From a virus (Duplodnaviria > Caudoviricetes), in the IMG/VR virus record IMGVR_UViG_3300012122_000001, positions 8,726-72,725 of that record: a stretch of 64,000 nt of DNA. One strand, 5' to 3'. The notes beneath the pieces are model-generated. The model did not search any database. It saw nothing but the letters and a program-made list of their open reading frames with translations, and was not told the DNA's origin. This document shows positions 1 to 64,000 of the stretch, one piece after another. Positions within the stretch are counted from its first letter, which is position 1. Each line of letters begins with the position of its first letter. The translations under genes were made by a program, and so were the position numbers.

Positions 1-1
1 C

Positions 2-370
2 GGCGTCCGCGTGCGTGCAGGCGTAGTTCGACCGGCCCTTCAGCGTCTCGATGTCCGGCGCCGGGTAGTCGGTCGCGTACTGGTCCTGGAGGATCTTCTG
101 CGAGGTCAGCATGAAGGTCGACTCGCCGACCGTCCGGAGCGCGTTCGCGACCGTCTTGCAGGCGTCGGTCTTGCCCGCGCCCGTGGGGAGCTCGCCGACC
201 ACGAACCGCTTCCCGGCGGCGAACGCGGCGGCGGCTTTCTCCAGGAAGTGGGTCTGCTGGGGGCGGGGGGTTTTGCCTGGGGTGAAGTGCGTGAGAAGCT
301 GATCGCCCGTGAAGGCCCAAGGCTTCACATTTTTCTGGGGCACCGGGGGGACGACGTTCCTCGTGACCAC
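2..370 (-). CDS. DinG/XPD-family SF2 helicase, N-terminal part (runs off left edge)
   Basis: Not in the ORF track; translated by hand from GTG at 370 with AGGAGG SD upstream. Contains Q motif PRPQQ, Walker A GELPTGAGKT, motif Ia LTSQKILQDQY and the DinG signature LKGRSNYAC. Confidence 0.9.
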   Translation of the reverse strand, partial: MVTRNVVPPVPQKNVKPWAFTGDQLLTHFTPGKTPRPQQTHFLEKAAAAFAAGKRFVVGELPTGAGKTDACKTVANALRTVGESTFMLTSQKILQDQYATDYPAPDIETLKGRSNYACTHADA

Positions 371-579
371 GGGTTCCTCCTTCTTCTTCCTACCCGACCG
401 CGCGGTTCCTCCGCCTCGCGGCCGGGCTGTCCCTAGAGTCGCTGGATCTGGACCGCCGTACGTCCGAGTACAGACTGCGGCGACGTGAGCTTGTGAGGAC
501 CCCGGCCGCAAACGGAGCGGCGGCGGTCCATATCCAGAGACTCGGGTTCACTGCGCGCCGGGGTGGTCCTCACGCCTGT

Positions 580-607
580 AGTATAGCCGGAGATAGAACG
601 GATACAA
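580..607 (-). promoter_or_regulatory. sigma70-like promoter for the leftward (DinG) operon
   Basis: TTGTAT-N16-TATACT on the minus strand in an AT-rich intergenic patch. Confidence 0.55.
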
Positions 608-642
608 GGAAAAAGTGACGAAAAAAATAACGCCGATTTGCG

Positions 643-671
643 TTGACCCAGGGGAGCCGCCTATCTATAAA
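643..671 (+). promoter_or_regulatory. sigma70-like promoter for the rightward operon
   Basis: TTGACC-N17-TATAAA; ATG at 678 lies 6 nt after the -10 box (leaderless geometry). Confidence 0.75.
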
Positions 672-677
672 TAGGGC

Positions 678-938
678 ATGGCGAAGCCCGACCGGGTGAT
701 GTTGCCCCAGGTTAAGGCGGTTTGCCCTGTCTCAGGTCTGATGATCGGGACAAAAAGGATCGACACACACTACTGTAGAGCCAGCCTTTGCGCCAACGGA
801 TCCGTTCACGTCTACTGCGTTCTCCACATGTTCAAGGGTTTCATTAGTCATCCCCAGATTCTGGAGGCTTGGAATGTCGCCGAAGGCCACCTCAAAGCGC
901 AAACCCCAGGAGTCCGCCCCGTCGTCCCCGGCAGATGA
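678..938 (+). CDS. small Cys/His-rich hypothetical protein, probably leaderless
   Basis: ATG at the predicted TSS; several Cys/His residues. Overlaps the next gene by 65 nt, so it is uncertain. Confidence 0.45.
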   Translation: MAKPDRVMLPQVKAVCPVSGLMIGTKRIDTHYCRASLCANGSVHVYCVLHMFKGFISHPQILEAWNVAEGHLKAQTPGVRPVVPGR

Positions 939-2892
939 CCACGAACCCTTGGCACCGCCACCCGAAGCAGGGAACGGACACTCCGGCGAAGAGGAGACCG
1001 AGACACCTCAGCCGGAAGAAGAGCCCGCGCAGGTCCAGGTCGTCATGAAGGGTTCCGACAGAGCGGTCCGCGCGGCGGCGGGTCGGCTGTCCGGCAGGTC
1101 GGCGAAGCCCGCACCCGTCGTGACCCCGGCGAATGAGCCCGAACCTCCCGACATCGATCCGAACGCGGACCTTCTCTCGGACGGGAAGAACATGGTGATC
1201 GTCACGCGGCAGTATCCGCGCGTGCTTCACACCCACCAGGGGAAAATTCCGACGAACACTCGCGTCGGCGGGAAGTACGGATGCCCGACGTCGATCTCCG
1301 AAATCGAGGCCGACGTCTTCGCGCGCTTCGGCGGCCGGAAGTACAAGTGCTCGATCCACCCCGACACGTCGAACTGGGAAAACACGATCCTGGGATCCTT
1401 CACGATCGAGCATCCGGATCCGGATTCGGAGCCGTACATCGAAGGGATCACCGACGTCGAGCCTCCCCGCGATGAGCCGGAGATTCCGTCCGGCACCGAT
1501 CCGACTCTTCACGAGACGGATCAGCTCGTCAAGCTTCGCCAGGACGCGGAGCGCCGCATCGAGCGCGCCCGCCTTCGGAAAGAGGCGATGACGATGGAGC
1601 GCGAGGCGAAGCGCCTGGAGGCAGAGCTCGACGAGGACACGAACGGCAAGCCCGCGCCCCAGGTCCCGGTCGGCGAGTCGGAGGAAGTGAAGAAGCTCCG
1701 CGCGGATCTCGCCGCGACCCAGGCGGCGCTCGCAGAAAAGAAAGTCAACGATCGCTTCGACAAGCTGGAGGACTCGATCACGAAGCTCGCGACGGCGATC
1801 GCGACGAGCGCGACGGCGAAGCCCGCGGTGTCCAGCGACGAATCCTTCGCGATGCAGATGGTCAAACAGAGCCAGCAGCATTCGAAGGATATGATGGAGT
1901 TCATGAAGAGCGCCGCCAAGCCTCCCGCGGCGCCGGAGACCCTTGATGCGATGCTGGAGCGCCAGATCAAACTGAACTCCGCCTTCGGAAAGAAGGAGGA
2001 CTCCAGGATGACGCAGTTCCAGGAGCGTCTGATCGAGGACGCCCTGGACAGACTGACGAACGGCAGCGGCGACGAGCGCGGAGGCGAGCCCGACGAGGAG
2101 CAGGACGTCATCAAGTACGGCATCAAGCAGCTCACGCCGGTCCTCAAGACCTACGTCGAGAAGGTCATGGAGAAGGAAGCCGCGGGCGGCGCCGCCGTCA
2201 CGCCGGAGCGCGTGAAGGAGATCTACGCCGAACAGGCTGCGAAGGTCGCACGAGAGCTCGAAGCGAAGATGCGCGCGGACGGAATGCGGATCGCCGTCGG
2301 TCCGGACGGGAAGACGATGGCGCTTCCGGCGCCCAGGGGCAAGGGAGCCGTCGTTCCTCCGCGTCACGCGGGGACGAAAGTCGTCTCGCAGCACCGGACG
2401 TCGGAGGGCGTGGTCAAGACCGTCCACGTCACTCCGGAGAACATGAAGAAGAAGGAAGAAGAACCGAAGCTGGAGGGAGACGACGTGGTCAAGTTTGCCG
2501 AGTTCCCTGGGATCGGAGACAACGGCGGCACGCTGAAGATCCCGATTCCTCCGCCCCCAGGCGATCTGAAGTACGATCGCAAGGGCGTCGTCAACTTCAT
2601 CCTCGACTCGATCCGGTCCGAGATCCGTCAGCAGATCCCGCAGAACACTCCGAACGATTCGTTCGTGCCGGGTGATGCGCTCGAACTGCTCGACGCCGAG
2701 ATCCTGGACCGCATCGCGAAGGTCGACTCCGGCGAACAGGTCGAGAAGATCCTCGCCGAGTGGGGCGATCAGAAGAAGATCGACGAGATCAAGGCGGCGG
2801 GCAACGACGAAGCCGTCAAGTCCTGGCTCCGGCGCCTCGTCATCACGATCGGAGACGCTTACCGGAGCGCGGTGCAGGGGAAGGGCGCGTAA
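874..2892 (+). CDS. 672-aa hypothetical protein (acidic/Pro-rich N-terminus, central coiled coil)
   Basis: GGAGG SD, GC3-biased codons; no family motif recognised and no Walker A. Confidence 0.8.
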   Translation: MSPKATSKRKPQESAPSSPADDHEPLAPPPEAGNGHSGEEETETPQPEEEPAQVQVVMKGSDRAVRAAAGRLSGRSAKPAPVVTPANEPEPPDIDPNADLLSDGKNMVIVTRQYPRVLHTHQGKIPTNTRVGGKYGCPTSISEIEADVFARFGGRKYKCSIHPDTSNWENTILGSFTIEHPDPDSEPYIEGITDVEPPRDEPEIPSGTDPTLHETDQLVKLRQDAERRIERARLRKEAMTMEREAKRLEAELDEDTNGKPAPQVPVGESEEVKKLRADLAATQAALAEKKVNDRFDKLEDSITKLATAIATSATAKPAVSSDESFAMQMVKQSQQHSKDMMEFMKSAAKPPAAPETLDAMLERQIKLNSAFGKKEDSRMTQFQERLIEDALDRLTNGSGDERGGEPDEEQDVIKYGIKQLTPVLKTYVEKVMEKEAAGGAAVTPERVKEIYAEQAAKVARELEAKMRADGMRIAVGPDGKTMALPAPRGKGAVVPPRHAGTKVVSQHRTSEGVVKTVHVTPENMKKKEEEPKLEGDDVVKFAEFPGIGDNGGTLKIPIPPPPGDLKYDRKGVVNFILDSIRSEIRQQIPQNTPNDSFVPGDALELLDAEILDRIAKVDSGEQVEKILAEWGDQKKIDEIKAAGNDEAVKSWLRRLVITIGDAYRSAVQGKGA

Positions 2893-2895
2893 CGA

Positions 2896-3189
2896 ATGGC
2901 GGCGGACGACGTCGATCCGCAGATCAAGGCGCAGCGAGACCGGATCATCAAGGCGTTCGAGACGATCGGGTTATCGACGGCGAAGCTTCATGCGGCGACG
3001 GACCAGCAGGTCCAGGCAATCGGAGCACTTTTCGAAGCGATCGCAAAGGACAAGGACGGTCTGATCTGCGCGATCGACGATTTGATCGTCGAGATCCAGG
3101 GACTTCGGCAGGACGTGCGCGCGATCGCCAAGGCGACCGGCATCCAGGCGGGGCTCGCCTCGCTGTTCGGAGCCGCGAGGAGACGCTGA
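2896..3189 (+). CDS. small coiled-coil protein
   Basis: Directly follows the previous stop; heptad pattern; ends GLASLFGAARRR. Confidence 0.75.
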   Translation: MAADDVDPQIKAQRDRIIKAFETIGLSTAKLHAATDQQVQAIGALFEAIAKDKDGLICAIDDLIVEIQGLRQDVRAIAKATGIQAGLASLFGAARRR

Positions 3190-3204
3190 GGTTTCGTTTA
3201 TCAC

Positions 3205-3233
3205 TTGACATAGGATTCACAGTAGAGCAAAAT
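3205..3233 (+). promoter_or_regulatory. sigma70-like promoter
   Basis: TTGACA-N17-CAAAAT in an AT-rich intergenic region. Confidence 0.65.
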
Positions 3234-3275
3234 GTTATTCGTAGATCGGCAGAGAAGCTCGTAGGAGCAGAATAG

Positions 3276-3303
3276 GCCGCGGCGAAAGTCGCGGCTTTTT
3301 TTT
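3276..3303 (+). terminator. intrinsic terminator / attenuator
   Basis: 8-bp stem GCCGCGGC-GAAA-GTCGCGGC followed by T8. Confidence 0.85.
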
Positions 3304-3324
3304 ATGGGCCGAGATGGGGAAGAG

Positions 3325-3495
3325 ATGACGACGGTGATCTGCCCGAAGTGCGGACGTTTCGCACTGAAGGGTAGGTTCCAGATCGTCGAGACCATCTGCA
3401 ACGACCGCGATTGTCGCGCGAACTTCGTTGTAGAGGTGCTCGCGGACGGATCGACCGCGATCCGGACTCTTCCCCGACAGAAGGTTAAGGCGTAG
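3325..3495 (+). CDS. Com-like zinc-ribbon protein (alternative start 3304)
   Basis: CPKC-x15-CNDRDC spacing resembling phage Mu Com-type Zn ribbons. Confidence 0.6.
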   Translation: MTTVICPKCGRFALKGRFQIVETICNDRDCRANFVVEVLADGSTAIRTLPRQKVKA

Positions 3496-3666
3496 GGTCC
3501 ACCAGGGCAGACGGACCGAGGCCGCGCAACGCGGAGTTGACCTCGAAATGGTCCGTTCGTCTCACAACGGCGCCGCGCTCCGCGCATCTCATTCCTTCGT
3601 TCCTTCTTCTTCCTTGGGGCCCCGCGTCTCCGCGCGGGGTTCCTTCAATTTTCTTCCGGTGCCTCG

Positions 3667-5208
3667 ATGAGCTCGACCGTCGAAGGGCTCGAGCGCGGAG
3701 TCATCGGCACGGACAAAACCATCCAGAGAATGCACCGTCTGGTCGCGCTGGGAAAGCTCGACCCGACGATCCAGAAGATCGCGACCTGGATCCGCCTGGG
3801 CGTGCCCAAGGACGTGCGCGCCTCGACGAAGCTCGCGGCCGACGCGATCTTCAACTGGGTTCAGAAGCACGGTCTCTTCCAGCGCGACCCGTTCCAGATC
3901 GAGAAGATCGAGCATCCTATCGAAGCGATGCGGCCGATCATCGAGGCGCGCAAGGCCGGGACGTACACCGGACCGGCGCTCTTCGTCGGCGACTGCGACA
4001 CGATGGCGGGCGTGTACACGGCGAGTTTGCTCGGCGTGCTCGGCTTCCAGTATTCCTTCGAAACCGCCAAGGTCGATCCGGATCGCCCCGACGAGTTCTC
4101 TCACGTCTGGGTCTCCGCGCGGATCGGGAACGAGTGGTACCCGCTCGACCCGTCGACGCGCGGGGCATATCCCGGCTGGCGTCCTCCGGTCAAGCCGGAG
4201 CAGTTCAAACGCTGGCCGGAGGGACCGATCGAAGACGTCGTGAAAGGGTCCGACATGAGCGCATTCAACAGCGGCATGGGGGATAACGGAGAAGACGAAG
4301 GCGGCGACGAGCCCGTCATCGAGAACAACGATTCCCCCCTCACCGGAGTCGACGCCGAGTACGCCCAGGACTACATCGGATACGGGATCCCCAGGGACTT
4401 CGGCAGCGGCCCAGGCGTGATCCCGCCCGGCAACTTCGAGAGCCTCCAGCTCCTTCCGCCGCACGACACGCAGATCCCGGCGGCCGACCTGGAGCGGGAC
4501 ATGCATCTGCTCAAGGCGGCGCCGCGCCTGGACCCGTCCGAACGGATCCAGAGCCTCGCCGGTCAGCCGAACGACCACGGCAACCCCTACTATCGCGGGG
4601 GTGGTCGCCAGCCCTACATCAAGGTCGAGCGCAAGATGTACCCGCCCGGCTCGCGCTGGAACGAGCCGTACGGCAAGGACACCATCCGCTACCAGAAAAC
4701 CGACAAGTACATTTCCGTCAAGAGTCCCGAAACACCCGAAAGACGAGTGGAGGTCAAGATGGACCAGCCGATGCTGATCCGCAGGAGAAACGTCATGACG
4801 CCCCCTCAGCGGATCCCGTTCGGCGCAATGGACGGCATGGGCGACATCGATCCCAATACCGGGATCATGACCTTCGGCTCGACGCCCGCGCCCACGGCGA
4901 CGCAGACGGCAGCGGCGACCGCCGGAACGTCCGTCTGGGATTCGATCCTGGGCGCATTCTCGTCCGTCGCGAAGGCCGCCGGAACGATCGTTCCGTCGGT
5001 GCTCCAGTCGAAGACCGCGCAGGCCGTCGCGAGCGCGACGAACCGTCTCGCGGGCTCGAACGTGCTGACGGCCGGGCAGCTCACCAACCCGACGCCCTGG
5101 TACAAGAACCCCGTCACGATCGGCCTGGGGCTCGCCACGCTCGGCGGCCTGGGCTACGTCGTCATCAAGATGCGCCCCGGCATGGGCGGCCGGAGGCGTC
5201 GCCGGTAG
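3667..5208 (+). CDS. transglutaminase-like (papain-fold Cys-His-Asp) enzyme with C-terminal membrane anchor; candidate maturation protease
   Basis: GDCD, SHVW and PLDPS triad motifs; C-terminal hydrophobic helix IGLGLATLGGLGYVVI plus RRRRR tail. Confidence 0.8.
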   Translation: MSSTVEGLERGVIGTDKTIQRMHRLVALGKLDPTIQKIATWIRLGVPKDVRASTKLAADAIFNWVQKHGLFQRDPFQIEKIEHPIEAMRPIIEARKAGTYTGPALFVGDCDTMAGVYTASLLGVLGFQYSFETAKVDPDRPDEFSHVWVSARIGNEWYPLDPSTRGAYPGWRPPVKPEQFKRWPEGPIEDVVKGSDMSAFNSGMGDNGEDEGGDEPVIENNDSPLTGVDAEYAQDYIGYGIPRDFGSGPGVIPPGNFESLQLLPPHDTQIPAADLERDMHLLKAAPRLDPSERIQSLAGQPNDHGNPYYRGGGRQPYIKVERKMYPPGSRWNEPYGKDTIRYQKTDKYISVKSPETPERRVEVKMDQPMLIRRRNVMTPPQRIPFGAMDGMGDIDPNTGIMTFGSTPAPTATQTAAATAGTSVWDSILGAFSSVAKAAGTIVPSVLQSKTAQAVASATNRLAGSNVLTAGQLTNPTPWYKNPVTIGLGLATLGGLGYVVIKMRPGMGGRRRRR

Positions 5209-5213
5209 GTTCG

Positions 5214-5495
5214 ATGCGCTACATCCGCTACGTCAAGAGACCCGGCATCGGAGATTCCGTCACCGACGGACTCACGACCGGCTTCACCGCTTCGGTCGCC
5301 GAGGCCCTGGAGCCGAAGATCCGGACCATCCTGAAGGAGGACATCCTTCCCATGGTGATGGTGGGTCTCGTCGCGGGCGCCGTAGCGGCGTCGGTCATCG
5401 GATCCTGGTTCGCTTCGCGCCCCTCGCGGTCCGGAGTCCGGTCGAACCCGGTCTCCAGGATCCACATCCCTCTGCGTCGCCGGAGGACCGCATGA
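5214..5495 (+). CDS. small membrane protein
   Basis: One hydrophobic helix, N-terminal GIGD motif, basic C-terminus with RSNP. Confidence 0.75.
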   Translation: MRYIRYVKRPGIGDSVTDGLTTGFTASVAEALEPKIRTILKEDILPMVMVGLVAGAVAASVIGSWFASRPSRSGVRSNPVSRIHIPLRRRRTA

Positions 5496-8400
5496 GCTAC
5501 CAGGATCTCAAGTCCAGGATGGTCGCGCACCTCAAGAAGTGGGCGCGTGGAATGGTTGATTCCGGCGAGGGCATGAACTTCAGCATCGAGTCGGCGATTT
5601 ACTGGTTCGCGAACGACTACCACAACGGCGGCGGAAGCGAGCTCTACCAGATCCTCTCGACCTCGAAATTTCGTCCCGGTCCGTCTCATCGGTCGGTCGA
5701 CGATGAAGGCGACGAGATCGACAAAATGATGTACGAGGAGCTGGAGCGGTACTTCATCCCAAAAGGAAGAGCGAGGAACAACGGTCACACGGGCGTTCGA
5801 AAGAACCCTCCGTCCTTCATCCTGATCGACAAAGAGACCGGACTCGTCGTGTACACGAAGCGGGCGACCGGCGTCGGCAGCGCAGCGATCTCGGCTTGCG
5901 TGAAGCGTGGTCACGAGCTCGCGGACCAGCACAACCGCGTCTACACCGTCTTCCTGGACATCCGCGGCCTCTCTCGTGGCATGAAGGTCCATGTCCCGGC
6001 GATCTATGCGCTCGGGATCACCGAAGAGATCCATCCGGGCGGTCAGTCCGTCCGTCCGAATTCTCGCGGCGCCGTACGGAAGAACATCTTCACCTTCAAC
6101 AATCCGAAGCTGAAGTTCAGCGATCTCTCGGTCGGCGAGACGTTCGTGTTCGCCTCCCAGGACGATCCCAAGTTCCTGACCAGCGGAATGGCGCGCGGTC
6201 CGTGGATCAAGCGCAGCGCCAGGACGTACGAACACGTCGACGACGTCGGCAAGCAGATCTCGGAGCGGAGGTACGGCGGCGGCCATATCGCCGTCGGAAG
6301 CGCCTCCGTCGGAGTGAAGCGCATGAGCCTCGGACGGGAACTGCCGAAGCTCTGCCCTCACTGCGACGCCTCGTATATCGGCACGCCCCAGATGCACAAG
6401 TTCGAGTGCGCTCCCCAGGGCGGAGCGAACCTGTACCAGGAGAACCCGCGCCGCAGATCCGCTCGTCGGAACCCCACGATGGGATCCTACGAGGTCTTCG
6501 TCGGGAACATCGGGCAGGTCTACGACGGGAACGATCGGGCGAAGGCGCAGCACTCCTTCGACTACTACGTCGCCATGTCGAAGCGTACCAGCGGTCGCGC
6601 GAGCGGCGAGGATGTCGCCCTCCTCTGTGAAGGCGAACTCAGCCAGGAGTACATCGGAAGCAAGGGACGCGAGCGCGGAGATCATCGGCGCGGCGTCCGC
6701 CGGAACATCTTCACCTTCAACAATCCTCCGTCCGGCCCGGCAGATCCGGCCGCGGCGCGCGAGCTCGAGGTCTACATCGAGAACGACGCCGACCTCTACC
6801 GGCAGCAGTTCGTCCCGATCGTGAAGAATCTGATGCTGAAGCGCCGGAAGGGCGTCTACAACCGCGAGCTGGCGGTCAAGCTCTTCATGTACCTGATGGA
6901 CGCGGGCGCGAAGAAGTACGTCGCCGAGTACGTCCGCTCGTCGTCGCCCGGCGCGCCGATGCCGAAGATCGACGGCACCTTCAACAAGAACACGCGCCTG
7001 ATGGCCGCGCGGTCCTTCCTGGAGTCCTTCGAAGGCGAGGCGGAGCTCGGGAACTACGACCGGATGATCGGTCCGGTCTCGAACCCTCGGGGGGCAAACG
7101 TGCGGAAGAATATCTTCACCTTCAACAACCCGAAGCAGCGTCCTCTGAACGAGATGGAGAACGCTGCCAGTCTGGTCGGCCTGACCGTCACGACCTGGGC
7201 GCCGGGCGACGGCGTGACGCGCTACCGCTTCTTCAAGGCAGGCGGAAGTCGGTACGCCGACTATCACCAGGGCGGCGCTCTCTACACGGCGCTCGGCCGG
7301 AAGGAAGCGATCGCGTTCATCAAGTCGTACGGCGTCGGCCGTAGCCGGATGAATCCGCTGAACCAGAAAGAAATCGAGCAGATGCGCGATCGCGAGAGGT
7401 TCTACGTCGGTCGCTCTCAGAAGTACGGTTCCGAGGGGAAGGAAGCGGATGCCGCTCACTTCCGAGGCGCCGCGCAGGAGAGTCGGAACATTCGCGAGCG
7501 TCACCATGCCAAGGGCACGGATTGGTGGCCGAATCCCCCTGTCTGCTCGAACCCGCTCGTCCGCGGCGACAAGCTTCCTCACAACCTCCGGATGGAAGTG
7601 CGGAATCGGTTCATCTACCGCTGGACGTCCGACAACGATCGTCGCGCCGAAGTCTACGGCCTCTGCCCGCACTGCAAGACGCGGGGCGGGAAGCCCTCCG
7701 AGACCAACATCGCTTGCCGTCAGGTCCACCCGACGATCCCGCTTCAGACGGACGAGCAGTGGCTCAAGACGCACGCCTTCCACGTCACGAAGGCGGGTCG
7801 TCTCAGCGAGCGGCATAACCATGCGGAGCCGGGCTACATGGCCGACGACGAGACCAGGAAGAATCCGATGTCGCGCCGCGAAGCCGCAGGAGAGATCCGG
7901 GAGATCCGCGGCGCGAGAAGCAAGATGCGCTACTTCCATCGGCTCGGCCGTCCGGAAGCTGCCGAGTTCCAGGACGGATACGCTCACGGAGTCGCAGGAG
8001 CGGTTTACCGCCGCGGTCCGAAGTCCGCGCGTCGTGTCGTCGATCGCGCGGTCCGCTCGAATCCGCTCCTCCAGACCGTGATGCTGGCGAATCCTGGATC
8101 GGTGAAGACTTTCAGCGAGATGCAGGACGTGGGCAAGGCGAAGTACGTTGTGAACTATCACGACGGAGTGAAGGTGCATCGCGACGGTAGCCCGTTTTTC
8201 GACATCGCCATTTTCAGCAATCGGGCTAAGAAAGATCAGTTCGTCAGGAAGTTGGAGAGCCTTGGATTTACTCGGGGCGCCCTTCGGAACCCGCCGATCT
8301 CCACGCAGTGGGATCGGATGACGCGCCGCCAGCGCGAGGCGCTCCTGGAGATCGTCGGCTACGATCGTGACTTCTCCGGCGGCATGACGCTGTCCACCTG

Positions 8401-9133
8401 GGGCGCGCTCTCTCCCGCCGCGAAGCGGAAGCTCGAGGCTCAGTGGCTCGACACGACGTCAAGCGGCGGAACGACGCGCCGTCGGCGCCGCTCGCCGGTC
8501 GCGGTGAATCCGCTGACCAGGAAAGAAGCCGCGTCGACGGTCAGAAGCGCAAAGTTCGACCTTCGATACGGGTCGGCGTTCGCGCCCGGACACACGCGAT
8601 CCGGCTCGGCCGGTCGCGCGTTCGGGAAGGCAACGGTCGTTCGTGACTTCGGCCCCAGGTCAGCCGGTCGGGCCGCGAGCAAGATCATGAAGCGTTCCGT
8701 CGACCTGACGCACGCCGTTCGTACGAACCCCGGCATCAAGTACCCGAAACCCGGCACGAAGATGACCGTCGCCCAGGCGATGGACCTCGCGCGCCGGATC
8801 GGCAACAAGGATCTGATCAAGCAGTGCGAGGAAGCCGCGAAGCTCCAGAAGGTCGCGAACCGCGGCGCGAAGGTCGTCATCTGGAAGGAGCTGCCGATCG
8901 GCTCGCCGAACAAGATCGACATGGTGACGGCCTTCGCCCATTACGGCGACTCTCCGGAGACGATGTACCGGCCGCCGAAGGGCTCGAAGAAGGGCCCGCA
9001 TATGTACCGCCACAAATGGGGCGAGGGAACCGGCAAGAAGAAGTCCGTGCCGATCCTGGCGGCGCCCGGCGGCAAAGCACTCATCACGCTGATGGGCAGC
9101 GACCAGAAGACCGGCGATTGGATGAGAGGCTAG
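5492..9133 (+). CDS. 1213-aa mosaic (polyvalent-like) protein with 16 NP motifs
   Basis: ATGA-coupled to the previous gene; unrelated ~50-100-aa modules separated by basic linkers ending in NP; R(K/R)NIFTFNNP occurs three times. Confidence 0.85.
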   Translation: MSYQDLKSRMVAHLKKWARGMVDSGEGMNFSIESAIYWFANDYHNGGGSELYQILSTSKFRPGPSHRSVDDEGDEIDKMMYEELERYFIPKGRARNNGHTGVRKNPPSFILIDKETGLVVYTKRATGVGSAAISACVKRGHELADQHNRVYTVFLDIRGLSRGMKVHVPAIYALGITEEIHPGGQSVRPNSRGAVRKNIFTFNNPKLKFSDLSVGETFVFASQDDPKFLTSGMARGPWIKRSARTYEHVDDVGKQISERRYGGGHIAVGSASVGVKRMSLGRELPKLCPHCDASYIGTPQMHKFECAPQGGANLYQENPRRRSARRNPTMGSYEVFVGNIGQVYDGNDRAKAQHSFDYYVAMSKRTSGRASGEDVALLCEGELSQEYIGSKGRERGDHRRGVRRNIFTFNNPPSGPADPAAARELEVYIENDADLYRQQFVPIVKNLMLKRRKGVYNRELAVKLFMYLMDAGAKKYVAEYVRSSSPGAPMPKIDGTFNKNTRLMAARSFLESFEGEAELGNYDRMIGPVSNPRGANVRKNIFTFNNPKQRPLNEMENAASLVGLTVTTWAPGDGVTRYRFFKAGGSRYADYHQGGALYTALGRKEAIAFIKSYGVGRSRMNPLNQKEIEQMRDRERFYVGRSQKYGSEGKEADAAHFRGAAQESRNIRERHHAKGTDWWPNPPVCSNPLVRGDKLPHNLRMEVRNRFIYRWTSDNDRRAEVYGLCPHCKTRGGKPSETNIACRQVHPTIPLQTDEQWLKTHAFHVTKAGRLSERHNHAEPGYMADDETRKNPMSRREAAGEIREIRGARSKMRYFHRLGRPEAAEFQDGYAHGVAGAVYRRGPKSARRVVDRAVRSNPLLQTVMLANPGSVKTFSEMQDVGKAKYVVNYHDGVKVHRDGSPFFDIAIFSNRAKKDQFVRKLESLGFTRGALRNPPISTQWDRMTRRQREALLEIVGYDRDFSGGMTLSTWGALSPAAKRKLEAQWLDTTSSGGTTRRRRRSPVAVNPLTRKEAASTVRSAKFDLRYGSAFAPGHTRSGSAGRAFGKATVVRDFGPRSAGRAASKIMKRSVDLTHAVRTNPGIKYPKPGTKMTVAQAMDLARRIGNKDLIKQCEEAAKLQKVANRGAKVVIWKELPIGSPNKIDMVTAFAHYGDSPETMYRPPKGSKKGPHMYRHKWGEGTGKKKSVPILAAPGGKALITLMGSDQKTGDWMRG
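6077..7132 (+). repeat. three ~30-bp direct repeats encoding R(K/R)NIFTFNNP
   Basis: Near-identical copies of cggaagaacatcttcaccttcaacaatcc at ~6077, ~6698 and ~7103. Confidence 0.9.
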
Positions 9134-9143
9134 GAGAATTCAC

Positions 9144-10262
9144 ATGATCGGAGCACTTGTATTTGCGAACCCCGGACGGCCTGTAGCCGCTCGGAGGAGA
9201 CGTTCGCGTTCCCGTACCGCCCGCACGACGGGCAGGAGAGTCAAGATGGCACGCACCCGTTCGCGCCGTCGCACCGGGCGGCGCATCCGGCGGAATGCCA
9301 AGGGGCATTTCGTCACCCGGCGCCGGTCGACCCGGCGTCGGCGTCGGAATCCCAGCGGCTTCATCAAGGTCGGCCGCCGCTGGAAGAAGATCACGAAGTA
9401 CGCCCGTCGGCGCCGTCGGGGCAGCCGGAAGGGCCAGATCCGGGCCTTCAAGTTCCCGAAGCGGTATCGGCGGAGCCGCCGGGTTCGTCGGAACCCCGTG
9501 GTCGTCGCCAACCCGCGTCGGAGCCGTAGCCGTCGGGCGCGGCGCAACCCGTATCGGCGTCATCGCCGGTACGTCCGTCGGAATCCCAGCGTCGCGTATC
9601 GGCTGACGTCGGATCCGGTCGCGGCGATCAAGTCGGCGATCATGTCCGCGTTCTCGATGGACACCGTCGAGACGCTGTTCCACATGGGCCTGGGCTTCGG
9701 CTCGTCCATCGTGGTCAGCCGGACGCTGATCAAGCAGTGGCTGCCGGTCCTCGGCGAGACCGCTCTCGGCCGGGTCGGCGGCACGTTCGGGACCGGCGTG
9801 GTCCTGACGGCGCTGTCGAGCTTCCTCAAGAACTCGAGCCTCACGGCCCGGTTCCTGACCGGCTCGCTGTTCGCCACCTTCTGGCAGGGCCTGTCCGAAG
9901 TCGTGTCGGCCTACCAGCCTCAGCTCAAGGAGTTCATCCCGACGCTGTCGGGCGCTCCGGAGACCGAGGAGTTCCGTCGCGCGATCGAGCGGGAAGTTCT
10001 CCGCGAGCTCAAGGGCGGCGTGAACGAATACCTGCCCGCGGCGGGCGCCGAGGGGTACTCGACGTACCTCCGCCCGGCCGGGATCGAGTACCTCCGTCCC
10101 GCCGGGACGGAAGCGTACCTCACCGAAGTGGGCGCGGAGCGCGCCCAGGGAGGCATGGGCGCCTTCCTGACCGACCGCGAGGTCAGTCGCGTCGAAGCCC
10201 GGCCCAGCGGGGTCGGCGAGGACGAGTTCGGCAGGGGCGACACCCTGCCGGAGCGGTTCTAG
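9144..10262 (+). CDS. Arg-rich (protamine-like) core/membrane protein
   Basis: First ~150 aa very Arg-rich with 6 NP motifs (mostly RRNP), then hydrophobic helices, then (E/T/A)YLxxxG repeats; directly upstream of the capsid gene. Confidence 0.8.
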   Translation: MIGALVFANPGRPVAARRRRSRSRTARTTGRRVKMARTRSRRRTGRRIRRNAKGHFVTRRRSTRRRRRNPSGFIKVGRRWKKITKYARRRRRGSRKGQIRAFKFPKRYRRSRRVRRNPVVVANPRRSRSRRARRNPYRRHRRYVRRNPSVAYRLTSDPVAAIKSAIMSAFSMDTVETLFHMGLGFGSSIVVSRTLIKQWLPVLGETALGRVGGTFGTGVVLTALSSFLKNSSLTARFLTGSLFATFWQGLSEVVSAYQPQLKEFIPTLSGAPETEEFRRAIEREVLRELKGGVNEYLPAAGAEGYSTYLRPAGIEYLRPAGTEAYLTEVGAERAQGGMGAFLTDREVSRVEARPSGVGEDEFGRGDTLPERF

Positions 10263-10277
10263 GCATCAATCAAGGAA

Positions 10278-10421
10278 GCCCTGGGAGGGAAACCTCCCAG
10301 GGCCTCCCCCAGGGCGGCCCAGTGCGGGCCTTCCTGGGGGAGTCGGGCAGGTAAGCACCAGCCCGTCCCGGTGGGATGTAGCAGCAGGCCGAGAGGCCGC
10401 TTGAGGTCATTGTGACCTCAA
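10278..10421 (+). other. structured intergenic leader upstream of the capsid gene
   Basis: Hairpins GCCCTGGGAGG-GAAA-CCTCCCAGGGC, CTCCCCCAGG...CCTGGGGGAG, GGCC-GAGA-GGCC and TTGAGGTCA-TTG-TGACCTCAA. Confidence 0.7.
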
Positions 10422-10457
10422 CCCGCAGAATGGTGCTTGATCAAGGAGATCGAGAGT

Positions 10458-11096
10458 ATGCCTCCTCCCATGGATGCGGGCGCGCCGATCCAGGTCGTGC
10501 AGCCCTACTACAAGATCGTGCAGGGCGTTCCTGCGGCGATCGTCCGGTCGTACAAGCAGCCCCTGTACGACTCGGAAGTGATCCTCTCCGCGTCCCCGAC
10601 GCGGGAGTTCACGCTGTACTCGAAGCCCGTCGGCCAGATGCTGAACGACGCGGCGACGACCAAGACGTTCGTCCACTCGAACCAGACGCAGGCCGGGTCG
10701 CTCGGCACGCCTCTGAGCTTCGACGTGTACGGCTTCAACAAGCGCGTCTGGGGCGGCGTCGCGACCAAGGTCATCACCATCGGCAACTCGACCCTGGTCG
10801 AGGCCGCGGGCGTGGCCGAGGTCATCTTCGGTCAGGACACGAAGTTCCTGACGATCCCGATCGAAGACGTGCCGTCCGGCGTGGACTACGAGGGCATGGG
10901 CGCGACCGATGCGCCGCACATCGGCCTCGGGCAGTCCGACAACCTGTACCGCTTCGACGTGGGCGGTCGGGCGCTGCACATCAACTCGACGGAGCCGTAT
11001 CAGGTCAAGATCTCCTGGCCGTCGAGCCTCTCCGGCATCACCGGCAACCTGCTGTTCCGGTGGTTCATGCGCGGAATCCTTTACAAGGGCGTCTAG
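10458..11096 (+). CDS. putative single jelly-roll major capsid protein
   Basis: AAGGAG SD supports the start at 10458. Beta-rich, with a PLYD...PVGQ...KT...N...G.LGTP.SF.V.G pattern and C-terminal YQVKISWP...MRGILYK strands, recalled from Thermus P23-77/IN93-type capsid proteins (not searched). Confidence 0.6.
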   Translation: MPPPMDAGAPIQVVQPYYKIVQGVPAAIVRSYKQPLYDSEVILSASPTREFTLYSKPVGQMLNDAATTKTFVHSNQTQAGSLGTPLSFDVYGFNKRVWGGVATKVITIGNSTLVEAAGVAEVIFGQDTKFLTIPIEDVPSGVDYEGMGATDAPHIGLGQSDNLYRFDVGGRALHINSTEPYQVKISWPSSLSGITGNLLFRWFMRGILYKGV

Positions 11097-11129
11097 AAAA
11101 AACGTCCTTGTGCCTTCAGGCGCAACTTC

Positions 11130-11156
11130 GGGTGGCCCCTTCGGGGGCCATCCCTT
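11130..11156 (+). terminator. UUCG hairpin after the capsid gene (partial terminator or mRNA stabiliser)
   Basis: GGGTGGCCCC-TTCG-GGGGCCATCC 10-bp stem; weak U-tract. Confidence 0.6.
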
Positions 11157-11238
11157 GATGAGCCCGACGAAGAGTCAGTAGCGTCCCGCACTGTTCGCGG
11201 TCCGCTTCCCTGCTGAGTTAGCTCGGAAGGAGACGACG

Positions 11239-12192
11239 ATGAGCTGGTCCCAGGTTCCGACATTCCTCCGCATCTCGGACAAGGATCCCGATCCCAAGAA
11301 GCGCGGGATCATCTACATGAACCCGGCGAAGGACTGGGTTCAGCCGTTCGAGCTGACGGTTTCGAAGCCGAACCAAGTCATCCGTCTCGCCGCGGGCGAG
11401 CAGCGCGGGCCCTTCCCGCTGACGGCGCAGTACGACGGCCCGATCGAGGTCTTCTACGTCAAGGCCAACGTCTACGAGGACGACGACGGGGAGCCCGGCG
11501 CCCTGGTGAACTCGTACGACATCGACGTGCTCCTGGAGCATCCGGGCAAGCGGATCCAGTTCATGAACCGCTTCGTCCCGCTCGACGCGATGTCCGGAAA
11601 CGCCGGGCTGCCGTACGTCCTGCCGGAGACGATCTTCATCCCGCCGGTCCAGTCGCTCAACCTGACGCTCGTCAACAACGATCTCGCCAACGCGCGGCAC
11701 GTCGAGTTCGTCCTGGGCGGCATCAAGTTCTACCCGAACATGGCGCCGTCCGAGATCCGCGGCGAGACCTGGAAGTACGTCGACCGCCGCGAGCGGACCT
11801 ACGCCTACCTCATGACCACCGACGAGGAAGCCGTCGTCGCCGCCTCGGCCACCACGCCCTTCTTCATGACGATCCCCGACAACGCGGATCTCGAGGTCTT
11901 CAAGCTGACGGCCAAGGCGACCGCCGCCTTCCGCTGCCGCGTGCGCGACGGTCAGAACGACCGCGCCCTCACCGGAGACCTCGTCCACTCGGCGCTGCTC
12001 TTCGGCGGCCACCAGCCGCTCTCGGGCAACGCTGCGGTCACCGGATCCGGCGGTCTCTTCCCGGCACGCTGGGCGACCTCGTGGCTCATCCGGCGGTCGA
12101 CGAAGGTCCAGCTCGATCTCCAGGACATCAGCGCCGCGGAGAACGAGATCAAGGTCATCTTCGGAGGCAGAAAGATCAGCTATGTCAGCTAA
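11239..12192 (+). CDS. putative double jelly-roll capsid protein
   Basis: Visible internal duplication: the halves end in VEFVLGGIKFY and IKVIFGGRKISY, each preceded by G...P...LP/W...I...L.L.N/D; all-beta pattern. Confidence 0.6.
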   Translation: MSWSQVPTFLRISDKDPDPKKRGIIYMNPAKDWVQPFELTVSKPNQVIRLAAGEQRGPFPLTAQYDGPIEVFYVKANVYEDDDGEPGALVNSYDIDVLLEHPGKRIQFMNRFVPLDAMSGNAGLPYVLPETIFIPPVQSLNLTLVNNDLANARHVEFVLGGIKFYPNMAPSEIRGETWKYVDRRERTYAYLMTTDEEAVVAASATTPFFMTIPDNADLEVFKLTAKATAAFRCRVRDGQNDRALTGDLVHSALLFGGHQPLSGNAAVTGSGGLFPARWATSWLIRRSTKVQLDLQDISAAENEIKVIFGGRKISYVS

Positions 12193-12892
12193 AAATCCGC
12201 CTCGCCCTCCTCGGCGCCCCAGGCGCGGAGGAATGGGCGATGACCAGTACTTCTACGAGGGATGGCGCGACGCAGGCCAGGGGGAACCCAGGCCGATGGA
12301 CGTCGTGTCCGATCCCAACTGCCCGCCGCCCAAGGAAGCGCAGCAGTGCGGGAAGGTCAAGCTCAACTGGGTGAAGTTCCCGGCCTTCAACCAGCCGCCG
12401 TTCTTCGCCAAGCCGCTCATCAAGGCCCGGTCGTCGCTCGTGATCCCGGCCGGGGACATCGCGCTCATCTTCGACCGCGAGATCGCCGATCGCCAGCGTG
12501 CGATCGTCTCTCTCGTCGGGATCGACGTCGCGCCGATCGCGCCGCTCCTGAACTCGCAGCTTGAGTTCTGGTTCCAACTCGGCCGCCAGGGCGTTCCCGA
12601 AGTTTCGAAGAACGTCATTCCGGTCTGGGACGACCAGAATCCGACCGGCTACGGCGGGTCGACCCCGATCCAGTCCGGCCGGACGACCGTGTGGCCCGGT
12701 GTCGCGACCCCGGAGGAGTTCTTCAAGAACGGCCTCCAGTTCGGCGTACGCGGCCGGGGCCAGCTCCAGGGACTCATCGAGAACAAGTCCGCCGTCGACG
12801 TCACGGTCCGCGGGATCCTGGGTTACTACTACTACTGGTCCAGCGGCCCTGGTGGTGCCTCGGAGTTCGAGGCCGGAGATTTCCAGGCGTAG
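12182..12892 (+). CDS. putative penton / minor jelly-roll protein with basic leader
   Basis: Leader MSAKNPPRPPRRPRRGGMGD, then a beta-rich domain ending VDVTVRGILGYYYYW. Confidence 0.5.
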   Translation: MSAKNPPRPPRRPRRGGMGDDQYFYEGWRDAGQGEPRPMDVVSDPNCPPPKEAQQCGKVKLNWVKFPAFNQPPFFAKPLIKARSSLVIPAGDIALIFDREIADRQRAIVSLVGIDVAPIAPLLNSQLEFWFQLGRQGVPEVSKNVIPVWDDQNPTGYGGSTPIQSGRTTVWPGVATPEEFFKNGLQFGVRGRGQLQGLIENKSAVDVTVRGILGYYYYWSSGPGGASEFEAGDFQA

Positions 12893-12901
12893 GGAGAATC
12901 G

Positions 12902-13381
12902 ATGCCCGCACCACTGAACCCTAACCTCTGGCCGTCGGTCCTCCACGATGAGGACGGCAACCCGATCTCGGCAACGAATCCCCTGCCCGTAACGGGGCCG
13001 GGTGGCGGTCCGGTCGAGAACGTCCTCACCCAGGTCCGGCAGGTCCAGAACGAAGAGACCACCACGCCCCTGGGGGCCGGTGCGACCTTCAACGGCGCCG
13101 ATCGGGACTGCGAGAATTACGAGAGCTTCGGAATCTCCGTGTTCCTCGATCCCGACGCCGGGCAGGCACTGAACTGTTCGGTCCTGGTCGAGAACAGCAT
13201 CGACGGCGTGACCTGGAGGACGGTCGACACGGTCTCCGTCGCGGGCGCCGCTGATGCGTCATCGACCCTGAACCGCGTCTACTCGGTCACGCGCCGGTTC
13301 TACCGGGTCAGCGTGATCAACAACGACGGATCGAACGGACTCGACGCGACCGAAGTCATTTCGATGATGAAGCCCATCTAA
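12902..13381 (+). CDS. spike/vertex protein A1
   Basis: Beta-rich; N-terminal ~33 aa nearly identical to the 15180 protein. Confidence 0.6.
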   Translation: MPAPLNPNLWPSVLHDEDGNPISATNPLPVTGPGGGPVENVLTQVRQVQNEETTTPLGAGATFNGADRDCENYESFGISVFLDPDAGQALNCSVLVENSIDGVTWRTVDTVSVAGAADASSTLNRVYSVTRRFYRVSVINNDGSNGLDATEVISMMKPI

Positions 13382-13645
13382 ATGGAGAAGCTCTGCAAGG
13401 ATCCGTCCTGTATGGTCGAGGTCCGCGACGGTGAGGCGGCGTCTGAGAAGCTCTTCCTTGATCAGACAAACGGTCGCGTGATCTCCCTGGTGCGCCACGA
13501 GGTCTGCGCGGAGAAGTACACGACGCCGGGATCAAGGTTCCGGCGGATCTCCCAGGACGAGAAGAAGGCGCTGCTGTCCCCCGCGTCGGCTCTCAAGAAC
13601 GAGCTCGCTGCGAGGCAGCGCATGAAAGTCCAGGTGGTCAAGTGA
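13382..13645 (+). CDS. small Zn-binding protein Z1
   Basis: CKDPSC...HEVC motif; paralog-like to 14868. Confidence 0.6.
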   Translation: MEKLCKDPSCMVEVRDGEAASEKLFLDQTNGRVISLVRHEVCAEKYTTPGSRFRRISQDEKKALLSPASALKNELAARQRMKVQVVK

Positions 13646-14859
13646 GCAGGCAGAGAAGCTCGATTGAATGGCAGGATATCGTCGCGGCGACATTTGTCGT
13701 CGGGAAGGATCTCGTCGAGTGCGACTACCTGACCCACCAGGAGGCGATCGACAATCTCCCGGTATCGGGCGGCGGCGTCTACACACTGCCTGGGACATAC
13801 TCCCAGGCGGTCACGATCACGATGCCTGACAAGGACGTCACGTTCGAGTTTGCGTCGGGCGTGACCATGTCGATCGGCTCGACCGTCATCGCGCTCTTCA
13901 CGGTTCCGGACGGCCTCACGGATAGGCGTACCTACTGCTTCTATGGTCTTACGGCCACCGCTGGAGATGTTGCCGATCAGACCTTCATGGAGCTGGCGGA
14001 GACGAACGCGCAGGGCATCGTGAAGTTCTACAACTGCACGATGACCGGCTGGAACGTCATCTTCGACGTCTCCGCTTCCGATCTCGACTACATCTTCCCG
14101 GTCGATATGTACCTCTACGGGTGCCGTCTCGAGGCTGCGGTCGGCCTGGGCGACAACACCATCGTCAAGACTGTGGCGGCAGCGGGAGCCTTTACGAGCG
14201 GCGTCGTGCTGTGGGCGCAGGACACGATGCTCAACACGGAGCAGGCCAGCGTTGCTGTCTGGAGCAGCTTCAATTACGGCTTCGACCTGATTTCTGACGG
14301 AACCGTCTATGCTCTTTTCCAGGGCCCGTGCAAGCTCGACGGCCTTCAGGGGCCGCTCCTCCTGTACGGCTCCGGCGTCTTCGGGATGTGGGCACTCGAA
14401 ATATTCGGGGGAAACTACTGGGCGCGATCTGAGTGGATTGGCGGCGCGCTTTCTTATGGTGCGCTCACCATTTCGACCTCGATCTATCAGTTTGACAACA
14501 ACCTTCAGCAGGCTGGCACCATTATCGTCAATGCCCCCTACTGCAAAATCAACGTCAGGTACTCGGACCTTGGAGGCTCACCTCCTGCGGTCGAGGTCGA
14601 CCTTCTTTCCACCGCGCATCGTTGTGTGATTTCTGGAAACTTCGGAGATAACACTACCGCTGCGGTCCGCGTTGCCAGCGTCTACAACAGGTTCATCGGA
14701 TGTCTCTTCGAGTCGTCGGGCGCCCACGGGACGATCGTGGAGACCGGTGCCGCCGACAACAACATCGGCGTCGGCTGCGCGGGACTCTCCAGTGGCGGCG
14801 GGATGACGATCATCGGCGCCGGTTCGGTGTTCGACCTGACCCTTGCTAACCTTCCGTAG
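13642..14859 (+). CDS. beta-helix-like receptor-binding/spike protein
   Basis: Repeating short beta-strand/turn pattern (FYNCT, LYGCR, FIGCL); more A/T-ending codons than flanking genes. Confidence 0.5.
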   Translation: MSRQRSSIEWQDIVAATFVVGKDLVECDYLTHQEAIDNLPVSGGGVYTLPGTYSQAVTITMPDKDVTFEFASGVTMSIGSTVIALFTVPDGLTDRRTYCFYGLTATAGDVADQTFMELAETNAQGIVKFYNCTMTGWNVIFDVSASDLDYIFPVDMYLYGCRLEAAVGLGDNTIVKTVAAAGAFTSGVVLWAQDTMLNTEQASVAVWSSFNYGFDLISDGTVYALFQGPCKLDGLQGPLLLYGSGVFGMWALEIFGGNYWARSEWIGGALSYGALTISTSIYQFDNNLQQAGTIIVNAPYCKINVRYSDLGGSPPAVEVDLLSTAHRCVISGNFGDNTTAAVRVASVYNRFIGCLFESSGAHGTIVETGAADNNIGVGCAGLSSGGGMTIIGAGSVFDLTLANLP

Positions 14860-14867
14860 GAGGAGCT

Positions 14868-15176
14868 GTGGCTGAGATCATCTGCAACGTCTGCCAGCTC
14901 CCGATCAAAGACCCGGCGGAGCAGATCGACCGCCTCTACGTCATCACCGCGAACAAGATGAGGCCTCTCCCGGCGCAGAAGAAGCACGACGCCTGCGCGG
15001 AGGTGTACGAGCGCAAGCGTGGACTCCAGCGTCGGTACCTCAAGACCGGTGAGTCGAAGCTCCCGGAGCTTGTCAAGACGCCTCCGGTGAGGCGCACGCC
15101 GCAGGAGAAGACCGCTGATGCTGCCGCCCTGGAGGCGGTCATCGCGCAGCAGCAGGCCGCCGCGAAACTGAGGTAG
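14868..15176 (+). CDS. small Zn-binding protein Z2
   Basis: CNVC...HDAC motif. Confidence 0.6.
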   Translation: MAEIICNVCQLPIKDPAEQIDRLYVITANKMRPLPAQKKHDACAEVYERKRGLQRRYLKTGESKLPELVKTPPVRRTPQEKTADAAALEAVIAQQQAAAKLR

Positions 15177-15179
15177 AGA

Positions 15180-15623
15180 ATGCCCGCACCACTTAATCCA
15201 AATCTCTGGCCGTCGGTCCTGCATGACGAGGAAGGGAACGTCATCAACGGGACAAATCCGCTGCCGGTCACGGGACCAAGCGGCCCAGGCAGCGCCATTT
15301 CCGTCAAGGGATCTCCTGGGGCCACGATCACGACTGACCCGGATGTCGCGGTGCCCGGAACGGGCGGCACGGTTCCCCTGGGCCCGATTCCCGCGGGAAC
15401 CCGCCGGATGTACGTCCAGAATGCCGGACCGGCCGGAACCTGGGTTCGCGTCCGTGAGGTCGGCGGGACGGCAGGATCCGGCAGGCTTCTCCCGCGCCTG
15501 GGCGAAGCCATCTACGGCGGCGCCGACGGCGCCCTGGCCCAACTTGAGGTCCAAGACGTCTCCCTGGCGGTCGGGTTATCCGCGGTCGCGACAGTCATCG
15601 CGGTTCAGTACGAGGGAGACTAA
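15180..15623 (+). CDS. spike/vertex protein A2
   Basis: Starts MPAPLNPNLWPSVLHDEEGN...NPLPVTGP, as in 12902. Confidence 0.6.
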   Translation: MPAPLNPNLWPSVLHDEEGNVINGTNPLPVTGPSGPGSAISVKGSPGATITTDPDVAVPGTGGTVPLGPIPAGTRRMYVQNAGPAGTWVRVREVGGTAGSGRLLPRLGEAIYGGADGALAQLEVQDVSLAVGLSAVATVIAVQYEGD

Positions 15624-15629
15624 CCTCTA

Positions 15630-16334
15630 ATGCCTGCTCCCACGTTCCTGGAACTGGCAAGGTCGATCGACCGGCAGCTCGCCGGAAACATCAACTTCCC
15701 ATTTCGGACCCTCCCGGACGGCGCCTCAGCCATCACGGACAACGACTTCTATCTGGCGATCGACGCCGCCCTGGGGAACGCCGTAATCACCCTTCCAAGT
15801 GCCGTGACGGTGAAGAGCGGCCTCGGCTACCGCGTCATCCGGGTCGACAGCGTGCTCACGAACACCGTCGTGATCGGCACGACGGGCGGACAGACCATCA
15901 ACGGCGGATCATCGGTGGCGATCACGCTCCAGTACTCCGTGCTCGATATCGTTTCCGACGGAACCAACTGGCTCCTCTTCGCGAGCCCGTCGGCTTACGC
16001 CTCAGCGACCGACGTCCTGTGGACGTTCCCTGGGACGGTTTCCGACGACCAGGACAACAACCTCTACACGCTCCTGGCTCCGAGGGCCATGAGCTTCGTC
16101 GGCTTCGACGTCAACCTCAACCTCGCCCCGGAGGGAGCGGATCTCATCGTCGGCTGGCTCGTCAACGGAATCGATGAGCCGAGTGCCCAGGTGACGGTAC
16201 CGGCCGGAGATACGGACGCCACCGTCGCGTTCCCGATCTCGCTCGCGCAGGGTGACACGCTTCAGCCTTACGTTGCCCAGGTCGGCGTACAGACGCCGGG
16301 ATTGACGATGGTCATCAGAGCGAGGGGGACTTAA
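15630..16334 (+). CDS. virion fibre/spike-like protein
   Basis: ITLPSA...G..Y.V.RVD.....V.I....GQTING module typical of virion fibre proteins. Confidence 0.55.
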   Translation: MPAPTFLELARSIDRQLAGNINFPFRTLPDGASAITDNDFYLAIDAALGNAVITLPSAVTVKSGLGYRVIRVDSVLTNTVVIGTTGGQTINGGSSVAITLQYSVLDIVSDGTNWLLFASPSAYASATDVLWTFPGTVSDDQDNNLYTLLAPRAMSFVGFDVNLNLAPEGADLIVGWLVNGIDEPSAQVTVPAGDTDATVAFPISLAQGDTLQPYVAQVGVQTPGLTMVIRARGT

Positions 16335-16335
16335 C

Positions 16336-17142
16336 GTGGCCGCACCGACCTACCTTGCGAACAACTACAACTTCCTGGAGACGGCCGGGCAGACCGACGT
16401 CGCCAATACGATCACCAGGATCATCGCGCAGGCCCTGGCGATGGGATGGACGAATCCGAGTGGCAACATCGTCAAGTCGCCGCCGAACGCCGTCGGCCAG
16501 TTCATCCAACTGACCTTTGCCCGAATCGGCGCGACGAACCTCGAGATGGTGCTCCTCGACTCGCTCTCCCGCACGTTCACCAGGAGAGCGCAGCCCGCCG
16601 CAACCTTTGTCGAGCGGCTCTATGTGAACACCCAGGGGATGATGATCGACTTCGACAACGGAGAGGGCCTCTGGGCCTCGATCCTCGATCTCTCCCCGGA
16701 GCTCCAGGACGCGCACGACCAGTTTGCCATCGGCAACGGCGCCAGGACGGTGGCCAACACGCTCGACTCCTTCTATCAGGTGGCCGGATCGGAGCAGCTT
16801 TCCTCGGCCACCCCGCGCGTCTACACAATCATCCAGTTCGCGGGGCTGTTCGTCCCCCGTGGCGATCTCCTGTCGGCGGCCAGCCCCCAGGGGATCCAGA
16901 GCCTCAGTCAGCCTGGGTCGCGACTCTGGTATCCGTGGATCTTCTGCGGCCCGGTGGTCGGCACCACCAACCGAATCCGCGGTCGCGTGTTCCAGGCTCT
17001 GATCACGGACCCCACCCTTCCGGCGCAGACCGAGGTGGTTGTGCCGATCGACGGAGCGAACACCGCGACATTCAAGGTGACGGCCATGCCGACCGGCCTT
17101 GCCGGAACCTTCAACGGCAAAGTCGCCTGGAGAAAGGCATAA
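16336..17142 (+). CDS. virion structural protein, distant paralog of the next two
   Basis: Similar start (MAAPTY), length and C-terminal EVVVP.D/K.A ending. Confidence 0.6.
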   Translation: MAAPTYLANNYNFLETAGQTDVANTITRIIAQALAMGWTNPSGNIVKSPPNAVGQFIQLTFARIGATNLEMVLLDSLSRTFTRRAQPAATFVERLYVNTQGMMIDFDNGEGLWASILDLSPELQDAHDQFAIGNGARTVANTLDSFYQVAGSEQLSSATPRVYTIIQFAGLFVPRGDLLSAASPQGIQSLSQPGSRLWYPWIFCGPVVGTTNRIRGRVFQALITDPTLPAQTEVVVPIDGANTATFKVTAMPTGLAGTFNGKVAWRKA

Positions 17143-17146
17143 GAAG

Positions 17147-17974
17147 ATGGCCGCCCCGAGCTACTGGAACACCGTATTCAGAAAGAGCGTCTCAGCGGCG
17201 TTCACGGACGTCGCGGACTGGCTGACCGCCATCCGGACGATGCTCACCTCGACTCTTCCGGTCGGTTCGCGCTGGACGGAAGGGGCAACGAACGTCTACA
17301 CCTCACCGGCAGACCCGGTGTCGGGATACACCATCGTGCTCACCCTGGCCCGCACTTCGGCCGTGCGTATGTTCATGAGCTGCACTCAGACCGTCAACGG
17401 CGTCGGTTACGGAGTCCTCCAGGGGGAATGCGACATCTCCGGCAGCGTTCAGGCAAATATATTTGCTGGTCCAACGCATTTCTGGACCGAGATTCCCGGC
17501 GGAGACTTTGGTGGCTGTGTGGGAGTAGATACGACGCCGGAGCCCCCTGGTCAGATTACGAGCTACGTCTTTTCGAAGATGTCTCGCAACATCGTTCAGG
17601 CCGCATTCAACCTTCAGGCAGACATGTGGCACGCCCAGGACGCGAACGTGGATGCCGGAGCACCCGTGCGTGCCAGATGTCAAGGCCCGTATTTCGTTGC
17701 CAACGCCACAGGCTATGAGTTCAAGACTGCCGCCGGGAGCTTCATCTACTTCCCTGCGGTCGGCGTTACCTATCCCACGCAAGGTCTCAATACGAACCAG
17801 AAGTTCTGCGGAATCTTCCCACAGTTCGTCTGGGTCGATCCGTCGTGGATCGGTGGGAACCTCGTTCCTGTTCCCGTCGACTTCGGCGTGATCGGCGTCT
17901 TCCAAGTGGTGAGCTCGCTCATGACCGCCGCCAACAACACCAACGGTGCGAAGCTTGCTATAAGGGTGGCGTAG
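17147..17974 (+). CDS. virion structural protein, paralog 1
   Basis: Start reassigned to ATG 17147 by alignment; extensive identity with 17979. Confidence 0.7.
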   Translation: MAAPSYWNTVFRKSVSAAFTDVADWLTAIRTMLTSTLPVGSRWTEGATNVYTSPADPVSGYTIVLTLARTSAVRMFMSCTQTVNGVGYGVLQGECDISGSVQANIFAGPTHFWTEIPGGDFGGCVGVDTTPEPPGQITSYVFSKMSRNIVQAAFNLQADMWHAQDANVDAGAPVRARCQGPYFVANATGYEFKTAAGSFIYFPAVGVTYPTQGLNTNQKFCGIFPQFVWVDPSWIGGNLVPVPVDFGVIGVFQVVSSLMTAANNTNGAKLAIRVA

Positions 17975-17978
17975 CGAT

Positions 17979-18836
17979 ATGACCGTCCCCGCCTACTGGA
18001 GCACCGAATTCCGGAAGTCCATAACGGCACCGTTCACGGATGTCGCGAGCTGGCTGACTGCGATTCGGACGATGCTGACCGTGACGCTGCCGGTCGGTTC
18101 GCGCTGGACGGAGAGTAATCCAGGCGTCTCGAACAGCTACACGTCTCCGGCAGATCCGGTAAACGGGAACGTGATCGGGATGAATTTCACCCGTACTTCA
18201 GCCGTGCGCCTGTATATGCTTTCCTTCTACCAAGTCCCGCCAGCCGCCGGTGCCGGTATCCTCCAGGGAGAGTGTGACATCTCCGGCACCGTCCAGGCGA
18301 ACATCTTTGCGGGCCCGTTTCACTTCTGGACAGAAGTCGTAAACGGCGGCCTCCCCAACGGCGACTTCATGGGTGTCGTTGGGGTTGCTACGGTGCCGGA
18401 ACCGGAAAATCAAATCACGAACTTCGGATTCGGAAAGCACTCCCGCAACGTCGCCCAGAACCCCTTCAATCTTCAGGCCGACATGTGGATGACCCTCGAC
18501 GCAAACGTAGACGGCGGATTCCCGGTTCGCGCGCGCTGTCAGGGGCCATACTTCGTCGCTAACGCTGCGGGCTACGATTTATTTACAGCCGCAGGAAGCC
18601 CCGTATACTATCCTGCTGTCGGAGTCACCTATCCGACGCTTGGATCAAACGCGAACACACGGTTCTGCGGAACTTTCCCGCAGTTTGTCTGGGTCGACAA
18701 ATCGTGGCTGGCGGGTCAGTTTGTTCCGGTTCCCATCGACGTCGGAGTGACCGGCATCTTCCAGGTCGTGAGTTCGCTCATGACCCCGAGCAACGGCGGT
18801 TCCAACGGCGCGAAGCTCGCGATAAGGGTGGCGTAG
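17979..18836 (+). CDS. virion structural protein, paralog 2
   Basis: Shares LPVGSRWTE, LQGECDISG, FNLQADMW, VRARCQGPYFVANA and NGAKLAIRVA with 17147. Confidence 0.75.
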   Translation: MTVPAYWSTEFRKSITAPFTDVASWLTAIRTMLTVTLPVGSRWTESNPGVSNSYTSPADPVNGNVIGMNFTRTSAVRLYMLSFYQVPPAAGAGILQGECDISGTVQANIFAGPFHFWTEVVNGGLPNGDFMGVVGVATVPEPENQITNFGFGKHSRNVAQNPFNLQADMWMTLDANVDGGFPVRARCQGPYFVANAAGYDLFTAAGSPVYYPAVGVTYPTLGSNANTRFCGTFPQFVWVDKSWLAGQFVPVPIDVGVTGIFQVVSSLMTPSNGGSNGAKLAIRVA

Positions 18837-20900
18837 ATGGGACTCTTCGCTGGTCCTGGTCCGATCCAGGTAAAGTCCTTCATAACCAATCCCCCGACCT
18901 ACGGTATCGCGCAGATCGGCGTTGCCAAAAACTTTGCCGGATTTATTGCCGTCAACAGTCACTCGAGCTACTTGGTCGATCCCGACAGTCAGGCAACCTA
19001 CGGGTTCGAGCCCATGACCACCGGCTCGATGGTCATCACGTTCTTCCGGATGTACGGGTCCGCGGGGCAGATCACGCTGACGTACTCGACGTCGCCCGGA
19101 CCCGCGACGCCTCTGGGCGCGAATCCGGGCGTCGACTATACCGCCGTCTCCGGAACGCTGGTCTGGACCGATGGGGACATCGCTCCGAAGACCGTATCGA
19201 TTCCCCTGCTTCCGACTGCCTACACCATCGGGTTCCCGAACAACTTCTTCTACTTCAACATCGACAGCGTCGTGGTCGCCGCTCCGAACCCGACCGTCTA
19301 CGTCTACATGGGCGGAAACGACTTCAACGGCGGGAATCTGGAACCGTTCCCGAGCGGACTCTACGCCACGAGTTACACGTTCCCGGCCCTCATCATCAAG
19401 CGGACGGTCGGGAGCGCCTACTTCGTTGGATCTCCGTATTCCGTCCAGCGTCCAGGCGGGACGACGACCGTGACGCTCCAGGTCGTTCGGGCCGACAACG
19501 CCGGAGGGTTCAAGGGGGCGGTTCAGGTCAGCTACCACACCACGGACGGGACCGCCATCGCCGGTGTCGCCTATACCACAAAGACAGGGACGATCTCCTG
19601 GGCCGACGGCGTCGGTGGCGCACAACCGATCACGATCACGATCCTGAACGGCGGAGCCGGAACGCAGAGCTTCACCGTCACGATCGACAACCCCACGAAC
19701 GGCCTCACGATCATCGTCACCCCGACGGCCACCGTGAACATCACGGCCGGTGCGCCTCCGGCGAACCCGACCTCGTCCGGAGCTATCCCCAATCAGGTGG
19801 TGGATCTCGAGACGTTTGCCGACCCAAATGGACACACGCAGACCGTCCCTAACCCAATCCTCGTCCAAGACTCCTTGAGCTACTACAACCGCAACTTCCT
19901 GATCAACTCCTACGCGACGACCGGGATCCGACCGGACCTCAACGCCGTCTTCTTCATCAGCACGACGGTCGGATGGTTCGTCGGGGATGGCGGCATGATC
20001 TTCAAGACCACCGATGCCGGTGTCACCTGGGTGCAGCAGACGAGCACGGTAGTCGTGGAGCTCGAGGACGTCTTCTTCGCCGATGCGAACAACGGATGGG
20101 CGGTCGGCGCCGACGGGACGATCCTCGTCACGACGAACGGCGGAACGGTCTGGACGGCTCAGACGAGCGGCGTCGCCACGAGGCTGAACGCCGTCGGCTT
20201 CATCAGCAGTACGAACGGCTGGGCCGTCGGGGACGGCGGCGTGATCCGCGTCACCACGAACGGCGGCGGAACGTGGTCCCTCCAGGCAAGCGGCGTCGTC
20301 ACGGACCTGAACGACGTCTACTTCGTGGATGGCACCCACGGCTGGGCCGTCGGGGACGGCGGCGTGATCCTCTTCTACAACGGCACGACCTGGGCGGCTC
20401 AGACGAGCGGAACGCTGGTCAACCTGAACGGCGTGACCTTTACGAGTGCGACCAGCGGATGGGCCGTCGGAGACGACGGGGTCATCCTCTTCTGGAACGG
20501 CACGATTTGGGCGGCCCAGGTGAGCGGAGTCTCGACACAGATCGATCTCCGTGAGGTCGATTTTGCCAGCGCGACCGTCGGATGGGCCGTTGGGACGAAC
20601 GGCACGATTCTCGCTACCACGAACGGCGGGTCCACCTGGACTCCGCAGACCAGCGGAACGACGAACGACCTCAACGGTCTCGCCGCGGCCAGCACCTCGA
20701 TCGCCTGGGCGGTCGGTGACAACGGCACCATCCTCACAACGGCGAATGGCGGGACGACCTGGACTCCACAGGCAGCGCCGCTCCCCATTGGATCGAGCGG
20801 CGGAAACGGTGGAAGCTTCGGCGGCGGCGACGACTTCGCCAACTACGACCAGGGATTCTCGCAGAGCGGATTCCTGAAGTTCCAGGGAGCTATTTACTAA
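18837..20900 (+). CDS. adhesin: two Calx-beta-like domains plus a 7-bladed YCF48/BNR-type beta-propeller
   Basis: DYTAVSGTLVWTDGD and AYTTKTGTISWADG Calx-beta patterns; seven L..V.F.....GWAVG..G.I....NGG.TW..Q repeats (~19935-20775). Confidence 0.8.
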   Translation: MGLFAGPGPIQVKSFITNPPTYGIAQIGVAKNFAGFIAVNSHSSYLVDPDSQATYGFEPMTTGSMVITFFRMYGSAGQITLTYSTSPGPATPLGANPGVDYTAVSGTLVWTDGDIAPKTVSIPLLPTAYTIGFPNNFFYFNIDSVVVAAPNPTVYVYMGGNDFNGGNLEPFPSGLYATSYTFPALIIKRTVGSAYFVGSPYSVQRPGGTTTVTLQVVRADNAGGFKGAVQVSYHTTDGTAIAGVAYTTKTGTISWADGVGGAQPITITILNGGAGTQSFTVTIDNPTNGLTIIVTPTATVNITAGAPPANPTSSGAIPNQVVDLETFADPNGHTQTVPNPILVQDSLSYYNRNFLINSYATTGIRPDLNAVFFISTTVGWFVGDGGMIFKTTDAGVTWVQQTSTVVVELEDVFFADANNGWAVGADGTILVTTNGGTVWTAQTSGVATRLNAVGFISSTNGWAVGDGGVIRVTTNGGGTWSLQASGVVTDLNDVYFVDGTHGWAVGDGGVILFYNGTTWAAQTSGTLVNLNGVTFTSATSGWAVGDDGVILFWNGTIWAAQVSGVSTQIDLREVDFASATVGWAVGTNGTILATTNGGSTWTPQTSGTTNDLNGLAAASTSIAWAVGDNGTILTTANGGTTWTPQAAPLPIGSSGGNGGSFGGGDDFANYDQGFSQSGFLKFQGAIY

Positions 20901-20971
20901 AGATTGAACGATTCAGACGTGCATTACGGTAAAATTAGCTATGCGACCGGGGACAGGAAAGGATTGGTAGG

Positions 20972-21250
20972 GTGATGCTGCTTTCTCTGTCCTTCGTGAT
21001 GGATGCGGTGACGGTGGATCCTCCGACCGGCGGAATCAGTGCGCTGGCGTGGATCATCATCGTCACTCTGGCTGGGGTATGTGGTGTGGCGATCCCCGCT
21101 CTCTGGTATCGCGGGAACAAGATCCAGGACCGGATGTACGCGGACCTGAAGACCTGCAACGAGAGACGGGTTCAGTCCGAGGAAGAGCAGCTCGACCTGC
21201 TCAAGCTCGTTCGGCTCCAGATGGAGCAGTCGAAGGGAGGCAAGCGGTGA
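20972..21250 (+). CDS. small membrane protein (holin-like)
   Basis: TM helix ALAWIIIVTLAGVCGVAIPALWY followed by a coiled coil; true start uncertain. Confidence 0.55.
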   Translation: MMLLSLSFVMDAVTVDPPTGGISALAWIIIVTLAGVCGVAIPALWYRGNKIQDRMYADLKTCNERRVQSEEEQLDLLKLVRLQMEQSKGGKR

Positions 21251-21477
21251 GCTCGAGATCAAAGAGCACGGTCAAGATGTTGTGCGTCGCGTCGAACGCG
21301 ATCATGCGGAAGGAGCTTCCTGAGGAGGCCCAGAGGCTTCTCGAGGTCTACAACGATCCGGCCGTCGCCCCGGAGCAGAAGGCGATCGCCAAGTCGCAGT
21401 TGGACGACATGATCAAGGATCTCGAGTCCAGGGTCACGACCAGGAGACTGAACGAAGCTCGCGAGAAATCCATATAA
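21247..21477 (+). CDS. hypothetical protein
   Basis: GTGA-coupled start with GGAGG SD. Confidence 0.65.
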   Translation: MSSRSKSTVKMLCVASNAIMRKELPEEAQRLLEVYNDPAVAPEQKAIAKSQLDDMIKDLESRVTTRRLNEAREKSI

Positions 21478-21525
21478 GGAGCGTTGTAACCGCCCGTCCT
21501 TAACCGGGCGGTTGTAACTCGGTGA

Positions 21526-21798
21526 ATGGTGAGTACCTATTCGAAAGCCAGGGGGCGGGCGGGAAAATTGGCGTTGGTCGCAGCCCTGGTGGTCTCCACC
21601 ATGGGCTGCGCCATCGCGGATCGGTCGGATAAGTTCGGTGCAGAATTAGACCTGGGGCTCGGCGGGATCCTCAGCTCGATGATCGATGTCCGCCTGTATG
21701 CGTCGGTGGGATTCTCGAAGACCTGTAAGGATGGGGTGAACGGTGAGAAAGAAGCTGATCTGGATGGCGATCCTCTTGGCCTTCGGGGGTTTCTTTAG
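21526..21798 (+). CDS. putative lipoprotein
   Basis: Basic N-terminus, hydrophobic core, lipobox-like TMGC. Confidence 0.55.
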   Translation: MVSTYSKARGRAGKLALVAALVVSTMGCAIADRSDKFGAELDLGLGGILSSMIDVRLYASVGFSKTCKDGVNGEKEADLDGDPLGLRGFL

Positions 21799-22312
21799 CG
21801 GCTGCACCGTAGCGCAGCGAAAAGAGATTCTGGAAGAAGCGAAGCTCTACGCCTTCGAGCAGGGGAAGATCCTTCTCGAGCAGGCGAAGGAGCAGGGTAA
21901 GGTGATCGCCATCCAGGCGGTCGAGAAGATCCAGAAGAAGGCCGACGAGGAGGAGGCGAAGCAGTTCGCTGCTCTAGATCAGCAGCTCACGGCCTTCAAG
22001 GTTGTCGACCAGGAGACCCAGATCGAAATCTCGAAGACCTGGAGAGACTTCGACGCCGATAAGAGCGGACACCTGGAGCCGATCGAGCTCGGCAAGGTTA
22101 CCGCCTACATCACCACTCAGACCGCGAAGAAGATCGCGACCGGCGAGATCGACAAGAATACGGCCGGACAGACCGGGAAGAGTACAGGCGCGACGATCTC
22201 GGTGCTCCTGGCCCTCTACCTCGCGCGCCGCGGCGCGGGAGCTCTGACGTCGAAATTCAAGCCTGCGGTGACCCCTACAACTCCTAGAGCCGGAGGGGCG
22301 CCGCCTTCATAA
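21743..22312 (+). CDS. putative lipoprotein with coiled coil
   Basis: MRKK-hydrophobic-FSGC lipobox; second hydrophobic stretch near the C-terminus. Confidence 0.65.
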   Translation: MRKKLIWMAILLAFGGFFSGCTVAQRKEILEEAKLYAFEQGKILLEQAKEQGKVIAIQAVEKIQKKADEEEAKQFAALDQQLTAFKVVDQETQIEISKTWRDFDADKSGHLEPIELGKVTAYITTQTAKKIATGEIDKNTAGQTGKSTGATISVLLALYLARRGAGALTSKFKPAVTPTTPRAGGAPPS

Positions 22313-22313
22313 G

Positions 22314-22607
22314 ATGGACGAGATCCTTGGAGCTCTTGACCCTTCAACGCTTGGCATGGGCGTCGACGCTTCGGCTGTTGTCGCAGTGTCGGAAGCGACG
22401 AATTTGATCAAAGGAGACATGCGGAAGTGGGGTCTCGATGCCGTCGTGGGGAGGTTCTATCCGGCAATCCCGTTTTTGATTGCTTTTGGCCTGGGTCTGT
22501 TGTACGGGAATGCACTCTGGTCCGACGCTTTATGGTATTCTGGGAAGATAGGGCTGCTATCCAGCTTTGCTTGGCAAGGCTATAGGGTATCGGTGAAGGG
22601 CAAATGA
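22314..22607 (+). CDS. holin-like membrane protein
   Basis: 97 aa with 2-3 hydrophobic helices and a basic C-terminus. Confidence 0.55.
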   Translation: MDEILGALDPSTLGMGVDASAVVAVSEATNLIKGDMRKWGLDAVVGRFYPAIPFLIAFGLGLLYGNALWSDALWYSGKIGLLSSFAWQGYRVSVKGK

Positions 22608-23947
22608 GAATTTATGTGCCGATGGAATCGGGGCTGAACCCCCGAGAGATCGCCGCCATGCGGCGCCTCTCGAGGAGTTCGCTCGCGATCATTGCCGACG
22701 AGCTTCACGAGCCGACCTCCAGGAGCACCGTGAAGAGGGTTCTCTCCTCCCGCGATCCGGAGCGGGAAGTGATCAGGCAGGTCGCCGAAGAGGTCCAGCG
22801 CGCCGTCTGGGCCATCAGCACCGTCCGTCACGCCGGACTCGGGGACCACGAGTACGACGACATGGAGCTCATGCCCGACATCGGCTTCGGAAGCTTCTTC
22901 AAGAAGGTCGCCAAGAAGATCAAGGGCGTCGCCAAGAAGGTCGTCGACATCCACAAGAAGGTCTTCGACAAGACCGTCAAGCCCGTCATCAAAGCGACCG
23001 TGAAGGTCGCGAAGAAGTCCGTCGAGATCACCAAGAAGACCGTGAAAAAGGTGATCGAGACGCAGAAGAAGGTCATCAAGAAGATCGGGAAGGCGATCAA
23101 ACCGTACATCCCGATCATCCTAACGGTCGTGGGCGCGGTGCTGGCGCCGTTCACCGGAGGCGCCTCCCTGGCGGTCGCCGCTGCCCTGAACGCGGGCTAC
23201 ATGCTCGCCATGAAGGCGAAGGCAGCGAGAGCCGCGAAGAAGGAAGGCCGCGCAGCAGCCGCCCAGATGCAGGCCGAGGTGAGCGCGCAGACGGCCGACC
23301 TGAACCGCCAGCTCGACCAGCTCTTCACGGAGAACCAGGGGGTCTTTGCCGCCGCAGGTATCTCCCAGGCGGCCTGGAACGCGATGAGCCTCGAGCAGCG
23401 CCTCGCGGTCGTCGAGCGGATCAACTCCGGCAACATGCCGTCGTCGCAGTCGAATGCCGACGCCGCCACGGAGGCCCAGGGGAATCCTCCGACGACCCAG
23501 ACGCAGACGTGGCGGGATGCGATCAATTCCTCGCCGGTCATGCAGCAGTGGCGTGACGAGGCCGGAGACTCCGACACCGCGACCGCCGGAGTCCAGACCC
23601 CGACCGGGACGTACGACGTCTACGTCGAAGGCCGGAAGGTCGGGACCGCCCAGACGCTCGACGAGGCGTCCTCGATCATGGCGAACAACTCGAAGGCCGG
23701 GGACCGGGTCGAGATCGTGCTCAACGGTCGCTCCCTGGGCCTCAAGATCGTGACGGGCGGCGGCGGGGTCATCTCGATCCCCGCCGGTCAGGCCGATGCG
23801 GTCCGCGCGATGTCGAGGTCCGAAGTCGACGCGATGCTCTCCAGGGCTGGTCAGACAACGACCGCTTCGAGCGGATCCTCCGGCGGGCTCGTGCTTGCCC
23901 TCGCCGTCCCGGCGGCGATCCTCTTTGCCATGCATTCGAAGGGTTAG
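22604..23947 (+). CDS. membrane-penetration / DNA-pilot-like virion protein
   Basis: GLGD motif, Lys-rich amphipathic helix GFGSFFKKVAKKIKGVAKKVV..., LAPFTGGASL hydrophobic segment, C-terminal anchor. Confidence 0.65.
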   Translation: MRIYVPMESGLNPREIAAMRRLSRSSLAIIADELHEPTSRSTVKRVLSSRDPEREVIRQVAEEVQRAVWAISTVRHAGLGDHEYDDMELMPDIGFGSFFKKVAKKIKGVAKKVVDIHKKVFDKTVKPVIKATVKVAKKSVEITKKTVKKVIETQKKVIKKIGKAIKPYIPIILTVVGAVLAPFTGGASLAVAAALNAGYMLAMKAKAARAAKKEGRAAAAQMQAEVSAQTADLNRQLDQLFTENQGVFAAAGISQAAWNAMSLEQRLAVVERINSGNMPSSQSNADAATEAQGNPPTTQTQTWRDAINSSPVMQQWRDEAGDSDTATAGVQTPTGTYDVYVEGRKVGTAQTLDEASSIMANNSKAGDRVEIVLNGRSLGLKIVTGGGGVISIPAGQADAVRAMSRSEVDAMLSRAGQTTTASSGSSGGLVLALAVPAAILFAMHSKG

Positions 23948-23950
23948 GCG

Positions 23951-24622
23951 ATGGAAAACAATCTTCCCGCGGCTGCACATGCCTTCGCGACGGCCTTCGT
24001 CGCCGACATGGAGGCCGCCCGGCCGCTCCGTGCCGCGCTCATCCGGAAGCAGATCAACCGGGAAGGCATCACGCGCATCGTCACCAGGGACCTGGATGCA
24101 GCGCGCCTGGGGAGGCGCGGCCCCGCGCTCTTCCCGAACCTCCGCGCCGTCGCGAAGGAGTTCCTGGACCAGGAGAAGCGGCGCGCGCCGTACACCGGGA
24201 TCTCCCAGTTCCACAACCGCGCGGCCGGGTACATGCAGGTCGCTCCGGCGTACGAGCGCGAGGTCTACGGCCTGGGGCAGTGGGACGCGATCATCGGCGC
24301 GATCGGCGCTGCGGCAGGAGCGGCTTCGAGCATCTACGGCGCCAAGATCACCGCCGACGCCCAGAAGCAGCTTCTCAACCTCGAGCAGCAGAAGGTCAAC
24401 GCCCAGATCCAGATCGCCGAGATGCAAGCGAAAGCCGCCCAGGTCCAGCTCGCCGCGGCGAACGCTGCTGCATCCGGGACTCCGGTGAAGATCGGTCCGG
24501 ACGGCCTGCCGGTTCCTTACACCGAGGCTTTCGGTCCAGAGATCGGCGGAGTTCCCGTCATCCCGGCCGTCGCCGCCGCGTTCGCGCTCGCCATCGCCGG
24601 ATACTTCGCCTTCAAGAAATAG
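23951..24622 (+). CDS. virion membrane protein
   Basis: Basic N-half, YGLGQW motif, Ala/Gly-rich helix, C-terminal TM plus KK. Confidence 0.7.
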   Translation: MENNLPAAAHAFATAFVADMEAARPLRAALIRKQINREGITRIVTRDLDAARLGRRGPALFPNLRAVAKEFLDQEKRRAPYTGISQFHNRAAGYMQVAPAYEREVYGLGQWDAIIGAIGAAAGAASSIYGAKITADAQKQLLNLEQQKVNAQIQIAEMQAKAAQVQLAAANAAASGTPVKIGPDGLPVPYTEAFGPEIGGVPVIPAVAAAFALAIAGYFAFKK

Positions 24623-24635
24623 AAAGGGATTTTCC

Positions 24636-25382
24636 ATGCCTGCTTTGAAGATGAACCAGATCGCAGGTCGGATGAAGGTCATCCGCGCGCCCCAGGTGAT
24701 GTATGTCCAGGAGGCGACGTTCATCCCGTCCGGAATGCATGGGATCTCCAGTTCCGCCAGGGAGGCCGTCGTCTCGTCGCTCTCGAAGGAGATGGCCGCG
24801 CGCGGAATTCCGCCGGGCCGGGCCCGCCACGTCGTCAAGATGGCCTCGATGCGGATCCACTCGCGCTGGAACCGCGGGCGCCACCTCGGCTGGGGCAAAG
24901 GCCTGGGCGACGACGAAACGTACGGCCCTCCGCTGCCGAACGACATGGTCGCGGCGAACAAGCTCGCCCTGGTCCAGACCAAGGGCACCGAGTACCAGAG
25001 GCAGCACGCGGCCTTCATCAATCAGCTCCCGTCCTCGGGGGCGAGCGACAGCGACAAGCTCAAGGTCCGCAACGGCATCGAGAACCTCTACAACGAGTGG
25101 ACCGCGTTCGCCGTCGACCTGAAGGGCGGCCTGCCGCCGTTCGAGTGGAACCGGACGGATCCCGTCGACGCGATCCTGATCGCCGTCCGGGACGATCTCC
25201 GCGACACAGTGAACCTGATCGACGCGAACAAAGCCCAGGCCGTTCTCGCCAAGCAGATCAAGGAGCTCGTGAAGCCGGGCTCGCTGCCCGGACTGCCGAA
25301 CCTCCCGAAGATGGACCTTCCCTGGTACGTCTGGGTCGGGGGAGCCATCGCCGCGGCTGTCGCGGCAAAGTACGCGCTCTAA
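24636..25382 (+). CDS. virion membrane protein
   Basis: Basic N-third, KGLGDD motif, C-terminal TM WYVWVGGAIAAAVAAK. Confidence 0.7.
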   Translation: MPALKMNQIAGRMKVIRAPQVMYVQEATFIPSGMHGISSSAREAVVSSLSKEMAARGIPPGRARHVVKMASMRIHSRWNRGRHLGWGKGLGDDETYGPPLPNDMVAANKLALVQTKGTEYQRQHAAFINQLPSSGASDSDKLKVRNGIENLYNEWTAFAVDLKGGLPPFEWNRTDPVDAILIAVRDDLRDTVNLIDANKAQAVLAKQIKELVKPGSLPGLPNLPKMDLPWYVWVGGAIAAAVAAKYAL

Positions 25383-25399
25383 AATAGGAAGGGGTCTTT

Positions 25400-25648
25400 A
25401 TGAATCCGCTGTTTCTCCTCGGCGCCGCGGCGGTCGCCACCGCCGTCATGAAGGGTAAGAAGAACGGCCCGCCGGAAGTCCCGCCGGAGCTCGTCGGCGC
25501 CGCCGCGGGAATCGCCCGGAGCCAGATCGCCCAGGGCGCCACTCCGGAGGAGGCCGCCGCGTACGCCGCGGACAAGATCGCCGAGACCGGAGGAGGCTTC
25601 TGGAAGGAAGGAAGCCGGAAGTCCGGCGGCTCCATGGTGAGGTTCTAG
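25400..25648 (+). CDS. small membrane protein
   Basis: N-terminal hydrophobic helix; AGGAAGG SD. Confidence 0.7.
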   Translation: MNPLFLLGAAAVATAVMKGKKNGPPEVPPELVGAAAGIARSQIAQGATPEEAAAYAADKIAETGGGFWKEGSRKSGGSMVRF

Positions 25649-25663
25649 CTCTCTTTGTAGTGC

Positions 25664-25692
25664 ATGACAATTTGACCTCCGGTCAGTAGAAT
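25664..25692 (+). promoter_or_regulatory. sigma70-like promoter
   Basis: ATGACA-N17-TAGAAT upstream of the GT4 gene. Confidence 0.55.
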
Positions 25693-25745
25693 CATGCAGG
25701 CGCCCGGTAGAGTGCCGGGCGAAGGAAGAAGAAGGAGAGAGCGGT

Positions 25746-27086
25746 ATGAATCTTAAACCCCAGCTCATCGACATGATCCGGACGGTTCCGGAGGTTGCCG
25801 TACGTCTCTGGTGCGGCGGGAAGGTCTTTCCGCACGACGCGGGCGTTCGGATCGAGTACGAAGGGGTCATGACCCAGGTGTCCGTCGAAGCCTACACGGC
25901 GGCGGATGAGGTCTCGAAGATCCTTGGGATCCGCTGGGGCGGCCGGATGCTTCGGTCGGTCCAGGACGTCCTGGAGCTCCGCCACGCCGCCGAAGATGCC
26001 TACCTCGAGAACCTTTTCCATCAGACCGACGTCCCGAAGGCGCTCTTCGTGCCCGCGGGCGTGACGGCCTCCGGCTACTACAGAGCGATGATCCCGTCGG
26101 ACCTCGCGTACGAAGGCGGGAAGGTCATCAGTCACTGGACCTCGTCGGTCGATCTTTCGAAGGTGATGCGTTACGACATCCTCTGGGTTCAGCTCATCAC
26201 GTCGGCCGTCCTGATCGCCATCATCAAGATGGCGAAGACCCAGGGCGTCAAGATCGTGTTCGACATCGATGATCGTCTCGACTCGATTCCAGCCGAGAAT
26301 CAGGCGTCGGCCGTCTACGGAGAAGCTGGGAAGCAGGCAGAGCTTCGGGAGATGATCAAGCTCGCCGACCTCGTGACGGTCTCGACAGAACCCCTGGGGA
26401 AGTACATCCTCGAGAACATGGGCGCGAAGCGGGTCAAGGTGCTCCCGAACCAGCTCACCGCGAACGTCGCCCCCAGGAGACACCCGCCGAACTCGGCGTA
26501 TACACGGATCCTTTGGGCCGGATCCCCGACCCACAAGCGAGACCTCGCGATCGTGGCGCCCGCGATCCGGAACCTGCTCAAGAAGTACAACGGGAAGCTC
26601 CGGTTCACATGTTTCGGCGAGCGCCTGCCGGAGGCCCTGGCGGACTGCTACAACTGGATCGACCTGAAGGACCCGGTCGACTTCGACCAGTACCACGACG
26701 CGATCGCGACGATCGCCGCAGACTTCGGGATCGCGCCGCTTGAGGCGAATCCGTTCAACGAGTCGAAGTCGGCGATCAAGGCCCTGGAGTATGCCTCGGC
26801 CGGATATCCGATGCTGCTCTCCCCGGTCGGAGAGTACCCCGTCATCTGCAAGGCAGGATTTCCGGCAGAGCTCGTCGAAAACGACGGCTGGGAAGCCGCG
26901 ATCGATCGGATGATCGGGATGTCCAGGGAACAGCGCGACGATCTGGGCAAGCGCGGCATGAAGTGGGTCCTCGAGAACCGCTGCATCGGCACCTCGAAGG
27001 CCTCCCAGTGGGCCGATACGATCACCGAGGTCGCGGCCTATCCGCGTGAAGAGGTGGAAGAGTCGAGGCTGAAGCTGGTGACATGA
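25746..27086 (+). CDS. glycosyltransferase, GT-B/GT4-like
   Basis: SGYYRAMIP, FDIDD, ADLVTVST..L, ILWAGSPTH, GIAPL...FN.SKS.IK.LEY motifs. Confidence 0.85.
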   Translation: MNLKPQLIDMIRTVPEVAVRLWCGGKVFPHDAGVRIEYEGVMTQVSVEAYTAADEVSKILGIRWGGRMLRSVQDVLELRHAAEDAYLENLFHQTDVPKALFVPAGVTASGYYRAMIPSDLAYEGGKVISHWTSSVDLSKVMRYDILWVQLITSAVLIAIIKMAKTQGVKIVFDIDDRLDSIPAENQASAVYGEAGKQAELREMIKLADLVTVSTEPLGKYILENMGAKRVKVLPNQLTANVAPRRHPPNSAYTRILWAGSPTHKRDLAIVAPAIRNLLKKYNGKLRFTCFGERLPEALADCYNWIDLKDPVDFDQYHDAIATIAADFGIAPLEANPFNESKSAIKALEYASAGYPMLLSPVGEYPVICKAGFPAELVENDGWEAAIDRMIGMSREQRDDLGKRGMKWVLENRCIGTSKASQWADTITEVAAYPREEVEESRLKLVT

Positions 27087-27361
27087 TGAAGAACCTCAGC
27101 ACGGCGATCGAAGTCGCGGCGGACTACGCCCTGCACCTCCACAAGCAGGACGGCGTTCCGAAGCAGAAGGCGATTGCCGCCGGGGCCGCCTCGGTCGTCC
27201 GTGCAGTCAGAGCCACCCGCGTCAACGACGCGAACGGCTTCATCGTGCCGCCCAGGAAGTACGTCAAGGATGCGGGCGTCGGATTCTCCGGCGACGCGAT
27301 CATGGGAGCGGGATCGCTCCTGTCTGCGTTCGGTTGGATCAAGAATCTCGTGGGAGGGTAG
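27083..27361 (+). CDS. hypothetical protein with amphipathic C-terminus
   Basis: ATGA coupling; ends LLSAFGWIKNLVGG. Confidence 0.65.
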   Translation: MMKNLSTAIEVAADYALHLHKQDGVPKQKAIAAGAASVVRAVRATRVNDANGFIVPPRKYVKDAGVGFSGDAIMGAGSLLSAFGWIKNLVGG

Positions 27362-27362
27362 G

Positions 27363-27863
27363 GTGAGCGAAGCGGAAGAAAACGGCGAAGCGGACTTCCC
27401 GTCCGAAAAGGAAATCAAGGAAGCCTTCCCGAAGCTCGACTCCAGTAAAGTGAGCGAGCTCTTCAACATCCTCAAGAACGCCACGAGCCCCGACGCCCAC
27501 GACGACGATCCGGACGACGCGATGGAGAAGGCCAACGCGATCCTCGACGGCCACGGGGTCGAAGGGATCAAGGCCGAAGACGGATATCAGGTCGACCGCT
27601 TCTGGCGCGACACGATTCTCATCTACGTCAACCAGGGCGACACCTACGAAACGACGATCTGCTACGACACCGAAGAGGGCGCCTTCTTCGTCGGCTCCTG
27701 GGGCGACTTCGTGGAGGAATGGGAGAAGGGCGGCGAGGAGGACGAGGACGAAGAAGAGGGCGAGGACGAAGAAGAGGAAGAGGAGTCCGAGGACGAAGAG
27801 GACGAGGAAGAGGATGACGACGACGAGACCTCAACCCTCGACGAAGAGGTCAAGGAGAACTAG
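27363..27863 (+). CDS. acidic protein with poly-D/E tail
   Basis: GTG start at 27363; core GHGVE...YVNQGDTY.TT..YD...F.VGSWGD recalled from phage hypothetical proteins; ~30-residue D/E tract. Confidence 0.75.
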   Translation: MSEAEENGEADFPSEKEIKEAFPKLDSSKVSELFNILKNATSPDAHDDDPDDAMEKANAILDGHGVEGIKAEDGYQVDRFWRDTILIYVNQGDTYETTICYDTEEGAFFVGSWGDFVEEWEKGGEEDEDEEEGEDEEEEEESEDEEDEEEDDDDETSTLDEEVKEN

Positions 27864-28541
27864 ATGTCTCTGACCGCAGAACAGTACCGGGCCCAGCTCG
27901 AAGCCCAGCGCGCGCTGGTCTACCGCGGCGTCCACCCGTCGGTCGCCGGTCAGCTTGTCCGGAGGGCCGCCCAGCGCGTCGCCCAGCGTGGCGGCATGGG
28001 CTGCAACGGGGACGACTGCTGCGGATCCTGTCGTGAAAACGGCCTGGGCCGGATCCAGATGCGGAGTCTCCGTCGGGACCTCGACCCGACGATCAAGCCT
28101 CGGCCGGTCATGGCCGGAGAGCAGTGCGTCCGGATCCAGGAGGTCCCTGGGGACGAGACGCGCCTCTACCGGCAGCTCGACGACTACCGCAGTCGCGGCT
28201 GGAACGTCATGGAGATCCAGAAGACCAAAGGCTTCCCGTCGGTCGCCGTCTACTGGGCCTGCCCGCCCGGCCGGGTGCCGATGGAGTCCCAGGGGCAGAT
28301 CCTCCAGTCGCAGGCCTGGGGCGCCCCGCTCTACGTCGCAGGCGTCGGTGAAGGCGCCACCCCCGACGTTCTCGCCCAGATGCGCGCGTACGGTGACCTG
28401 GAATCCGTCAAGGCCGTCCGCGAGGCGATCACGCCCTGGCTCTGGGTCACGAGTCTGATCGGCTTCGGTATGGGCCTCATGAACACCCGCCGGATCGCGA
28501 TCATGTTCCGGAAGCACCTGGGCGGAAGGAAGCGCGCGTGA
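27864..28541 (+). CDS. virion membrane protein
   Basis: GGMGC, NGLGR and AGVGE motifs; C-terminal TM and basic tail. Confidence 0.7.
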   Translation: MSLTAEQYRAQLEAQRALVYRGVHPSVAGQLVRRAAQRVAQRGGMGCNGDDCCGSCRENGLGRIQMRSLRRDLDPTIKPRPVMAGEQCVRIQEVPGDETRLYRQLDDYRSRGWNVMEIQKTKGFPSVAVYWACPPGRVPMESQGQILQSQAWGAPLYVAGVGEGATPDVLAQMRAYGDLESVKAVREAITPWLWVTSLIGFGMGLMNTRRIAIMFRKHLGGRKRA

Positions 28542-29566
28542 GCATCGTCATTACGATCGGAGTCACGCTCCTCATCGCGACGGTCCTCGTAATGATTTTC
28601 GGCCGCTTCCTATTCAGGAACAGCAGTGGACCGTTTCCGTGCTACCGGTGCGCGGCGGTCGCGACGACGGACTACATGGGGCTCCACTACTGCTTCATGT
28701 GCCGGACCGTCATCATGAAGACGATGCCTATGGTGCGGCACGATCCGCCGTACGGCTTCCCTGGATCCAGCGGATACCTGGAGTTTCCCGTTGAAGGTGG
28801 CGTGACTGAAGCGCCTAAGAAGAAGGAGGATTGAGATGGGTGACGCGCCGTACATCATCATCAAGAACCGACCGGGCCTGACGCACGACAAGCTGATCCG
28901 GATCGCCAGGGTCTGGAGGAACAAGGAGACCGGCAACGTCGTCGAGGTCCGCGCGGTTCAGAAGGTCGTCCCGGACAATTATCTGCGGATCGTCTTCTTC
29001 GACCCGAACGTCAAGATCGAGCTCTCCATGCCGCTCAAGACCAGGGAGAACCCGTTCCAGCCTCCCGGCCGGGCGACTCCGCTCATGGAGCCCGGCTTCG
29101 AGGACCAGTACGAGGTCTACCAGGACCAGCGGTCGACGCGGGTATAGACGTGGACGAGCTCAACAGACCCCACATGATCCCGACCGCCTTCGAGGACATC
29201 CCGACCCCTGATGAGCACGCCAGGGAGGTCCGCAAGATCTTCGCGATCTGCGGATTCTCGTCCGCGACGATCGTCTTCGTGGCGCTCGTCACAATCACCA
29301 TCTGCCTGCTCAGAGGCGTCGCCCCGGCCGCGGTCGCGGTCTTCACGATGCTGACGATGAACGTCGCCGTCATCGCCTTCGGCGTGGGCTACGGGATCCC
29401 GGTCGGCCTCGTGTCGCTCAAGCGCCTCGAGATCGCCTACAAGATGGGCTACTTCGGACTCAACCAGAGCCGCGAGGTCGCGGCGTCGATGAAGTCGATC
29501 GCCACTCGAGTCCAGCGCGAAACGGATCCGATTCCGGTCCGTCAGCGGCCGACGACGGAGGGATGA
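28538..29566 (+). CDS. three small genes (28538-28834 TM plus CxxC-x12-CxxC; 28836-29147; 29150-29566 two-TM)
   Basis: Tightly coupled ORFs with SD sites; no family recognised. Confidence 0.65.
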
Positions 29567-29967
29567 ACGTGACCCGCGTTGAGACTCTCTTCCGGATCGC
29601 GCTCAACCACGCCGCTCTCCGTTTCCCCTGGATGCGGTCGGTGAAGTTCGCCTTCTGCCCGCTGGCCGATCGTCACCACGGCAAGAAGTGGCGGCAGTTC
29701 GCCCATACCGATCATCGCGTGTACACGGTCTGTTTCGCGAAGGCCTCGGAGACGGACCTCACCGACGAGGAGATCCTGGGGCTGTCGGCGCACGAGCTTG
29801 GGCACATCGTCGGGAAGCGGCTCCGGTACCCGGAGCACAGCAGGGCGATCACCACAGCCAGAACCCCGAAGGCCGTCCAGGACGAGGCCGACCGGATCGC
29901 CAGAGAAGTTCTCGGATTCGAAGGCCTTCGGTACAATAAGAGGACCATCCAGGAACTTCGGCGATAG
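29563..29967 (+). CDS. minimal zincin metallopeptidase-like protein
   Basis: AHELGH (HExxH) plus downstream DEAD..A helix. Confidence 0.6.
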   Translation: MNVTRVETLFRIALNHAALRFPWMRSVKFAFCPLADRHHGKKWRQFAHTDHRVYTVCFAKASETDLTDEEILGLSAHELGHIVGKRLRYPEHSRAITTARTPKAVQDEADRIAREVLGFEGLRYNKRTIQELRR

Positions 29968-29975
29968 GAGATCTC

Positions 29976-31079
29976 ATGGAGCAGAGCGAGCTGATCACGG
30001 AGTTGGACGGGGACGGAGTCCGCTTCGTCGGATTCGAGAACCCGTCGCCGTTCCTGGCCCGGACCGTCATCAACCGGAACGAAGCCTACCTGATGCTCCA
30101 GGGCCACACGATCGACGTCGAGATGAAGGCCGGGAAGGATCCCGTGCTGCGGCTGTCGCCGGATCTCCGCTTCCAGTACATGACCGAGGCGGACATCGAC
30201 CCCAAGACGAAGATGCCGCGGGTCATCAGGAAGAAGGGCGGCGAGGTCAAGATCCACCACTCGCACATGGACGAGTTCGTCCTGACGGCGCCGTCGCTCT
30301 TCACCAAGACCTCGAAGATGTCGGCCGCCTCATGGTCGATCCCCGCCGGTCCCCCGTCCGTCGGCGGCGCCTGCGCCTCCGCGGAGCTCTTCAAGAGCGC
30401 GGGCGCCTACAACGTGGCGCTCCGCCAGGGCGAGGTCGAGCAGCGCCCCGTCTCGAAGCCGGACTGGATCTGCCAGTACTGCTACGCCGGGAAGTCCAAC
30501 TACATGCACCGGACCTCCCAGTACTCCCAGACCGCACGCTGGATCTGGATCTCCGGCATGGTCCAGCACCTGGGCCTGGAGGGCGCCGTCGAGAAGATGA
30601 CGGAAGCCCTCAAGTTCCACCAGGGCAACGTGAAGAACCGGCAGCGCGCCGGAGAGAACCCGAACTTCTTCCGGATCCACGACAGCGGTGATTTTACGCT
30701 GTCCCCCAACACCTACCTGCTCTGGTCGATGGTCGCCAGGGAGATGCCGGACGTCAACTTCTGGGCGCCGACCCGCATGTGGACCTTCCCGAAGTTCAAC
30801 GAGATGGTCCGGTCGAATCCCGCGCCCGAAAACATGTCGATCCGGCCGTCGGCCCTCCACTTCGAGGACGCGGCGCCGGGCATCGACGGCTTCGACGAGG
30901 GGTCCTCGGCCCACCACATCGAGACGGATCCGGTCAAGGAAGGGATCGCCCAGTGGATCTGCCCGGCGTACCAGCACGACGGCCACACCTGTGCGGGCGC
31001 GGGCGGGCCCAAGGGCGAGAAGGACTGCCGGGTCTGCTGGGTCCACACCGACATGTCCGTGTCCTACAGGAGCCACTGA
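29976..31079 (+). CDS. Gp88-like (radical-SAM-related, Cys-cluster) phage protein
   Basis: C...C..CYA, FRIHDSGDF, FWAPTR, N.SIRPS and CPAY...C...CRVCW motifs. Confidence 0.7.
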   Translation: MEQSELITELDGDGVRFVGFENPSPFLARTVINRNEAYLMLQGHTIDVEMKAGKDPVLRLSPDLRFQYMTEADIDPKTKMPRVIRKKGGEVKIHHSHMDEFVLTAPSLFTKTSKMSAASWSIPAGPPSVGGACASAELFKSAGAYNVALRQGEVEQRPVSKPDWICQYCYAGKSNYMHRTSQYSQTARWIWISGMVQHLGLEGAVEKMTEALKFHQGNVKNRQRAGENPNFFRIHDSGDFTLSPNTYLLWSMVAREMPDVNFWAPTRMWTFPKFNEMVRSNPAPENMSIRPSALHFEDAAPGIDGFDEGSSAHHIETDPVKEGIAQWICPAYQHDGHTCAGAGGPKGEKDCRVCWVHTDMSVSYRSH

Positions 31080-31560
31080 TGAAGAACGAACTGCTGCTGG
31101 AGCTCGACCGCTTCATGGGGGGCGCTCGATCGAACCCTCCCCAGGCGAAGCTGTACGAGTTCCTGAAGGTGCTCTCGGCCGACGGCGGGCTCCTGGACTA
31201 CTCGGAGCAGGACTGGGTCGAAGCCGGACGCAAGTACGGCCTGACGGACGACGAGATCGCCGCTTGGGTCGAGACCGCGGCGTCCTGGATCGACGACACG
31301 ACCGACGAGGGACGGTTCGAGCCGGAACCGTCTTTCTGGGGAGATTGATGCCGACCCCGTTCGAGATCGCCATGAAGGCGTTCCCCAGGTGCATCGTCGG
31401 AGGTCTCGACCCCCTGGGGCACAAGACCGTCTCCGACCTCGTCTATCAGGCGCTCCACGAGCTCGACATGTTCAACGAAGGCCAGGACGGCGCGATCTCC
31501 TCGCGCGAGGCCGCGATCGTCAAGAAGTTCGTCCAGAAATTCAGAACGACCGAGGGCTAG
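31079..31560 (+). CDS. two small coupled hypothetical genes (31079-31348; 31348-31560)
   Basis: TGATG overlaps; the first contains ARSNPP. Confidence 0.65.
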
Positions 31561-31563
31561 ACC

Positions 31564-32898
31564 ATGTCCCGCATTCTCTACGAGCGCAGGATCGAAGGCG
31601 GCACGCTGAGTCTGGTGGAGTCGAATCCCCCAGGCGAGACGGAGATCGTCGTCCGCTTCGACGATCCGGACGGCGGGCCCGCCTTCAAGGCGCTCGCGAA
31701 GTTCCCGCCGGAGGCCAGGGAGATCGCGAAGTTCAAGCTGAAGCACGCCCGCGGCCGACTCGACGTCGAGGATCTCCTGCGTGAGTGGAGCGACCACGAG
31801 ACCTGGGCGCTCTGGCAGGAGTGGTGGGCGGGCCTCAAGGCGCCTGTCAAGACCCGCCTCCTGGGCGAAGGGAAGGTCGAGCGCAAGGAGAACACGAGCG
31901 AGCTCCTGCCGTTCGACGAGTACGACGCGATCGTCGTCAGCTTCTCCGGCGGCAAGGACTCCATGGCCTGCCTGCTCGACCTGATCGAGAGAGGCGCCCC
32001 CAGGGACAAGATCGAGCTCTGGCACCAGTCGGTCGACGGCAGACCCGGCGTCGACGGCCGGTTCTTCGACTGGCCCTGCACGGAGAGCTACTGCAAGGCG
32101 ATCGCCAAGGCTCTTGGCGTCCCGATCTACTTCCAGTGGCGTGAGGAAGGCTTCGAAGGCGAGATCACGAAGGTGAACCGGACCACGCTGCCGGTCGGCT
32201 TCGAGCTCGAACCGGGCGGCCTCGAGCACGGCGCCGTCGGGAAGGCCGGAGGCGGCGGCACGGTCGGGACTCGCCTGAAGTTCCCGAACCCCGTCGCCAA
32301 CCTGATGACCCGCTGGTGCTCCAGCCTCCTCAAGATCGACGTCGCAAACCTCGCGCTCAACAACACGGAACGCTTCAAGTCCGGCAAGTTCCTCTTCGTG
32401 ACCGGCGAACGGCGCGAGGAGAGCTCGAACCGGGCCGGATACGCGGAGATCCTCGAGCACCGGTCGACTTCGAAGAAGCGCCGCGTTGACCACTGGCGCT
32501 CGATCCTGGACTGGATGGAGCCGGACGTCTGGGGGATCATCAAGCGGTTCAGAATCCGACCGCATCCGGCCTACTACCTGGGCTGGGGCCGCGTGAGCTG
32601 CTTCCCCTGCATCTTCGGATCCCCGAACCAGTGGGCCAGCGTCAAGGCCGTCGATCCGAAGCAGTTCAAGGCGATCCTGGGCTACGAGCACCAGTTCGGC
32701 TACACGGTCCAGGCCGGTGGCGACATTGCCTTCCAGGCCAACCGCGGGAAGAGCTTCGTGCCGAACGATCCGGAGAATCTCGCGCTCGCCATGAGCGAAG
32801 AGTTTCCGGAGCCCCTGGCGCTCGTCCCTGCCGGTCAGTGGAAGCTGCCCCAGGGGGCCATGGGGAAGATCGCAGGATCCGGCGGCGGGCCGCTGTAG
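31564..32898 (+). CDS. PAPS-reductase/PP-loop family protein (DndC-like superfamily)
   Basis: VVSFSGGKDS PP-loop, RWCSSLLK, TGERREES..RA and GRVSCFPC motifs; ~110-aa N-terminal extension. Confidence 0.85.
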   Translation: MSRILYERRIEGGTLSLVESNPPGETEIVVRFDDPDGGPAFKALAKFPPEAREIAKFKLKHARGRLDVEDLLREWSDHETWALWQEWWAGLKAPVKTRLLGEGKVERKENTSELLPFDEYDAIVVSFSGGKDSMACLLDLIERGAPRDKIELWHQSVDGRPGVDGRFFDWPCTESYCKAIAKALGVPIYFQWREEGFEGEITKVNRTTLPVGFELEPGGLEHGAVGKAGGGGTVGTRLKFPNPVANLMTRWCSSLLKIDVANLALNNTERFKSGKFLFVTGERREESSNRAGYAEILEHRSTSKKRRVDHWRSILDWMEPDVWGIIKRFRIRPHPAYYLGWGRVSCFPCIFGSPNQWASVKAVDPKQFKAILGYEHQFGYTVQAGGDIAFQANRGKSFVPNDPENLALAMSEEFPEPLALVPAGQWKLPQGAMGKIAGSGGGPL

Positions 32899-32908
32899 AG
32901 GAGAAGCC

Positions 32909-33324
32909 ATGCAGATCACGTTCATCACCAAGGCCGGGAAGATCCCGAAGAACAAATGGATCGTGTACACGGGCGACGGCACCAAGTATATTGCCCAGGT
33001 CCGGTACAAGAGTTCGGCGATCGACCGCGCGCTCACCGAGAACCGCAGGACCGGGAGGTCCATGGTCATCGGCGAGCTCTCGGCCGATCATCTAGGCCGG
33101 GTCTCCATCTACGATGCGATGATCGTCAACAGGGACGGGATCCGGAGGGTCTAATGATCAGGGTCGACCTTTATTCGAAGGACGGGGAGCACGTCGCCAA
33201 CGTCCCCTTCCTGCCGTACGCGACCCCTCCGGACGCGATCATGTGGAGCAACCGCTTCTTCTTCCACCGGACAGACGGGAAGTACTACGAGGGGTTCGTC
33301 CACTTCATAGTTCCGACGCCGTAG
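32909..33324 (+). CDS. two small coupled genes (32909-33154; 33154-33324)
   Basis: SD and TAATG coupling; the last stop abuts the convergent minus-strand stop. Confidence 0.6.
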
Positions 33325-34503
33325 CTACCGCCTCGCCCTCGACATCCTCCTGGGGTTCGCCTTTGGCGCCAGCTTGTGCTTGTAGTACCTTGCTTCCGTC
33401 ACGAAGGCCCTGGTCGCGTGCGCGCCCTCCGGGAGATCCTTGAAGTCCCAGTCCTTCCTGGCGTCCAGGCGGGTCATCTGTCCGCACTTCTCGCAGGCGA
33501 TTTTCGGATCCGAGTATCCGCCGACCGGCCCGATCTTCGCGATCGTGTCGGCCGAGACCTTCTCGCGGCTCATCGCGCAGTAGCCCGCGGTCTCGAGCTT
33601 CTGCGCCGCTCCGGCACGTTCGGCGCCCGGCGTCTTGTGGCTCCGGAACTTCCAGCTCTGCTTGTTCACGCTCGAGACCGCCTTGCATGATGGGCATGTA
33701 ACGTAGACGGACATCCTGTTGTAGAGGCCTTTGAGCAGCGCCTGCGGAACGTACTGCCCGCTCATCGGACAGACCCCCGCTTCGACAGCGGCTTCCCGCT
33801 TCTCCTCCGCGGCGCTCTTCGTTGCTCCCAGGAGAACGCGCAACTCGTCCTCACTCGGACCGTTATAGTGCTTTCCGCTTACCTCGGCCTCGACGAACAG
33901 AAGCGGGTACTGGAAGTACGGCGTGACTCGCGGGATCGTGCGGATGACGTACTTGATGTCGACGTCGCCGCGGAAGTAGGCGCCCTCCAGGTAGACCTGC
34001 ATGTTCCCCCTGAAGTAGCCTCCCCTCCAGTCGAACTTGATCACGGCGCTCTTGAGATCTGAGCGGCTCCCGAGAACGTTCCTGATCTTGTCGAGATTCT
34101 TGTGGACAAACGAGTCGCGCGCCCGCTCGTACGCTTCATCGGCATCCTGGTCGGCGTACTTGTAGGTGCGCGTGAACAGGTGAGCAACGGACTTGTAGTC
34201 CTCCCAGGTCCTGATGCTGAAGGTCCTGATGTTGGGCGGCGCCTTCTCTCGATCGAGCTCCGCGTAGCGATGCCATCCAGAGTACTCCTCGCGTCTGGTC
34301 CGGTGATCCCTCTTGAGCTCGCCGGTCCTGGTCTTGATCGCCTTCATGAAGGAGAGGAACGCTTCGGCCGCGTAGTGCCGGTAGGCGTCCCTGAGTTCCT
34401 TCCGGATCTTCTCGCCGATCTCGTTGAACGCATTGACGAGCATGTCGGCGATCCGCTTGACCGCTGGATTTTTCTCCTCGTGAAGCTTGATCGCACGAGC
34501 CAT
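33325..34503 (-). CDS. 392-aa hypothetical protein with two C-terminal Zn-ribbon-like repeats and an ANP basic tail
   Basis: GVCPMS...CPSC and GYCAMS...CEKC repeats; ends KANPRRMSRARR. Confidence 0.75.
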   Translation of the reverse strand: MARAIKLHEEKNPAVKRIADMLVNAFNEIGEKIRKELRDAYRHYAAEAFLSFMKAIKTRTGELKRDHRTRREEYSGWHRYAELDREKAPPNIRTFSIRTWEDYKSVAHLFTRTYKYADQDADEAYERARDSFVHKNLDKIRNVLGSRSDLKSAVIKFDWRGGYFRGNMQVYLEGAYFRGDVDIKYVIRTIPRVTPYFQYPLLFVEAEVSGKHYNGPSEDELRVLLGATKSAAEEKREAAVEAGVCPMSGQYVPQALLKGLYNRMSVYVTCPSCKAVSSVNKQSWKFRSHKTPGAERAGAAQKLETAGYCAMSREKVSADTIAKIGPVGGYSDPKIACEKCGQMTRLDARKDWDFKDLPEGAHATRAFVTEARYYKHKLAPKANPRRMSRARR

Positions 34504-34848
34504 CTATTCCTCCTCACCTTTCCCTGGATTCGCCGCAACCCGAAGTACGGGCCTCAGCTTCATCTTCAGCTTCGCCTTGATCCACGCGACCCGGCGAACG
34601 CCGCCGTCGGTCAGCGAGTAGAGGTACGGCTTCGGCTCCTCACGCCGGTTCGACCGGACGAGGCCGTTCCGGATCGCGCGCTCCAGGACCACCCAGGCCG
34701 CTCCCGGCGTGATCGTCTTGTCCCGCGGCCCCAGGCGCTCCAGGACCGCCTCGATCGTCGCCGGACCGCGCTCCAAGGTGAGCAGGATCGATCTGGACAG
34801 GCCGGTCCGATGCCATTCCTTTTTTCTCTTCTGCATGGAGTTCTCCAA
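34504..34848 (-). CDS. winged-helix (PadR/BlaI-like) DNA-binding protein
   Basis: ILLTLERGPATIEAV...VLERAIRNGLVR...YLYSLTDGG pattern; ends VAANPGKGEEE. Confidence 0.7.
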   Translation of the reverse strand: MENSMQKRKKEWHRTGLSRSILLTLERGPATIEAVLERLGPRDKTITPGAAWVVLERAIRNGLVRSNRREEPKPYLYSLTDGGVRRVAWIKAKLKMKLRPVLRVAANPGKGEEE

Positions 34849-35203
34849 TTGTACCGTTTCGCTTCTGGTGAATCGATCTTCCCTTCGACAGCATATCCTT
34901 CACATTCTGCGCCTGGGTCCCAGGGCGAATGTGCTCCAGGACGTTGACGCAGCGCCGGTTGTCACAGCCGTGCAGCAGCACCTTCCCGCGGGGGACCGTG
35001 CCGAACAGGATCCGGTAGGCGATCTTGTGGGCCCGGTGAACGAGCCCGCGCATCCAGAAGGCGCCGAAGCCGCCGTCCCAGGGCTCCGCCTTCCAGGTGC
35101 GGACCGAGGCTGTCCAGACCCAGCAGCCGGTCTTGAAGCCGGGCGGCGCCGTGGATTCGACCCGGACCTTCGACCAGAAGCGGGTCTTCTCGCGCTTCGT
35201 CAT
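34640..35203 (-). CDS. HNH homing endonuclease
   Basis: GCWVW, GFGAF, RAHKIAY, LLHGCDNRRCVN..H...GT...N..DM..KGR; the C-terminal ~70 aa overlap the next gene. Confidence 0.85.
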   Translation of the reverse strand: MTKREKTRFWSKVRVESTAPPGFKTGCWVWTASVRTWKAEPWDGGFGAFWMRGLVHRAHKIAYRILFGTVPRGKVLLHGCDNRRCVNVLEHIRPGTQAQNVKDMLSKGRSIHQKRNGTIGELHAEEKKGMASDRPVQIDPAHLGARSGDDRGGPGAPGAAGQDDHAGSGLGGPGARDPERPRPVEPA

Positions 35204-35282
35204 TTCACCGTCTCTCCACCGTTTTTCAACACCAAAAAACCCTCAATTACCCCTGGTTACCGGAGCAAAACAGGGGCTTACT

Positions 35283-37214
35283 TTAGCCCTTCTTTGGCCT
35301 TTTCTTGAACGTGAACTTCCCGGTCTCCTTGTTGATGTTCCCGGCGTGCCATTCCTCGGCCGACAGCAGCAGAGGAGCCCACTGGAGGTACTTCGCCCTC
35401 GATCGAGGGTCCTGGTAGAACTGCTTGAAGTCTCCAGGCGTGTAGCCGTTCACGTTGAAGAGGAGATCTCCGTCAACCTGCATCGAGGTCGGGATCGGAT
35501 CGCCGTATCTCTTGCCGCTGTAGTAGTCGCTCGTCTGCCGCTCGCGGGTCCACCGGAAGGTTGCCTTCCTCGTCTTGGTCCACTCGACGATCTCCGCAAC
35601 GAATCCAGGCCCGTCGTTACCCGAAGGAGTGTACCTCTCCGGATGGTAGTTGCTGCTCCTCCAGCCGTACCTTTCGTTGTACTTCTTCGCTTCCCGGATC
35701 TCGAAGGCTTCCTGCTGGCCGATCGTCATCGATCCATTGCCCATCGTCAGGTTCACCTTCTTCCGGTACTCTTCGAAGTCTGGGGGATCCTGGTAATGGA
35801 TCGATCCGGCGCCGTCGTAGACGAGCTCGACGACTTCCTCCATGCCGCCGGGAGACCAGAGCCGGGCAGGCTTGTGCGGATGCAGAACCTCGGAGCGATC
35901 GAAGAGCCCCTGGACGATCAGGGCGATCCGGTTGTAGTACTTGAGCTGGGTCTCGACCTTCTTCTCCATGTCGTCGTAGTACACGCTCGACTTGTTGAAC
36001 GGCTGGTAGTCTCTCGTCGGATCGTCGAAGCTGGAGATCCAGTGGGGGTTGCTCTTCGACGGATGGTGTCCCTCGTTTTCCTTCTCCCAGGCGTCGTGCA
36101 GCCTCTTCTTCTCGTTCCACTTCCGGCAGAGATCTTCCCAGTGACGCTTCGTGATGAGATCCTCCACGCTGTCGCAACGCTCCTTCGCCATCATCGGTTC
36201 GGTGAAGTCGACCTGACTCGGACTCGGGAAGACGTGGTCGTCGAACTCGAAGTCGCAGGTCATCCGGTAGAGCTGGTCGCCGTTCCGGATGTACATGAAG
36301 GTCGTCTTGTCGGCCTGCTCCAGGTTGAAGTTGATCATGGCGCACGAGAGCGTTCCGTCGTAATGACGGTTCTTCGTGTTCCGGCGGACCCGGAAGGCGA
36401 CCATGCACCTGGGCCAGGGCAGGATCCTGTCTCGGTTCTCCAACTCCGAGATCCACTTGTCGAAGTCTTCGATGTCGTTGAACTCCATCCCGCCGTGCCG
36501 GTAGTTGACGAGGCACTCCTCGTCCATGAAGCACATGCGCTGGAAGAGCTTGAGCTTCTCTGCCGTGTCGGCGGGCTTCCCCTTGGAGATCTGCTCGACC
36601 TCTTCGGTCAGTCCGGCGTAGAGCGAGACGTTGAAGACGCGGTCGTTGATCTTCTCGATCGCTTCCTCGAGACCGCTGCACATTGCCTTCATCGGAAGAA
36701 CCTTTGCGGACATCCAGACGGTGAGCCTCTCGTGCGCTTTCGCAACCTCCTCGAACAGCTTCGGCAGCGTCTTCTCCTTCGCCTGGATCAGCTCCTTCTT
36801 GTACTTCTTCAGGTCCGGCATGGCGTTGAAGGTCGACAGTTCCCTACTCTCGCTCTTCGGCGCAGCCGATGAGTCGCGAGGCTGGATCCCGAGCTTGGCC
36901 GTGAGCTCCTTGATCTGTCCAAGCTTCGCCCGGACGGTTTCCTTGTAGAAGTCGGTCCTTCCGCGGATCACAGCTTCCGGGTCAGCTTCAAGCTTCGCCT
37001 GCTTCTCGAAGTCGTTCTCGTGGATCCTCTCGTAACCGCCGTCCGGAGACTCGACCCGGATGTAGTTCGACCCGATCTCGACGACGCAGACGAACCAGTC
37101 CATCTTCCCCTTCTCGCCGATCGCCCAGTACCACTGACCGATTTGGATCATCGGCCGACCGTCCCCAGGGATCCGTTCGGACTCGACCTCGCGCTTCGGC
37201 GTCAGCTCGCTCAT
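35283..37214 (-). CDS. large conserved-looking phage hypothetical protein
   Basis: Start reassigned to ATG 37214 (GAGG SD, coupled to the upstream stop); no motif assigned. Confidence 0.75.
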   Translation of the reverse strand: MSELTPKREVESERIPGDGRPMIQIGQWYWAIGEKGKMDWFVCVVEIGSNYIRVESPDGGYERIHENDFEKQAKLEADPEAVIRGRTDFYKETVRAKLGQIKELTAKLGIQPRDSSAAPKSESRELSTFNAMPDLKKYKKELIQAKEKTLPKLFEEVAKAHERLTVWMSAKVLPMKAMCSGLEEAIEKINDRVFNVSLYAGLTEEVEQISKGKPADTAEKLKLFQRMCFMDEECLVNYRHGGMEFNDIEDFDKWISELENRDRILPWPRCMVAFRVRRNTKNRHYDGTLSCAMINFNLEQADKTTFMYIRNGDQLYRMTCDFEFDDHVFPSPSQVDFTEPMMAKERCDSVEDLITKRHWEDLCRKWNEKKRLHDAWEKENEGHHPSKSNPHWISSFDDPTRDYQPFNKSSVYYDDMEKKVETQLKYYNRIALIVQGLFDRSEVLHPHKPARLWSPGGMEEVVELVYDGAGSIHYQDPPDFEEYRKKVNLTMGNGSMTIGQQEAFEIREAKKYNERYGWRSSNYHPERYTPSGNDGPGFVAEIVEWTKTRKATFRWTRERQTSDYYSGKRYGDPIPTSMQVDGDLLFNVNGYTPGDFKQFYQDPRSRAKYLQWAPLLLSAEEWHAGNINKETGKFTFKKRPKKG

Positions 37215-37555
37215 CGGGACACCTCGAACCCCTCGCGGTACGCCTTCTGGGCGAAGGAGAGTGAGCACCGCAGCGTGCAGAAGAGCGGCGGGATCCTGTC
37301 CGCCGACGATCCGTACCCCTGGTACTCTCCCATCCAGCAGTCGACGAGCTCGAACTTCTCGCGGAGCTCATCGCTTCCGTAGGCTTCCCGGCGGCCCGTG
37401 ATCTTGAAGACCTTCCGACCGTTCCAGGCGGCCCAGTCGCGATCGTTCTTGTAGACCAGCGGGACGGTGCCCTTCTCGACGGTCATCCGCCTCGTATCCA
37501 GCCGAAGCGGCTTCTTGCAGCAGACGCAGGTCTCCCTGTATTCCTTCTTCTTCAT
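37211..37555 (-). CDS. small Cys-containing protein
   Basis: MKKKEYRETCVCC...FCTLRC; SD present. Confidence 0.65.
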   Translation of the reverse strand: MKKKEYRETCVCCKKPLRLDTRRMTVEKGTVPLVYKNDRDWAAWNGRKVFKITGRREAYGSDELREKFELVDCWMGEYQGYGSSADRIPPLFCTLRCSLSFAQKAYREGFEVSR

Positions 37556-37566
37556 ATCTTCTCTTT

Positions 37567-38328
37567 CTATTTCAAAGCAGCCGCCTCGTCGCCGAGCTTC
37601 CGGATGAGCTTCGCCATGCACGGGCCGCACCAGGATCCGGGGTTGTCTCGACGAGCCATCTCGCAGTTCCGCTCGTCGGTGTACCTGGACGGATTCTGGC
37701 ATCCGCCCTCGACAGCTTGGTCCAGGATCGCCTTGATCTGCTGCGCGTAGCCAGCGGCCGAGACCTTCTTCTCCTGGTGAGCCTTGTACTTCTCCTGCCA
37801 CTGCTCCTCGGTCGTGAGGTCGACCGGCTTCTTCTCGAACGGACGCTGCTTCCCGCCGACCGGCCCAGCGTCCTCCATGACGATGCGCTCTGCGTCGTAA
37901 CCGAACGGCGCCCGCTGCCCAATGAAACACCAGAGGTGATACTGGTTCGCGGTGTCGACGAGGCGGCTCTCGGCCGGGTAGAGCTCCATCGCCTCGTGCT
38001 CCGGTCCCAGGATCTCGTTCTTGATGCGCTGGAGGTCCCGCCAGTCGTGGATGACGTTCTTGTCGTTGCGCTTGATCGACAGGTGGACGAGCTCGCCGAC
38101 CTCGCTCCGGACGTTCCGCCAGAGGACCGTATAGCGGGAGTTCTTGTAGCACTCGCTGAACCCCTCGCTCGAGAGGTCCGGGTGGAGCGTTGCCGGACGG
38201 AACTCCGTCCAGGGGAAGGCGTCGTTCTCCTTGGCCTGGAGGTGGGCGACGCATTCGTCGCAGACGTGGAACCTGGACGTGGACATCTTGCAGGCCTTGC
38301 GACAGGTGAAGCAGTTGGGCACGGTCAT
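37567..38328 (-). CDS. conserved phage protein with N-terminal Zn finger
   Basis: HLSIKR.D...HDWRDLQRIKNE..G.E.EA.ELYPAESRLVDTANQYHLW motif, widespread in phages; function unknown. Confidence 0.75.
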   Translation of the reverse strand: MTVPNCFTCRKACKMSTSRFHVCDECVAHLQAKENDAFPWTEFRPATLHPDLSSEGFSECYKNSRYTVLWRNVRSEVGELVHLSIKRNDKNVIHDWRDLQRIKNEILGPEHEAMELYPAESRLVDTANQYHLWCFIGQRAPFGYDAERIVMEDAGPVGGKQRPFEKKPVDLTTEEQWQEKYKAHQEKKVSAAGYAQQIKAILDQAVEGGCQNPSRYTDERNCEMARRDNPGSWCGPCMAKLIRKLGDEAAALK

Positions 38329-39715
38329 TTCCTCCTGTTCGTCTTGCCGGTCGTGAGCAACGCGATCGTGCGCTGCCGGATCTCCCGCTCCTGCTGCTTG
38401 CGCTCCTTGATCTCCTCGGCGTGCTCCTCGTTGTGCTTCCGCAGCGTCTCCTTCGTCTCGTCGGACATCGGCGGCCCCTTCTTGACTCCCAGGATCTTCT
38501 TGACCAGACGCTTCGCGGACCCGTCCTTGCCCTCCTTCTTGAGCTTGGCGACGCGATCCCACTCCTCCTGCGCGCGCTCCTCCTGGTGGAGAAGCTTGGC
38601 GTAGAGGACCGGGCACTTCACGGGGTCGACGTCCTTCGATCTCACAGCGACCTCCCTTCAGCAAAAAGCCACTTGTCGAATTCATCCTGATCCCAGATCC
38701 GAAGCCAGTAGGAGACCTTGCACCCGTGAGCCTCGGCGAACTTCTGCCACTTCCTTCCGATCCAGAGCTGGAACTCGAGGGTGTGCGTACCGGCCGCGTC
38801 GACGGCGCTCTGCTCTTCAGCGGTCCTTCCGTTGGCCTTCGCGAAGGCCACATAGCGCGGGTTCCATTTGATCTTCGTCTCGCTCATCCGGTTACCCTAC
38901 CTTCGTGAACGTGAAGACCAGGATCCCGGTGCTCGTGACGGACAGCAGCCACGCGCGGCGCCGGTTGATGATCAGCTTCGCGATCCGGCGCGCGTCCTTG
39001 TTGCCGAAGAGCGTCGTCTGGAACGGCTGGAGGCAGGTCTGCTCCTTGGCGGTCAGGTTGATCTGCCGCTCCCGGCCGCCCAGGTTGCGGATCCGCGCGG
39101 GGTCGACGACCAGCCGGACGACGATCGTGGTGGTCGCGGATCCCGTCTTCATGCCGCGGAGTCGCGGGGGCTGGCGATCGGCGATCGCGCGACGGACGAC
39201 TGGCGGAAAGGCCATGGCTTCCTCCTACTTGCTCACGGGATCGAGGGACGGAACGACGCGGTACTTGCGGACGGCGGTCCACCTGGAGTAGAGATCCATG
39301 ACGTAGGCCTTGGCCTCCGCCGCGGTGGCGAAGCGCAGGCCGTTCGAGACCCACTTGCCGGAGTCGTCGGCGATCACCTCGGCCGCGTAGCTCTGGTGAC
39401 CAGGAAGCGCGAGGCAGGTAGCGCAGAACATGGTTCCTCCTTCTACAGGGGTTTCAGTTGGAAGGTCTTGACGGCGTCGTCCGACAACTTCTGCGGATAT
39501 CCGATCACACCGAACGGGTACTCCGAGAGCGGCAGGTCGGTCCGGCGGTCGAAGCCGCAGTGCTGGCGCGGACGCTCGACCAGCGTCCAGTCCGCCGGGA
39601 CGGTCGCGAAGCTGGGCGGCCGATACAGCGGGACGTACTTGAACGCGATCGCCGGGCAGTCCTCATCGGCCTGCCTGGAGGCCTCGAAGCCACAGTACTT
39701 GCACGCCTTCTTCAT
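38325..39715 (-). CDS. five small hypothetical genes (38325-38645, 38642-38887, 38892-39215, 39225-39431, 39443-39715)
   Basis: Contiguous ORFs with GGAGG SD sites. Confidence 0.7.
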
Positions 39716-39716
39716 C

Positions 39717-40193
39717 TTAGAACCCTCCCTCGGACAGCTCCGCGCAGATGGGACCGATGCCGTTGCGGATCGACGCGGGCGTCGTGAGCGGCCGGTTGCA
39801 CCGGCAGCAGGCGCCCTCCATGAGGATCGTGAACCCCTTGTCGGACCAGGGCGAGAAGGCGCCGTCCAGGGCGAGCGACCAGAGCAGGTCGGCGAACTGG
39901 ATCCAGCGGTGGCCGTCGGAGCCGGGTCGGGCGCCGGGCATGGCCTTCGACGCCCAGACGCGGATCCCGCCGTTGTCGACGAAGGCGAAGCCGGTGTAGC
40001 AGGACGGATCGTCGTTCTGGGAGCCGGTGAGCAGGTAGACCACCCGCTTGCCGGGGGCGAACTCTGCGTCCTGGGGCTGGGTCCGGACCCAGAAGGTCCG
40101 GTGCTCGCCGGTCTGCTTGGACTCGATCGTGTAGCGCCCGTTGAAGAGCTTCACGGTCGGGGCGGGGCGCGCGTCGGGTTCGGTCGCCATCAT
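39717..40193 (-). CDS. DUF6011-like protein
   Basis: C-terminal CCRCNRPLTTPASIRNGIGPIC motif. Confidence 0.7.
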   Translation of the reverse strand: MMATEPDARPAPTVKLFNGRYTIESKQTGEHRTFWVRTQPQDAEFAPGKRVVYLLTGSQNDDPSCYTGFAFVDNGGIRVWASKAMPGARPGSDGHRWIQFADLLWSLALDGAFSPWSDKGFTILMEGACCRCNRPLTTPASIRNGIGPICAELSEGGF

Positions 40194-40228
40194 CGTATCC
40201 TCCTTCCTCGAAGTCGTCGTATACACGT

Positions 40229-40813
40229 TCACTTCGCCAGCTCGAAGTCTGCCTCGCAGAGGCCGCAGGAGATCGGGCCCTGCTCGAAGAGCTTCGCGGA
40301 TCCGCGGATGATCCTGGGGGTCTCGCACTCGCAGACCGCCTTGAGCTGCCGGTTCTTCTGCGTGTGCAGGATGACGAGGTGGCCGCCGGGCCACTTCGGG
40401 AGCCGCTTGAGCCAGCCCGTGATCTTCTTCTTGAGCTCTTCGCCCGCGGTGGTCGCGGTCCAGGGCTTCTCCAGGCCGACGCGCTTCGCGAGCTGGGAGA
40501 ACTTCGCCCGGTGTCCGCACCCCATCGGGAGGGCCGCGTGGACCATCTCGTGGACCAGCACCTCGACGAGGTCGAACGGCTCGCGGAGCGTGGGCGAGAT
40601 CAGGATGACGCGGTCGCCCTCGACCTTGACGGCCGACCCGCCCTTGTAGTGGCACTCCCCGATCGTCCGGCGGCTGGACTTCGTGCCGCCCTTCGAGGGG
40701 AAGCTCCAGGAGATCGCCACGGTCGCGGGCGCCTGGGGGAGCAGTTCCTTCCGGATCAGGGCGTAGGCGGCCCGCAGCCACGCCTCCCGGTTGACCTTGG
40801 TGACCGGCTTCAT
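40229..40813 (-). CDS. SprT-like metalloprotease
   Basis: VLVHEMVH, GH...F...A..VGL and a C-terminal Zn ribbon (CEC...CGLC); AAGGAG SD at start 40813. Confidence 0.8.
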   Translation of the reverse strand: MKPVTKVNREAWLRAAYALIRKELLPQAPATVAISWSFPSKGGTKSSRRTIGECHYKGGSAVKVEGDRVILISPTLREPFDLVEVLVHEMVHAALPMGCGHRAKFSQLAKRVGLEKPWTATTAGEELKKKITGWLKRLPKWPGGHLVILHTQKNRQLKAVCECETPRIIRGSAKLFEQGPISCGLCEADFELAK

Positions 40814-40840
40814 AGGGGGTTTCTCCTTCTTCATGATCAG

Positions 40841-40870
40841 AATATAGCATACCAACAGTACCGTTGTCAA
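40841..40870 (-). promoter_or_regulatory. strong sigma70-like early promoter
   Basis: TTGACA-N18-TATATT on the minus strand. Confidence 0.75.
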
Positions 40871-40904
40871 CCACATTTGGCATAAAATAACAGAAGAGTG
40901 CCTA

Positions 40905-41229
40905 GTACGGGAGGATATCCGGACCTGGGATGGCCCTGGGGGCCGCCCGGCGGCCGACTCCCGCCCCAGGGGAGGATCCCCCGGCGCCTGGGGCCTCCCT
41001 GGGGAGCAGAACCCCGCGGATGGCCCTTTTACCCCTCCAGACCTGGGGTCTGACGGGCGCCGGAGGGGTCCGAGGGGTACAGCCCTCGGTCCCCCCGGCT
41101 ATGGGAGGGGTTCCGGCGCCCCGACCGGGCTGGTACGAGGCGCCAGGGAAACAGATCTTGTCCCGCCTCCAAGTTCCCGGAGCTCCAGGGTCTTTGCTTC
41201 CCCGGAGCTCCAGGCCTGGAATGAGGGGT
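40905..41229. other. largest non-coding region; GC-rich with repeats (origin candidate)
   Basis: Multiple CC(C)TGGGG/CCCCAGGGG words, CCCGGAGCTCCAGG twice and GGATGGCCCT twice; no convincing gene. Confidence 0.45.
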
Positions 41230-42634
41230 TCAGAGCTTGGCGAGGTCGGCGCCGGAGATCTCTCGGATGGTCTTCGTCTCCTGGACCTTCACCGACAGCA
41301 CCTCGATGTTCTCGTACTCGTCGAAGTGGGCTTTGACCGAGCGGAGCAGCGCCTCCGGCGACCCGGCCTCGAGCGGGTTGCCGTTCTCGTCGGTCACCGG
41401 GTCGACCGTGGTCTCGGTCGAGATCTCCTCGATCTTCTGGGTGCCGGTGCCGATGTAGGCGCCCAGGTCATCCTTGGGTAGTTCCTTCCCCGACGGATCC
41501 ACCAGGAGCGGCTTCGCCGACGTGTTGAGCGCCGGGGTCCGCGACACCACCTTCTGCCTTACGATCGCCGTGTACTTCATCTGCCTTCTCCTCCTGCTTC
41601 TTCTTCTCAACGGCGTTGACCTTGTGCTTGAGCGCGATCGCCTCGCCGTTGAAGCTGGCGACCGGCTTCCTGGAAATCACCATGGTCTCGACGACCCCTG
41701 CTCCGTGGGACTTCGACTCCGCGAGCAGCAACGCCCGGTTGCGGCTCTGGATGACGGGATCGCCGCGCTCCTGGACCTGCTTCCAGCCGTCGGCCGCGTA
41801 CAGGATCCAGACTTCGTACTGCTCCGGCTCGTCTAGGTTTTTGTTCTTCTTCCCCATGGTTAGAGCCCCGGACGCTTGCGGAGCCCGCGCTGGCCGCCGA
41901 AGGGGTTGCCCGGCTTCTCCTTGGTGCCGTCGGCCTGCTCCTCGGCCTCTTCCTCGCCGGTCTCCTCCAGGATCTCCGGCGGCCGGATCGACTCCGGATC
42001 CGGCGAGAACTCGCCGACCGGGATCCAGGTCATGCCCCGGCCGCGGTCGCTTTCCGGGCTCTCCGTCTCCCACGAGGCGAAGAGGATCTCGTCACCGCTC
42101 TTGCGGAGCGCGATCATCGAGCCGTCCTCGGAGTCCTTGCCTTCGACCAGCCGGATTCCGGGGATCGGCGAGACCAACATCGTGATCTCGTGCTGCATGT
42201 TTCCTCCTCAAAAAGAGTTGGGGTTATAGATTCGTTTCCAGGAACTTCATGAGCGACTGCTTCGACTCGAACACCAGGGTCTCGTGCCGCGGCAGGTTCG
42301 CCAGCGGGTTGTGCGCGACGCGCTGCGCCTGCTGGGCGAGCTGCGGGAAGAAGATCTTGACGGCCTCCCGGATCCTGCCCTTGTCGCCGTCCTCCTTCCA
42401 GTCCTCTCCGGCGCCCTTGTCGTTGATCGACCGGATGAACGCGCCCATCCCATCAACCATGCGGTCGATGATCTCGTCCGGACCCATGCTTTCGGCCGCA
42501 CTCGGCACCGGAGCGATCGCCTGGGGGTGCCTGGGACTCGACGCGAGCTCCAGGTTGTAGCCGTTGTCGACCTTCAGGACCGTGATCCGGAGCGTGGGGC
42601 CCTCGGCCCCAGGAATGTAGGAACCGTCGTACAT
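41230..42634 (-). CDS. four hypothetical genes (41230-41580, 41468-41857, 41860-42198, 42224-42634)
   Basis: SD-supported starts; the second ORF overlaps the first by ~110 nt. Confidence 0.65.
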
Positions 42635-42663
42635 GATCGCCTCTCCCTTCTTCTTTGCACAGA

Positions 42664-42692
42664 ATTCTACTAGAGTGCCAACAGTTCTTCAA
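42664..42692 (-). promoter_or_regulatory. sigma70-like promoter overlapped by an inverted-repeat operator
   Basis: TTGAAG-N17-TAGAAT; TTTGCACAG-N10-GAGTGCCAA at 42654-42681. Confidence 0.6.
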
Positions 42693-43231
42693 CTCCAAGA
42701 ACGATTACGCGCAGTGCATGTCCGTACACCTCTCCGTCGGCTCCACCGGCTTCATGTGACCGCAGGGGTAGCGCGGCTCCTTCATCGGCCTGGGCCGCGG
42801 CCGGTTTCCCCTGGTCCACCGGAAGTACAGGTGGATCACCCAGGTCAGCCACCACTTGATCGGGTTCGAAGTCATCGTGTACACGCCCAATTTTAACCGG
42901 GGCCCGGCACGGAACCGGGCCCCTACTAAATACCACCAGCCCACCCCGCGGTGGCCGGTCAGCATAACTGTCAGAACGGAACGTCCTCATCCCCGTGGAG
43001 CTCTTCGGTCGTGTAGACGGTCTCGCGCTTCGCGACCACGCCCCACACCCGGTATCCGGTCCACTTTTTCCTGAAGACCTCGTACACCTCGGCCGTCATC
43101 TTGCAGAAGTCGAACGTGGCCGCCACTTGATTCCAGCGCGAGTAGATCTCGACGCCCATCTCCTGGAGCGCGCCTGCATCGGTCTCCTTTGCTCCGATCC
43201 ACCCGCTGTACATCAGGACTTCTTTCGGCAC

Positions 43232-43765
43232 CTATCTACGGAAGATGTCCGTCCTCCAGATGCCGTTGCTGGTCCGCTTCACGAACCAGTCCGACAGGAA
43301 CTTGTGAGCTGGCTCGTAGATCATGCGTTCGGCGTTGTCCAGGACGATCATGCCGTCCGGCGCCACGAACTCGGCGATCGCCTTGACGCACTTGACCCGG
43401 CGCCGCCCGTCGACGATGACGACGTCGAAGCCGCGGTTCTTCAGGCCCAGGGTCCTGCCCATCTGGACGTAGTGCTGGTAGTCGTCGGCGCACGAGACGT
43501 GGTGGAGGCGGGCATTCGTGATATTCCCCTCCCGGATGGCGGTAGAGACCTGACCGAACCACCCATGGTCGTGCTCGATCGAGTCGACCATCAAGGCGCG
43601 CTTCGCGAACCAGATCGTCGAGGCGCCGCATCCATACTCCAGGATCCGCTGTCCGCCGTTGAGCTTCTGATCAAGGAAAATGATCGCGTCCCTGGTGAGC
43701 CACGGCTCGTCCGGCTTCCCGGTCTTGTCGAAGGTGTGGTAGTTGGGGCGAGGAGGCCAGTTCAT
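43232..43765 (-). CDS. class I SAM-dependent methyltransferase
   Basis: ILEYGCGAST, SIEHD, FDVVIVDGR.R and GMIVLDN motifs. Confidence 0.85.
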   Translation of the reverse strand: MNWPPRPNYHTFDKTGKPDEPWLTRDAIIFLDQKLNGGQRILEYGCGASTIWFAKRALMVDSIEHDHGWFGQVSTAIREGNITNARLHHVSCADDYQHYVQMGRTLGLKNRGFDVVIVDGRRRVKCVKAIAEFVAPDGMIVLDNAERMIYEPAHKFLSDWFVKRTSNGIWRTDIFRR

Positions 43766-44106
43766 CGCTTCTTCCTCCTCAAGGACTTCGCGCGCCTCTC
43801 GGCCGCCTTCGCGGTGTACGGCCCCGTGATCTCGACGGGCTCCAGGTTCCTGTTGAGCACGAGCACGTTGAAGTAGCAGGCGGTCGACATCCCGAACTTG
43901 CACTTGCCGTGCTTCTGGTCCTCGTGAGGGCAGACGGTCGGGACCACCGCGACGACGGTCCTGGCGATCGCCGCGGACATCAGCAGATCTCGGCGCTTCG
44001 TCTTCTTGTAGCAGTTCTTGCAGACCGGTCCGAAGTTGTCGCCCTCGGACAGGATCCTGCTTTCGCAGGAGAAGCAGTACGTCTCGGGCATCGGTTTCTT
44101 CGGCAT
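43762..44106 (-). CDS. small Cys-rich protein
   Basis: CFSC...CKNC; GGAG SD. Confidence 0.6.
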   Translation of the reverse strand: MPKKPMPETYCFSCESRILSEGDNFGPVCKNCYKKTKRRDLLMSAAIARTVVAVVPTVCPHEDQKHGKCKFGMSTACYFNVLVLNRNLEPVEITGPYTAKAAERRAKSLRRKKR

Positions 44107-44108
44107 CT

Positions 44109-45929
44109 CTACACCCCCACCGAAAGAGCATCCAGGATCTCGTCGGACGGGCGCATCCGCTCCGTGTTCTTGCCGACCAGGACACCCGCGGTCCGGAGCG
44201 TCGAGAGGATGTTCCGGAAGCCGCCGGAGACTTCGTAGCCGGATGCCGTGGCGAGCTCGTTGATCGTCAGCCCGTTTCCGCCCGGCTTCTCGATCTCGAT
44301 CAGCGCCTTGAGGGTCCGCTGCTCGCCGGTCCCGAAGGACTTGTGGTTGAGCCAGTAGTCGACGAACTCCTGACCCGTGAGGCGCTCCGAGACCGGCGCG
44401 ACCGCGCGACCGGCGTCCGTCAGCTTCATGATCCCCGTGTTCAGCCCTTCCATGTATCCCGCCGTCCTGGCGGTCGCGAGCGTGTTCCGGAAGCCACCGG
44501 AGATCCGGTAGCCCGACAGCAGCGCCAGCTTGACGATGTCGCAGCCGTCCGGGTAGTCCACCAGGACCCCCAGGACCGCCTTGACCGGCTTGTCGATGAC
44601 CATGTCGCTCGAGGTCGGCGTGTTGAAGGCGAAAGCGTCCTTGTACTGAACCGGCTTCGTCACTGGAGCCTTCTTCTGAATCGGCGCCGGAGGCGGCGGC
44701 GCCTTCTGGGTCAGCTTCGACGTGTCGAGCTTCGCCGCCACGGCCTTGAGATCTCCGATCCATCGATCGACGTTGATCATCCCGGAGAACTTCGTGATCG
44801 CTTCGACGGCCGACAGAGCCTTCTCCGCGGCCTTCGCGATCGCGCGGGCCTGCCGCTTCCCGACCACCGGAACCTCGACGATCTTGTCGACCGAGACCGT
44901 CTTCATGTCCGTCACGACTACCTGCTTCGTCTTCTCCAGGGTGGAGATCTTCCTCTGGAGCTCCTGGATCTCCGCGCGGAGCTGCTTCTCGTTCTTCGCC
45001 CTGGTGTCGACCTCCTTTGGGAGGTCCGCGAGCTTCGGCAGCAGCGTCTTGATGACCTCCGGCACGGGCGGCGCCTTGGCGCTGTAGCCCTTCGACCCGG
45101 CCTCCTGGTGCTTGGTCGAGACCGCGTCGACCTTGAAGAGGGTCCGCTCGTTCGCGACGGCGCGGCCGAAGGCGATGAAGTCTCCGGGCTCGAGGTTCCG
45201 GAGCGTCTTCCGGAACTCCGGCTTGTCCTCGCGCGAGACCGACATGAGGTCGGTCGCGCGATCGACGTCGACGTCCTCGACCGTCATTCCGACGAGGCGG
45301 TTGAACAGCTCCGCAGAGGCGTCCTTGTCGAGCTTCGCGAGGCGCTGCGTGGCCCAGACGGCACAGAGACCGCGCTTCCGGCCGACGGTCGCCAGGGCGA
45401 TCATCGCTTCCTTGCAGCGGGAGATGATCTCGCGCTCGACCATGCTGGCGGCCTTCGGCGACTCCTGGGGGCAGAACTGGTGCGCCTCGTCGACGATGAC
45501 GATGCAGTCGTGCCAGAGGTGCTTCGGCGCGTCGATCAGGCCCTCCAGGAAGGCCGCGACCCAGGCCCGTCGCCCGGACGGATTCGTCCGGAACGCCTCG
45601 TAGAGATCGCAGATCGTCGACGTGCCGAGCTCCAGGAGCTTCTCGGCGAGCAGCCGGGCCGACCGGACGTCTGCTTGGATGTCGGCGCCCTGGTCGACCT
45701 GCCCGACGTGCAGGAACCCGTACTTCGGCCGGAGGCTGGCGAACTCGCCCTCGCGGTCGATGATGATGATCTGGACCTTCCCGAAGATCAGCTCCGCCAG
45801 CAACCTGATCAACCAGGACTTTCCGCCACCGGAGTTCGCCTGGATGAGCAGGCGCGTCCGGAGCAGCACCTCCAGGTGAAACTGGATTAGCTTGACACCG
45901 TGCCTTCCGATGACGATCCCTTTTGACAT
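44109..45929 (-). CDS. HerA/FtsK-family ATPase (DUF87-like) with coiled coil and C-terminal helical/wHTH-like domains
   Basis: Walker A QANSGGGKS, IIIIDREGEF, Walker B IVIVDEAHQF, GRKRG Arg-finger region, ATQR. Confidence 0.85.
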   Translation of the reverse strand: MSKGIVIGRHGVKLIQFHLEVLLRTRLLIQANSGGGKSWLIRLLAELIFGKVQIIIIDREGEFASLRPKYGFLHVGQVDQGADIQADVRSARLLAEKLLELGTSTICDLYEAFRTNPSGRRAWVAAFLEGLIDAPKHLWHDCIVIVDEAHQFCPQESPKAASMVEREIISRCKEAMIALATVGRKRGLCAVWATQRLAKLDKDASAELFNRLVGMTVEDVDVDRATDLMSVSREDKPEFRKTLRNLEPGDFIAFGRAVANERTLFKVDAVSTKHQEAGSKGYSAKAPPVPEVIKTLLPKLADLPKEVDTRAKNEKQLRAEIQELQRKISTLEKTKQVVVTDMKTVSVDKIVEVPVVGKRQARAIAKAAEKALSAVEAITKFSGMINVDRWIGDLKAVAAKLDTSKLTQKAPPPPAPIQKKAPVTKPVQYKDAFAFNTPTSSDMVIDKPVKAVLGVLVDYPDGCDIVKLALLSGYRISGGFRNTLATARTAGYMEGLNTGIMKLTDAGRAVAPVSERLTGQEFVDYWLNHKSFGTGEQRTLKALIEIEKPGGNGLTINELATASGYEVSGGFRNILSTLRTAGVLVGKNTERMRPSDEILDALSVGV

Positions 45930-45955
45930 CCCCGTCTCCTTCTTCTTCCTTCTTC

Positions 45956-46747
45956 CTACCGGATCTTTCCAAACGCCGCGGATACCTCGTCCTCCGTTGT
46001 GTGGCTGTACACCTTCAAGAGCTCGATCGACGCCCACCGCATCTCCTGGCGGATCGTGTTGGGGTCCAGGCCGGACCGAACGAGCCTACTCGCGCGGGTA
46101 TGCCTCAAGATGTGAACAAGGCTCGCCCGATCCGGTTTGATCTTGTCGAGGATCCGCTCGAACGTCCTCTGGAACGTCCTCTTCGCCATCGGGAAGAGGA
46201 GGTCGTCCGGCTTCATCTTCTTCGACCAGAGCTGGAGCTCGACGACGAACTTGCCTTTGTTGTCGAGGTGGACCGGCAGCAGAGGATGCCCGGCCTTCTT
46301 GAGCGTCGGGATCCGGACGATCGACAGCGGGCCGTCCTTGAACTCCAGGTGCCTCTTGCGGACCAGGAGCGTCTCCCCGCAGCGGCATCCGGTCTCGAGC
46401 GTGAAGCGCAGGCCGACTCCGAACGGCTTCTCGAGCTTGAAGGATGCGGCCAGGACTTTCGAGAACTCCGCGTCGTTCAGGAACTTCCTCGAGTCGAGCG
46501 AGGTCGACGTCGCGCTCGAAGCGGTCCCCTTGTAGTACTTCGACCGGCAGCAGCCCGCCACGCAAGTGATGATCTTGTCCTTCCGGCCGGAGACCTTCAG
46601 AGTCTTCTTCTCGCAGACGTGATCCTTGGCAGTGCAGGTCTTCGCGCGCCCCACCATGTTGAACCGGGCCATGAACTCCCGGTTGCAGACGTGGCAGACC
46701 GCGGGAACGTTGTACTCCTTGTCGACTTTGTCGATCTTCTTCTTCAC
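45956..46747 (-). CDS. tyrosine recombinase with Cys-rich N-terminus
   Basis: TGCR..E, TLK, HILRH, RW.SI and VYSH catalytic pattern; GTGA-coupled start. Confidence 0.9.
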   Translation of the reverse strand: MKKKIDKVDKEYNVPAVCHVCNREFMARFNMVGRAKTCTAKDHVCEKKTLKVSGRKDKIITCVAGCCRSKYYKGTASSATSTSLDSRKFLNDAEFSKVLAASFKLEKPFGVGLRFTLETGCRCGETLLVRKRHLEFKDGPLSIVRIPTLKKAGHPLLPVHLDNKGKFVVELQLWSKKMKPDDLLFPMAKRTFQRTFERILDKIKPDRASLVHILRHTRASRLVRSGLDPNTIRQEMRWASIELLKVYSHTTEDEVSAAFGKIR

Positions 46748-47982
46748 TTCGGTCCAAAGGGGTTGATTGCCTGGAGGCTCTCGATGGGCAACAGCGGCGC
46801 TCCCGCGATCTTCCTGGCCTTCAGAAACACCCCAGGGAAGGTCGGGATGTCCGACTCCAGGGTCACGATCTCCATGTCCGCGAAGATCTTCTTGAACTGG
46901 TCGATCGTGAAGCGCCAGTGATCCTCGGGATACGGGTGGTACGGGAAGCCGGGCGACCGGGTGGTGATGACCAGGAGGCCGCCGGGCTTCGTCACGGCCT
47001 TCAGTTGCATGACGGCCTTGCGCCACTCCTTGACGTGCTCCATCATCTCTGTCGAGATCACCACGTCGAAGCGGTCCTCGCCGAACTCCTTCACGAGGTC
47101 GTTGACGCTGACGACGCGATCGACGCATGGGCCGGTCTGAGAGTCGACGCCCAGGTACGACTTCGGGCCGAGCTTGTCGACGACCGTCCGCGGCGTCCCG
47201 TTCACGTTGTAGCTCCCGACTTCGAGCACGGTCTTCTTCGTGACCTCGAACTCGGTCAGAGCCCTACGCAGAAAGTCCATGGCCGATGGGTGCATGTCAT
47301 CCCTCCAGTATTTTTTCCACTCGGAAATCTTCGCGTCCGTTACGCTGCCGTTGTTGTAGAGCCACTGCGGGCCCACGTTGTCCTGGGTCAGCCTCCCCAT
47401 CTCCCCCCATCGGAAGTGCATTCCCGGATATCCCTCGACGCCGTAGAGGCTCTTCTCGATCCGGCGCCAATTCCGCATGAAGAGGTCGCGGTGCTTCAGC
47501 CAGAAGAACGTTCCGGCGTAGCACCAGGAGGATCCTCCGTGCTTGATCGCGTGCCGGAAGCATCCGATCGCCGGGTACTTCTGGAGCAGCCGCTCGATCG
47601 ACGGGATGGACTCGAGGTTGAGGATGTACATCGCGCGGCACCAGTCGCGGATCGCGTCGACCTGCTTCCCGGTCCTGGTGACCCCCTTCGCGTGCGCGTA
47701 GAAGGTCGCCTCGTCCGGATCTCTCGACTCGAGGCGCCCCAGGGTCTCGATGAAGAGCCTCGTCTCCCCGAGCTCCCGATCGTTTCGCTCGAAGGAGACC
47801 TCGGCGTCGAGCCGCTCCAGGGCCTCGGTCACGACTGCCTTGGACTCCGTCTCCTTGTCCATCACGACGGTGATGATCCGGCGCCCGTTCCAGGCGCTCC
47901 GGTATTCCAGGAGTCGGTCGACGTGCCATCTCCAGATCGATTCCTTCTTCGGGTACAGGTGAAACAGAAGGTTCCTTTTCAT
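46744..47982 (-). CDS. glycosyltransferase-like domain fused to a SAM methyltransferase
   Basis: N-half YAHAKG...W...M...GTFFW pattern; C-half VLEVGS.NVNG, FDVVISTEMMEHV, KPGGLL and P.H.YP.D.WRF. Confidence 0.7.
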   Translation of the reverse strand: MKRNLLFHLYPKKESIWRWHVDRLLEYRSAWNGRRIITVVMDKETESKAVVTEALERLDAEVSFERNDRELGETRLFIETLGRLESRDPDEATFYAHAKGVTRTGKQVDAIRDWCRAMYILNLESIPSIERLLQKYPAIGCFRHAIKHGGSSWCYAGTFFWLKHRDLFMRNWRRIEKSLYGVEGYPGMHFRWGEMGRLTQDNVGPQWLYNNGSVTDAKISEWKKYWRDDMHPSAMDFLRRALTEFEVTKKTVLEVGSYNVNGTPRTVVDKLGPKSYLGVDSQTGPCVDRVVSVNDLVKEFGEDRFDVVISTEMMEHVKEWRKAVMQLKAVTKPGGLLVITTRSPGFPYHPYPEDHWRFTIDQFKKIFADMEIVTLESDIPTFPGVFLKARKIAGAPLLPIESLQAINPFGPK

Positions 47983-48248
47983 CGCGGATACTCACGGGAT
48001 CCTTCCAGCTCCAGGAGCCCGGCTCTGACGGCCTGGACGAGCGTGCTGACCTCCTCGGAATACCACCAGGACCCGGAGTTCCAGTTCCAGATCGCGACCA
48101 TGCCGTGATGGACCATCAGTCCGGCGTGGAAGTATCGGTCCTCTTTGTCGAAGCTCCAGTAGAGGTCCGAGAAGTCCTCGTACGAAACCGCTAGAGCAGG
48201 GCAATAGAAATCGATCGGCTTGCTTGGTGTTACTGCTTCGGATCCCAT
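47979..48248 (-). CDS. small Trp-rich hypothetical protein
   Basis: SD-supported ATG 48248, coupled to the next gene. Confidence 0.6.
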   Translation of the reverse strand: MGSEAVTPSKPIDFYCPALAVSYEDFSDLYWSFDKEDRYFHAGLMVHHGMVAIWNWNSGSWWYSEEVSTLVQAVRAGLLELEGSREYPR

Positions 48249-48383
48249 CTCTCTTCTTCCATGCTCCAGAATCGCTGGCCCCTCTGCGATGCGCGAGTTA
48301 CAGTCTGCGTCGTACAATGGCCGCTTCGTCAAGCAGCCGCACCCGCGGGTTTCCTCGCGCACCGCAAAGGAGCCAGTCCGAGG

Positions 48384-48421
48384 AGTGTACCATACGGCAC
48401 TCTTGTCTGCTAGAGTGCCAT
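48384..48421 (-). promoter_or_regulatory. extended -10 promoter with upstream inverted-repeat operator
   Basis: TGGTACACT on the minus strand; perfect GGCACTC-N10-GAGTGCC at 48396-48419. Confidence 0.6.
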
Positions 48422-48429
48422 GAAATTTC

Positions 48430-51257
48430 CTATGCTTTCGGAACTCTCCACCGCGGCAGCGGGCATCCACCGAAACTATCTTCCGGGTGCCCGCAGTTCA
48501 GCTCTTCTCCGTGCATCGGGCACGCCCTGTAGATCAGGGTGTGGAAGCACGTTCCACAGTTCGAGCAGCGCCTCCATTGGTAATCAACAAATCCGACGGC
48601 GTCGCTGATGAAGACGCGCTTGTGGTGGCCTCTCTTGAGCAGGCGATGGAAGAACCTTTTGATCGAGAACCACGAAACGTAGGACATCAATCCCCTCCCA
48701 CGAACTTCAGATTCTTCTCCGAGACGGCGATCGCGTATTTCAGGTAGCAGTTGTCGATCGTGTCGAACCGCTTCCAGAGCGGCCGGTGGTCGTGGATCCA
48801 CCACTCCGCCAGGGCGCCGAAGGATCCGGACAGCGGGCCGGTGTCCTTGGTCTTGACCCACTTGGCGAACCCCTTCCGGGCCTTCGTCAGGTCTTCCCAG
48901 GTCACCGGCAGGATCACTGCGGTGAACTGGCGCTCTTTTTCTCCGCGCAGCAGGATCGTAATCATAGGGGCATCAAAGCAAATCCTATGCCGACCGATGC
49001 TCCTGGGGAGCGCATCAAGGAGGTGAACGCTATCGTTCATTGTGGTGAACGCTTCCGTGTATCGGGCCCCACTGGAGATGCCACCGCAGGCCGCACTTGC
49101 AGACCGCGGCGCCGTCCTTCGTCCTGACGTAGTCGGGCGACTTCACGCGGCGCCTGGACGGCGTCGCGATCGTGAACCGGCACCCGCAGGGGAACTTCTC
49201 AGGCGCCAGGAAGAACGCGGCGACGGCGGGCATCCTTACCTTTTCTGTGCCAGCTTGACTTCGAACTTCATCTGGCTCCAGCGCACCGGGAACCGCTTCT
49301 TCGACAGCTCGACCATCTCCTCGAACGTGAACGTGCCCTGGGCGAAGTAGTTGCTGTTCGATCCAGGTCGCGTGTCGATCGTGCGGTCCCAGAACGAGAG
49401 CGCCGTCCATCCATCTTTGTGATGAAGCAGAGCTTCTCCGACAACTTCAGGGCAGCTTCTAGAATAGCCATCCCCAGGAACGCTGCCCTGGCAGAGGCCC
49501 CCGTCCACCTCTTTCCACGGAACATCGGGATGAGGGTAGTCGTAGATCCGGCCGCCCTCCTCCGAGTAGAAGTAGTGCCCGACATCTCCGAGGGGACCGA
49601 AGTACAGCATTTTCGGCTCTGACATTCTTCACCTTTTCTGTGCCAACAAGACCTTGAGCCGCTTCCAGCACGGGTCGCACAAGGCGACGAAGTGCTGGCA
49701 AAGATGTCCCAGGTGGATCAGGTGGCGAGGGCGGTCGATCTTCCCGCAGGAATGGCATTCGGCATCGTCCTCGGTGAATCGTTCGAGGCGGATCCCTTCG
49801 GAAGCGTATGTGCGGTCTGGAGCAGTCTTCGGCATTCTTTACCTCTACCGTGCCAACTCGAAACACTTCTCAAAGTCTTCATTGGAGTACGGGCAGCGAC
49901 TCCCATCCTCAAGGGTCACGACCCATTCTCCAGGGCGGATCTGAATTTTCCCGCTCCCCGTATCGACGAAGTAGCTGTAGATCGGTCCGTACTTGTGCCT
50001 GAAGAAGCTCTGGTCGCTCGAATCTCCACCATAGCGAGCCTCTGGGCCACGCTCGACTCCGGCAGGAAGCGGATCGTCGGAGTTCACGAACTGGACCGCG
50101 TCGACCTCGATCCGCTTCGTCGTATATTTCATCGCTTCGCCTTCACCCAGAAATAGAAACAGGCGCCATGCTAAACCGAACGAACACCGGCCGATTCTTG
50201 TGCTTCTTGCACGTCAGGGAGATTCCGTGGCCGCGGCACTCGTAGCCACCGTTGCACGCTTTGCAGACGTACTTCCTGACTGGGCGACGGCAGTGGAAGC
50301 ACTTCAATGGCTCCTCTTCCCCTTGCACTCGCCACAGCAGCGGCGATTCTTCCTGGTCTTGTTCGGACCCTGGCATCGCTTCAGCGGCTTCGCGCAGTAG
50401 AAGCAGGGCCAGCCCATCGCCTGCCTGGGGCTCTCCACGATCGTGATCTTCGGCATCAGACCTCCACCTGGGTCTTGAAGTAGTGGAGCACTCTGTTGAC
50501 GAACTCGATGTACTTCTCCATGTAGGTGCTGGTGCGGTCCGCCTTCTCCCGGACTCCGATGACCGCATTGGAGAGGCTCTGGCCGACTCCGATCCCGTGG
50601 TTTCCCTCGGCCTGATACAGCTTGTCGCTGCGTTCCCAGACCTTCATCTTGAACTCGGGGTGTGACCGGAAGGTCCAGGTGTTCCAGCCATCCTTGGACG
50701 TCTTCAGGGTCACCCGAAGCTTCGGGACGCGCTTCCTGGTGCCGACAGGCGCCGGATCCCCGCCGCCGAAGTACTGCTTCCAGTTCGCGGAGACGTCGAT
50801 GTACGGGCGAGCCAGGAGGGCCGCCTGGGACTCTTCCATCGTCCGGCCGGTCGCCGAGGCGTAGCTCTCGATGATCTTCCAGAAGCGGTTGTCCAGCCAC
50901 TCGTCCAGGTGGAGGCTGTTGTCGATCTCGTTCCGGTCCCGGAACATTTGGATCCCGGCCTCGTTCAGGCGTCCGCGGACGGTGTCCTTCCAGGAGACGT
51001 AGTAGTCCCACTCCTTCAGGAGCTCCAGGACTTCTTCCTCGCTGTACTTTCTCGGCATAACCGATCTCCCTCTAGGCCTTCTTGGTGACGCACTTTAGAA
51101 CGTCGCCGAATGCCATCCCCCATAGTACTCCGGTTATGGCTACCGAGGCTATCTTCATCCAGTGGAACTCACCCCACCAGAGCGCAGACGAAATGGTGCC
51201 CGAGAAGCAGAAGGTGTGGCAGCCCACCAGGATGAGTTTCCTCCGGGCGGTCGTCAC
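48430..51257 (-). CDS. array of about 10 small hypothetical genes, several Cys-rich
   Basis: For example 48430-48687, 48687-48965, 49030-49233, 49236-49625, 49629-49835, 49845-50132, 50456-51058 and 51072-51257; coupled or SD-supported. Confidence 0.65.
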
Positions 51258-51258
51258 G

Positions 51259-51606
51259 TTAGATGAACTCCTTGTCCGCCTTGTCGGCCTCCAGCCACCG
51301 GACCGGCTTCCCGGTCTTGACGGCGTGGCGGATCTCGCCGCGCGTCGAATCGCCGATGTAGCCGCCGACGTTCAGCACCAGGATCTCGTCGGAGATGTCG
51401 ATCTTCTGTTTGTGGAGGACGTCCAGGGCCTCCTTCTGCTGGGGCGTGATGCCCACGCCCTCGCCATGGACCTGGGCGTTGTGGGGATAGAATCCGACCG
51501 AGAGGACGATCCGCCCCTCCATCGTCTCCCGGAAATTGGCCTCCTGGAAGGCCGGATAGAACCTCGTCGACCCGCACAGAGTCACGACCCTCGGCTTGCT
51601 CATCAC
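51259..51606 (-). CDS. nucleoside 2-deoxyribosyltransferase-like (NDT-fold) protein
   Basis: TLCGSTRF, H..KID.SD.I.V.N..GYIG.ST..EI..A motifs. Confidence 0.75.
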   Translation of the reverse strand: MMSKPRVVTLCGSTRFYPAFQEANFRETMEGRIVLSVGFYPHNAQVHGEGVGITPQQKEALDVLHKQKIDISDEILVLNVGGYIGDSTRGEIRHAVKTGKPVRWLEADKADKEFI

Positions 51607-51612
51607 CCCTCC

Positions 51613-51981
51613 TTAGAAGTTCACGATCGCCACGCAGTCCAGACACGGGCACTTGCAGTCGTCGGTTTTCACGCAGATCAGACCGTAGCAGTGGACGGCT
51701 TTGACCTTCCCATCCTTCAGCGTTCCGACCTTCCTGGAGTACTCCAGGTACTTCTCGACTCGCGCGCGCTTCGCCGCTTTGTCCTCATCGCGCACGTCGA
51801 GACCGAGCATCTCGATCATCGCCACCACGTCGGCCGCCTCGCGCTCCAGGCGCCGCTTGTTGTCCTCGCCCTGCCCCTCCTGGACGTCGGCGAGTCCGAA
51901 CCGGAGCACCTTGCACACTCGCTGCGTGACCTCGCCGCATTCCTCAGCCAGGATGGTCAACAGGTGTTCGGTTCTGTTCAT
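51613..51981 (-). CDS. MazG-like NTP pyrophosphatase
   Basis: LAEECGEV...K.LRFG...L..E.AD pattern. Confidence 0.75.
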   Translation of the reverse strand: MNRTEHLLTILAEECGEVTQRVCKVLRFGLADVQEGQGEDNKRRLEREAADVVAMIEMLGLDVRDEDKAAKRARVEKYLEYSRKVGTLKDGKVKAVHCYGLICVKTDDCKCPCLDCVAIVNF

Positions 51982-53116
51982 AGATCACTCGGAAGGCGGA
52001 CGATCCGGACGTCCCGCTTGATGCTCTTCTTCGCGGCCTGGAGACCGTGATGCTGCCAGCAGTAGTTCCTGAGGCCTGGACCCATGACCTTCTTCGGATG
52101 GACCGGGTGACAGGCGCGCGACCACTCGTCGATGACTTCCAGGCACTCCTTCTTCGCCTTCTCGAATCCCCTGACGAACGCCTCTTGCTCTGCTGACACG
52201 TTACGCTCCTTTCACTCCGGACCACGGCCAATCCCGACGAAATAGGTGCGGATGCGACACCCTCAACTGCTCCAGAGCGTCTCGATGCGCCTTGCACATT
52301 CCCCCCTGGGGATGCAGCGTCTTCATGCACTCCGGACCGCAGTACCACCAGTCGCCTTCCCATTCTCCGCACGGCATCTTCGGCTTGTCCTTCTTGCAGG
52401 TCATGCAGACGACGTGCGGGATGTAGCAGGCCGGGCACGCGGGAACCTCGTACATTTTTACCACCTCATCCACTCCTTCTCGTCCGGGACGATCTTGCCG
52501 CTCTGGATCGTCCAGGCGCCCTTGGATGCCTCGCCGATGCAGTAGAACCCCATGCTCTTGCAGTTCTGGCGATCGCAGATCCACTTCGTCACATAGCAGA
52601 CCCTGTCGTGATGGAGATTGTGCCAGCCGTTGGGACAGTTGCCGAACGGCACCATCCAGACCCTCTTGTCGATCGACAGGTGCCGCTTCCTGCAAGGAAG
52701 AAGCAGGCACGGGAAGGCCTTGAAGAGCTTGTGGACGAGATTGACGACGATCAGGATCGCAAGGACGCTGGCGAATACGATTAGAAACGCAAGGTCACCC
52801 GTTGTCATTTGCCCCTCTTCTTCCTGTCCCTGGCGCAAAGGATCGCCCAGACCAGCACTCCGAAGCCGAGCCCGAGCGCCATCGGGACGAACGGCGACAG
52901 CTCCGGCACGAGCTACTCCTTCCCGCCCATGAACGCTTTGATGCCCTTGACGATGATCCCGGAGATCTTGTTCTGGTCCTTGCCCTCGCCCATGTCGATC
53001 GCCTTCTGGACGATCTCCATGAGGTCGTTCCTCATCCCCTTCTTGCTGGGGTCGTCCTTGCTGTACCGCTCCAGGAACGTGTCGACCTGCTTCATCAGAT
53101 CCGTCAGCATCTTCAT
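51978..53116 (-). CDS. small hypothetical genes (51978-52199, 52201-52455, 52458-52808, 52913-53116)
   Basis: Cys-rich or TM-containing short ORFs with SD sites. Confidence 0.6.
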
Positions 53117-53200
53117 ATCTCCTTTTTGTGATATAATCCGTTCAACACCCGCCCCACACGGAGGGGGTTGCGTTCCGGCTGTACCGGCCGTGGCCCCCTC

Positions 53201-54208
53201 CTACCCTAACGAGATCTCCTCCCAGTCCTTCATCACCCGATCGAGAACCACGTCGGATCGGAACCTTGCCGCGCTCCGGACCGCGGCAGTGCTGACTTCC
53301 TCGAACCCCTGGTCCGAAAGGTCGATCGCCATGCGGATCAGCGACTCGGCGTGCTCGACCGAGGTGTAGGTGCTCCCGGCGCCGCCCAGGTAATCCAGCA
53401 CCTCCGGCCCCTGGTTCCTGGCGAGGACGTAGGCGCCGGTCGCCATCGCCTCGGCGATCGACACCGGCATCCCGAATGGGTGGGAGGTCGGATCCGACGT
53501 GCTCATGTAGATCCCGGCCATGCGGACGAGGTCCGCGGCGTCCTTCCTGCTGATGTTTGTCTGGATCTGGACGCGACCACCGAGCTTCCTGTTGAGCGCG
53601 TTCATCTTGTCGACGACCTCGGACTCCTTCCCGATCACGGTGTTGATGCCCAGGACGAACTTGGCATCCTCGACCTTGTTTCCGGCGATGATGAAGTGGT
53701 CCAAGGACTTCGTGGGGAGACCAGCCGTCAGCCGCAGCACGGAGCGCCGGATCTTCCAGCTCTGGTAGTACAGGGTCGGGTCGTACGCCACCGGGAGCGG
53801 AACAATCTTGTCGTAGAGCTCCTGGGACTTTAGAAACAGGCAGCTCAACCGCTTCGCGAAGTGCGGGAATGCGTACAGCTTCCTGACTGCCGGATTTGAG
53901 AGGACGTTGGTCGCGCGCCCTTCGCTCCAGTCGAACGAGTGAGCCCTGACGGTCACCTTCCTGGGAAGGCTTTTGATGTAGTACTCCGCCGTCGTCATGT
54001 GGTGGACGTGGATGACGTTCGGGTTGAAGCCGGAGATCGCCTCCTGGAGGGTTTTCCGGTGGACCTTGACCGGCAGCTTGTCCCCGTATCCGGACTGCGG
54101 CGACCAGATCTCGATCTGGACCCCGCGGCTGAGGAAGTACGAGATCTCCGCCTCGACGTAGGACTCGGATCCCTGGGGGTAGTGCGCCAGGATGTAGAGA
54201 GTCTTCAT
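53201..54208 (-). CDS. glycosyltransferase, GT-B/GT4-like
   Basis: YP..SESYV..EI, IHVHH, FGMPVSIAEAMATG..V motifs. Confidence 0.8.
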   Translation of the reverse strand: MKTLYILAHYPQGSESYVEAEISYFLSRGVQIEIWSPQSGYGDKLPVKVHRKTLQEAISGFNPNVIHVHHMTTAEYYIKSLPRKVTVRAHSFDWSEGRATNVLSNPAVRKLYAFPHFAKRLSCLFLKSQELYDKIVPLPVAYDPTLYYQSWKIRRSVLRLTAGLPTKSLDHFIIAGNKVEDAKFVLGINTVIGKESEVVDKMNALNRKLGGRVQIQTNISRKDAADLVRMAGIYMSTSDPTSHPFGMPVSIAEAMATGAYVLARNQGPEVLDYLGGAGSTYTSVEHAESLIRMAIDLSDQGFEEVSTAAVRSAARFRSDVVLDRVMKDWEEISLG

Positions 54209-54810
54209 ATTCCGTGCTTCGTAAAAAGCGCCGACAACGCATCGGTCGCGCAAACTCCGGACGTGATACCGACGTCGATCTGGTGGAGCGTGAAGAGATT
54301 CCTGTTGATGTAAGATCCACGGAGGCCCTTCGAGAAGGCCATGGTCAGCCAAAGGTCCCAGTCCTGGAACCTCTTCAGCTTCGGATCGAACCCAGGGAAC
54401 GCGGAGGTTCGAATTAAGCTCGTCGTATTGATGTAGTTTGATTTCAGAAGACGATCTGGATTGAACGCTCCAGGATACATGTCTCCGGATGCTTGGTCCC
54501 ACTCCAGGCCGTCCGCGACTTTGATCGTGTAGTCGGAGTAGACGAACGAAACGCCGTCGTCCTTCTCGATCTCCTCGACCATCGCCCGGAGACACTCCGG
54601 ACGGATCTCGCAGTCGTCGTCGACGAACAGGATGAACTTCTGATTCGCCGCCTTGGCGCCGGAGTTCCGCTTCTCGTTCCCGTTCCCAGGCCCAAAGACG
54701 ACGATGGTCTGAGCAGGATCCGCGGCCCTGACGGAGGGCAGGCACCGCTCCGTCAGGAACTTGTACCGCGAGTCGATCGTCGGGATCACGACGGTGACTG
54801 GATAGGTCAT
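54205..54810 (-). CDS. glycosyltransferase, GT-A/GT2
   Basis: VTVVIPT, KRNSG, ILFVDDD, FDP.L.RFQDWDLWL motifs. Confidence 0.9.
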   Translation of the reverse strand: MTYPVTVVIPTIDSRYKFLTERCLPSVRAADPAQTIVVFGPGNGNEKRNSGAKAANQKFILFVDDDCEIRPECLRAMVEEIEKDDGVSFVYSDYTIKVADGLEWDQASGDMYPGAFNPDRLLKSNYINTTSLIRTSAFPGFDPKLKRFQDWDLWLTMAFSKGLRGSYINRNLFTLHQIDVGITSGVCATDALSALFTKHGI

Positions 54811-55140
54811 TTCTTCTGGTCTTCCTTGCTGATAACGATCAGTGGCCCAAAGCTCTCCGCCGACCAGCTCACCGTGACGCAAATGATGAAGAGGTACAGC
54901 AGCGTCCACCAGGGATGAGCGTCGATGTACTGAATAAGCGTCATAGTCAAGCCCTCGCCTTCCTCTCTTTTGGCCTGATGTCCATCGACCGCTCGATGGC
55001 AGGAGACCGGTAATATACCGTCCGCCTCTTGCACTTCGGGCATGGCGGTCGCTCGATCGGCTCCCCGCGCATCTCGGTTCGGTAGCGACGACCCTTCCAG
55101 GCGCAAACGCCGCAGTGAACCGCGACCGTTTTCGTCTCCA

Positions 55141-55686
55141 TTAGAGCTGGGCCCCATACCAAGTCATCAGGGCGAAGTTTGCAACGTCGACCGCCTCCTT
55201 CTTGATCTTCTCGCGCTCCGCAGGCTTGGTGATGATGCTGATGTGTCCCCAGGCGACGCGGTCGAGCTCCCGGACCTCGTCCCATAGACGCTCGACTGCC
55301 TCGTCGCAGCGCACGGTCGTCACCGAGCCCTTGTGGTCGTTCTCCTGGAGGACGACTTCCATCGCCTCCGCGAACTTAAGCAGCTCCGGGCGGATGGGGA
55401 TCTTGCCTCCCCGAAGAACATCCATCGCAAGGAGCGCGGCTCCCGCGCTGTCTTCACAAGCCTGATGCTTGCACGTCTCAAACTCCGCACAAACTCGGCC
55501 GTAGGATGAGATCTTGATCAGCGCATTCCGGAGGCGCTCGTTCTGAAGCTTCAAGTCCTCGTCGGTCATAAGCTTGGTGACTCTTCCAAGTTGCTCCACC
55601 TCGGCGCGGAGCTTGGCGTTCTCAGTCTCCATTTCACGAACAGAAGCATTGAACTTATTGCATTCCGCTTCGCTTCGGCAGGTCAT
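55141..55686 (-). CDS. coiled coil plus MazG-like/pyrophosphatase-fold domain
   Basis: F...M...L..N.HKG...RL.DEV.EL...I.KEAVDVANFA.M motif. Confidence 0.6.
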   Translation of the reverse strand: MTCRSEAECNKFNASVREMETENAKLRAEVEQLGRVTKLMTDEDLKLQNERLRNALIKISSYGRVCAEFETCKHQACEDSAGAALLAMDVLRGGKIPIRPELLKFAEAMEVVLQENDHKGSVTTVRCDEAVERLWDEVRELDRVAWGHISIITKPAEREKIKKEAVDVANFALMTWYGAQL

Positions 55687-56129
55687 ATAGCCCTCCCCAG
55701 GAGCCCCTGCTCGACGAGCAGGCCCAGGATGTCCGGCGCCTTGTGGCCTGGGGGCTTCATCCACTTCCCGTCCTCGCGCCTGTAGGATCCGGGCCCGAAC
55801 TTGTCCAGGTTATTCTGGTCGACCGCCTGGAGGACGGGCATATCGGCAACCCCGAAGGCCGAGAGCGTCCCGATCGTGACGACGCTGACGTCGGCGCAGC
55901 CGTCGACGACCTTGACGATGTCCGGCTCGCTGATCGGAACCACGACGAGGTCTCCGCAGTTCAGCTTGACGGCAAAACCCAGGCCGTCCAGCGTCTCGAG
56001 GGCCTCCTCGAGAATCAGGTTCGCACGGAGTTGCCGGATGGCCAGCGATGGGATCATCGGGCTGCCTGGGAGCTCCTGGCCCGCGCGGCGCATGAGCTCC
56101 TCGACGCGCTTCTGGTGATCTGTCTTCAC
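55683..56129 (-). CDS. MazG/PRA-PH-like NTP pyrophosphatase (DR2231-like)
   Basis: LILEEALE, VDGCAD...V..G, V...N..K...R.DGK..KP motifs. Confidence 0.8.
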   Translation of the reverse strand: MKTDHQKRVEELMRRAGQELPGSPMIPSLAIRQLRANLILEEALETLDGLGFAVKLNCGDLVVVPISEPDIVKVVDGCADVSVVTIGTLSAFGVADMPVLQAVDQNNLDKFGPGSYRREDGKWMKPPGHKAPDILGLLVEQGLLGRAI

Positions 56130-56130
56130 G

Positions 56131-56748
56131 CTACCCTCCCACTTTCTTGAACTCGATCCCCAGGGACTTCACGCCGGACGCATCCTCCAGAAACGTGTCG
56201 ATGTCCTTCTGCTTGAGCATCTCGGAGAGCTTCTCGGAAGTCTTGTCCATCGCCTCGCGGACCATCTTCGAGAGCTGCCGAAGCTGGGTCCAGCGGTCGT
56301 GCGTATACGGCAGGATCCGGCCGCGGTCTCGACTGTTCATCACGGCGCCGGGCGCTCCGCCGTCGAGCCGATCTCCGGTGTGATTTTTCTCCTCGCGGTA
56401 CTTCGATCCGAAGCCGGACTCATTCTCCTCGCCGACCTTCCACTGCCGGAAGACATCCTTGCCTTTGTGCCTGGACTTGAAGAACCGGCTGTAGCGGAGC
56501 TCGATGTCGCTGTAGATCTCCGTATCGATCGCGATGACCGGCTCCCACTTCAGATCGCTCCAGCCCTTGATGTAGACCGTCGCCTGCTCGATCAGGTTCT
56601 TCAGGTCGGTCCCAGCGAAGGAGTTGTCCCCTGCCTCAACGGTGAAGGTCGGATTGTGCCTGCTGGAGTGATATCGGACGACCAGGGTGGTGTCCCAGTC
56701 CAGCTTGATCTCGTCGATCTTCTTTCCCTGTTCGGTGCCGCGGGTCAT
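56131..56748 (-). CDS. hypothetical protein
   Basis: 206-aa ORF with SD; no motif recognised. Confidence 0.7.
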   Translation of the reverse strand: MTRGTEQGKKIDEIKLDWDTTLVVRYHSSRHNPTFTVEAGDNSFAGTDLKNLIEQATVYIKGWSDLKWEPVIAIDTEIYSDIELRYSRFFKSRHKGKDVFRQWKVGEENESGFGSKYREEKNHTGDRLDGGAPGAVMNSRDRGRILPYTHDRWTQLRQLSKMVREAMDKTSEKLSEMLKQKDIDTFLEDASGVKSLGIEFKKVGG

Positions 56749-56858
56749 AAAGTCTCCGTGTACACGACTACTTGAGATTCGTCCGGAGCCGCTCACCAGG
56801 GCGCAGGACGCAGAGAGCCTTCAGTAGGCGCTCGAGGCCCTTGGTGTACCGGAGATAG

Positions 56859-57122
56859 TTACGCTTTTTCTTTCTCGGCATTCTTCAGCCCTTCGATCTT
56901 CTTCCCCAGGTAGAAATACGCCTTCTCGAGATCCCGCAGCAGGGTCGCGCCGCCCTTCTTCCCGGCCCTGGAGATGTACTTCCCAACGGTCCAGCAGAGC
57001 GCGTCTTTCTCGAGGCCCCAGGCCGCGAGGCACTTGATCGTCTCGTGCGGGTTGTCGGCGCCGCCGTAGTGCATCGAGTCGGCCTTGCCGTCGGATCCGA
57101 CCTCCCTCTTCATGCGCGGCAT
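56859..57122 (-). CDS. DUF3310-like protein
   Basis: HY......E.I...GKY..RAGKK...DLEKA.FYL motif. Confidence 0.75.
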   Translation of the reverse strand: MPRMKREVGSDGKADSMHYGGADNPHETIKCLAAWGLEKDALCWTVGKYISRAGKKGGATLLRDLEKAYFYLGKKIEGLKNAEKEKA

Positions 57123-57131
57123 GTCTTCTCC

Positions 57132-57908
57132 TCAGATCTTCGAATGTTCCGGCTTCCACTCCCCGTTTTCGCTTCGCTTGAAGTCCTGGAAGATCGCGGG
57201 CCAGCGGGCGACGGCTATCGAGCCGACCTTGTCGAACACCTCCCGGATCTCCGTCTCCGCGGACTCGGCCGTTCGCATTTCGAGAACGTGCCGGAGGGCC
57301 CGCATGTTGAAGGAGACCCCGATCGCCGTCGACAGGCCGATCGGCGCGAGGCGGCGCATCGCGGAGGTGATCTTCTTCTTGAGCGCGAAGTTGGACGTCG
57401 GGTCGTCGAGCTTGAAGTGGTCGGCCATCATGAGCTGGATCTGTTCGAGCGACCGGAAAGTCGTCTCGAAGAGCTCGACCAGCTTCGGATCCTGCTGCAT
57501 CTCCTTGGGCAGCCACAGCCCCAGGTCCGTCAGCCGGACGTAGCGGAGCGACTCCTGGGAGAAGGCGGTCCCGGCCCGGTGCCGGACGACCTCATGGGTG
57601 AAGACCCTGGAGACGTCGGCGAAGATCCAGTTCGAAACGGCGTGCTCCAGAACCGACCCGTGGCCGGATCCGATGATGTTCTTCAGGTACGGGGCGTTCC
57701 CCTCCCGGATCTTCGTGACGTTGGCGTTCAGGCCTGGGGCCCAGGAGCGGTAGCAGAGGCGCCCCATGGCTTCGACTAGATAGTCGCTGTCCGACTCGGC
57801 GTCCGTCTCCCAGTCGTCTCCCTTGACGTGGGCGAGGTACCGGTCGAACTCGGATCGGTTGACCCTGGTCTCACCGACCAGAAATACCTTGGGTTCGGTT
57901 CGATGCAC
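57132..57908 (-). CDS. thyX: flavin-dependent thymidylate synthase
   Basis: GHGSVLEH, SRVFTHEVVRHR...FSQESLRY signature, NMRALRH..E.R. Confidence 0.95.
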   Translation of the reverse strand: MHRTEPKVFLVGETRVNRSEFDRYLAHVKGDDWETDAESDSDYLVEAMGRLCYRSWAPGLNANVTKIREGNAPYLKNIIGSGHGSVLEHAVSNWIFADVSRVFTHEVVRHRAGTAFSQESLRYVRLTDLGLWLPKEMQQDPKLVELFETTFRSLEQIQLMMADHFKLDDPTSNFALKKKITSAMRRLAPIGLSTAIGVSFNMRALRHVLEMRTAESAETEIREVFDKVGSIAVARWPAIFQDFKRSENGEWKPEHSKI

Positions 57909-57929
57909 GTTCTGTCTCCTTCCTCTTCG

Positions 57930-58238
57930 CTATCGGATCGCGAGGCCCTTTGCCTCGGATATTCCGGACCGCTCCGCTTCGTCCAGGAGCTCCCTGAGTT
58001 TGTGGAACCGGAGGCCCTTCGGCAGCTTTTCGAAGACGGATCGCACGAGCATGTCGTTCACGTCGAGATCCAGAGCCCGACTGAGCCTCCGGACCATCTT
58101 CGGGGACGGCGGATTGAGCTTCCCTGTCTCGATTCCGCAGATGTACCCCTTGAAGGTCTGGGTGATCTGCGCGAGAGCGGACATGCTGTACTGCTTGGCA
58201 TGTCGTGCTTCACGAATCAGCTCTCCGAACGTTTTCAT
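57930..58238 (-). CDS. XRE-family HTH regulator
   Basis: FGELIREAR...S...LA.....YI..IETG...PPS pattern. Confidence 0.85.
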   Translation of the reverse strand: MKTFGELIREARHAKQYSMSALAQITQTFKGYICGIETGKLNPPSPKMVRRLSRALDLDVNDMLVRSVFEKLPKGLRFHKLRELLDEAERSGISEAKGLAIR

Positions 58239-58284
58239 GCTGCGCTTCTCCTTCTTCTTCCTTGTCCCTTTACCCGGTCGTTCG

Positions 58285-58827
58285 CTACTTCCTCGCTGCC
58301 TTAGGGACCTCCGATCCCTTGTTCTTCGGCTCCAGTTCCTTGACCCGCGCCAGGGCCTTCTTCATCCGATCGTCGTAGTCGACCATATTCCGGACCGCCT
58401 CCAGGCGCTCGCGATCGTGCTTCTCCACCTCCAGGTGCGCGGCGTCCCTGGCCTTCTGCATCGTCGTCATCGTGGTCTGCATGATGACGATCTTCTGCTC
58501 CGCGGCGACCGCCCGGTGCAGGGTGACCTTCTCGTTGTCCTGGAAGACCTCGAGCCGCCTCTTGAGGTCCACGAGCTCTTTGTGCTTGAGACCGACCTCG
58601 CGCCGGAGCCCATCGACCTCGGTCGAGAGCTCCTTGTCCGTCCGCGTCATCTTGAGCCTGAGGTTCTCGGCTTCGAGCTTGATGATCTGGCTGTTCTTCG
58701 ACGAGACGAGCTCTTTCGCGGACCGGAGATCTCCGGCCAGCTCGGCGAGACGCCCCTCGAATCGCCTGACCGTGAGCTCCAGCTCGATTGAATTTGCGGT
58801 CGGCGCGACGGATTCGGTCGGTTCCAT
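58285..58827 (-). CDS. coiled-coil protein
   Basis: Continuous heptad pattern. Confidence 0.75.
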   Translation of the reverse strand: MEPTESVAPTANSIELELTVRRFEGRLAELAGDLRSAKELVSSKNSQIIKLEAENLRLKMTRTDKELSTEVDGLRREVGLKHKELVDLKRRLEVFQDNEKVTLHRAVAAEQKIVIMQTTMTTMQKARDAAHLEVEKHDRERLEAVRNMVDYDDRMKKALARVKELEPKNKGSEVPKAARK

Positions 58828-58828
58828 G

Positions 58829-59419
58829 TCATCCCTTCTTTGTAATAATGAGAGTTTTCTCAGGCTCCGGAACGTGGTTTGAGATTAGCTCGCCGGACTC
58901 GATCTTCTGGTTGACGAACTTCTTCACGCCGGGGAAGTCCGTGTTGTCGTAATCGTGGAAGACGACGAACCCGCCGGGCGCCACGAACGAGCTGAAATGC
59001 TCGTAGTCCGACGCGACGGCCTCGAAGGTGTGCAGACCGTCGATGAAGAGCAGCGAGATCGGATTGAACCACCGAACGCACTCAGCCCGCTCGCGGACGG
59101 GAATGACGAAGCTCCCGACCCCTGCCAACGAGATGTTCGTGAGGAACGCATTGAAGGTCGGCTCAACCTCCCTGGTGGTCAGCTTCCCCTCGTGCGGGTC
59201 GACGGCGTAGACTCTGACGTCCGGATCCCCGAAGTCCTGGACGGCGATCCCCAGAACGACGGTCGATCGACCCTTGAAGCTGCCGATCTCGACGATCGCA
59301 AGGCCTGGGAACTCCCGGATCGCGTCGATCGCCGTCTGGTACAGAGGCCCCATCTCAGGCTCGTTGAACCAGCCGTCGATCTTCTTCGCGGCCTGGACGG
59401 CTCTATCTTCGCTAGACAT
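58829..59419 (-). CDS. SAM methyltransferase (Methyltransf_24-like)
   Basis: IVEIGSFKGRST, LLFIDGLH.FE and GG.VVFHDY motifs. Confidence 0.9.
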   Translation of the reverse strand: MSSEDRAVQAAKKIDGWFNEPEMGPLYQTAIDAIREFPGLAIVEIGSFKGRSTVVLGIAVQDFGDPDVRVYAVDPHEGKLTTREVEPTFNAFLTNISLAGVGSFVIPVRERAECVRWFNPISLLFIDGLHTFEAVASDYEHFSSFVAPGGFVVFHDYDNTDFPGVKKFVNQKIESGELISNHVPEPEKTLIITKKG

Positions 59420-60092
59420 TGGACAGATCCTTCTTCATCTGATCGGTCATCCGCTCGACCCAGCCGGTCACCTTCGGCAAACCCGCGTAGTGGACGATGT
59501 GGAGATCCTTCCGGTTGTCCGCGCGCCGGAGGGAGTGTAGACCGTTCCACCGGATCCCGAGATCCAGGAACTTGAAGCCATGGCGGGCCACCGCGAGGTT
59601 CGTGTAAGTCTGTTCGGACATCGGCTCACCCTTCGGGTTGAGCGGGAGCTCGAAGGCGTCCCGATGCGTCCGGTCGGCCAGCACTACCCCGGTGTTGAAG
59701 TAGGTGAAGCCGCGCTCCGCAACAGGCCGCTGGGTCATGATCCCGTAGAACGGTCCGTCCTTCTCCATCTCCCGGACGCGATCCGTGAAGTACTTTCCCT
59801 CTTCGAAGGCGGCGAAGACCCCCGCAGGAACCTGATCGAAGATCGACGGCGCCGTCGTCCGAACGACCAAGTCGGCGTCCAGCAGGAGGACTCGACCGTA
59901 CTTCTCCAGGAGACCGGCGATCTGGAACTTCTCCCAGTAGAACTGGTATCCGGGGAAGGCTCGGGCGCGCACAACGATCAGCTCGGCGCCGATCCGGTCA
60001 GCGTACGCCTGGATCGTTGGAAGAGAGACGGACGCGACGCGCTCGTAGTTCTTCCCGATGACGACCGTGACGATCGCGAGGTCTTTGCTCAT
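59412..60092 (-). CDS. glycosyltransferase, GT8-like
   Basis: LLLDAD, YFNTGV, EQ...N, WN and IVHYAG motifs. Confidence 0.85.
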   Translation of the reverse strand: MSKDLAIVTVVIGKNYERVASVSLPTIQAYADRIGAELIVVRARAFPGYQFYWEKFQIAGLLEKYGRVLLLDADLVVRTTAPSIFDQVPAGVFAAFEEGKYFTDRVREMEKDGPFYGIMTQRPVAERGFTYFNTGVVLADRTHRDAFELPLNPKGEPMSEQTYTNLAVARHGFKFLDLGIRWNGLHSLRRADNRKDLHIVHYAGLPKVTGWVERMTDQMKKDLSNV

Positions 60093-60895
60093 GGCTTCTG
60101 CGTGAGGACGGCCTTGGAGATGCGGATCCCGGAAGCGAGGGCGCTGATCGCGAAGGCACCTTTGTCCTGGGCGCCGCCGACCTTGGGGCCACCCAGCGGC
60201 TCCACGTTCGTCCAGTCCGACCGGAACGTCGTCACGTCCTTGCCGTCGACCTGCACGACGAGACCGGCCCGCCGGACCATGAAGACGACCGTATGCGGCT
60301 TCTTCACGGCAAACTGACGGCCGGGGGCGGGGGCGGAAGCCTTCGTGTGCCCATCCGGGCCTCCAGGCACCAGGATCGCGGAGCACTTCCCTTTTTGGAT
60401 GTCGAAGTAGTACTGACACTGGCGACCGCCTGGGATCTGGAGCGTCACCCCGATGTTGTCGTCACCCTCGGTCCGCTCCATCGTGAGCGTCAAGTTGTAC
60501 TCCTCGGAGGCCGGGGTGTACCGGATCTGGCAGGTACCGTGCTCGACGACGGCTGGAGCCGTCAGAAGAAGCGAGCCGTCCTGCTGGAACTTCCAGGCCC
60601 CTGCCAGGAAGTCCTTGTCGGTCTCGACCTTCTTGAGCAGGTCGACCGAGTCGAGCTTGTCCTTCTTCCCGAAGGACATCGTCGCGCCGGTCAGCGGGGA
60701 GACGGGCTCGGTCTTCTCGAAGCCCGTGACCTCGGAGCGTTTGACGACCATCCGGACGCCCTCGGGGGTGACGATCGTGTACGTCTCGCCCGTGTCCTCC
60801 AGGCTCTTGAAGTCGATCCGGCGCCCGTCCTTCAGGAGCACCTCGTCCGAGAAGCAGGGGACCGAAAGCGTCAGCAGAATCAGGATCGTCTTCAT
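60089..60895 (-). CDS. secreted/periplasmic protein with Planctomycetota-like architecture
   Basis: Signal peptide, D.V.LKDG..I...TP.G...V.R.EV domain, then a ConA/LamG-like beta-sandwich (DLL...D...G.W...L...Y.P..EY.L); own GGAGG SD. Confidence 0.65.
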   Translation of the reverse strand: MKTILILLTLSVPCFSDEVLLKDGRRIDFKSLEDTGETYTIVTPEGVRMVVKRSEVTGFEKTEPVSPLTGATMSFGKKDKLDSVDLLKKVETDKDFLAGAWKFQQDGSLLLTAPAVVEHGTCQIRYTPASEEYNLTLTMERTEGDDNIGVTLQIPGGRQCQYYFDIQKGKCSAILVPGGPDGHTKASAPAPGRQFAVKKPHTVVFMVRRAGLVVQVDGKDVTTFRSDWTNVEPLGGPKVGGAQDKGAFAISALASGIRISKAVLTQKP

Positions 60896-61030
60896 GGTCT
60901 TACCTCCTGTTTTCTTGGGGGTGTCCCAGTACGGGGACTTGCACTTCGGGCACATCCGGATCTCGCTCTGCCTGGGCGACCACTTGTGGGAGCACCTCTT
61001 GCACTCGAACTTCGGAATATTTACTTTCAT
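60896..61030 (-). CDS. 45-aa C2-C2 zinc ribbon, in frame with the secreted protein (no stop between them)
   Basis: CKRC.H.W.PR....CPKCKSPYWD; leaderless position. Confidence 0.6.
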
Positions 61031-61033
61031 ACT

Positions 61034-61065
61034 GGTAAGTTTACTTGTAAGTAAGTTTTTGTCAA
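61034..61065 (-). promoter_or_regulatory. leaderless sigma70-like promoter with ACTTAC repeats
   Basis: TTGACA-N16-TAAACT, ATG 7 nt downstream; three ACTTAC copies overlap the spacer and -10. Confidence 0.65.
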
Positions 61066-61066
61066 C

Positions 61067-61705
61067 TCAAAAATTGAAGTTTCGGTTGGTGATGTACCAG
61101 GGCCTACCCTGTTCATTGACTCCGATCGCCTTCTCCAGACCCCACTTCTTGATCAGCTTCACCTTCTGGACGGTCCCTGGAGTCCCCTTGGGTGTGCCCT
61201 CGATCTGGCTGCCGTGCATCGGGTCAAGCTCATGGAACCGATGATAGACCCTCCTCCCGAGAGTCATCCGGATCGCGTAGTCGTCGTCCTCGCAGTATCC
61301 GGGATAGAACTGCTCGTCGTAGAAGCCGATCGTCTGGATATTCTCCGGACGATGGATCTGGATAGAGAACTGGTGGAACGCCAGGAAGAGGTCGATGTCC
61401 TGGTGCTTCTCGAGCAGCTTTTTCGTCCGGTCGAGATGGGCGCCGCTCCAGATGATGTCGTCCTGGAGCAGGACGAGACCATTGAAGTCACGGTACTCGA
61501 ACGCTCTCCGAAGGAAGAGGTTCCACGACCCGGAGACGCCCAGGTTCTTTTCCGGCCGCTCGATCGGCACGTTGATGTTGATCTTCTGGTTTCCGTTGTC
61601 GAGGATCAGGACTTCGTCCGGAGGTTTGATGGATTCCAGGAAGGACTTGTTCCGGATCAGCAGGTCCGCGCGAGACAGGGTCGGGATGGCGACCATCAGT
61701 TTCAT
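61067..61705 (-). CDS. glycosyltransferase, GT2-like
   Basis: VAIPT, ILDNG, NLGVSGSWN, LLQDD and GFYDE.FYP.Y.EDDDY motifs. Confidence 0.85.
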   Translation of the reverse strand: MKLMVAIPTLSRADLLIRNKSFLESIKPPDEVLILDNGNQKININVPIERPEKNLGVSGSWNLFLRRAFEYRDFNGLVLLQDDIIWSGAHLDRTKKLLEKHQDIDLFLAFHQFSIQIHRPENIQTIGFYDEQFYPGYCEDDDYAIRMTLGRRVYHRFHELDPMHGSQIEGTPKGTPGTVQKVKLIKKWGLEKAIGVNEQGRPWYITNRNFNF

Positions 61706-62529
61706 TTCGGCGTTTCCGAAAAGTTCTTTTTAAGAAACTCTGAAAACTTCGAAACCGTGAACTCGACGAAAAGCATCCTGACGGTCTCGGGATAGTCTTT
61801 CCCGAACCCGAACGGAGAGGGGTTGTCGAAGTCGTGCCATTTGTATTTCGGCGGATACATCGTGAAGTTCGGCTTCCGCTCGTACCAGGACAAAAGGAGC
61901 AGCGCCGAGTGGGCACAGACCATTGCCCGCGACCGCTTGACGACCTCGGCCGTCCCTGGAACGGACAGCCTGTCCGTGAAGTCGATGATCCCTGGGCCGC
62001 TCGGCCGGGTCGGAGCATCCTTCCTGGCGTGCGGCCCCGCATAGGTCCGCCCCAGGAAGACGACCGGGATCCCGCGGACCTTGGCCGAGGCGCAGATGTG
62101 GACGACGGTCGGAAGCGGGATGTTCCGGTTCTCGATCTCCATCCCGGACGAGGTGGGCGCGATCCCCAGGAACGGCACCTTCGGAAGATCCGACTCGATG
62201 ATCTTGAGGTCATCCGGAGACGGGTAGAACTTGATCGGAGCGCGCGCCCTTGGCGGACGCTGCGGCGGCATCTGCTCCGGGATACCGGCGTCCTTCCGGA
62301 TCTGCGGATTATCGTACGGAGGATTGAAGAAGTGCTTGGACTTCACGATGTCGATCTGGGGCGCCTTCGGATGCCACTTCAAGATCTCGTCGGCAAACGG
62401 ATTGTGCGAGATGAGCGTCACCTTGATCCGCTCGTCCGGCTTGAGCGCCTCGATGTCCTCGTACGCCATCGTCTCGTGGAACCAGATGAAGCAGTCCCCC
62501 AGGCCACCACGAGCCTCGATCTCGATCAC
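61702..62529 (-). CDS. glycosyltransferase-like, GT-B (GT9-like)
   Basis: GGLGD, then ...R.IP, VVFLG, IDFTDRLS...AEVV..S..M....SAL pattern. Confidence 0.55.
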   Translation of the reverse strand: MIEIEARGGLGDCFIWFHETMAYEDIEALKPDERIKVTLISHNPFADEILKWHPKAPQIDIVKSKHFFNPPYDNPQIRKDAGIPEQMPPQRPPRARAPIKFYPSPDDLKIIESDLPKVPFLGIAPTSSGMEIENRNIPLPTVVHICASAKVRGIPVVFLGRTYAGPHARKDAPTRPSGPGIIDFTDRLSVPGTAEVVKRSRAMVCAHSALLLLSWYERKPNFTMYPPKYKWHDFDNPSPFGFGKDYPETVRMLFVEFTVSKFSEFLKKNFSETPK

Positions 62530-63959
62530 GGCTGTACCTCCATCAGGCGCCGGGCGACCCTGGAGGCCGCGGCGTCCCAGGTATACTTCTTGGAAATATT
62601 CAGGCGAAGCGCCTCACGCCGCCGGGAGACTTCCCGGCCCCCTCGGTAAACAGTCCGAAGGAGTTCCGACAGCTTCCGGATCGACGGCTTCTCGTACGAC
62701 GAGAAAAGCTGACCCTTGTACCAGTCGGAGATCCAGTCGCCTTCCGGGTACTTCCGGACCCCGTCCGGCTTGAACATGAACGTCTCGGTGAAGATCTCAG
62801 TGTGGCAGGTATTGTTGGGAACGATGACCGGGATCCCGCAGGCCGCCGCCTCGGCCGCGGGCAGGTTGAACCCTTCGCCACGCGAGGCGGAGACGTAGGC
62901 GTCAACAGCGGCGTAGATCCTGGAGATCCCGTGTTCGTCGAAGGAGCCCTCCAGCGTCCAGATCGGGACCTTATACTTCGCGAACTGCTTGTAGACCTTT
63001 TCGTTCCAGGCGGGCGGAGAATGGGTCAGACCGATCACGAAGTGGACGTGCTTGTTCCTCGAGAAGGCGTGCTCCATCGCATCGGCGACGACGTCCCAGC
63101 CCTTCCGGAAGCCCGGCAGGCCGATCGTCAGGAACACGAACCCGTCCGGCACCGCCATGAGGCCGCGGCGGCGCGTCGAGATCAGGCGGCACGTCGGAAG
63201 CGGCGTCCGCTTCTGCGGCCGGAAGATGATCGGGTCGATCCCCAGGGGCATAACCCTGCCTGGGAGCTTGATGCCTGAGTGCTTGAAGACGTCGAGGTTC
63301 CACTGGGACGGCGTCCAGATCTCGTCGAAGTTCGCATTGGCCCGCTTCACCATGTCGTCGTGTACACGGATCGAGCTCTCCTGCATCGTCCAGACGATCC
63401 GGTGGCGGGTCTTCTGGGAGATGTGGTCAGGACCCATCATCCGCAGAAGCGGCGCCCGCGGATCGACGAGGATGTTCTTGTGAACGTCGAGTCTCGACCT
63501 GAGATCCTCCTTCACATAGACCGGCTCCTTGTGCGTGTCGTCGATCCGGACGGACATGGAGTTCGCCAGCCGGAAAAGGATCTCACGGTTGGCCTTCCCG
63601 TAGCCGGTGTACTGGTAAAGGTGGCCGACCCAGAGGACCCCAGGCGGAGGCGCCTGCGGCATCTCCGCCTTGACGGCAGAGGATGAGAGCTTCGAGATCC
63701 GGTAGGCCTCGTCGAGGGTGATCCCCTTCGACGGGAACTCGACGACCGGCTGCGCCGACAGATCCTGCGTCCGCATGGAGGACTCACGCCAGATCCACGT
63801 CCTGGATAGGTGAAGGAACTTCGCGTCCTTCATTTCATTGAGCGTGATCGCAAGGTTGAGCGCCTCCCGACCTGGGGAGACGTCGTTCCGCTCCATCCAG
63901 CGGTTGAGCACTCGACTGGATGCCGGGGTCCTCCTGAAGAGAACCGAATCCAAAGACAC
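62526..63959 (-). CDS. glycosyltransferase, GT4-like with N-terminal extension (start uncertain)
   Basis: TGYG.ANR, WTMQES, EIW.PS.WN, RKGWD, SRGEGFNLP.AEAAACG.PVI and YTW...A motifs. Confidence 0.85.
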   Translation of the reverse strand: MSLDSVLFRRTPASSRVLNRWMERNDVSPGREALNLAITLNEMKDAKFLHLSRTWIWRESSMRTQDLSAQPVVEFPSKGITLDEAYRISKLSSSAVKAEMPQAPPPGVLWVGHLYQYTGYGKANREILFRLANSMSVRIDDTHKEPVYVKEDLRSRLDVHKNILVDPRAPLLRMMGPDHISQKTRHRIVWTMQESSIRVHDDMVKRANANFDEIWTPSQWNLDVFKHSGIKLPGRVMPLGIDPIIFRPQKRTPLPTCRLISTRRRGLMAVPDGFVFLTIGLPGFRKGWDVVADAMEHAFSRNKHVHFVIGLTHSPPAWNEKVYKQFAKYKVPIWTLEGSFDEHGISRIYAAVDAYVSASRGEGFNLPAAEAAACGIPVIVPNNTCHTEIFTETFMFKPDGVRKYPEGDWISDWYKGQLFSSYEKPSIRKLSELLRTVYRGGREVSRRREALRLNISKKYTWDAAASRVARRLMEVQP

Positions 63960-64000
63960 CCACCCGATTCCGTTGAACGGTCCCGCGACGGCAGGCTTTG

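Follow-up and report, generated by a model that had tools for sequence, protein, structure and literature searches.

Among eukaryotic viruses, adenovirus pVII and pX/mu are processed by adenain and ASFV pp220/pp62 by pS273R, at Gly-based sites and by proteases of clan CE. In phages and mobile elements, the polyvalent proteins combine from 2 to 15 distinct domains in a single polypeptide, recombined between relatives, and their genes belong to a capsid-packaging (portal/terminase) or conjugation context; their delivery with the genome was predicted, and release of the domains by peptidases was proposed (Iyer, Burroughs, Anand, de Souza, Aravind 2017; PMC5512222). The internal and ejection proteins of T4, phiKZ and SPN3US are processed by the S77 prohead protease at x-x-E sites (PMC5694885). 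Finally, autocleavage at Asn|Pro is known for aquareovirus VP5, orthoreovirus mu1 (N42|P43), FlhB/SpaS (NPTH) and RsgI (PMC9148132, PMC4620466, PMC10328401). Our search of the literature on Asn-Pro polyproteins in phages gave no precedent and no published description.

The window analysed here, a stretch of 64,000 nucleotides, belongs to an uncultured 72.7-kb prokaryotic virus, with Shine-Dalgarno motifs before 11 of 24 genes and overlapping starts and stops. It includes a same-strand operon in which an open frame coding for a large polyprotein, whose ATG overlaps the preceding stop and has GGAGG 8 nt upstream, lies between the genes of a TM-anchored enzyme and of an Arg-rich protein (Table 1). 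The initial annotation had located this gene between a putative protease and core/capsid genes and, in fact, a candidate cysteine protease is encoded upstream and a basic core-like protein downstream. It had also counted 16 NP dipeptides against roughly 3 expected: the translation contains exactly 16, in all the contexts listed at that time, with 2.84 expected from the composition. In 10,000 shuffles of the polyprotein the NP mean was 2.85 and the maximum 11, and 16 was never reached. NP is the most enriched dipeptide of the protein (5.6x), and 30% of its Asn have Pro next. These seams fall at residues 105, 204, 318, 327, 411, 531, 546, 621, 681, 687, 791, 857, 867, 933, 1006 and 1079.

The high GC content of the window, with its many spurious overlapping ORFs, could suggest that the NP excess is an artefact of composition or of the DNA, such as a recombination hexamer or a wrong frame. 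This explanation was tested and rejected, and we give it practically no credit: composition was controlled by the shuffles, and the seam codons are mixed (AAC 8 and AAT 8; CCG 9, CCT 4 and CCC 3). Since these codons vary synonymously, selection on the seams acts at the protein level, and a DNA-level motif as the source of the excess is ruled out. Moreover, the frame is supported because 55 family members were found in word-index searches, with thousands of further, weaker matches, and because synteny is maintained; the enrichment also persists in an AT-rich lineage. The peptides of 2A/StopGo systems carry a D(V/I)ExNPGP motif and work in a eukaryotic translation context; skipping of this kind was discarded, as the polyprotein has no NPGP, NPG occurs in only 2 of the 16 seams and the Shine-Dalgarno context is prokaryotic.

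Table 1. Coordinates of the polyprotein, its modules and spacers, and the neighbouring genes in the window.
Feature	Position	Strand	Description
Transglutaminase-fold Cys-His-Asp enzyme	3667..5208	+	513 aa; two genes upstream of polyprotein
Small TM protein	5214..5495	+	93 aa; basic tail with one VRSN|P seam
NP-seamed polyprotein	5492..9133	+	1213 aa, net charge +78
Module K	5492..5806	+	aa 1-105; model confidence low
Module H	5807..6103	+	aa 106-204; alpha/beta fold, pLDDT 80-96; tail end VRKNIFTFNN|P
Module P	6104..6445	+	aa 205-318; contains Cys; modelled poorly
Arg-rich 9-aa spacer flanked by two seams	6446..6472	+	
Module O	6473..6724	+	aa 328-411
Module E	6725..7084	+	aa 412-531; helical domain, pLDDT 93-97
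15-aa spacer ...VRKNIFTFNN flanked by two seams	7085..7129	+	conserved spacer class
Module C	7130..7354	+	aa 547-621; kept in nearly all homologues
Module Q	7355..7534	+	aa 622-681; helical hairpin
6-aa Cys spacer PPVCSN	7535..7552	+	conserved spacer class
Module G	7553..7864	+	aa 688-791
Module A, copy 1	7865..8062	+	aa 792-857; helical
Hydrophobic 10-aa spacer PLLQTVMLAN flanked by two seams	8063..8092	+	conserved
Module I	8093..8290	+	aa 868-933
Module D	8291..8509	+	aa 934-1006; in conserved C-terminal block
Module A, copy 2	8510..8728	+	aa 1007-1079; three-helix bundle, seam-bounded exactly
Module B	8729..9133	+	aa 1080-1213; family's invariant C-terminal domain
Arg-rich protein	9144..10262	+	372 aa; gene directly after polyprotein

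NP enrichment is common to all 55 family members examined; 47 homologues contain 9-31 NP each, compared to about 2 expected, with the shorter forms enriched too, and a profile search retrieved 4087 related proteins. Across the family, the seam-to-seam lengths are bimodal, with spacers of 3-17 aa and modules of about 50-135 aa; the polyprotein itself has about 13 modules plus short spacers between paired seams, many seams being paired around conserved spacers of 4-15 aa. Only N and P are invariant at the seams while the flanks vary, and some of the seams read NPL[TS]xxE. Four seam classes can be told apart, RRN|P, LLQTVMLAN|PG, NIFTFNN|P and CSN|P. The 12 aa preceding the seams are more basic than the background (charge +1.6 vs +0.9, p=7e-20), in agreement with the basic linkers ending in NP noticed in the initial annotation, and the tails are mostly basic.

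That annotation had further described compact modules delimited by NP, and the AlphaFold (AF2) model bears this out: 13 of the 16 seam Asn are in segments with pLDDT <50 and the 3 that remain are 1-3 residues away from one (binomial 1.7e-4), so that all of them are in low-confidence linkers or at most 3 residues away, and none separates the two halves of a predicted fold. Several folds start right at the seam Pro, and 4 low-confidence segments terminate precisely at the seam Asn; the seams adjoining K, P, O and I are only weakly tested, because these four modules are modelled poorly. In addition, NP is depleted within the modules: in 408 clustered modules 37 were expected and at most 8, possibly split, were seen (Poisson 1e-8). 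The modular anatomy of the polyprotein and the positions of its seams are established by these data. The modules had also been called mutually unrelated; this is partly wrong, as the helical Module A is present twice.

Comparison of the 47 homologues gave 75 module clusters in variable order: the modules are shuffled N-terminally, while Module C and the C-terminal D-A-B block are fixed. NP-poor homologues outside the family align almost always inside one seam-to-seam interval and some of them are free-standing, as in the case of proteins of 103-107 aa that correspond to Module G end to end, seam to seam. For Module O, the hypothetical protein BcepSauron_064 gave a match in its C-terminal part (46% identity, E=3e-7). 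Module E, the most widespread, also occurs free-standing and, in T4-like phages, in NP-free proteins of the head cluster encoded beside Peptidase_S77 and Gp23, where LTE|A or VNE|A, a Glu-type prohead-protease motif (motif from PMC5694885), stands before it. The matches in BFVD were only uncharacterised viral proteins of ~100 aa, which support free-standing modules and give no function. The suggestion that some modules resemble stand-alone phage proteins is supported: they were found both as free-standing genes and in other architectures, with an order that is not fixed. Close relatives of the B domain are only about 8 in IMG/VR, and one, on a MAG contig, in 185,579 species genomes; a protein that looked like a free-standing B domain (P0094) was an artefact, its frame being open upstream to the contig end, with NP there. 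It is possible that Module B is an anchor.

No family of Pfam, PHROG or PDB matched the polyprotein, searched whole or as single modules; in Pfam, the entire protein (P0001) had no match at E<=1 by sequence profiles, which leave room for remote relations. Pfam domains were absent from 6 of 7 homologues scanned, the exception being P0045 with DUF2958, and from 17 further module-sharing proteins. An ESM Atlas feature search with modules E and B returned only unnamed viral clusters or nothing, and the only matches of a wide VIA search were generic three-helix bundles for module A2, too weak to mean anything for helical folds. With the 1200-residue model, neither Foldseek against PDB nor an Atlas search by shape gave a meaningful match, as expected because the model is multi-domain.

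The Asn-Pro seam is most likely a cutting site. We favour processing because NP is enriched, the seams lie at domain borders, NP is avoided in the modules and homologues run from seam to seam; because the modules are shuffled N-terminally, mini-leaders occur and the paired seams enclose spacers like those of processed polyproteins; because the downstream Arg-rich protein uses the same code, the upstream enzyme has an invariant triad and a transglutaminase fold and the three genes recur together in another lineage; and because Module E follows a Glu-type prohead-protease motif in T4-like phages. The mini-leader is a start of the type M-x(0-4)-[RK]-N-P, present in 27 of the 55 family members, which would make most sense if it were removed.

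On the other hand, the seams could remain uncut, with NP and its flank, basic or hydrophobic, acting as a repeated docking or packaging tag, or as a stiff insulator between domains, in a beads-on-a-string chain that enters the particle or acts in the cell. The basic tails could bind DNA without cleavage, the conserved spacers PLLQTVMLAN and NIFTFN would fit a binding element, and the NPL[TS]xxE form of some seams agrees with N-capping of helices; moreover, some polyvalent proteins are delivered unprocessed (N4 vRNAP, ArdC, TraC1; PMC5512222). A pure linker, however, leaves unexplained the strict invariance of N and P amid variable flanks, the depletion of NP inside modules and the M-x-x-K-N-P mini-leaders, and NP also punctuates the disordered Arg-rich protein, which has no domains to insulate. 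We assign to uncut seams a minor, though real, chance.

The seams could also cleave themselves by Asn cyclisation, with the chemistry of asparagine peptide lyases and no need of a protease. The scissile pair would be identical to that of the known Asn|Pro cases (PMC9148132, PMC4620466, PMC10328401), repeated 16 times here, and only N and P are invariant. By contrast, the known sites are single and placed in a folded domain, with the scissile Asn in a folded turn, whereas the seams are in or next to segments of pLDDT <50, beside many unrelated folds and also in the disordered Arg-rich region, and no relation of sequence or fold to the self-cleaving proteins was found. Furthermore, spontaneous cleavage of Asn-Pro in free peptides is very slow. 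Self-cleavage is, in our opinion, unlikely.

Turning to cleavage by a protease, the most likely candidate for the seams is the enzyme encoded two genes upstream. An invariant Cys-His-Asp triad on a transglutaminase core fold agrees with the transglutaminase-like cysteine peptidase superfamily, fold and triad being established; its central part is disordered, and it carries a C-terminal TM helix and a poly-Arg tail. The place of the small TM protein that follows it is occupied in relatives by a small gene of 77-83 aa. The protein encoded after the polyprotein has a protamine-like Arg-rich N-terminal region of 150 aa, followed by hydrophobic and acidic C-terminal parts, and the Arg-rich region is split by 6 NP versus 0.44 expected (6-8 in orthologues): the seam code is common to the two proteins. 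The N-terminus of the Arg-rich protein, MIGALVFAN|P, resembles the spacer PLLQTVMLAN. In L007, a distant lineage rich in AT, enzyme, polyprotein and NP-basic protein are again present as a trio. A HerA-type ATPase is encoded elsewhere.

Cross-linking enzymes, PNGase-type amidases and PeiW/PeiP isopeptidases have the transglutaminase fold as well, and for this reason the enzyme may act otherwise; its structural neighbours include the PeiW/PeiP wall isopeptidases and transglutaminases. In addition, the motif G-[LMIV]-G-[DE] occurs 10 times in the virion operon, including the enzyme, versus 1.46 expected (7-fold), and is absent from the polyprotein; being enriched in the operon and missing from the polyprotein, it could be the real target. 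Another enzyme, viral or of the host, would then cut the seams, and the one encoded here would have another task, for instance at G-x-G-D/E sites, in cross-linking or in lysing the wall at entry. Against this, two distant lineages have both the enzyme and NP proteins, and in one of them, L007, the motif is not enriched in the small sample of 8 kb, and no other protease-like gene was recognised nearby. We regard a different cutter as quite unlikely.

Cleavage at N|P, the identity of the cutter, packaging in the virion and the functions of the modules are points that we infer from the evidence above, and to a polyprotein cargo of the virion interior, with processing at N|P, we give an even chance. 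The cargo would consist of about 13 small modules that fold independently and are swappable in evolution, each beginning at Pro and finishing with a mostly basic tail whose last residue is Asn. N|P would be the processing site of the polyprotein and of the adjacent Arg-rich core-like protein, the likeliest cutter being the transglutaminase-fold enzyme; modules and short Arg-rich peptides could be freed within the particle or at entry, the released pieces might stay tied to the packaged DNA through their basic tails, and the invariant D-A-B block may serve incorporation.

The Asn-Pro bond is beyond cleavage by most proteases and, to our knowledge, none prefers Asn at P1 and Pro at P1'. If the seams are cut, they would define a new viral protease specificity, a core maturation of adenovirus type in a prokaryotic virus, and a simple sequence rule to find virion cargo proteins in metagenomes, applicable to the thousands of proteins retrieved by profile. 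Parsing from seam to seam gives a catalogue of hundreds of small, independent, function-unassigned domains exchanged by viruses, prime candidates for tests of host takeover and anti-defence. If the seams are uncut, a strict dipeptide at domain borders still wants an explanation.

The initial interpretation, which likened the protein to phage polyvalent proteins but with a stereotyped linker, is supported in part. As in polyvalent proteins, many small domains in one chain are shuffled and are found also as free-standing genes; unlike them, sequence profiles revealed no hub or LPD domain (MPTase, ArdC-N, SNF2, methylases, LPDs) and no embedded peptidase. The seam, a stereotyped dipeptide, is not described in PMC5512222, in which the word 'linker' is absent; here the adjacent Arg-rich protein has it too, a separate gene encodes the candidate protease, and a portal/terminase context was not recognised at the locus. 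With T4, phiKZ and SPN3US the proposed common ground is a basic cargo that goes into the capsid, is processed at a short motif and leaves together with the DNA, and Module E in the head gene cluster of T4-like phages provides a link; by contrast, N|P is not a post-Glu site, the sites per chain are many, and around the locus no portal, terminase, MCP, S77 protease or HK97-type head gene was recognised. The likeness to adenovirus and ASFV, an analogy only, is in a (here candidate) cysteine protease beside Arg-rich DNA-condensing precursors and in a polyprotein with a short recurring motif at which cutting takes place (here, would take place) inside the particle, with prokaryotic SD signals, a transglutaminase-like fold and an Asn-Pro motif as differences. 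Taken as a whole, we tentatively suggest, at somewhat less than an even chance, that prokaryotic viruses of a widespread and so far undescribed lineage mature the interior of their particles with a new proteolytic code, Asn|Pro, read by a membrane-anchored transglutaminase-fold cysteine protease that would break up a core protein of protamine type into Arg-rich peptides and free small, swappable, DNA-tethered effector modules entering the host with the genome; such a maturation would be the bacterial-virus counterpart of adenovirus/ASFV core maturation joined to phage polyvalent cargo.

The polyprotein is encoded in an open frame whose ATG overlaps the stop of the preceding gene, with a GGAGG 8 nt 5' of the start. 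It carries all 16 Asn-Pro (NP) dipeptides listed in the initial annotation, with positions and contexts as given there, against 2.84 expected from composition; NP is the most enriched of its dipeptides, and the highest count in 10,000 shuffles was 11. The codons of the NP are a synonymous mix (AAC 8 and AAT 8; CCG 9, CCT 4 and CCC 3), indicating that selection acts on the protein and not on a DNA word. AAT, a rare Asn codon in this ORF (AAC:AAT 40:13 overall), clusters at the seams (N|P), as we call each NP between modules, with 8 of the 13 AAT encoding a seam Asn. The net charge of the polyprotein is +78.

Features of the window considered in the analysis, in order of position
Feature	Coordinates	Strand	Description
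Enzyme gene (candidate cutter)	3667-5208	+	513 aa, two genes upstream of polyprotein gene
Small TM protein gene	5214-5495	+	93 aa, directly upstream of polyprotein gene
Polyprotein ORF	5492-9133	+	open frame, 1213 aa
Module G of polyprotein	7553-7864		
Arg-rich protein gene	9144-10262	+	372 aa, next after polyprotein gene
Beta-propeller repeat protein gene	18837-20900	+	687 aa
HerA/FtsK-type ATPase gene	44109-46037	-	642 aa; PF01935 E=3e-10; phrog_2666 (labelled terminase large subunit)

A structure model of residues 14–1213 was built on a 93-sequence alignment (mean pLDDT 67); among the modules, defined as the seam-to-seam pieces, H, E, C, Q, G, D, A2 and B were confidently modelled, and K, P, O and I poorly. 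In this model 13 of the 16 seam Asn fall in segments of pLDDT <50 and the remaining three lie 1–3 residues away (binomial 1.7e-4). None was located within any confidently modelled domain. Four low-confidence segments have the seam Asn as their last residue, so that the fold starts at the Pro. Moreover, NP is rarer within modules: for 408 clustered modules 37 interior NP were expected, whereas no more than 8 of the modules seem to be split (Poisson 1e-8). The alignment of NP-poor homologues from outside the family is nearly always confined to one seam-to-seam interval, and free-standing proteins of 103–107 aa, one of them encoded within a run of small phage-like genes, match module G end to end, bearing out the proposal that modules also occur as free genes. 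In BFVD, one module is matched with TM 0.77–0.86 by uncharacterised viral proteins of ~100 aa, among them a giant-virus protein. A recognisable function was found for none of the modules. Module G of the polyprotein has an inserted Cys-rich stretch (CPHC...C), missing in several homologues, which may be a zinc ribbon.

A word-index search gave 47 homologues of 699–2060 aa, most of them from contigs of about 70 kb, together with 9 of lesser length; all of the 47 (9–31 NP each, ~2 expected) and all except one of the shorter forms are NP-rich. The exhaustive profile search retrieved 4087 proteins at E<=1e-3, 825 of them at E<=1e-10, and many of the matches are additional NP-rich multi-module proteins. 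A start of the type M-x(0-4)-[RK]-N-P is present in 27 of 55 family members, and the 12 residues preceding the seams have a charge of +1.6 against a background of +0.9 (p=7e-20). The NP-to-NP lengths are bimodal, with spacers of 3–17 aa, modules of ~50–135 aa and hardly anything between; the conserved spacer peptides include PLLQTV[MFL][LA]AN and [GR]xVR[KR]NIF[TA]FNN as well as short ones with Cys or His. When the 47 proteins were cut at NP and the pieces clustered, 75 module clusters were obtained. The C-terminal D-A-B block and the central module C are nearly universal, and the N-terminal half varies in choice and order (H, E/F, J, K, L, N, O, P, I and others), in agreement with the suggestion that module order differs among relatives. 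The description of the modules as mutually unrelated is partly wrong, since module A is present twice in the polyprotein.

Where 0.44 NP would be expected, the Arg-rich protein contains 6, and 6–8 are present in its orthologues from seven related loci. Its ~150 N-terminal residues consist of protamine-like Arg runs split by six RRN|P motifs (RRRN|P), after an N-terminus, MIGALVFAN|P, reminiscent of the polyprotein's hydrophobic spacer; the C-terminal part is a hydrophobic bundle followed by an acidic tail in which Y-L-x-P-A-G units recur. The protein has the appearance of a DNA-condensing core protein precursor. The small TM protein has a basic C-terminal tail with VRSN|P. A mild NP excess (6 against 2.25 expected) was also observed in the product of 18837-20900, which carries Calx-beta and BNR/YCF48-like beta-propeller repeats and is likely a surface or adhesion protein. 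Taken together, the data fit a cargo polyprotein that is processed at its seams, and a core-like protein whose processing follows the same code. Module pieces would be tethered to DNA by their basic tails, and incorporation would be the role of the conserved C-terminal block; Pro at P1' would shield the seams from ordinary proteases, and every released module would bear an N-terminal Pro.

That the seams are cut by a viral enzyme is, in our judgement, about an even chance, and the candidate cutter is the transglutaminase-fold enzyme encoded upstream. Its gene precedes that of the polyprotein in 9 of 9 related loci, and its 115 homologues show far higher conservation than the polyprotein. Residues 1–195 are modelled with pLDDT above 90, and 50 sequences show no variation at Cys110, His146 and Asp161; PF01841 matches with E=0.004, short of the family cut-off, and the C-terminus is a TM helix followed by a poly-Arg tail. 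The gene order recurs in L007, a locus of a distant AT-rich lineage. Its transglutaminase-like gene (PF04473 E=2.6e-6; pairwise E=5e-8 against the window enzyme) is followed by a small gene and then by the genes of a 1072-aa protein, which has 16 NP, and of a basic protein, which has 5. This 1072-aa polyprotein (L007:4379-7597) ends in ...GIEN, with Asn as final residue, and its C-terminal domain is only faintly like module B.

The link from enzyme to NP is the weakest step of the processing reading, and the enzyme's fold is also that of wall isopeptidases, amidases and cross-linkers. The 26 proteins of the + strand operon (874-28541) contain 10 copies of another motif, G-[LMIV]-G-[DE] (1.46 expected), two of them in the enzyme and none in the polyprotein; this motif may be a second processing code. 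No such enrichment was seen in L007, of which 8 kb was sampled, and this tips the balance slightly towards NP as the target accompanying the enzyme. That the seams stay uncut, as docking or linker elements, we regard as a minority possibility. Aquareovirus VP5, SpaS/FlhB and RsgI are precedents for self-cleavage of the Asn|Pro type (PMC9148132, PMC4620466, PMC10328401), but here it is improbable, because the seams lie in linkers and adjoin many unrelated folds. 2A-type skipping was excluded for the polyprotein, given the lack of NPGP and the prokaryotic translation signals.

Module E is also the C-terminus of NP-free proteins of 530–565 aa. One of them, of 530 aa (L018:8001-9593), is encoded on a T4-like phage contig, in a head cluster with Peptidase_S77, Gp23 and gp13 genes. 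The residues directly before module E are LTE|A in this protein and VNE|A in the 565-aa P0116, and since this is the Glu-type motif at which T4-family prohead proteases cut (PMC5694885), module E appears to be loaded in tailed phages as protease-released capsid cargo, under a different site code. The source record is a 72,725-bp IMG/VR virus with direct terminal repeats, and no tailed-phage hallmarks were found by Pfam and PHROGs in the genes neighbouring the polyprotein. The HerA/FtsK-type ATPase is the sole packaging-like gene recognised, distant from the virion operon.

The closest described class is that of the polyvalent proteins known from phages and conjugative elements (PMC5512222), which follow the same logic of multiple, shuffled domains delivered together with the genome, and for which release of domains by a peptidase has been proposed, as for the polyprotein. 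With sequence profiles, their hub domains were not found in the polyprotein, its homologues or the module-sharing proteins scanned and, unlike in polyvalent proteins, the chain itself contains no peptidase; by contrast, the polyprotein has a stereotyped seam, and none is described in the polyvalent-protein paper (PMC5512222). Core maturation in adenovirus and ASFV provides a functional analogy only.

Follow-up and report, generated by a model that had tools for sequence, protein, structure and literature searches.

The window, a 64,000-nt stretch of a complete viral genome of 72,725 bp with a 123-bp terminal repeat, contains three adjacent genes, here called g212, g317 and g219/236 (Table 1). 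The sequence-only reading had placed three jelly-roll or beta-sandwich genes side by side at this position, and their adjacency was confirmed. All three are conserved, with 69 (g212), 107 (g317) and 42 (g219/236) homologue clusters. The homologues shared 50-93% identity with g212 and 49-85% with g219/236, and the majority of the latter homologues aligned from the residue encoded at 12,233.

Table 1. Coordinates of the features discussed, as positions in the window
Feature	Position	Strand	Basis or remark
372-aa arginine-rich protein	9144..10262	+	Translation; directly 5' of the module; net charge +60
Structured untranslated leader before g212	10263..10457	+	RNA folding
g212 (212 aa)	10458..11096	+	ATG at 10458 preceded by AGGAGA
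Structured g212-g317 spacer	11097..11238	+	Contains a GC-rich UUCG-loop hairpin
g317 (317 aa)	11239..12192	+	Double jelly-roll protein
N-terminal jelly roll of g317 (residues ~25-166)	11311..11736	+	Ends with the VEFVLGGIKFY strand
Inter-jelly-roll helix (residues 171-183)	11749..11787	+	DSSP on the model
C-terminal jelly roll of g317 (residues ~187-314)	11797..12180	+	Ends with the IKVIFGGRKISY strand
g219/236	12182..12892 (236 aa) or 12233..12892 (219 aa; database call)	+	
HerA/FtsK-type ATPase (642 aa)	44109..46037	-	Sole candidate packaging motor found

The order g212-g317-g219 was kept in all eight of the close viral relatives fetched. Specifically, g212 lay directly upstream of the double jelly-roll (DJR) gene in eight of eight close loci and in L016, whereas two genes (84 and 316 aa) separated the two homologues in L003 and L004. 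The pairing of g212 with the DJR gene persisted at approximately 30% identity, and a distant homologue of g219 was found in L017 (E 1.7e-11). In the same genomes, g212 was the more conserved of the pair (79-83% identity versus 71-76% for the DJR protein).

The GC3 values of the three genes (0.86-0.93) were of the coding type. Those of g212 and g317 (both 0.93) ranked among the highest in the genome, being exceeded among the larger genes only by 29,976-31,079 (0.95), hinting at high expression of both. Additionally, the noncoding stretches on either side of g212 are predicted to be unusually structured. The segment from 10,310 to 10,457 folded at -73.7 kcal/mol (z -4.5) and the spacer between g212 and g317 at -60.9 kcal/mol (z -3.2), and in each case none of 200 shuffles was equally stable. 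A motif scan around the module found neither sigma-70 promoters nor T-run terminators. No usable match to the three proteins or their neighbours came from Pfam or PHROG, and g219/236 had none in Pfam, PHROG or the PDB sequences. Searches of the PDB sequences, whether by single sequence or by profile, were likewise negative.

Structure models cover two proteins, g317 and g212. The 317-aa protein had been proposed to be a double jelly roll, and its AF2 model (pLDDT 91.5, pTM 0.88) bears this out as a capsid-type DJR fold, with VIA-align Z scores of 8.8-10.7 to the capsid proteins of PM2, PRD1 and STIV. The closest viral match was the STIV capsid protein (Z 10.7; 231 aa, 4.2 A), followed by PRD1 P3 (9.5), PM2 P2 (8.8), phiCjT23 (8.2) and FLiP (7.2). 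Like these DJR capsid proteins of the prokaryotic Bamfordvirae (STIV B345, PRD1 P3, PM2 P2, FLiP and phiCjT23), g317 carries side-by-side jelly rolls in one chain, and it superposes on them over 200-239 residues at 4.2-5.0 A. Foldseek gave a probability of 1.0 to PHM, PBCV-1, STIV and PM2. In addition, the model has short helices at equivalent positions of the two halves (residues 115-118 and 251-254). DJR capsid proteins and DUF2961 proteins have a short helix after strands F and F' (PMC8812541), and the two helices of g317 may correspond to these post-F and post-F' helices.

The top structural scores belonged to cellular enzymes of the GH172/DUF2961 type (8ic8, 4kq7 and 7v1v; 236-246 residues), namely GH172 (Z 11.6), DUF2961 (11.1) and a difructose dianhydride synthase (within the range of 10.8-11.6). 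These matches, like those to STIV, PRD1 and PM2, extended over both domains. Because the enzymes tie with the viral capsid proteins at the top, the fold alone is no proof of a capsid role. Unlike the enzymes, g317 belongs to a late operon of a virus and has no match to the Pfam GH172/DUF2961 families at E <= 0.1; the same families gave no match at E <= 0.01 for 74 members of its own family.

At the sequence level, g317 showed no similarity to the STIV, PRD1, PM2, FLiP or phiCjT23 capsid proteins, its family profile gave no signal against PM2 P2, and tblastn with g317 detected nothing similar among 50,697 phage records. The nearest named clusters in the ESM Atlas were the PM2 P2_N and P2_C families (0.77-0.78), which provide a lead at most. 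A scan of a genome collection returned a single match, a 14-kb contig from a metagenome bin, and all of the examined contigs with the g317 family were viral-looking or in a metagenomic bin. g317 is the probable major capsid protein, and if it behaves like every DJR capsid protein known so far, it would most likely form pseudo-hexagonal trimers that tile the facets.

The two halves of g317 had been described as still visibly alike. This holds for profiles, by which they are homologous, but the likeness is invisible in the single sequence (BLASTP E 0.14). In explicit half-against-half searches, the N half matched the C half at E 1.2e-5 with near-family profiles (score 38.6; maximum of 60 column shuffles, 23.0) and at a probability of 99.8% and E 4.5e-29 with diverse family profiles (score 169; shuffle maximum, 15.5). 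The C-half HMM matched the N region with an iE of 4.7e-14, and the N-half HMM matched the C region with an iE of 2.4e-20. Plain BLASTP (E <= 1e-3) detected the repeat in 27 of the 74 family members, with identities reaching 35% over 132 aa. The two motifs singled out from the sequence, VEFVLGGIKFY and IKVIFGGRKISY, do align with each other, and each forms the last strand of its sandwich. In contrast, the halves of PM2 P2 (E 0.03) and PRD1 P3 (E 2.3) were not alike in BLASTP-type comparisons, whereas the two jelly rolls of DUF2961 proteins are described as mutually similar (PMC8812541), as in g317.

The proposal that the DJR protein was recently duplicated did not survive the half-domain tree. 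Among 148 half-domains, one branch (support 0.988) placed the 74 N halves on one side and the 74 C halves on the other, without exception. This indicates that the duplication is older than the family itself, which spans down to approximately 20% identity and comprises more than 150 clusters at 50% identity. A recent duplication is thus ruled out, and the jelly rolls of g317 are, judging from these sequence comparisons, the product of one ancient tandem duplication. That the duplication is still plain in sequence would reflect slow or symmetric evolution of the family rather than recency.

The partner proteins gave less distinct models or none. The AF2 model of g212 was weak (pLDDT 58.8), with approximately 10 strands and one helix; its best PDB match (Z 5.2) was at the noise level, and its best viral fold match was I1ZBH9 (211 aa; E 2.9e-4, TM 0.38, from the same poor model). 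g212 is a conserved, putatively beta-rich virion protein and a candidate single jelly roll (SJR), either the penton or a second capsid protein. The sequence-only reading had made a relation of the DJR halves to 10458-like single jelly rolls one of its own tests. This test went against it, since hhalign found no match between g212 and either half (E at least 0.02), and nothing in the sequences supports deriving the halves from a g212-like single jelly roll, although a remote link between the two would be compatible with this null result. Similarly, hhalign found no match of g219 with either DJR half or with g212. g212 and g219 would be co-inherited shell partners. One of them is probably the five-fold vertex (penton) protein, and the other probably serves for cementing, is associated with the vertices or is a second abundant capsid protein.

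Beyond the module, 50 of the larger open reading frames were compared with Pfam and PHROG, and no terminase, portal, HK97 capsid, tape-measure, sheath/tube or other tail family was found. The 642-aa ATPase matched DUF87/HerA in Pfam (3.3e-10) and phrog_2666, named 'terminase large subunit', in PHROG (5.3e-13). Its Walker A motif is GGGKS, and it had no match among the PDB sequences. The gene lies far from the capsid module, among early-type genes and adjoining an integrase, and its product would be the candidate packaging motor. Just upstream of the module, highly basic proteins would probably condense the DNA; the 372-aa arginine-rich protein, with 61-63% identity in relatives, is a candidate genome-condensing core protein. 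Meanwhile, glycosyltransferases are plentiful in the genome, and membrane helices are predicted in several of the small late proteins.

The nearest cultured relative is SSIP-1, a tailless, membrane-containing phage of Salisaeta, to which the virus is connected through the structural proteins gp47 and gp34 and, more tentatively, gp46. Among 35 SSIP-1 proteins, the family HMM of g317 picked only gp47, an annotated structural protein (E 1.6e-6; 18.4 bits, a weak score), the next best being at 0.23. Moreover, hhalign aligned the g317 family with gp47 at a probability of 45-65%, and the best BFVD match of g317 was I1ZBI0 (256 aa; TM 0.59/0.71). I1ZBI0 and I1ZBH9, the best viral fold match of g212, have consecutive accessions and exactly the lengths of gp47 and gp46. 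The link to gp47 thus has a low bit score, yet HMM, hhalign and BFVD fold match all agree on it. g212 and gp46 share position and length, with an hhalign probability of 3%, which is not significant by sequence. Additionally, the transglutaminase-like gene at 3,667-5,208 matched the SSIP-1 structural protein gp34 (2.5e-8).

The arrangement is shared as well. Each virus has an adjacent pair of structural-type genes, for proteins of approximately 211 aa and 256-317 aa, with the gene of a very large structural protein upstream of the pair, and both have a circular-type dsDNA genome without tailed-phage hallmarks. In contrast, the two proteomes show near-zero identity outside these genes, with only one BLASTP match; the DJR protein here is 60 aa longer than gp47; no homologue of gp40, the proposed packaging ATPase of SSIP-1, was found here; and gp48 was not a detectable counterpart of g219. 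Considered together, the three genes are best explained as the core shell module of a probably tailless, icosahedral, uncultured virus (probability of roughly 0.7), and a distant relationship of this virus to SSIP-1 is likely.

The module also agrees with the known layouts of other tailless viruses to different extents. DJR viruses of the Bamfordvirae typically have an SJR penton protein and a packaging ATPase of the FtsK/HerA type. In these viruses, a smaller penton gene adjoins the capsid gene, as the gene of a smaller, putatively beta-rich partner adjoins g317 here; the candidate packaging ATPase, a 642-aa protein encoded away from the capsid module, is unlike that of the prokaryotic Bamfordvirae. 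The Helvetiavirae (P23-77 VP16/VP17, HHIV-2 and HCIV-1) likewise have a neighbouring pair of conserved capsid-type genes that differ in size, and single domains of g317 matched the capsid proteins of HHIV-2 and HCIV-1 (Z 8.5-8.8) and P23-77 VP17 (Z 7.1), in each case over one domain only. However, both major capsid proteins of the Helvetiavirae are single vertical jelly rolls from separate genes, whereas the larger protein here, g317, has two jelly rolls fused side by side instead of a single barrel with a tower. In reviews, SSIP-1 is grouped with viruses whose two capsid proteins are single-barrel (PMC5332951, PMC6260650). The DJR fold of g317 contradicts this grouping for gp47-type proteins and suggests a wrong placement of SSIP-1, which is the only cultured relative.

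DJR viruses normally carry an SJR penton gene next to the DJR capsid gene, as with penton P31 and capsid protein P3 of PRD1. The adjacency seen here thus does not point to a mixed or intermediate capsid, and the idea of the sequence-only reading that the locus represents an intermediate between SJR and DJR capsids was not substantiated. In the mixed lattice of that reading, g212 would be a second, SJR major capsid protein that builds capsomers or the lattice jointly with the DJR protein. SSIP-1 is described as having a PRD1-type architecture with two major capsid protein types (PMC6356626, PMC4958249, PMC5332951), and gp46 and gp47 are adjacent structural proteins. Given these two major capsid species (PMC6356626) and the conservation of g212 above that of the DJR protein, a capsid of two major proteins is possible. 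In the same direction point the GC3 of g212, equal to that of the DJR gene, the pairing kept at low identity, and the stable RNA structures flanking g212, which could set its dosage. However, the fold of g212 is weakly modelled, the protein shows no similarity in sequence to the DJR halves, and its strong conservation would also suit a penton or a cement protein that makes many contacts. We know of no virus with facets built from both SJR and DJR subunits, and we regard a mixed lattice as rather unlikely.

The structural kinship with enzymes raises the question of whether g317 is instead a virion enzyme or spike akin to GH172/DUF2961 that is active on carbohydrates or binds glycans, or else a minor capsid protein, with the true capsid protein among the unannotated open reading frames. 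Its best structural matches (GH172 arabinofuranosidase, DUF2961 and difructose dianhydride synthase) and the glycosyltransferase-rich genome would suit such a role, and several late proteins of 270-400 aa lie outside the set of two modelled proteins, with which a further capsid protein elsewhere in the late operon is compatible. However, the Z scores of the enzymes and the viral capsid proteins lie no more than 1 unit apart, which amounts to a tie, the Pfam families of the enzymes match neither g317 nor its relatives, all examined contigs appear viral or come from a metagenomic bin, gp47 of SSIP-1 is a virion structural protein, and the conservation and codon bias of g317 fit an abundant shell protein. 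An enzyme, spike or minor capsid role is accordingly improbable. A tailed phage with over-divergent hallmark genes, the three genes being decoration, baseplate or fibre parts, appears highly improbable. The Atlas clusters of the g317 family carry the automatic label Uroviricota, downstream genes have weak PHROG matches to tail proteins (for example, 12,902-13,381 to phrog_17517, E 8e-4), and the HerA-like ATPase matches a PHROG named for the terminase. Against this, Pfam assigns that ATPase to the HerA/DUF87 type and not to the terminase fold, the larger open reading frames scanned yielded no tailed-phage family, SSIP-1 is tailless, and the viral fold matches of g317 are shell proteins aligned over both domains.

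With g317 as the probable major capsid protein of an SSIP-1-like shell, the family bears on the origin of the DJR fold, which is debated between a fusion of two viral SJR genes and inheritance from cellular DUF2961-like proteins (PMC8812541). This origin has so far been argued from structure, whereas the duplication in the g317 family is measurable in sequence, so it becomes possible to build phylogenies of the half-domains and to compare them with the DJR proteins of cells. It is conceivable, although we consider it doubtful, that SSIP-1-like viruses keep a near-ancestral, sequence-symmetric DJR protein, as close to GH172/DUF2961 as to viral capsid proteins, together with an abundant SJR partner (g212/gp46) in a very large lattice. 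If so, the family would offer a first sequence-level handle on the origin of the DJR capsid protein, the fold could have arisen by duplication inside this lineage independently of other DJR viruses, and the shell would consist of both single and double jelly-roll major subunits. In addition, the related contigs of the g317 family were grouped at 64-75 kb, compared with 10-44 kb for the bacterial DJR-type phages checked (PM2, 10 kb; PRD1, 15 kb; SSIP-1, 43.8 kb), and the 72.7-kb genome here is several times that of PM2 or PRD1.

The 317-aa protein, encoded by the middle gene of a three-gene module, was modelled by AlphaFold2 from a 74-sequence alignment with a mean pLDDT of 91.5 and a pTM of 0.88. 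The model comprises two beta-sandwiches (residues ~25-166 and 187-314) with a helix between them (171-183) and a short helix at the equivalent relative position in each sandwich. An exhaustive structural search returned whole-chain matches to GH172 arabinofuranosidase (Z 11.6, 242 residues aligned), DUF2961 (11.1, 236), difructose dianhydride synthase (10.8, 246), the STIV capsid protein (10.7, 231; 4.2 A rmsd), PRD1 P3 (9.5, 239), PHM (9.1, 217), PM2 P2 (8.8, 217 of 269), PNGase F (8.7, 238), the phiCjT23 capsid (8.2, 200) and the FLiP capsid protein (7.2, 208). The capsid proteins of PBCV-1, EhV-201 and Faustovirus were also matched, and Foldseek gave the same set with probability 1.0. This set corresponds to the cellular and viral double jelly-roll (DJR) proteins as defined by Krupovic et al. 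(PMC8812541), whereas the single-barrel capsid proteins of HHIV-2, HCIV-1 and P23-77 match one domain only. The predicted DJR fold is thus well supported, as the sequence-only reading had proposed. Enzymes and capsid proteins were tied within one Z unit as matches of the model.

The two halves had also been described as still visibly alike. A BLASTP of the two single sequences was not significant (E 0.14), so the motifs that inspired this description were on their own a lucky but correct cue, but profiles showed the halves to be homologous. With near-family half profiles, residues 45-164 align with 195-313 (E 1.2e-5, score 38.6; maximum of 60 column shuffles 23.0, reversed control 13.5), and with diverse-family profiles the match extends over 120 columns (probability 99.8%, E 4.5e-29, score 169; maximum of 40 shuffles 15.5). 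An HMM trained on N halves alone matched the C half of the 317-aa protein at 2.4e-20, and the C-half HMM matched the N half at 4.7e-14. VEFVLGGIKFY aligns with IKVIFGGRKISY, each being the last strand of its domain. To exclude an alignment artefact, the halves of each family member were compared singly; they matched at E <= 1e-3 in 27 of the 74 proteins, the best pair being 35% identical across 132 residues (E 6e-15). For comparison, half-versus-half BLASTP gave E 0.03 for PM2 P2 and E 2.3 for PRD1 P3. In a tree of 148 half-domains (74 N and 74 C, all aligned to one model), one branch (support 0.988, length 0.29) parts all N halves from all C halves, indicating one duplication that predates the diversification of the family. 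The suggestion of a recent duplication was therefore wrong.

All three reading frames were present as originally described (Table). The 212-aa frame begins seven bases downstream of AGGAGA. No Pfam, PHROG or PDB sequence matches were found for any of the three proteins, all of which are members of sizeable uncharacterised families (69 clusters for the 212-aa protein, 42 for the third protein and 107, at 43-85% identity, for the 317-aa protein). An exhaustive HMMER search extended the 317-aa family to 151 representatives (50% clustering), down to ~20% identity. The longest contigs of close relatives are 64-75 kb. The gene order was kept in all eight close IMG/VR loci fetched, and in relatives of ~30% identity the 212-like gene still lies next to the 317-like one, save that two additional genes intervene in the distant locus L003. 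Another distant relative carries two tandem DJR paralogues (L018:1395-3349; 340 and 310 aa), both with the two-half architecture, unlike the present genome, in which the DJR gene is single-copy.

The nearest cultured relative is the Salisaeta phage SSIP-1, in whose record two neighbouring structural genes, gp46 (211 aa) and gp47 (256 aa), come after a 2,319-aa structural protein. Among 35 SSIP-1 proteins, the DJR family HMM matched gp47 (E 1.6e-6, 18.4 bits; next best E 0.23), and hhalign gave 45-65% probability for this pair. When both models were compared with BFVD, the DJR model matched I1ZBI0 best (256 aa; E 2.7e-9; query TM 0.59, target TM 0.71) and the poor 212-aa model matched I1ZBH9 best (211 aa; E 2.9e-4, TM 0.38). 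The two accessions are consecutive and equal gp47 and gp46 in length to the residue, from which we infer that they are these proteins. Additionally, the 513-aa transglutaminase-like protein matches the SSIP-1 structural protein gp34 (BLASTP 2.5e-8) and the Transglut_core gene of L003 (1.6e-18). Reviews present SSIP-1 as a tailless, membrane-containing phage (T=49, 44-kb genome) of PRD1-type architecture with two major capsid protein types, and group it tentatively with single-barrel viruses (PMC6356626, PMC6260650, PMC4958249, PMC5332951). The model matches argue for two fused barrels in proteins of the gp47 type. Neither the DJR fold nor the SSIP-1 type of virus is new. What is new is the size of the genomes, the duplication still visible in sequence and the reclassification of SSIP-1 that would follow; in the literature searched, SSIP-1-like viruses of 64-75 kb were not described, and a DJR capsid protein with sequence symmetry was not mentioned.

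The model of the 212-aa protein was poor (pLDDT 58.8, pTM 0.56) and shows some ten strands and a single helix. Its PDB matches, among them the STIV penton protein and jelly-roll coats such as the comovirus coat, stayed at noise level (Z <= 5.2), and its Atlas matches were its own viral family (TM 0.54) and single GH172 sandwiches (TM 0.43-0.49). A single jelly roll (SJR) is plausible from this model. The protein had been expected to be related to the DJR halves, and no sequence similarity to either was detectable.

Read most economically, the module encodes a DJR shell protein together with two partners inherited alongside it. The adjacency of these genes had been taken as a sign of an SJR-to-DJR intermediate; however, the SJR penton gene P31 lies beside the capsid gene P3 in PRD1, and since this layout is normal in DJR viruses, it is no such sign. 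The bolder idea of a capsid mixing SJR and DJR proteins is kept alive by the two major capsid protein species reported for SSIP-1, and by the stronger conservation of the 212-aa protein within the same genomes (79-83% identity, versus 71-76% for the DJR protein). It is likewise kept alive by the high GC3 (0.93) that the 212-aa gene shares with the DJR gene, and by the unusually stable RNA structures that flank the 212-aa gene (z -4.5 upstream and -3.2 downstream, each more stable than 200 of 200 shuffles). The downstream one contains a 10-bp GC stem capped by a UUCG loop, and neither has a T-run terminator.

Features of the viral genome (window coordinates)
Feature	Coordinates	Strand	Remarks
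Block containing the module	874-33154	+	~33 kb
513-aa protein	3667-5208	+	transglutaminase-like core, C-terminal membrane helix
1,213-aa protein	5492-9133	+	very basic (net charge +78)
372-aa protein	9144-10262	+	very basic (net charge +60); 61-63% identity in relatives
Untranslated	10310-10457		
212-aa protein	10458-11096	+	ATG at 10458
Untranslated	11097-11238		
317-aa protein	11239-12192	+	DJR fold (predicted)
Third protein	12182-12892	+	236 aa; relatives align from Met at 12233 (219 aa); proposed as penton-like
Late gene	12902-13381	+	
Small ORF	13382-13645	+	Cys-containing
Small ORF	14868-15176	+	Cys-containing
Late gene	15180-15623	+	
687-aa late protein	18837-20900	+	Calx-beta (Pfam 1e-14), BNR/Ycf48-like beta-propeller repeats (8e-24)
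HerA/DUF87-type ATPase	44109-46037	-	642 aa
Tyrosine integrase	45956-47128	-	Pfam 4.3e-13; adjoins the ATPase

The 72,725-bp IMG/VR record, of which the window covers bases 8726-72725, has a G+C content of 63% and represents a complete genome, as its 123-bp terminal repeat shows. Outside the plus-strand block, genes lie on the minus strand. The genome also encodes a Prim-Pol/D5 primase-helicase, an AAA_24 ATPase, a DEAD_2 helicase, ThyX, a SprT-like protein and several glycosyltransferases and methyltransferases. Of the larger ORFs, 50 were scanned with Pfam or PHROG, and none matched a terminase, portal, HK97 capsid or tail family. The integrase gene suggests that the virus is probably temperate, and the HerA/DUF87-type ATPase may serve packaging or another role.

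The two very basic proteins whose genes immediately precede the capsid genes are candidates for core proteins that condense the DNA, and the 687-aa late protein is, from its domains, a candidate spike or host-recognition protein. The products of the late genes at 12902 and 15180 begin with almost the same 35 residues (86% identity, E 1e-19), their C-terminal parts being unrelated, and a small Cys-containing ORF lies directly or one gene after each. This arrangement is reminiscent of a cassette duplication in which alternative spike or receptor-binding proteins share one anchoring peptide.

Follow-up and report, generated by a model that had tools for sequence, protein, structure and literature searches.

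The open reading frame (ORF) at positions 22604 to 23947 of the window, as we call the whole 64,000-nucleotide stretch of viral DNA analyzed here, encodes a 447-residue protein that carries an exceptionally cationic, amphipathic helix, similar to antimicrobial peptides (AMPs) in its physical chemistry. Our preferred explanation, tentative at a probability of roughly 0.45, is that the protein is a core late inner-membrane component of a tailless jelly-roll phage with a lipid vesicle under its shell, and that the helix lies flat on this vesicle and shapes or remodels it. Presence in the virion is suggested solely by the position of the gene.

Gene and domain organization

A preliminary description of this DNA had placed a GLGD motif, a GFGSFF motif, a Lys-rich stretch and an LAPFTGG segment in one frame, and all four lie where it put them, in the ORF at 22604-23947 on the + strand. 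LAPFTGG begins at residue 180 (nucleotide 23141). The features of the gene are:

22604 to 23947, + strand: whole gene, 447 aa (ORF list, sequence, in-frame GC3, homologues)
22622 to 22834, + strand: N-terminal four-helix domain, aa 7-77 (AF2 model of the isolated part)
22835 to 22846, + strand: GLGD boundary motif, aa 78-81 (alignment, disordered linker, enrichment of the motif class)
22847 to 22882, + strand: acidic linker, aa 82-93 (charge count, family alignment)
22883 to 22900, + strand: GFGSFF helix-start motif, aa 94-99 (alignments; family consensus G-phi-G-x-F-F, then KK)
22901 to 23101, + strand: polycationic amphipathic helix of six 11-residue repeats, aa 100-166 (periodicity, shuffles, 11-mer register, AF2)
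23102 to 23212, + strand: hydrophobic helical hairpin, aa 167-203, with an invariant TGG turn between arms of 17 residues each (conservation, Kyte-Doolittle)
23213 to 23473, + strand: basic juxtamembrane helix and coiled-coil-like helices, aa 204-290 (AF2 secondary structure; conserved F and W)
23609 to 23857, + strand: small β/α C-terminal domain, aa 336-418 (AF2 pLDDT 70-87)
23882 to 23932, + strand: hydrophobic anchor at the C-terminus, aa 427-443, with a short basic tail after it (Kyte-Doolittle mean 2.32)

The ATG start codon overlaps the stop codon of the gene directly upstream (ATGA), coupling the ORF to a gene for a small membrane protein with two transmembrane (TM) segments. GC3 is 0.82-0.96 in the frame of the ORF versus 0.22-0.71 in the two other frames, indicating that it is coding. 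The public gene call starts six codons downstream, at 22622; homologues span the full length of the 447-residue protein and keep its N-terminal MRIYVP. A start at the internal Met residues just upstream of the helix was rejected, because GC3 is high from 22604 onward and the whole N-terminus is conserved.

Modeled alone, the N-terminal domain yields an AF2 mean pLDDT of 82, with 94-98 for model residues 10-60 (ORF residues 16-66). The predicted helices span model residues 7-15, 18-28, 31-41 and 46-70 (ORF numbering is higher by six). No fold match for this domain was found in the PDB (best Foldseek E-value 6.2, best VIA Z 4.0). It was also considered as a helix-turn-helix DNA binder and rejected as such, since the confident model matches neither that fold nor any other DNA-binding fold. 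For the whole protein, searches of the PDB with Foldseek, a wide VIA search and the viral BFVD library return only generic long-helix matches. The C-terminal domain is also found in other architectures and is absent from two homologues (L002 and L003); ten longer proteins that contain it show no Pfam partner domain. Basic C-termini are present in homologues as well.

The cationic helix

The 67 residues that follow GFGSFF (aa 100-166) include 25 Lys (37%), and residues 94-166 contain 25 K/R and 4 D/E, for a net charge of +21. The mean 18-residue hydrophobic moment at 100° is 0.567, compared with 0.245 ± 0.052 for shuffled sequences (z = 6.1), and none of 5000 shuffles reaches the observed value. 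A single sharp periodicity peak at 97-100° is coherent across all 73 residues, and the autocorrelation peaks at lags of 4, 7, 11, 15, 18 and 22. In an 11-residue register, positions 1, 5, 9, 2 and 6 are Lys, and positions 10, 3, 7, 11 and 4 are V/I/A/T. Six consecutive repeats generate a straight hydrophobic stripe, at least three being the criterion for an 11/3 lipid-surface helix. One straight half of Lys and one of V/I/A/T give the helix a shape suited to resting on a lipid surface. The Lys-periodic amphipathic helix of about 70 residues noticed earlier is thus real.

The periodicity is preserved in homologues, with best angles of 96-100°. Their K-rich segments are mostly 67 residues long, followed by 71, 70, 60, 56 and 49; the differences of 4, 3, 7, 11 and 18 residues correspond to helical steps, so that the two faces stay in phase. 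At the DNA level, a search for tandem duplication of the 11-mers gives only weak, degenerate repeats. A conserved proline, Pro133, forms a hinge in the helix, and AF2 breaks the helix near it; the AF2 confidence for both the cationic helix and the hairpin is low (pLDDT 28-45). Some clades carry a different Ala/Lys/Glu-rich insert in place of the long cationic helix and retain about 12 juxtamembrane residues, which indicates that the long helix is not indispensable to the family.

An echo of the fish peptide pleurocidin had been pointed out at the start of the helix. Compared with the published 25-residue pleurocidin sequence (PMC10853354), the ungapped identity is 11/25, with 8/10 in the first ten residues, and 11 identities are reached by neither 500 proteome shuffles nor 5000 segment shuffles, though pleurocidin was singled out post hoc among the thousands of AMPs known. 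Within the pleurocidin-like part, family-wide conservation is limited to G-phi-G-x-F-F-K-K, and the Ser of GFGS is not conserved. The echo stands as a likeness without homology, and from the sequences it is best read as convergence. Like AMPs of the pleurocidin/magainin type, the phage segment starts with G-aromatic-G-S-F-F-K-K, continues as a Lys-rich amphipathic helix and has an acidic segment next to it; unlike them, it spans roughly three AMP lengths and is encoded only as part of a larger protein.

The further proposal that the protein resembles an AMP precursor is contradicted by its architecture. A secreted antimicrobial peptide or bacteriocin precursor, whether homologous or analogous to the fish precursors, could draw on the identity that exceeds every shuffle and on the acidic stretch ahead of the cationic part. 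Yet on reading there is no signal peptide or hydrophobic leader, the N-terminus being a polar domain folded into four helices in the AF2 model; no dibasic site flanks the helix, and no double-glycine site is found. No AMP family occurs among the 25 of 52 Pfam families listed, those matched by most of the 86 members. Moreover, the helix is continuous with a conserved membrane hairpin, a second anchor follows at the C-terminus, and the gene is core to the virus structural module. We regard this origin as close to negligible in probability. As a side benefit, the helix may be a plausible scaffold for natural antibacterial peptides.

Acidic linker, hairpin and membrane topology

Residues 79-93 contain six D/E and no K/R (net -6). 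Of all segments, the acidic linker is conserved least (31% identity, 29% gaps), and it is nearly lost in relatives. The stretch directly upstream of the helix is nonetheless negative (net -1 to -8) in 26/26 sequences with a located helix start, a count that leaves out 16 of 42 sequences in which the automatic helix-start rule halted inside the helix. In short family members, an acidic leader of 17-33 residues plus GLG is the sole part before the helix. An acidic piece ahead of the helix, as originally described, therefore recurs across the family; its supposed masking function is not supported, as -6 cannot neutralize +21. GLGD shows 75% identity across 18 homologues, equal to that of the membrane hairpin, and sits in a linker that is disordered in the AF2 model. 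In the family alignment the conserved boundary motif is G-[LMI]-[GS]-D.

The hairpin is the most conserved segment (75% identity), and the T, G and G of its turn are invariant in 86 sequences. Its arms have Kyte-Doolittle means of 1.94 and 1.53, the cationic helix joins it directly, and the hydrophobic span is 29-37 residues in the family. The flanks are basic in most of 95 members, averaging +10.3 over the 45 residues upstream and +3.8 over the 15 residues downstream, with the downstream flank at +3 or above in 78/95. Such basic flanks agree with a hairpin that begins and ends on the same side of the membrane. The side on which each part would lie is uncertain, because the arms have just 17 residues and a two-pass topology would account for the basic C-terminal tail equally well.

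Family and gene neighborhood

The family comprises 35 close clusters and at least 139 uncultured representatives. Judged from its sequences, it appears to be widespread, and its hallmarks make it easy to recognize: an acidic stretch and a Gly-Leu-Gly boundary, then a helix of cationic 11-mers and a hairpin with a TGG turn. No informative match is found in Pfam, PHROGs, PDB sequence profiles (nothing significant) or the ESM Atlas; a Pfam scan of the protein at E ≤ 0.01 gives only two weak membrane DUFs, and tblastn against 50,697 phage records gives no match at E ≤ 1. Phage SSIP-1 has no homologue of the 447-residue protein, and the best E-value of the family profile against SSIP-1 proteins is 0.1. 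SSIP-1 gp53 was considered as a homologue and rejected, its match at E 0.006 falling to 0.2% probability by hhalign. A search of a genome collection for prophage or host assignments returns only short, hairpin-limited matches in unrelated bacterial proteins.

In diverged contigs, the family gene is syntenic with genes for the double jelly-roll (DJR) capsid protein, the penton, small membrane proteins and a glycosyltransferase. The genes upstream of the target encode one protein with an N-terminal TM segment and a coiled coil, and two with lipoprotein signals; one of this pair has a TM segment at its C-terminus in addition. None of the neighbors matches a lysis family in Pfam or PHROGs. The same virus also encodes an Arg-rich membrane-anchored protein at 9144-10262.

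The Gly-phi-Gly motif and a transglutaminase-fold enzyme

The motif class G-[LMIV]-G-[DE] occurs 10 times in the late proteins, against 1.94 expected (0/300 shuffles), and once in the rest of the genome, against 1.45 expected. The relative L002 has four occurrences against 0.67 expected, and the motif keeps the same position in the penton-like orthologue. A candidate processing enzyme is encoded in the same operon:

3667 to 5208, + strand: cysteine enzyme with a transglutaminase core; it has a C-terminal anchor and itself contains two GMGD motifs

The enzyme has Cys, His and Asp motifs GDCD, SHVW and LDPS and is homologous to SSIP-1 gp34, which is annotated as a structural protein (blastp E 2e-8). 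Pfam Transglut_core scores 17.7 bits here, 46.3 in the relative L028, 23.7 in L035 and 29.6 in gp34. In L028, the enzyme gene overlaps the gene for the helix-hairpin protein. Many bacterial transglutaminase-core proteins are proteases, LapG being one example.

Proposed role and alternative explanations

As a vesicle-shaping membrane protein, the target would be arranged as follows. The 37-residue hydrophobic hairpin would sit in the viral membrane, and the Lys-rich helix, about 10 nm long with 11/3 periodicity, would lie flat on the anionic, capsid-facing leaflet, with the Val/Ile face turned into the lipid and the Lys face resting on the phosphates. The N-terminal domain, held on a flexible Gly-Leu-Gly-Asp and acidic tether, would contact the shell or another particle protein. 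During assembly the helix may help to bend and stabilize the vesicle, and it would then be well placed to remodel membranes once the shell opens at infection. Counted against this explanation are the possible lysis genes directly upstream, the lack of an SSIP-1 homologue and the clades without the long helix.

The same helix could instead be a penetration peptide unmasked by a protease, analogous to adenovirus protein VI or a fusion peptide. A packaged transglutaminase-fold protease would cut Gly-phi-Gly sites, removing the N-terminal domain together with the acidic linker and freeing the N-terminus of the helix; upon capsid opening, the helix would attack the host envelope or fuse with it. 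This possibility is doubtful but has several points in its favor: the enrichment of the motif in late proteins and its repetition in L002, the conservation of GLGD within a disordered linker, a second G-phi-G right at the helix start, and the short members with just an acidic leader and GLG. Furthermore, the operon contains an enzyme homologous to gp34, the enzyme gene of L028 overlaps the helix-hairpin gene, and in adenovirus, cleavage takes place directly upstream of the lytic helix of protein VI (10.1101/857581). On the other hand, the cleavage is putative and the motif might serve for docking or sorting instead; the enzyme and the target may co-occur merely through common virus lineage; the helix would remain tethered to the membrane hairpin, unlike soluble VI; the motif falls outside the adenain consensus; and proteolytic maturation goes unmentioned in a review of membrane-containing phages. 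The broader proposal that bacterial jelly-roll viruses have a maturation and entry system parallel to that of adenovirus protease (AVP) and VI, with a packaged protease, a Gly-phi-Gly-acid code in many particle proteins and a tethered 70-residue helix that penetrates or fuses, seems to us unlikely. Should the enzyme prove to read the motif as a cleavage code, bacterial jelly-roll viruses would share with animal ones two features that have so far marked adenoviruses and large eukaryotic DNA viruses: maturation by proteolysis and a membrane-active helix that starts out masked.

The remaining explanations carry less weight. As a late protein with a cationic helix, the target might rupture the outer membrane when infection ends, like the phiKT disruptin or as a spanin substitute, and the upstream genes do resemble lysis genes in their TM segment with coiled coil, lipoprotein signals and two-TM protein; disruptin itself is a precedent (10.1101/515445). 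Set against this are the form of disruptin, a free peptide of 56 residues rather than 447 residues with two anchors, a folded N-terminal domain and a C-terminal domain, the synteny of the target with capsid and membrane genes, its late-protein motif, and neighbors that match no lysis family in Pfam or PHROGs, so that a lysis effector is improbable. Somewhat less probable still is a protein that condenses or anchors the genome, with the Lys face on packaged DNA under the membrane and the N-terminal domain also on DNA. The charge of the helix, an N-terminus that on reading looks like a helix-turn-helix and the Arg-rich protein of the same virus agree with it, but DNA binding needs no conserved, phase-preserved hydrophobic face, the N-terminal model (best Z 4.0) matches no DNA-binding fold, and the positive-inside rule would place the helix on the cytoplasm-derived, capsid-facing side. 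Finally, the enzyme could be a true transglutaminase for which the Lys-rich helix donates amines, with isopeptide cross-links stapling membrane proteins to the shell. Its place in the operon, its adjacency to the family gene in L028 and the Lys content of the helix suit this arrangement; the conserved motif holds no Gln, the strict amphipathic periodicity is left unexplained, and the protease activity of many bacterial proteins with this core also speaks against it, which makes it very improbable.

Comparison with known systems

Apolipoproteins, alpha-synuclein and perilipins lie flat on curved lipid surfaces. They share with the phage helix and its six repeats the 11/3 periodicity and a hydrophobic stripe of about half the circumference, and they differ from it in that the phage polar face is almost pure Lys, without an acidic center; there is no sequence relation, and just one family member gives a weak Apolipoprotein match. 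The hairpin also has look-alikes. In Pedobacter DUF4280-PT-HINT toxins and a Halioglobus ApoL-like protein, the hairpin turn reads APFTGGASLA and leads into a Lys/Ala-rich helix, and ApoL and SseC match a few family members below threshold. The matches to these toxin hairpins (T6SS DUF4280/PAAR-like, ApoL-like and SseC-type) cover just 20-79 columns in unrelated contexts, and the hhalign probability of 93% is circular, because the matches were chosen by that very pattern. On these alignments, homology to membrane-inserting toxin hairpins is not established.

The phiKT gp28 disruptin is another cationic, amphipathic, AMP-like helix encoded by a phage (10.1101/515445); it is a free lysis peptide, and the target is a doubly anchored protein of the structural module. 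The match to adenovirus protein VI proposed earlier is partly supported. Both belong to jelly-roll-capsid viruses, an amphipathic helix directly follows the boundary to an N-terminal piece, and a short Gly-containing motif, enriched here, is common to several particle proteins and accompanied by a virus-encoded cysteine enzyme. Homology, the adenain consensus and acidic masking are not part of the likeness. The Pfam scan of the protein and the 25 of 52 families listed for its relatives include no pVI homology, neither (M/I/L)XGX-G nor (M/I/L)XGG-X is seen on reading around residues 74-99, and VI is hidden by the hexon cavity rather than by an acidic piece (10.1101/857581). The phage helix is also three times longer than that of VI (67-73 versus 21 residues) and membrane-tethered, the phage motif is G-phi-G-[DE], and the phage enzyme has a transglutaminase fold and is not an adenain.

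With the vesicle-shaping role that we prefer, the nearest counterparts are the linker and delivery proteins of tailless lipid-containing phages, namely PM2 P3/P6, NO16 GP18 and PRD1 P16, P11, P18, P32 and P7/P14. Like the target, they are products of late genes, are predicted to be anchored in the membrane, leave an N-terminal part available for contact with the shell and may serve in vesicle shaping and genome delivery; by their descriptions, they differ in having no polycationic 11-mer-repeat helix or TGG hairpin. PM2 P3 and NO16 GP18 provide precedents for capsid-docked N-termini combined with a membrane anchor (PMC13552765). The delivery tube of PRD1 owes its structure to membrane proteins, the outer leaflet of this phage is enriched in phosphatidylglycerol, and its delivery proteins lack recognizable relatives (PMC3782422). 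Vesicle shaping and the passage of DNA across the host envelope are little understood in tailless lipid-containing phages, and the family described here is a candidate for a part in them.

Gene and protein family

The 447-residue protein is encoded at 22604-23947 (+) of the window. The parent IMG/VR virus record, 72.7 kb long, carries direct terminal repeats, and the window spans its bases 8726-72725. GC3 is 0.82-0.96 in its frame vs 0.22-0.71 in the two other frames. The MRIYVP N-terminus is kept in homologs, and the ATG at 22604 overlaps, as ATGA, the stop codon of the membrane-protein gene just upstream; translation therefore probably starts at 22604, and the public gene call (P0001, 441 residues), which begins six codons later at the second Met (start region 22604-22624), is likely short.

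A word-indexed search retrieved 35 related clusters with identities from 80% down to 28%, and an exhaustive search gave 139 representatives at E ≤ 1e-3, 92 of them at E ≤ 1e-10. No Pfam or PHROG family, solved structural relative or match among 50,697 phage records was found, nor any fold match for the model of the whole protein or the confident N-domain model (pLDDT 82).

Segments of the protein, with identity to the query over 18 homologs where calculated
aa 7-77, four-helix N-domain; 44%
aa 78-81, GLGD; 75%
aa 82-93, acidic linker (net -6 over aa 79-93); 31%, with 29% gaps
aa 94-99, GFGSFF; 59%
aa 100-166, Lys-rich stretch (25 K/R and 4 D/E over aa 94-166); 47%
aa 167-203, hydrophobic span (hairpin), two 17-residue arms flanking TGG; 75%
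aa 204-290, basic helices, then coiled-coil-like ones
aa 336-418, small β/α C-domain (23609-23857, +); 57%
aa 427-443, hydrophobic anchor, then a short basic tail

Modeling of the first 93 residues leaves GLGD and the linker disordered. In about 30 representative clusters the β/α C-domain and anchor stand alone or form part of a longer protein, and the C-domain is missing from the homologs on contigs L002 and L003; no Pfam partner domain was found for it, and fold searches gave no clear match.

The predicted hydrophobic hairpin

The T, G and G of the hairpin turn are invariant in 86 sequences, and the TGG span is present in 95 family members, where its usual length is 29-37 residues. Charge averages +10.3 over the 45 residues upstream (at least +8 in 66/94), whose hydrophobic moment is 0.4 or higher in 62/94, and +3.8 over the 15 residues downstream (at least +3 in 78/95). 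The two short arms thus lie between basic flanks, an arrangement that, by the positive-inside rule, fits a helical hairpin whose ends both face the cytoplasm-derived side.

The exact turn decapeptide recurs in Pedobacter DUF4280 (PAAR-like)-PT-HINT toxins, within their transmembrane (TM) region; these toxins are encoded downstream of VgrG. It also recurs in a protein from a Halioglobus MAG that matches Pfam ApoL (E 5e-6).

Loci carrying the decapeptide (Pedobacter toxins, Halioglobus protein)
L011, 9461-11050
L007, 9461-11068
L004, 9260-10495

A few family members have sub-threshold ApoL and SseC matches. The 93% hhalign probability is circular, because the loci were selected by the decapeptide pattern; homology is not established. 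These features give at most a hint of a self-inserting hairpin.

The cationic amphipathic helix

The preliminary description of a GLGD site followed by a cationic amphipathic stretch of about 70 residues is borne out. The mean 18-residue hydrophobic moment of the Lys-rich stretch is 0.567, vs 0.245 ± 0.052 for shuffles (z = 6.1), a value equaled in 0/5000 shuffles, and the stretch is the most amphipathic cationic window of the predicted proteome. The periodicity has one peak at 97-100 degrees, coherent over all 73 residues, with autocorrelation maxima at lags 4, 7, 11, 15, 18 and 22. The sequence resolves into six 11-residue repeats on an 11/3 helix, with Lys at adjacent positions 1, 5, 9, 2 and 6 facing V/I/A/T at 10, 3, 7, 11 and 4. 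The third repeat holds a conserved Pro where the AF2 model breaks the helix, which suggests a helix-hinge-helix.

Closer homologs have Lys-rich lengths of mostly 67, then 71, 70, 60, 56 and 49 residues. Each difference (4, 3, 7, 11 and 18) corresponds to a helical step, so that both faces stay in register, a pattern pointing to selection for the amphipathic surface and not for charge alone. Some clades carry an Ala/Lys/Glu-rich insert in place of the long helix, and all that remains of it there is a juxtamembrane element of about 12 residues (G-N-F-F-S-K type); since this element resembles the first and last repeats, the long helix appears to be an expanded juxtamembrane segment.

The preliminary description also likened the helix to pleurocidin, quoting the published sequence of that peptide. 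Identity to this comparator, which was chosen after the fact, is 11/25 (8/10 at the start), higher than in any of 500 proteome or 5000 segment shuffles, but only G-φ-G-x-F-F-K-K (φ, hydrophobic) is conserved in the family. We read this likeness as convergence. The accompanying proposal of an antimicrobial-peptide precursor fails on architecture and location: the protein has no signal peptide or processing site, its helix is joined to conserved membrane anchors, and its gene lies in a structural module.

The acidic linker and the Gly-φ-Gly motif

The net-negative sign of the supposed acidic pro-piece does persist, at -1 to -8 over the 20 residues before the helix in 26/26 sequences with the true start located. 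The linker itself is poorly conserved, however, and relatives keep as few as two or three residues of it. Members without the N-domain run from a 17-33-residue acidic leader through GLG to a basic helix.

G-[LMIV]-G-[DE] occurs 10 times in the 36 late-operon proteins vs 1.94 expected (0/300 shuffles reach 10), and once in the remaining 49 proteins vs 1.45 expected. Because the motif was defined on the window genome, the diverged contig L002 is the fairer test; it has 4 vs 0.67 expected (3/500 shuffles), one at the matching place in the penton-like ortholog. Enrichment in L003 is not significant.

Other motif sites
12182-12892 (+), penton-like protein, after a 16-residue basic N-terminal leader; site kept in L002
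5214-5495 (+), 93-aa protein, after a 10-residue basic N-terminal leader
23951-24622 and 24636-25382 (+), the two downstream C-terminally anchored proteins, and L002 ortholog 7708-8493, sharing an 18-residue peptide ending AYER

The AYER peptide lies a few residues upstream of a GLG[QD] site and gives the Gly-Leu-Gly motif another conserved context.

Genomic neighborhood

Synteny was assessed by searching related loci with the window proteins (tblastn). The family neighbors a double-jelly-roll capsid protein, a penton-like protein, a small TM-plus-coiled-coil protein, two C-terminally anchored proteins, a glycosyltransferase and a Gp88-like protein in L002, L017 and L021-L026 (28-40% identity to the target). 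Since it adjoins structural genes in these loci, the gene is a core late-module gene of the virus group and not a moron.

25746-27086 (+), group-1 glycosyltransferase (phrog_7162), beside the membrane-protein module in all longer related contigs
20972-21250, 21526-21798, 21743-22312 and 22314-22607 (+), possible lysis cassette just upstream of the target, in identical order in L002

The latter genes encode an i-spanin-like 92-aa protein (N-terminal TM and coiled coil), two signal-plus-Cys lipobox proteins and a 97-aa two-TM protein, all lacking Pfam or PHROG matches. One of the lipobox proteins (189 aa, FFSGC) resembles a unimolecular spanin in layout, since it combines the lipobox with a coiled coil and a C-terminal TM; ORF50 of phage SSIP-1 has the same lipobox plus a C-terminal TM.

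The late operon is headed by a protein that bears the transglutaminase-core Cys/His/Asp motifs.

3667-5208 (+), 513-aa protein; two GMGD motifs, C-terminal TM, poly-Arg tail
L038 21296-22210, L028 2015-2542 and L035 547-1095, transglutaminase-core relatives

It matches SSIP-1 gp34, an annotated structural protein (blastp E 2e-8). Pfam Transglut_core scores a sub-threshold 17.7 bits here and is above threshold in gp34 (29.6), L028 (46.3) and L035 (23.7). SSIP-1 has no target homolog. On L028, an unrelated lower-GC metagenome contig, the small enzyme gene overlaps the start of a helix-hairpin gene (2497-3405) with GLGE, a WWKK helix start and a hairpin turn as in the target. On L035 the enzyme gene precedes a family member by 1.4 kb; this is a minimal form, made up of an acidic run, G-L-S-G, a short amphipathic start and the hairpin.

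Functional interpretation

What follows we infer from the observed anatomy, family, periodicity, motif statistics and synteny. The putative transglutaminase-fold enzyme might cut at Gly-φ-Gly and unmask the helix, as the comparison with adenovirus protein VI would have it. We consider this less probable than the inner-membrane reading below. The linker's -6 cannot neutralize +21, and the motif may just as well serve as a tag for docking or sorting. Protein VI is cut directly upstream of its lytic helix and masked by the hexon cavity (10.1101/857581), whereas the candidate mask here is the acidic linker. A review (PMC6356626) and a full-text search gave no link between membrane-containing phages and a transglutaminase-like enzyme or proteolytic maturation. 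A lysis role like that of the phiKT disruptin (10.1101/515445) is suggested solely by the spanin-like and holin-like neighbors. DNA binding is disfavored, because the hydrophobic face is conserved and no DNA-binding fold was matched.

The best-supported reading, with a probability of roughly 0.45, is a virion inner-membrane protein. The hairpin would insert in the viral lipid vesicle and the 11/3 Lys helix would lie flat on its anionic leaflet, bending and stabilizing it; in PRD1, phosphatidylglycerol is enriched in the outer leaflet (PMC3782422). The helix could also join the vesicle-to-tube or fusion step by which such phages enter (PMC3782422, PMC6356626). The N-domain would be tethered toward the shell, much as the N-terminal parts of PM2 P3 and NO16 GP18 are directed toward theirs (PMC13552765).
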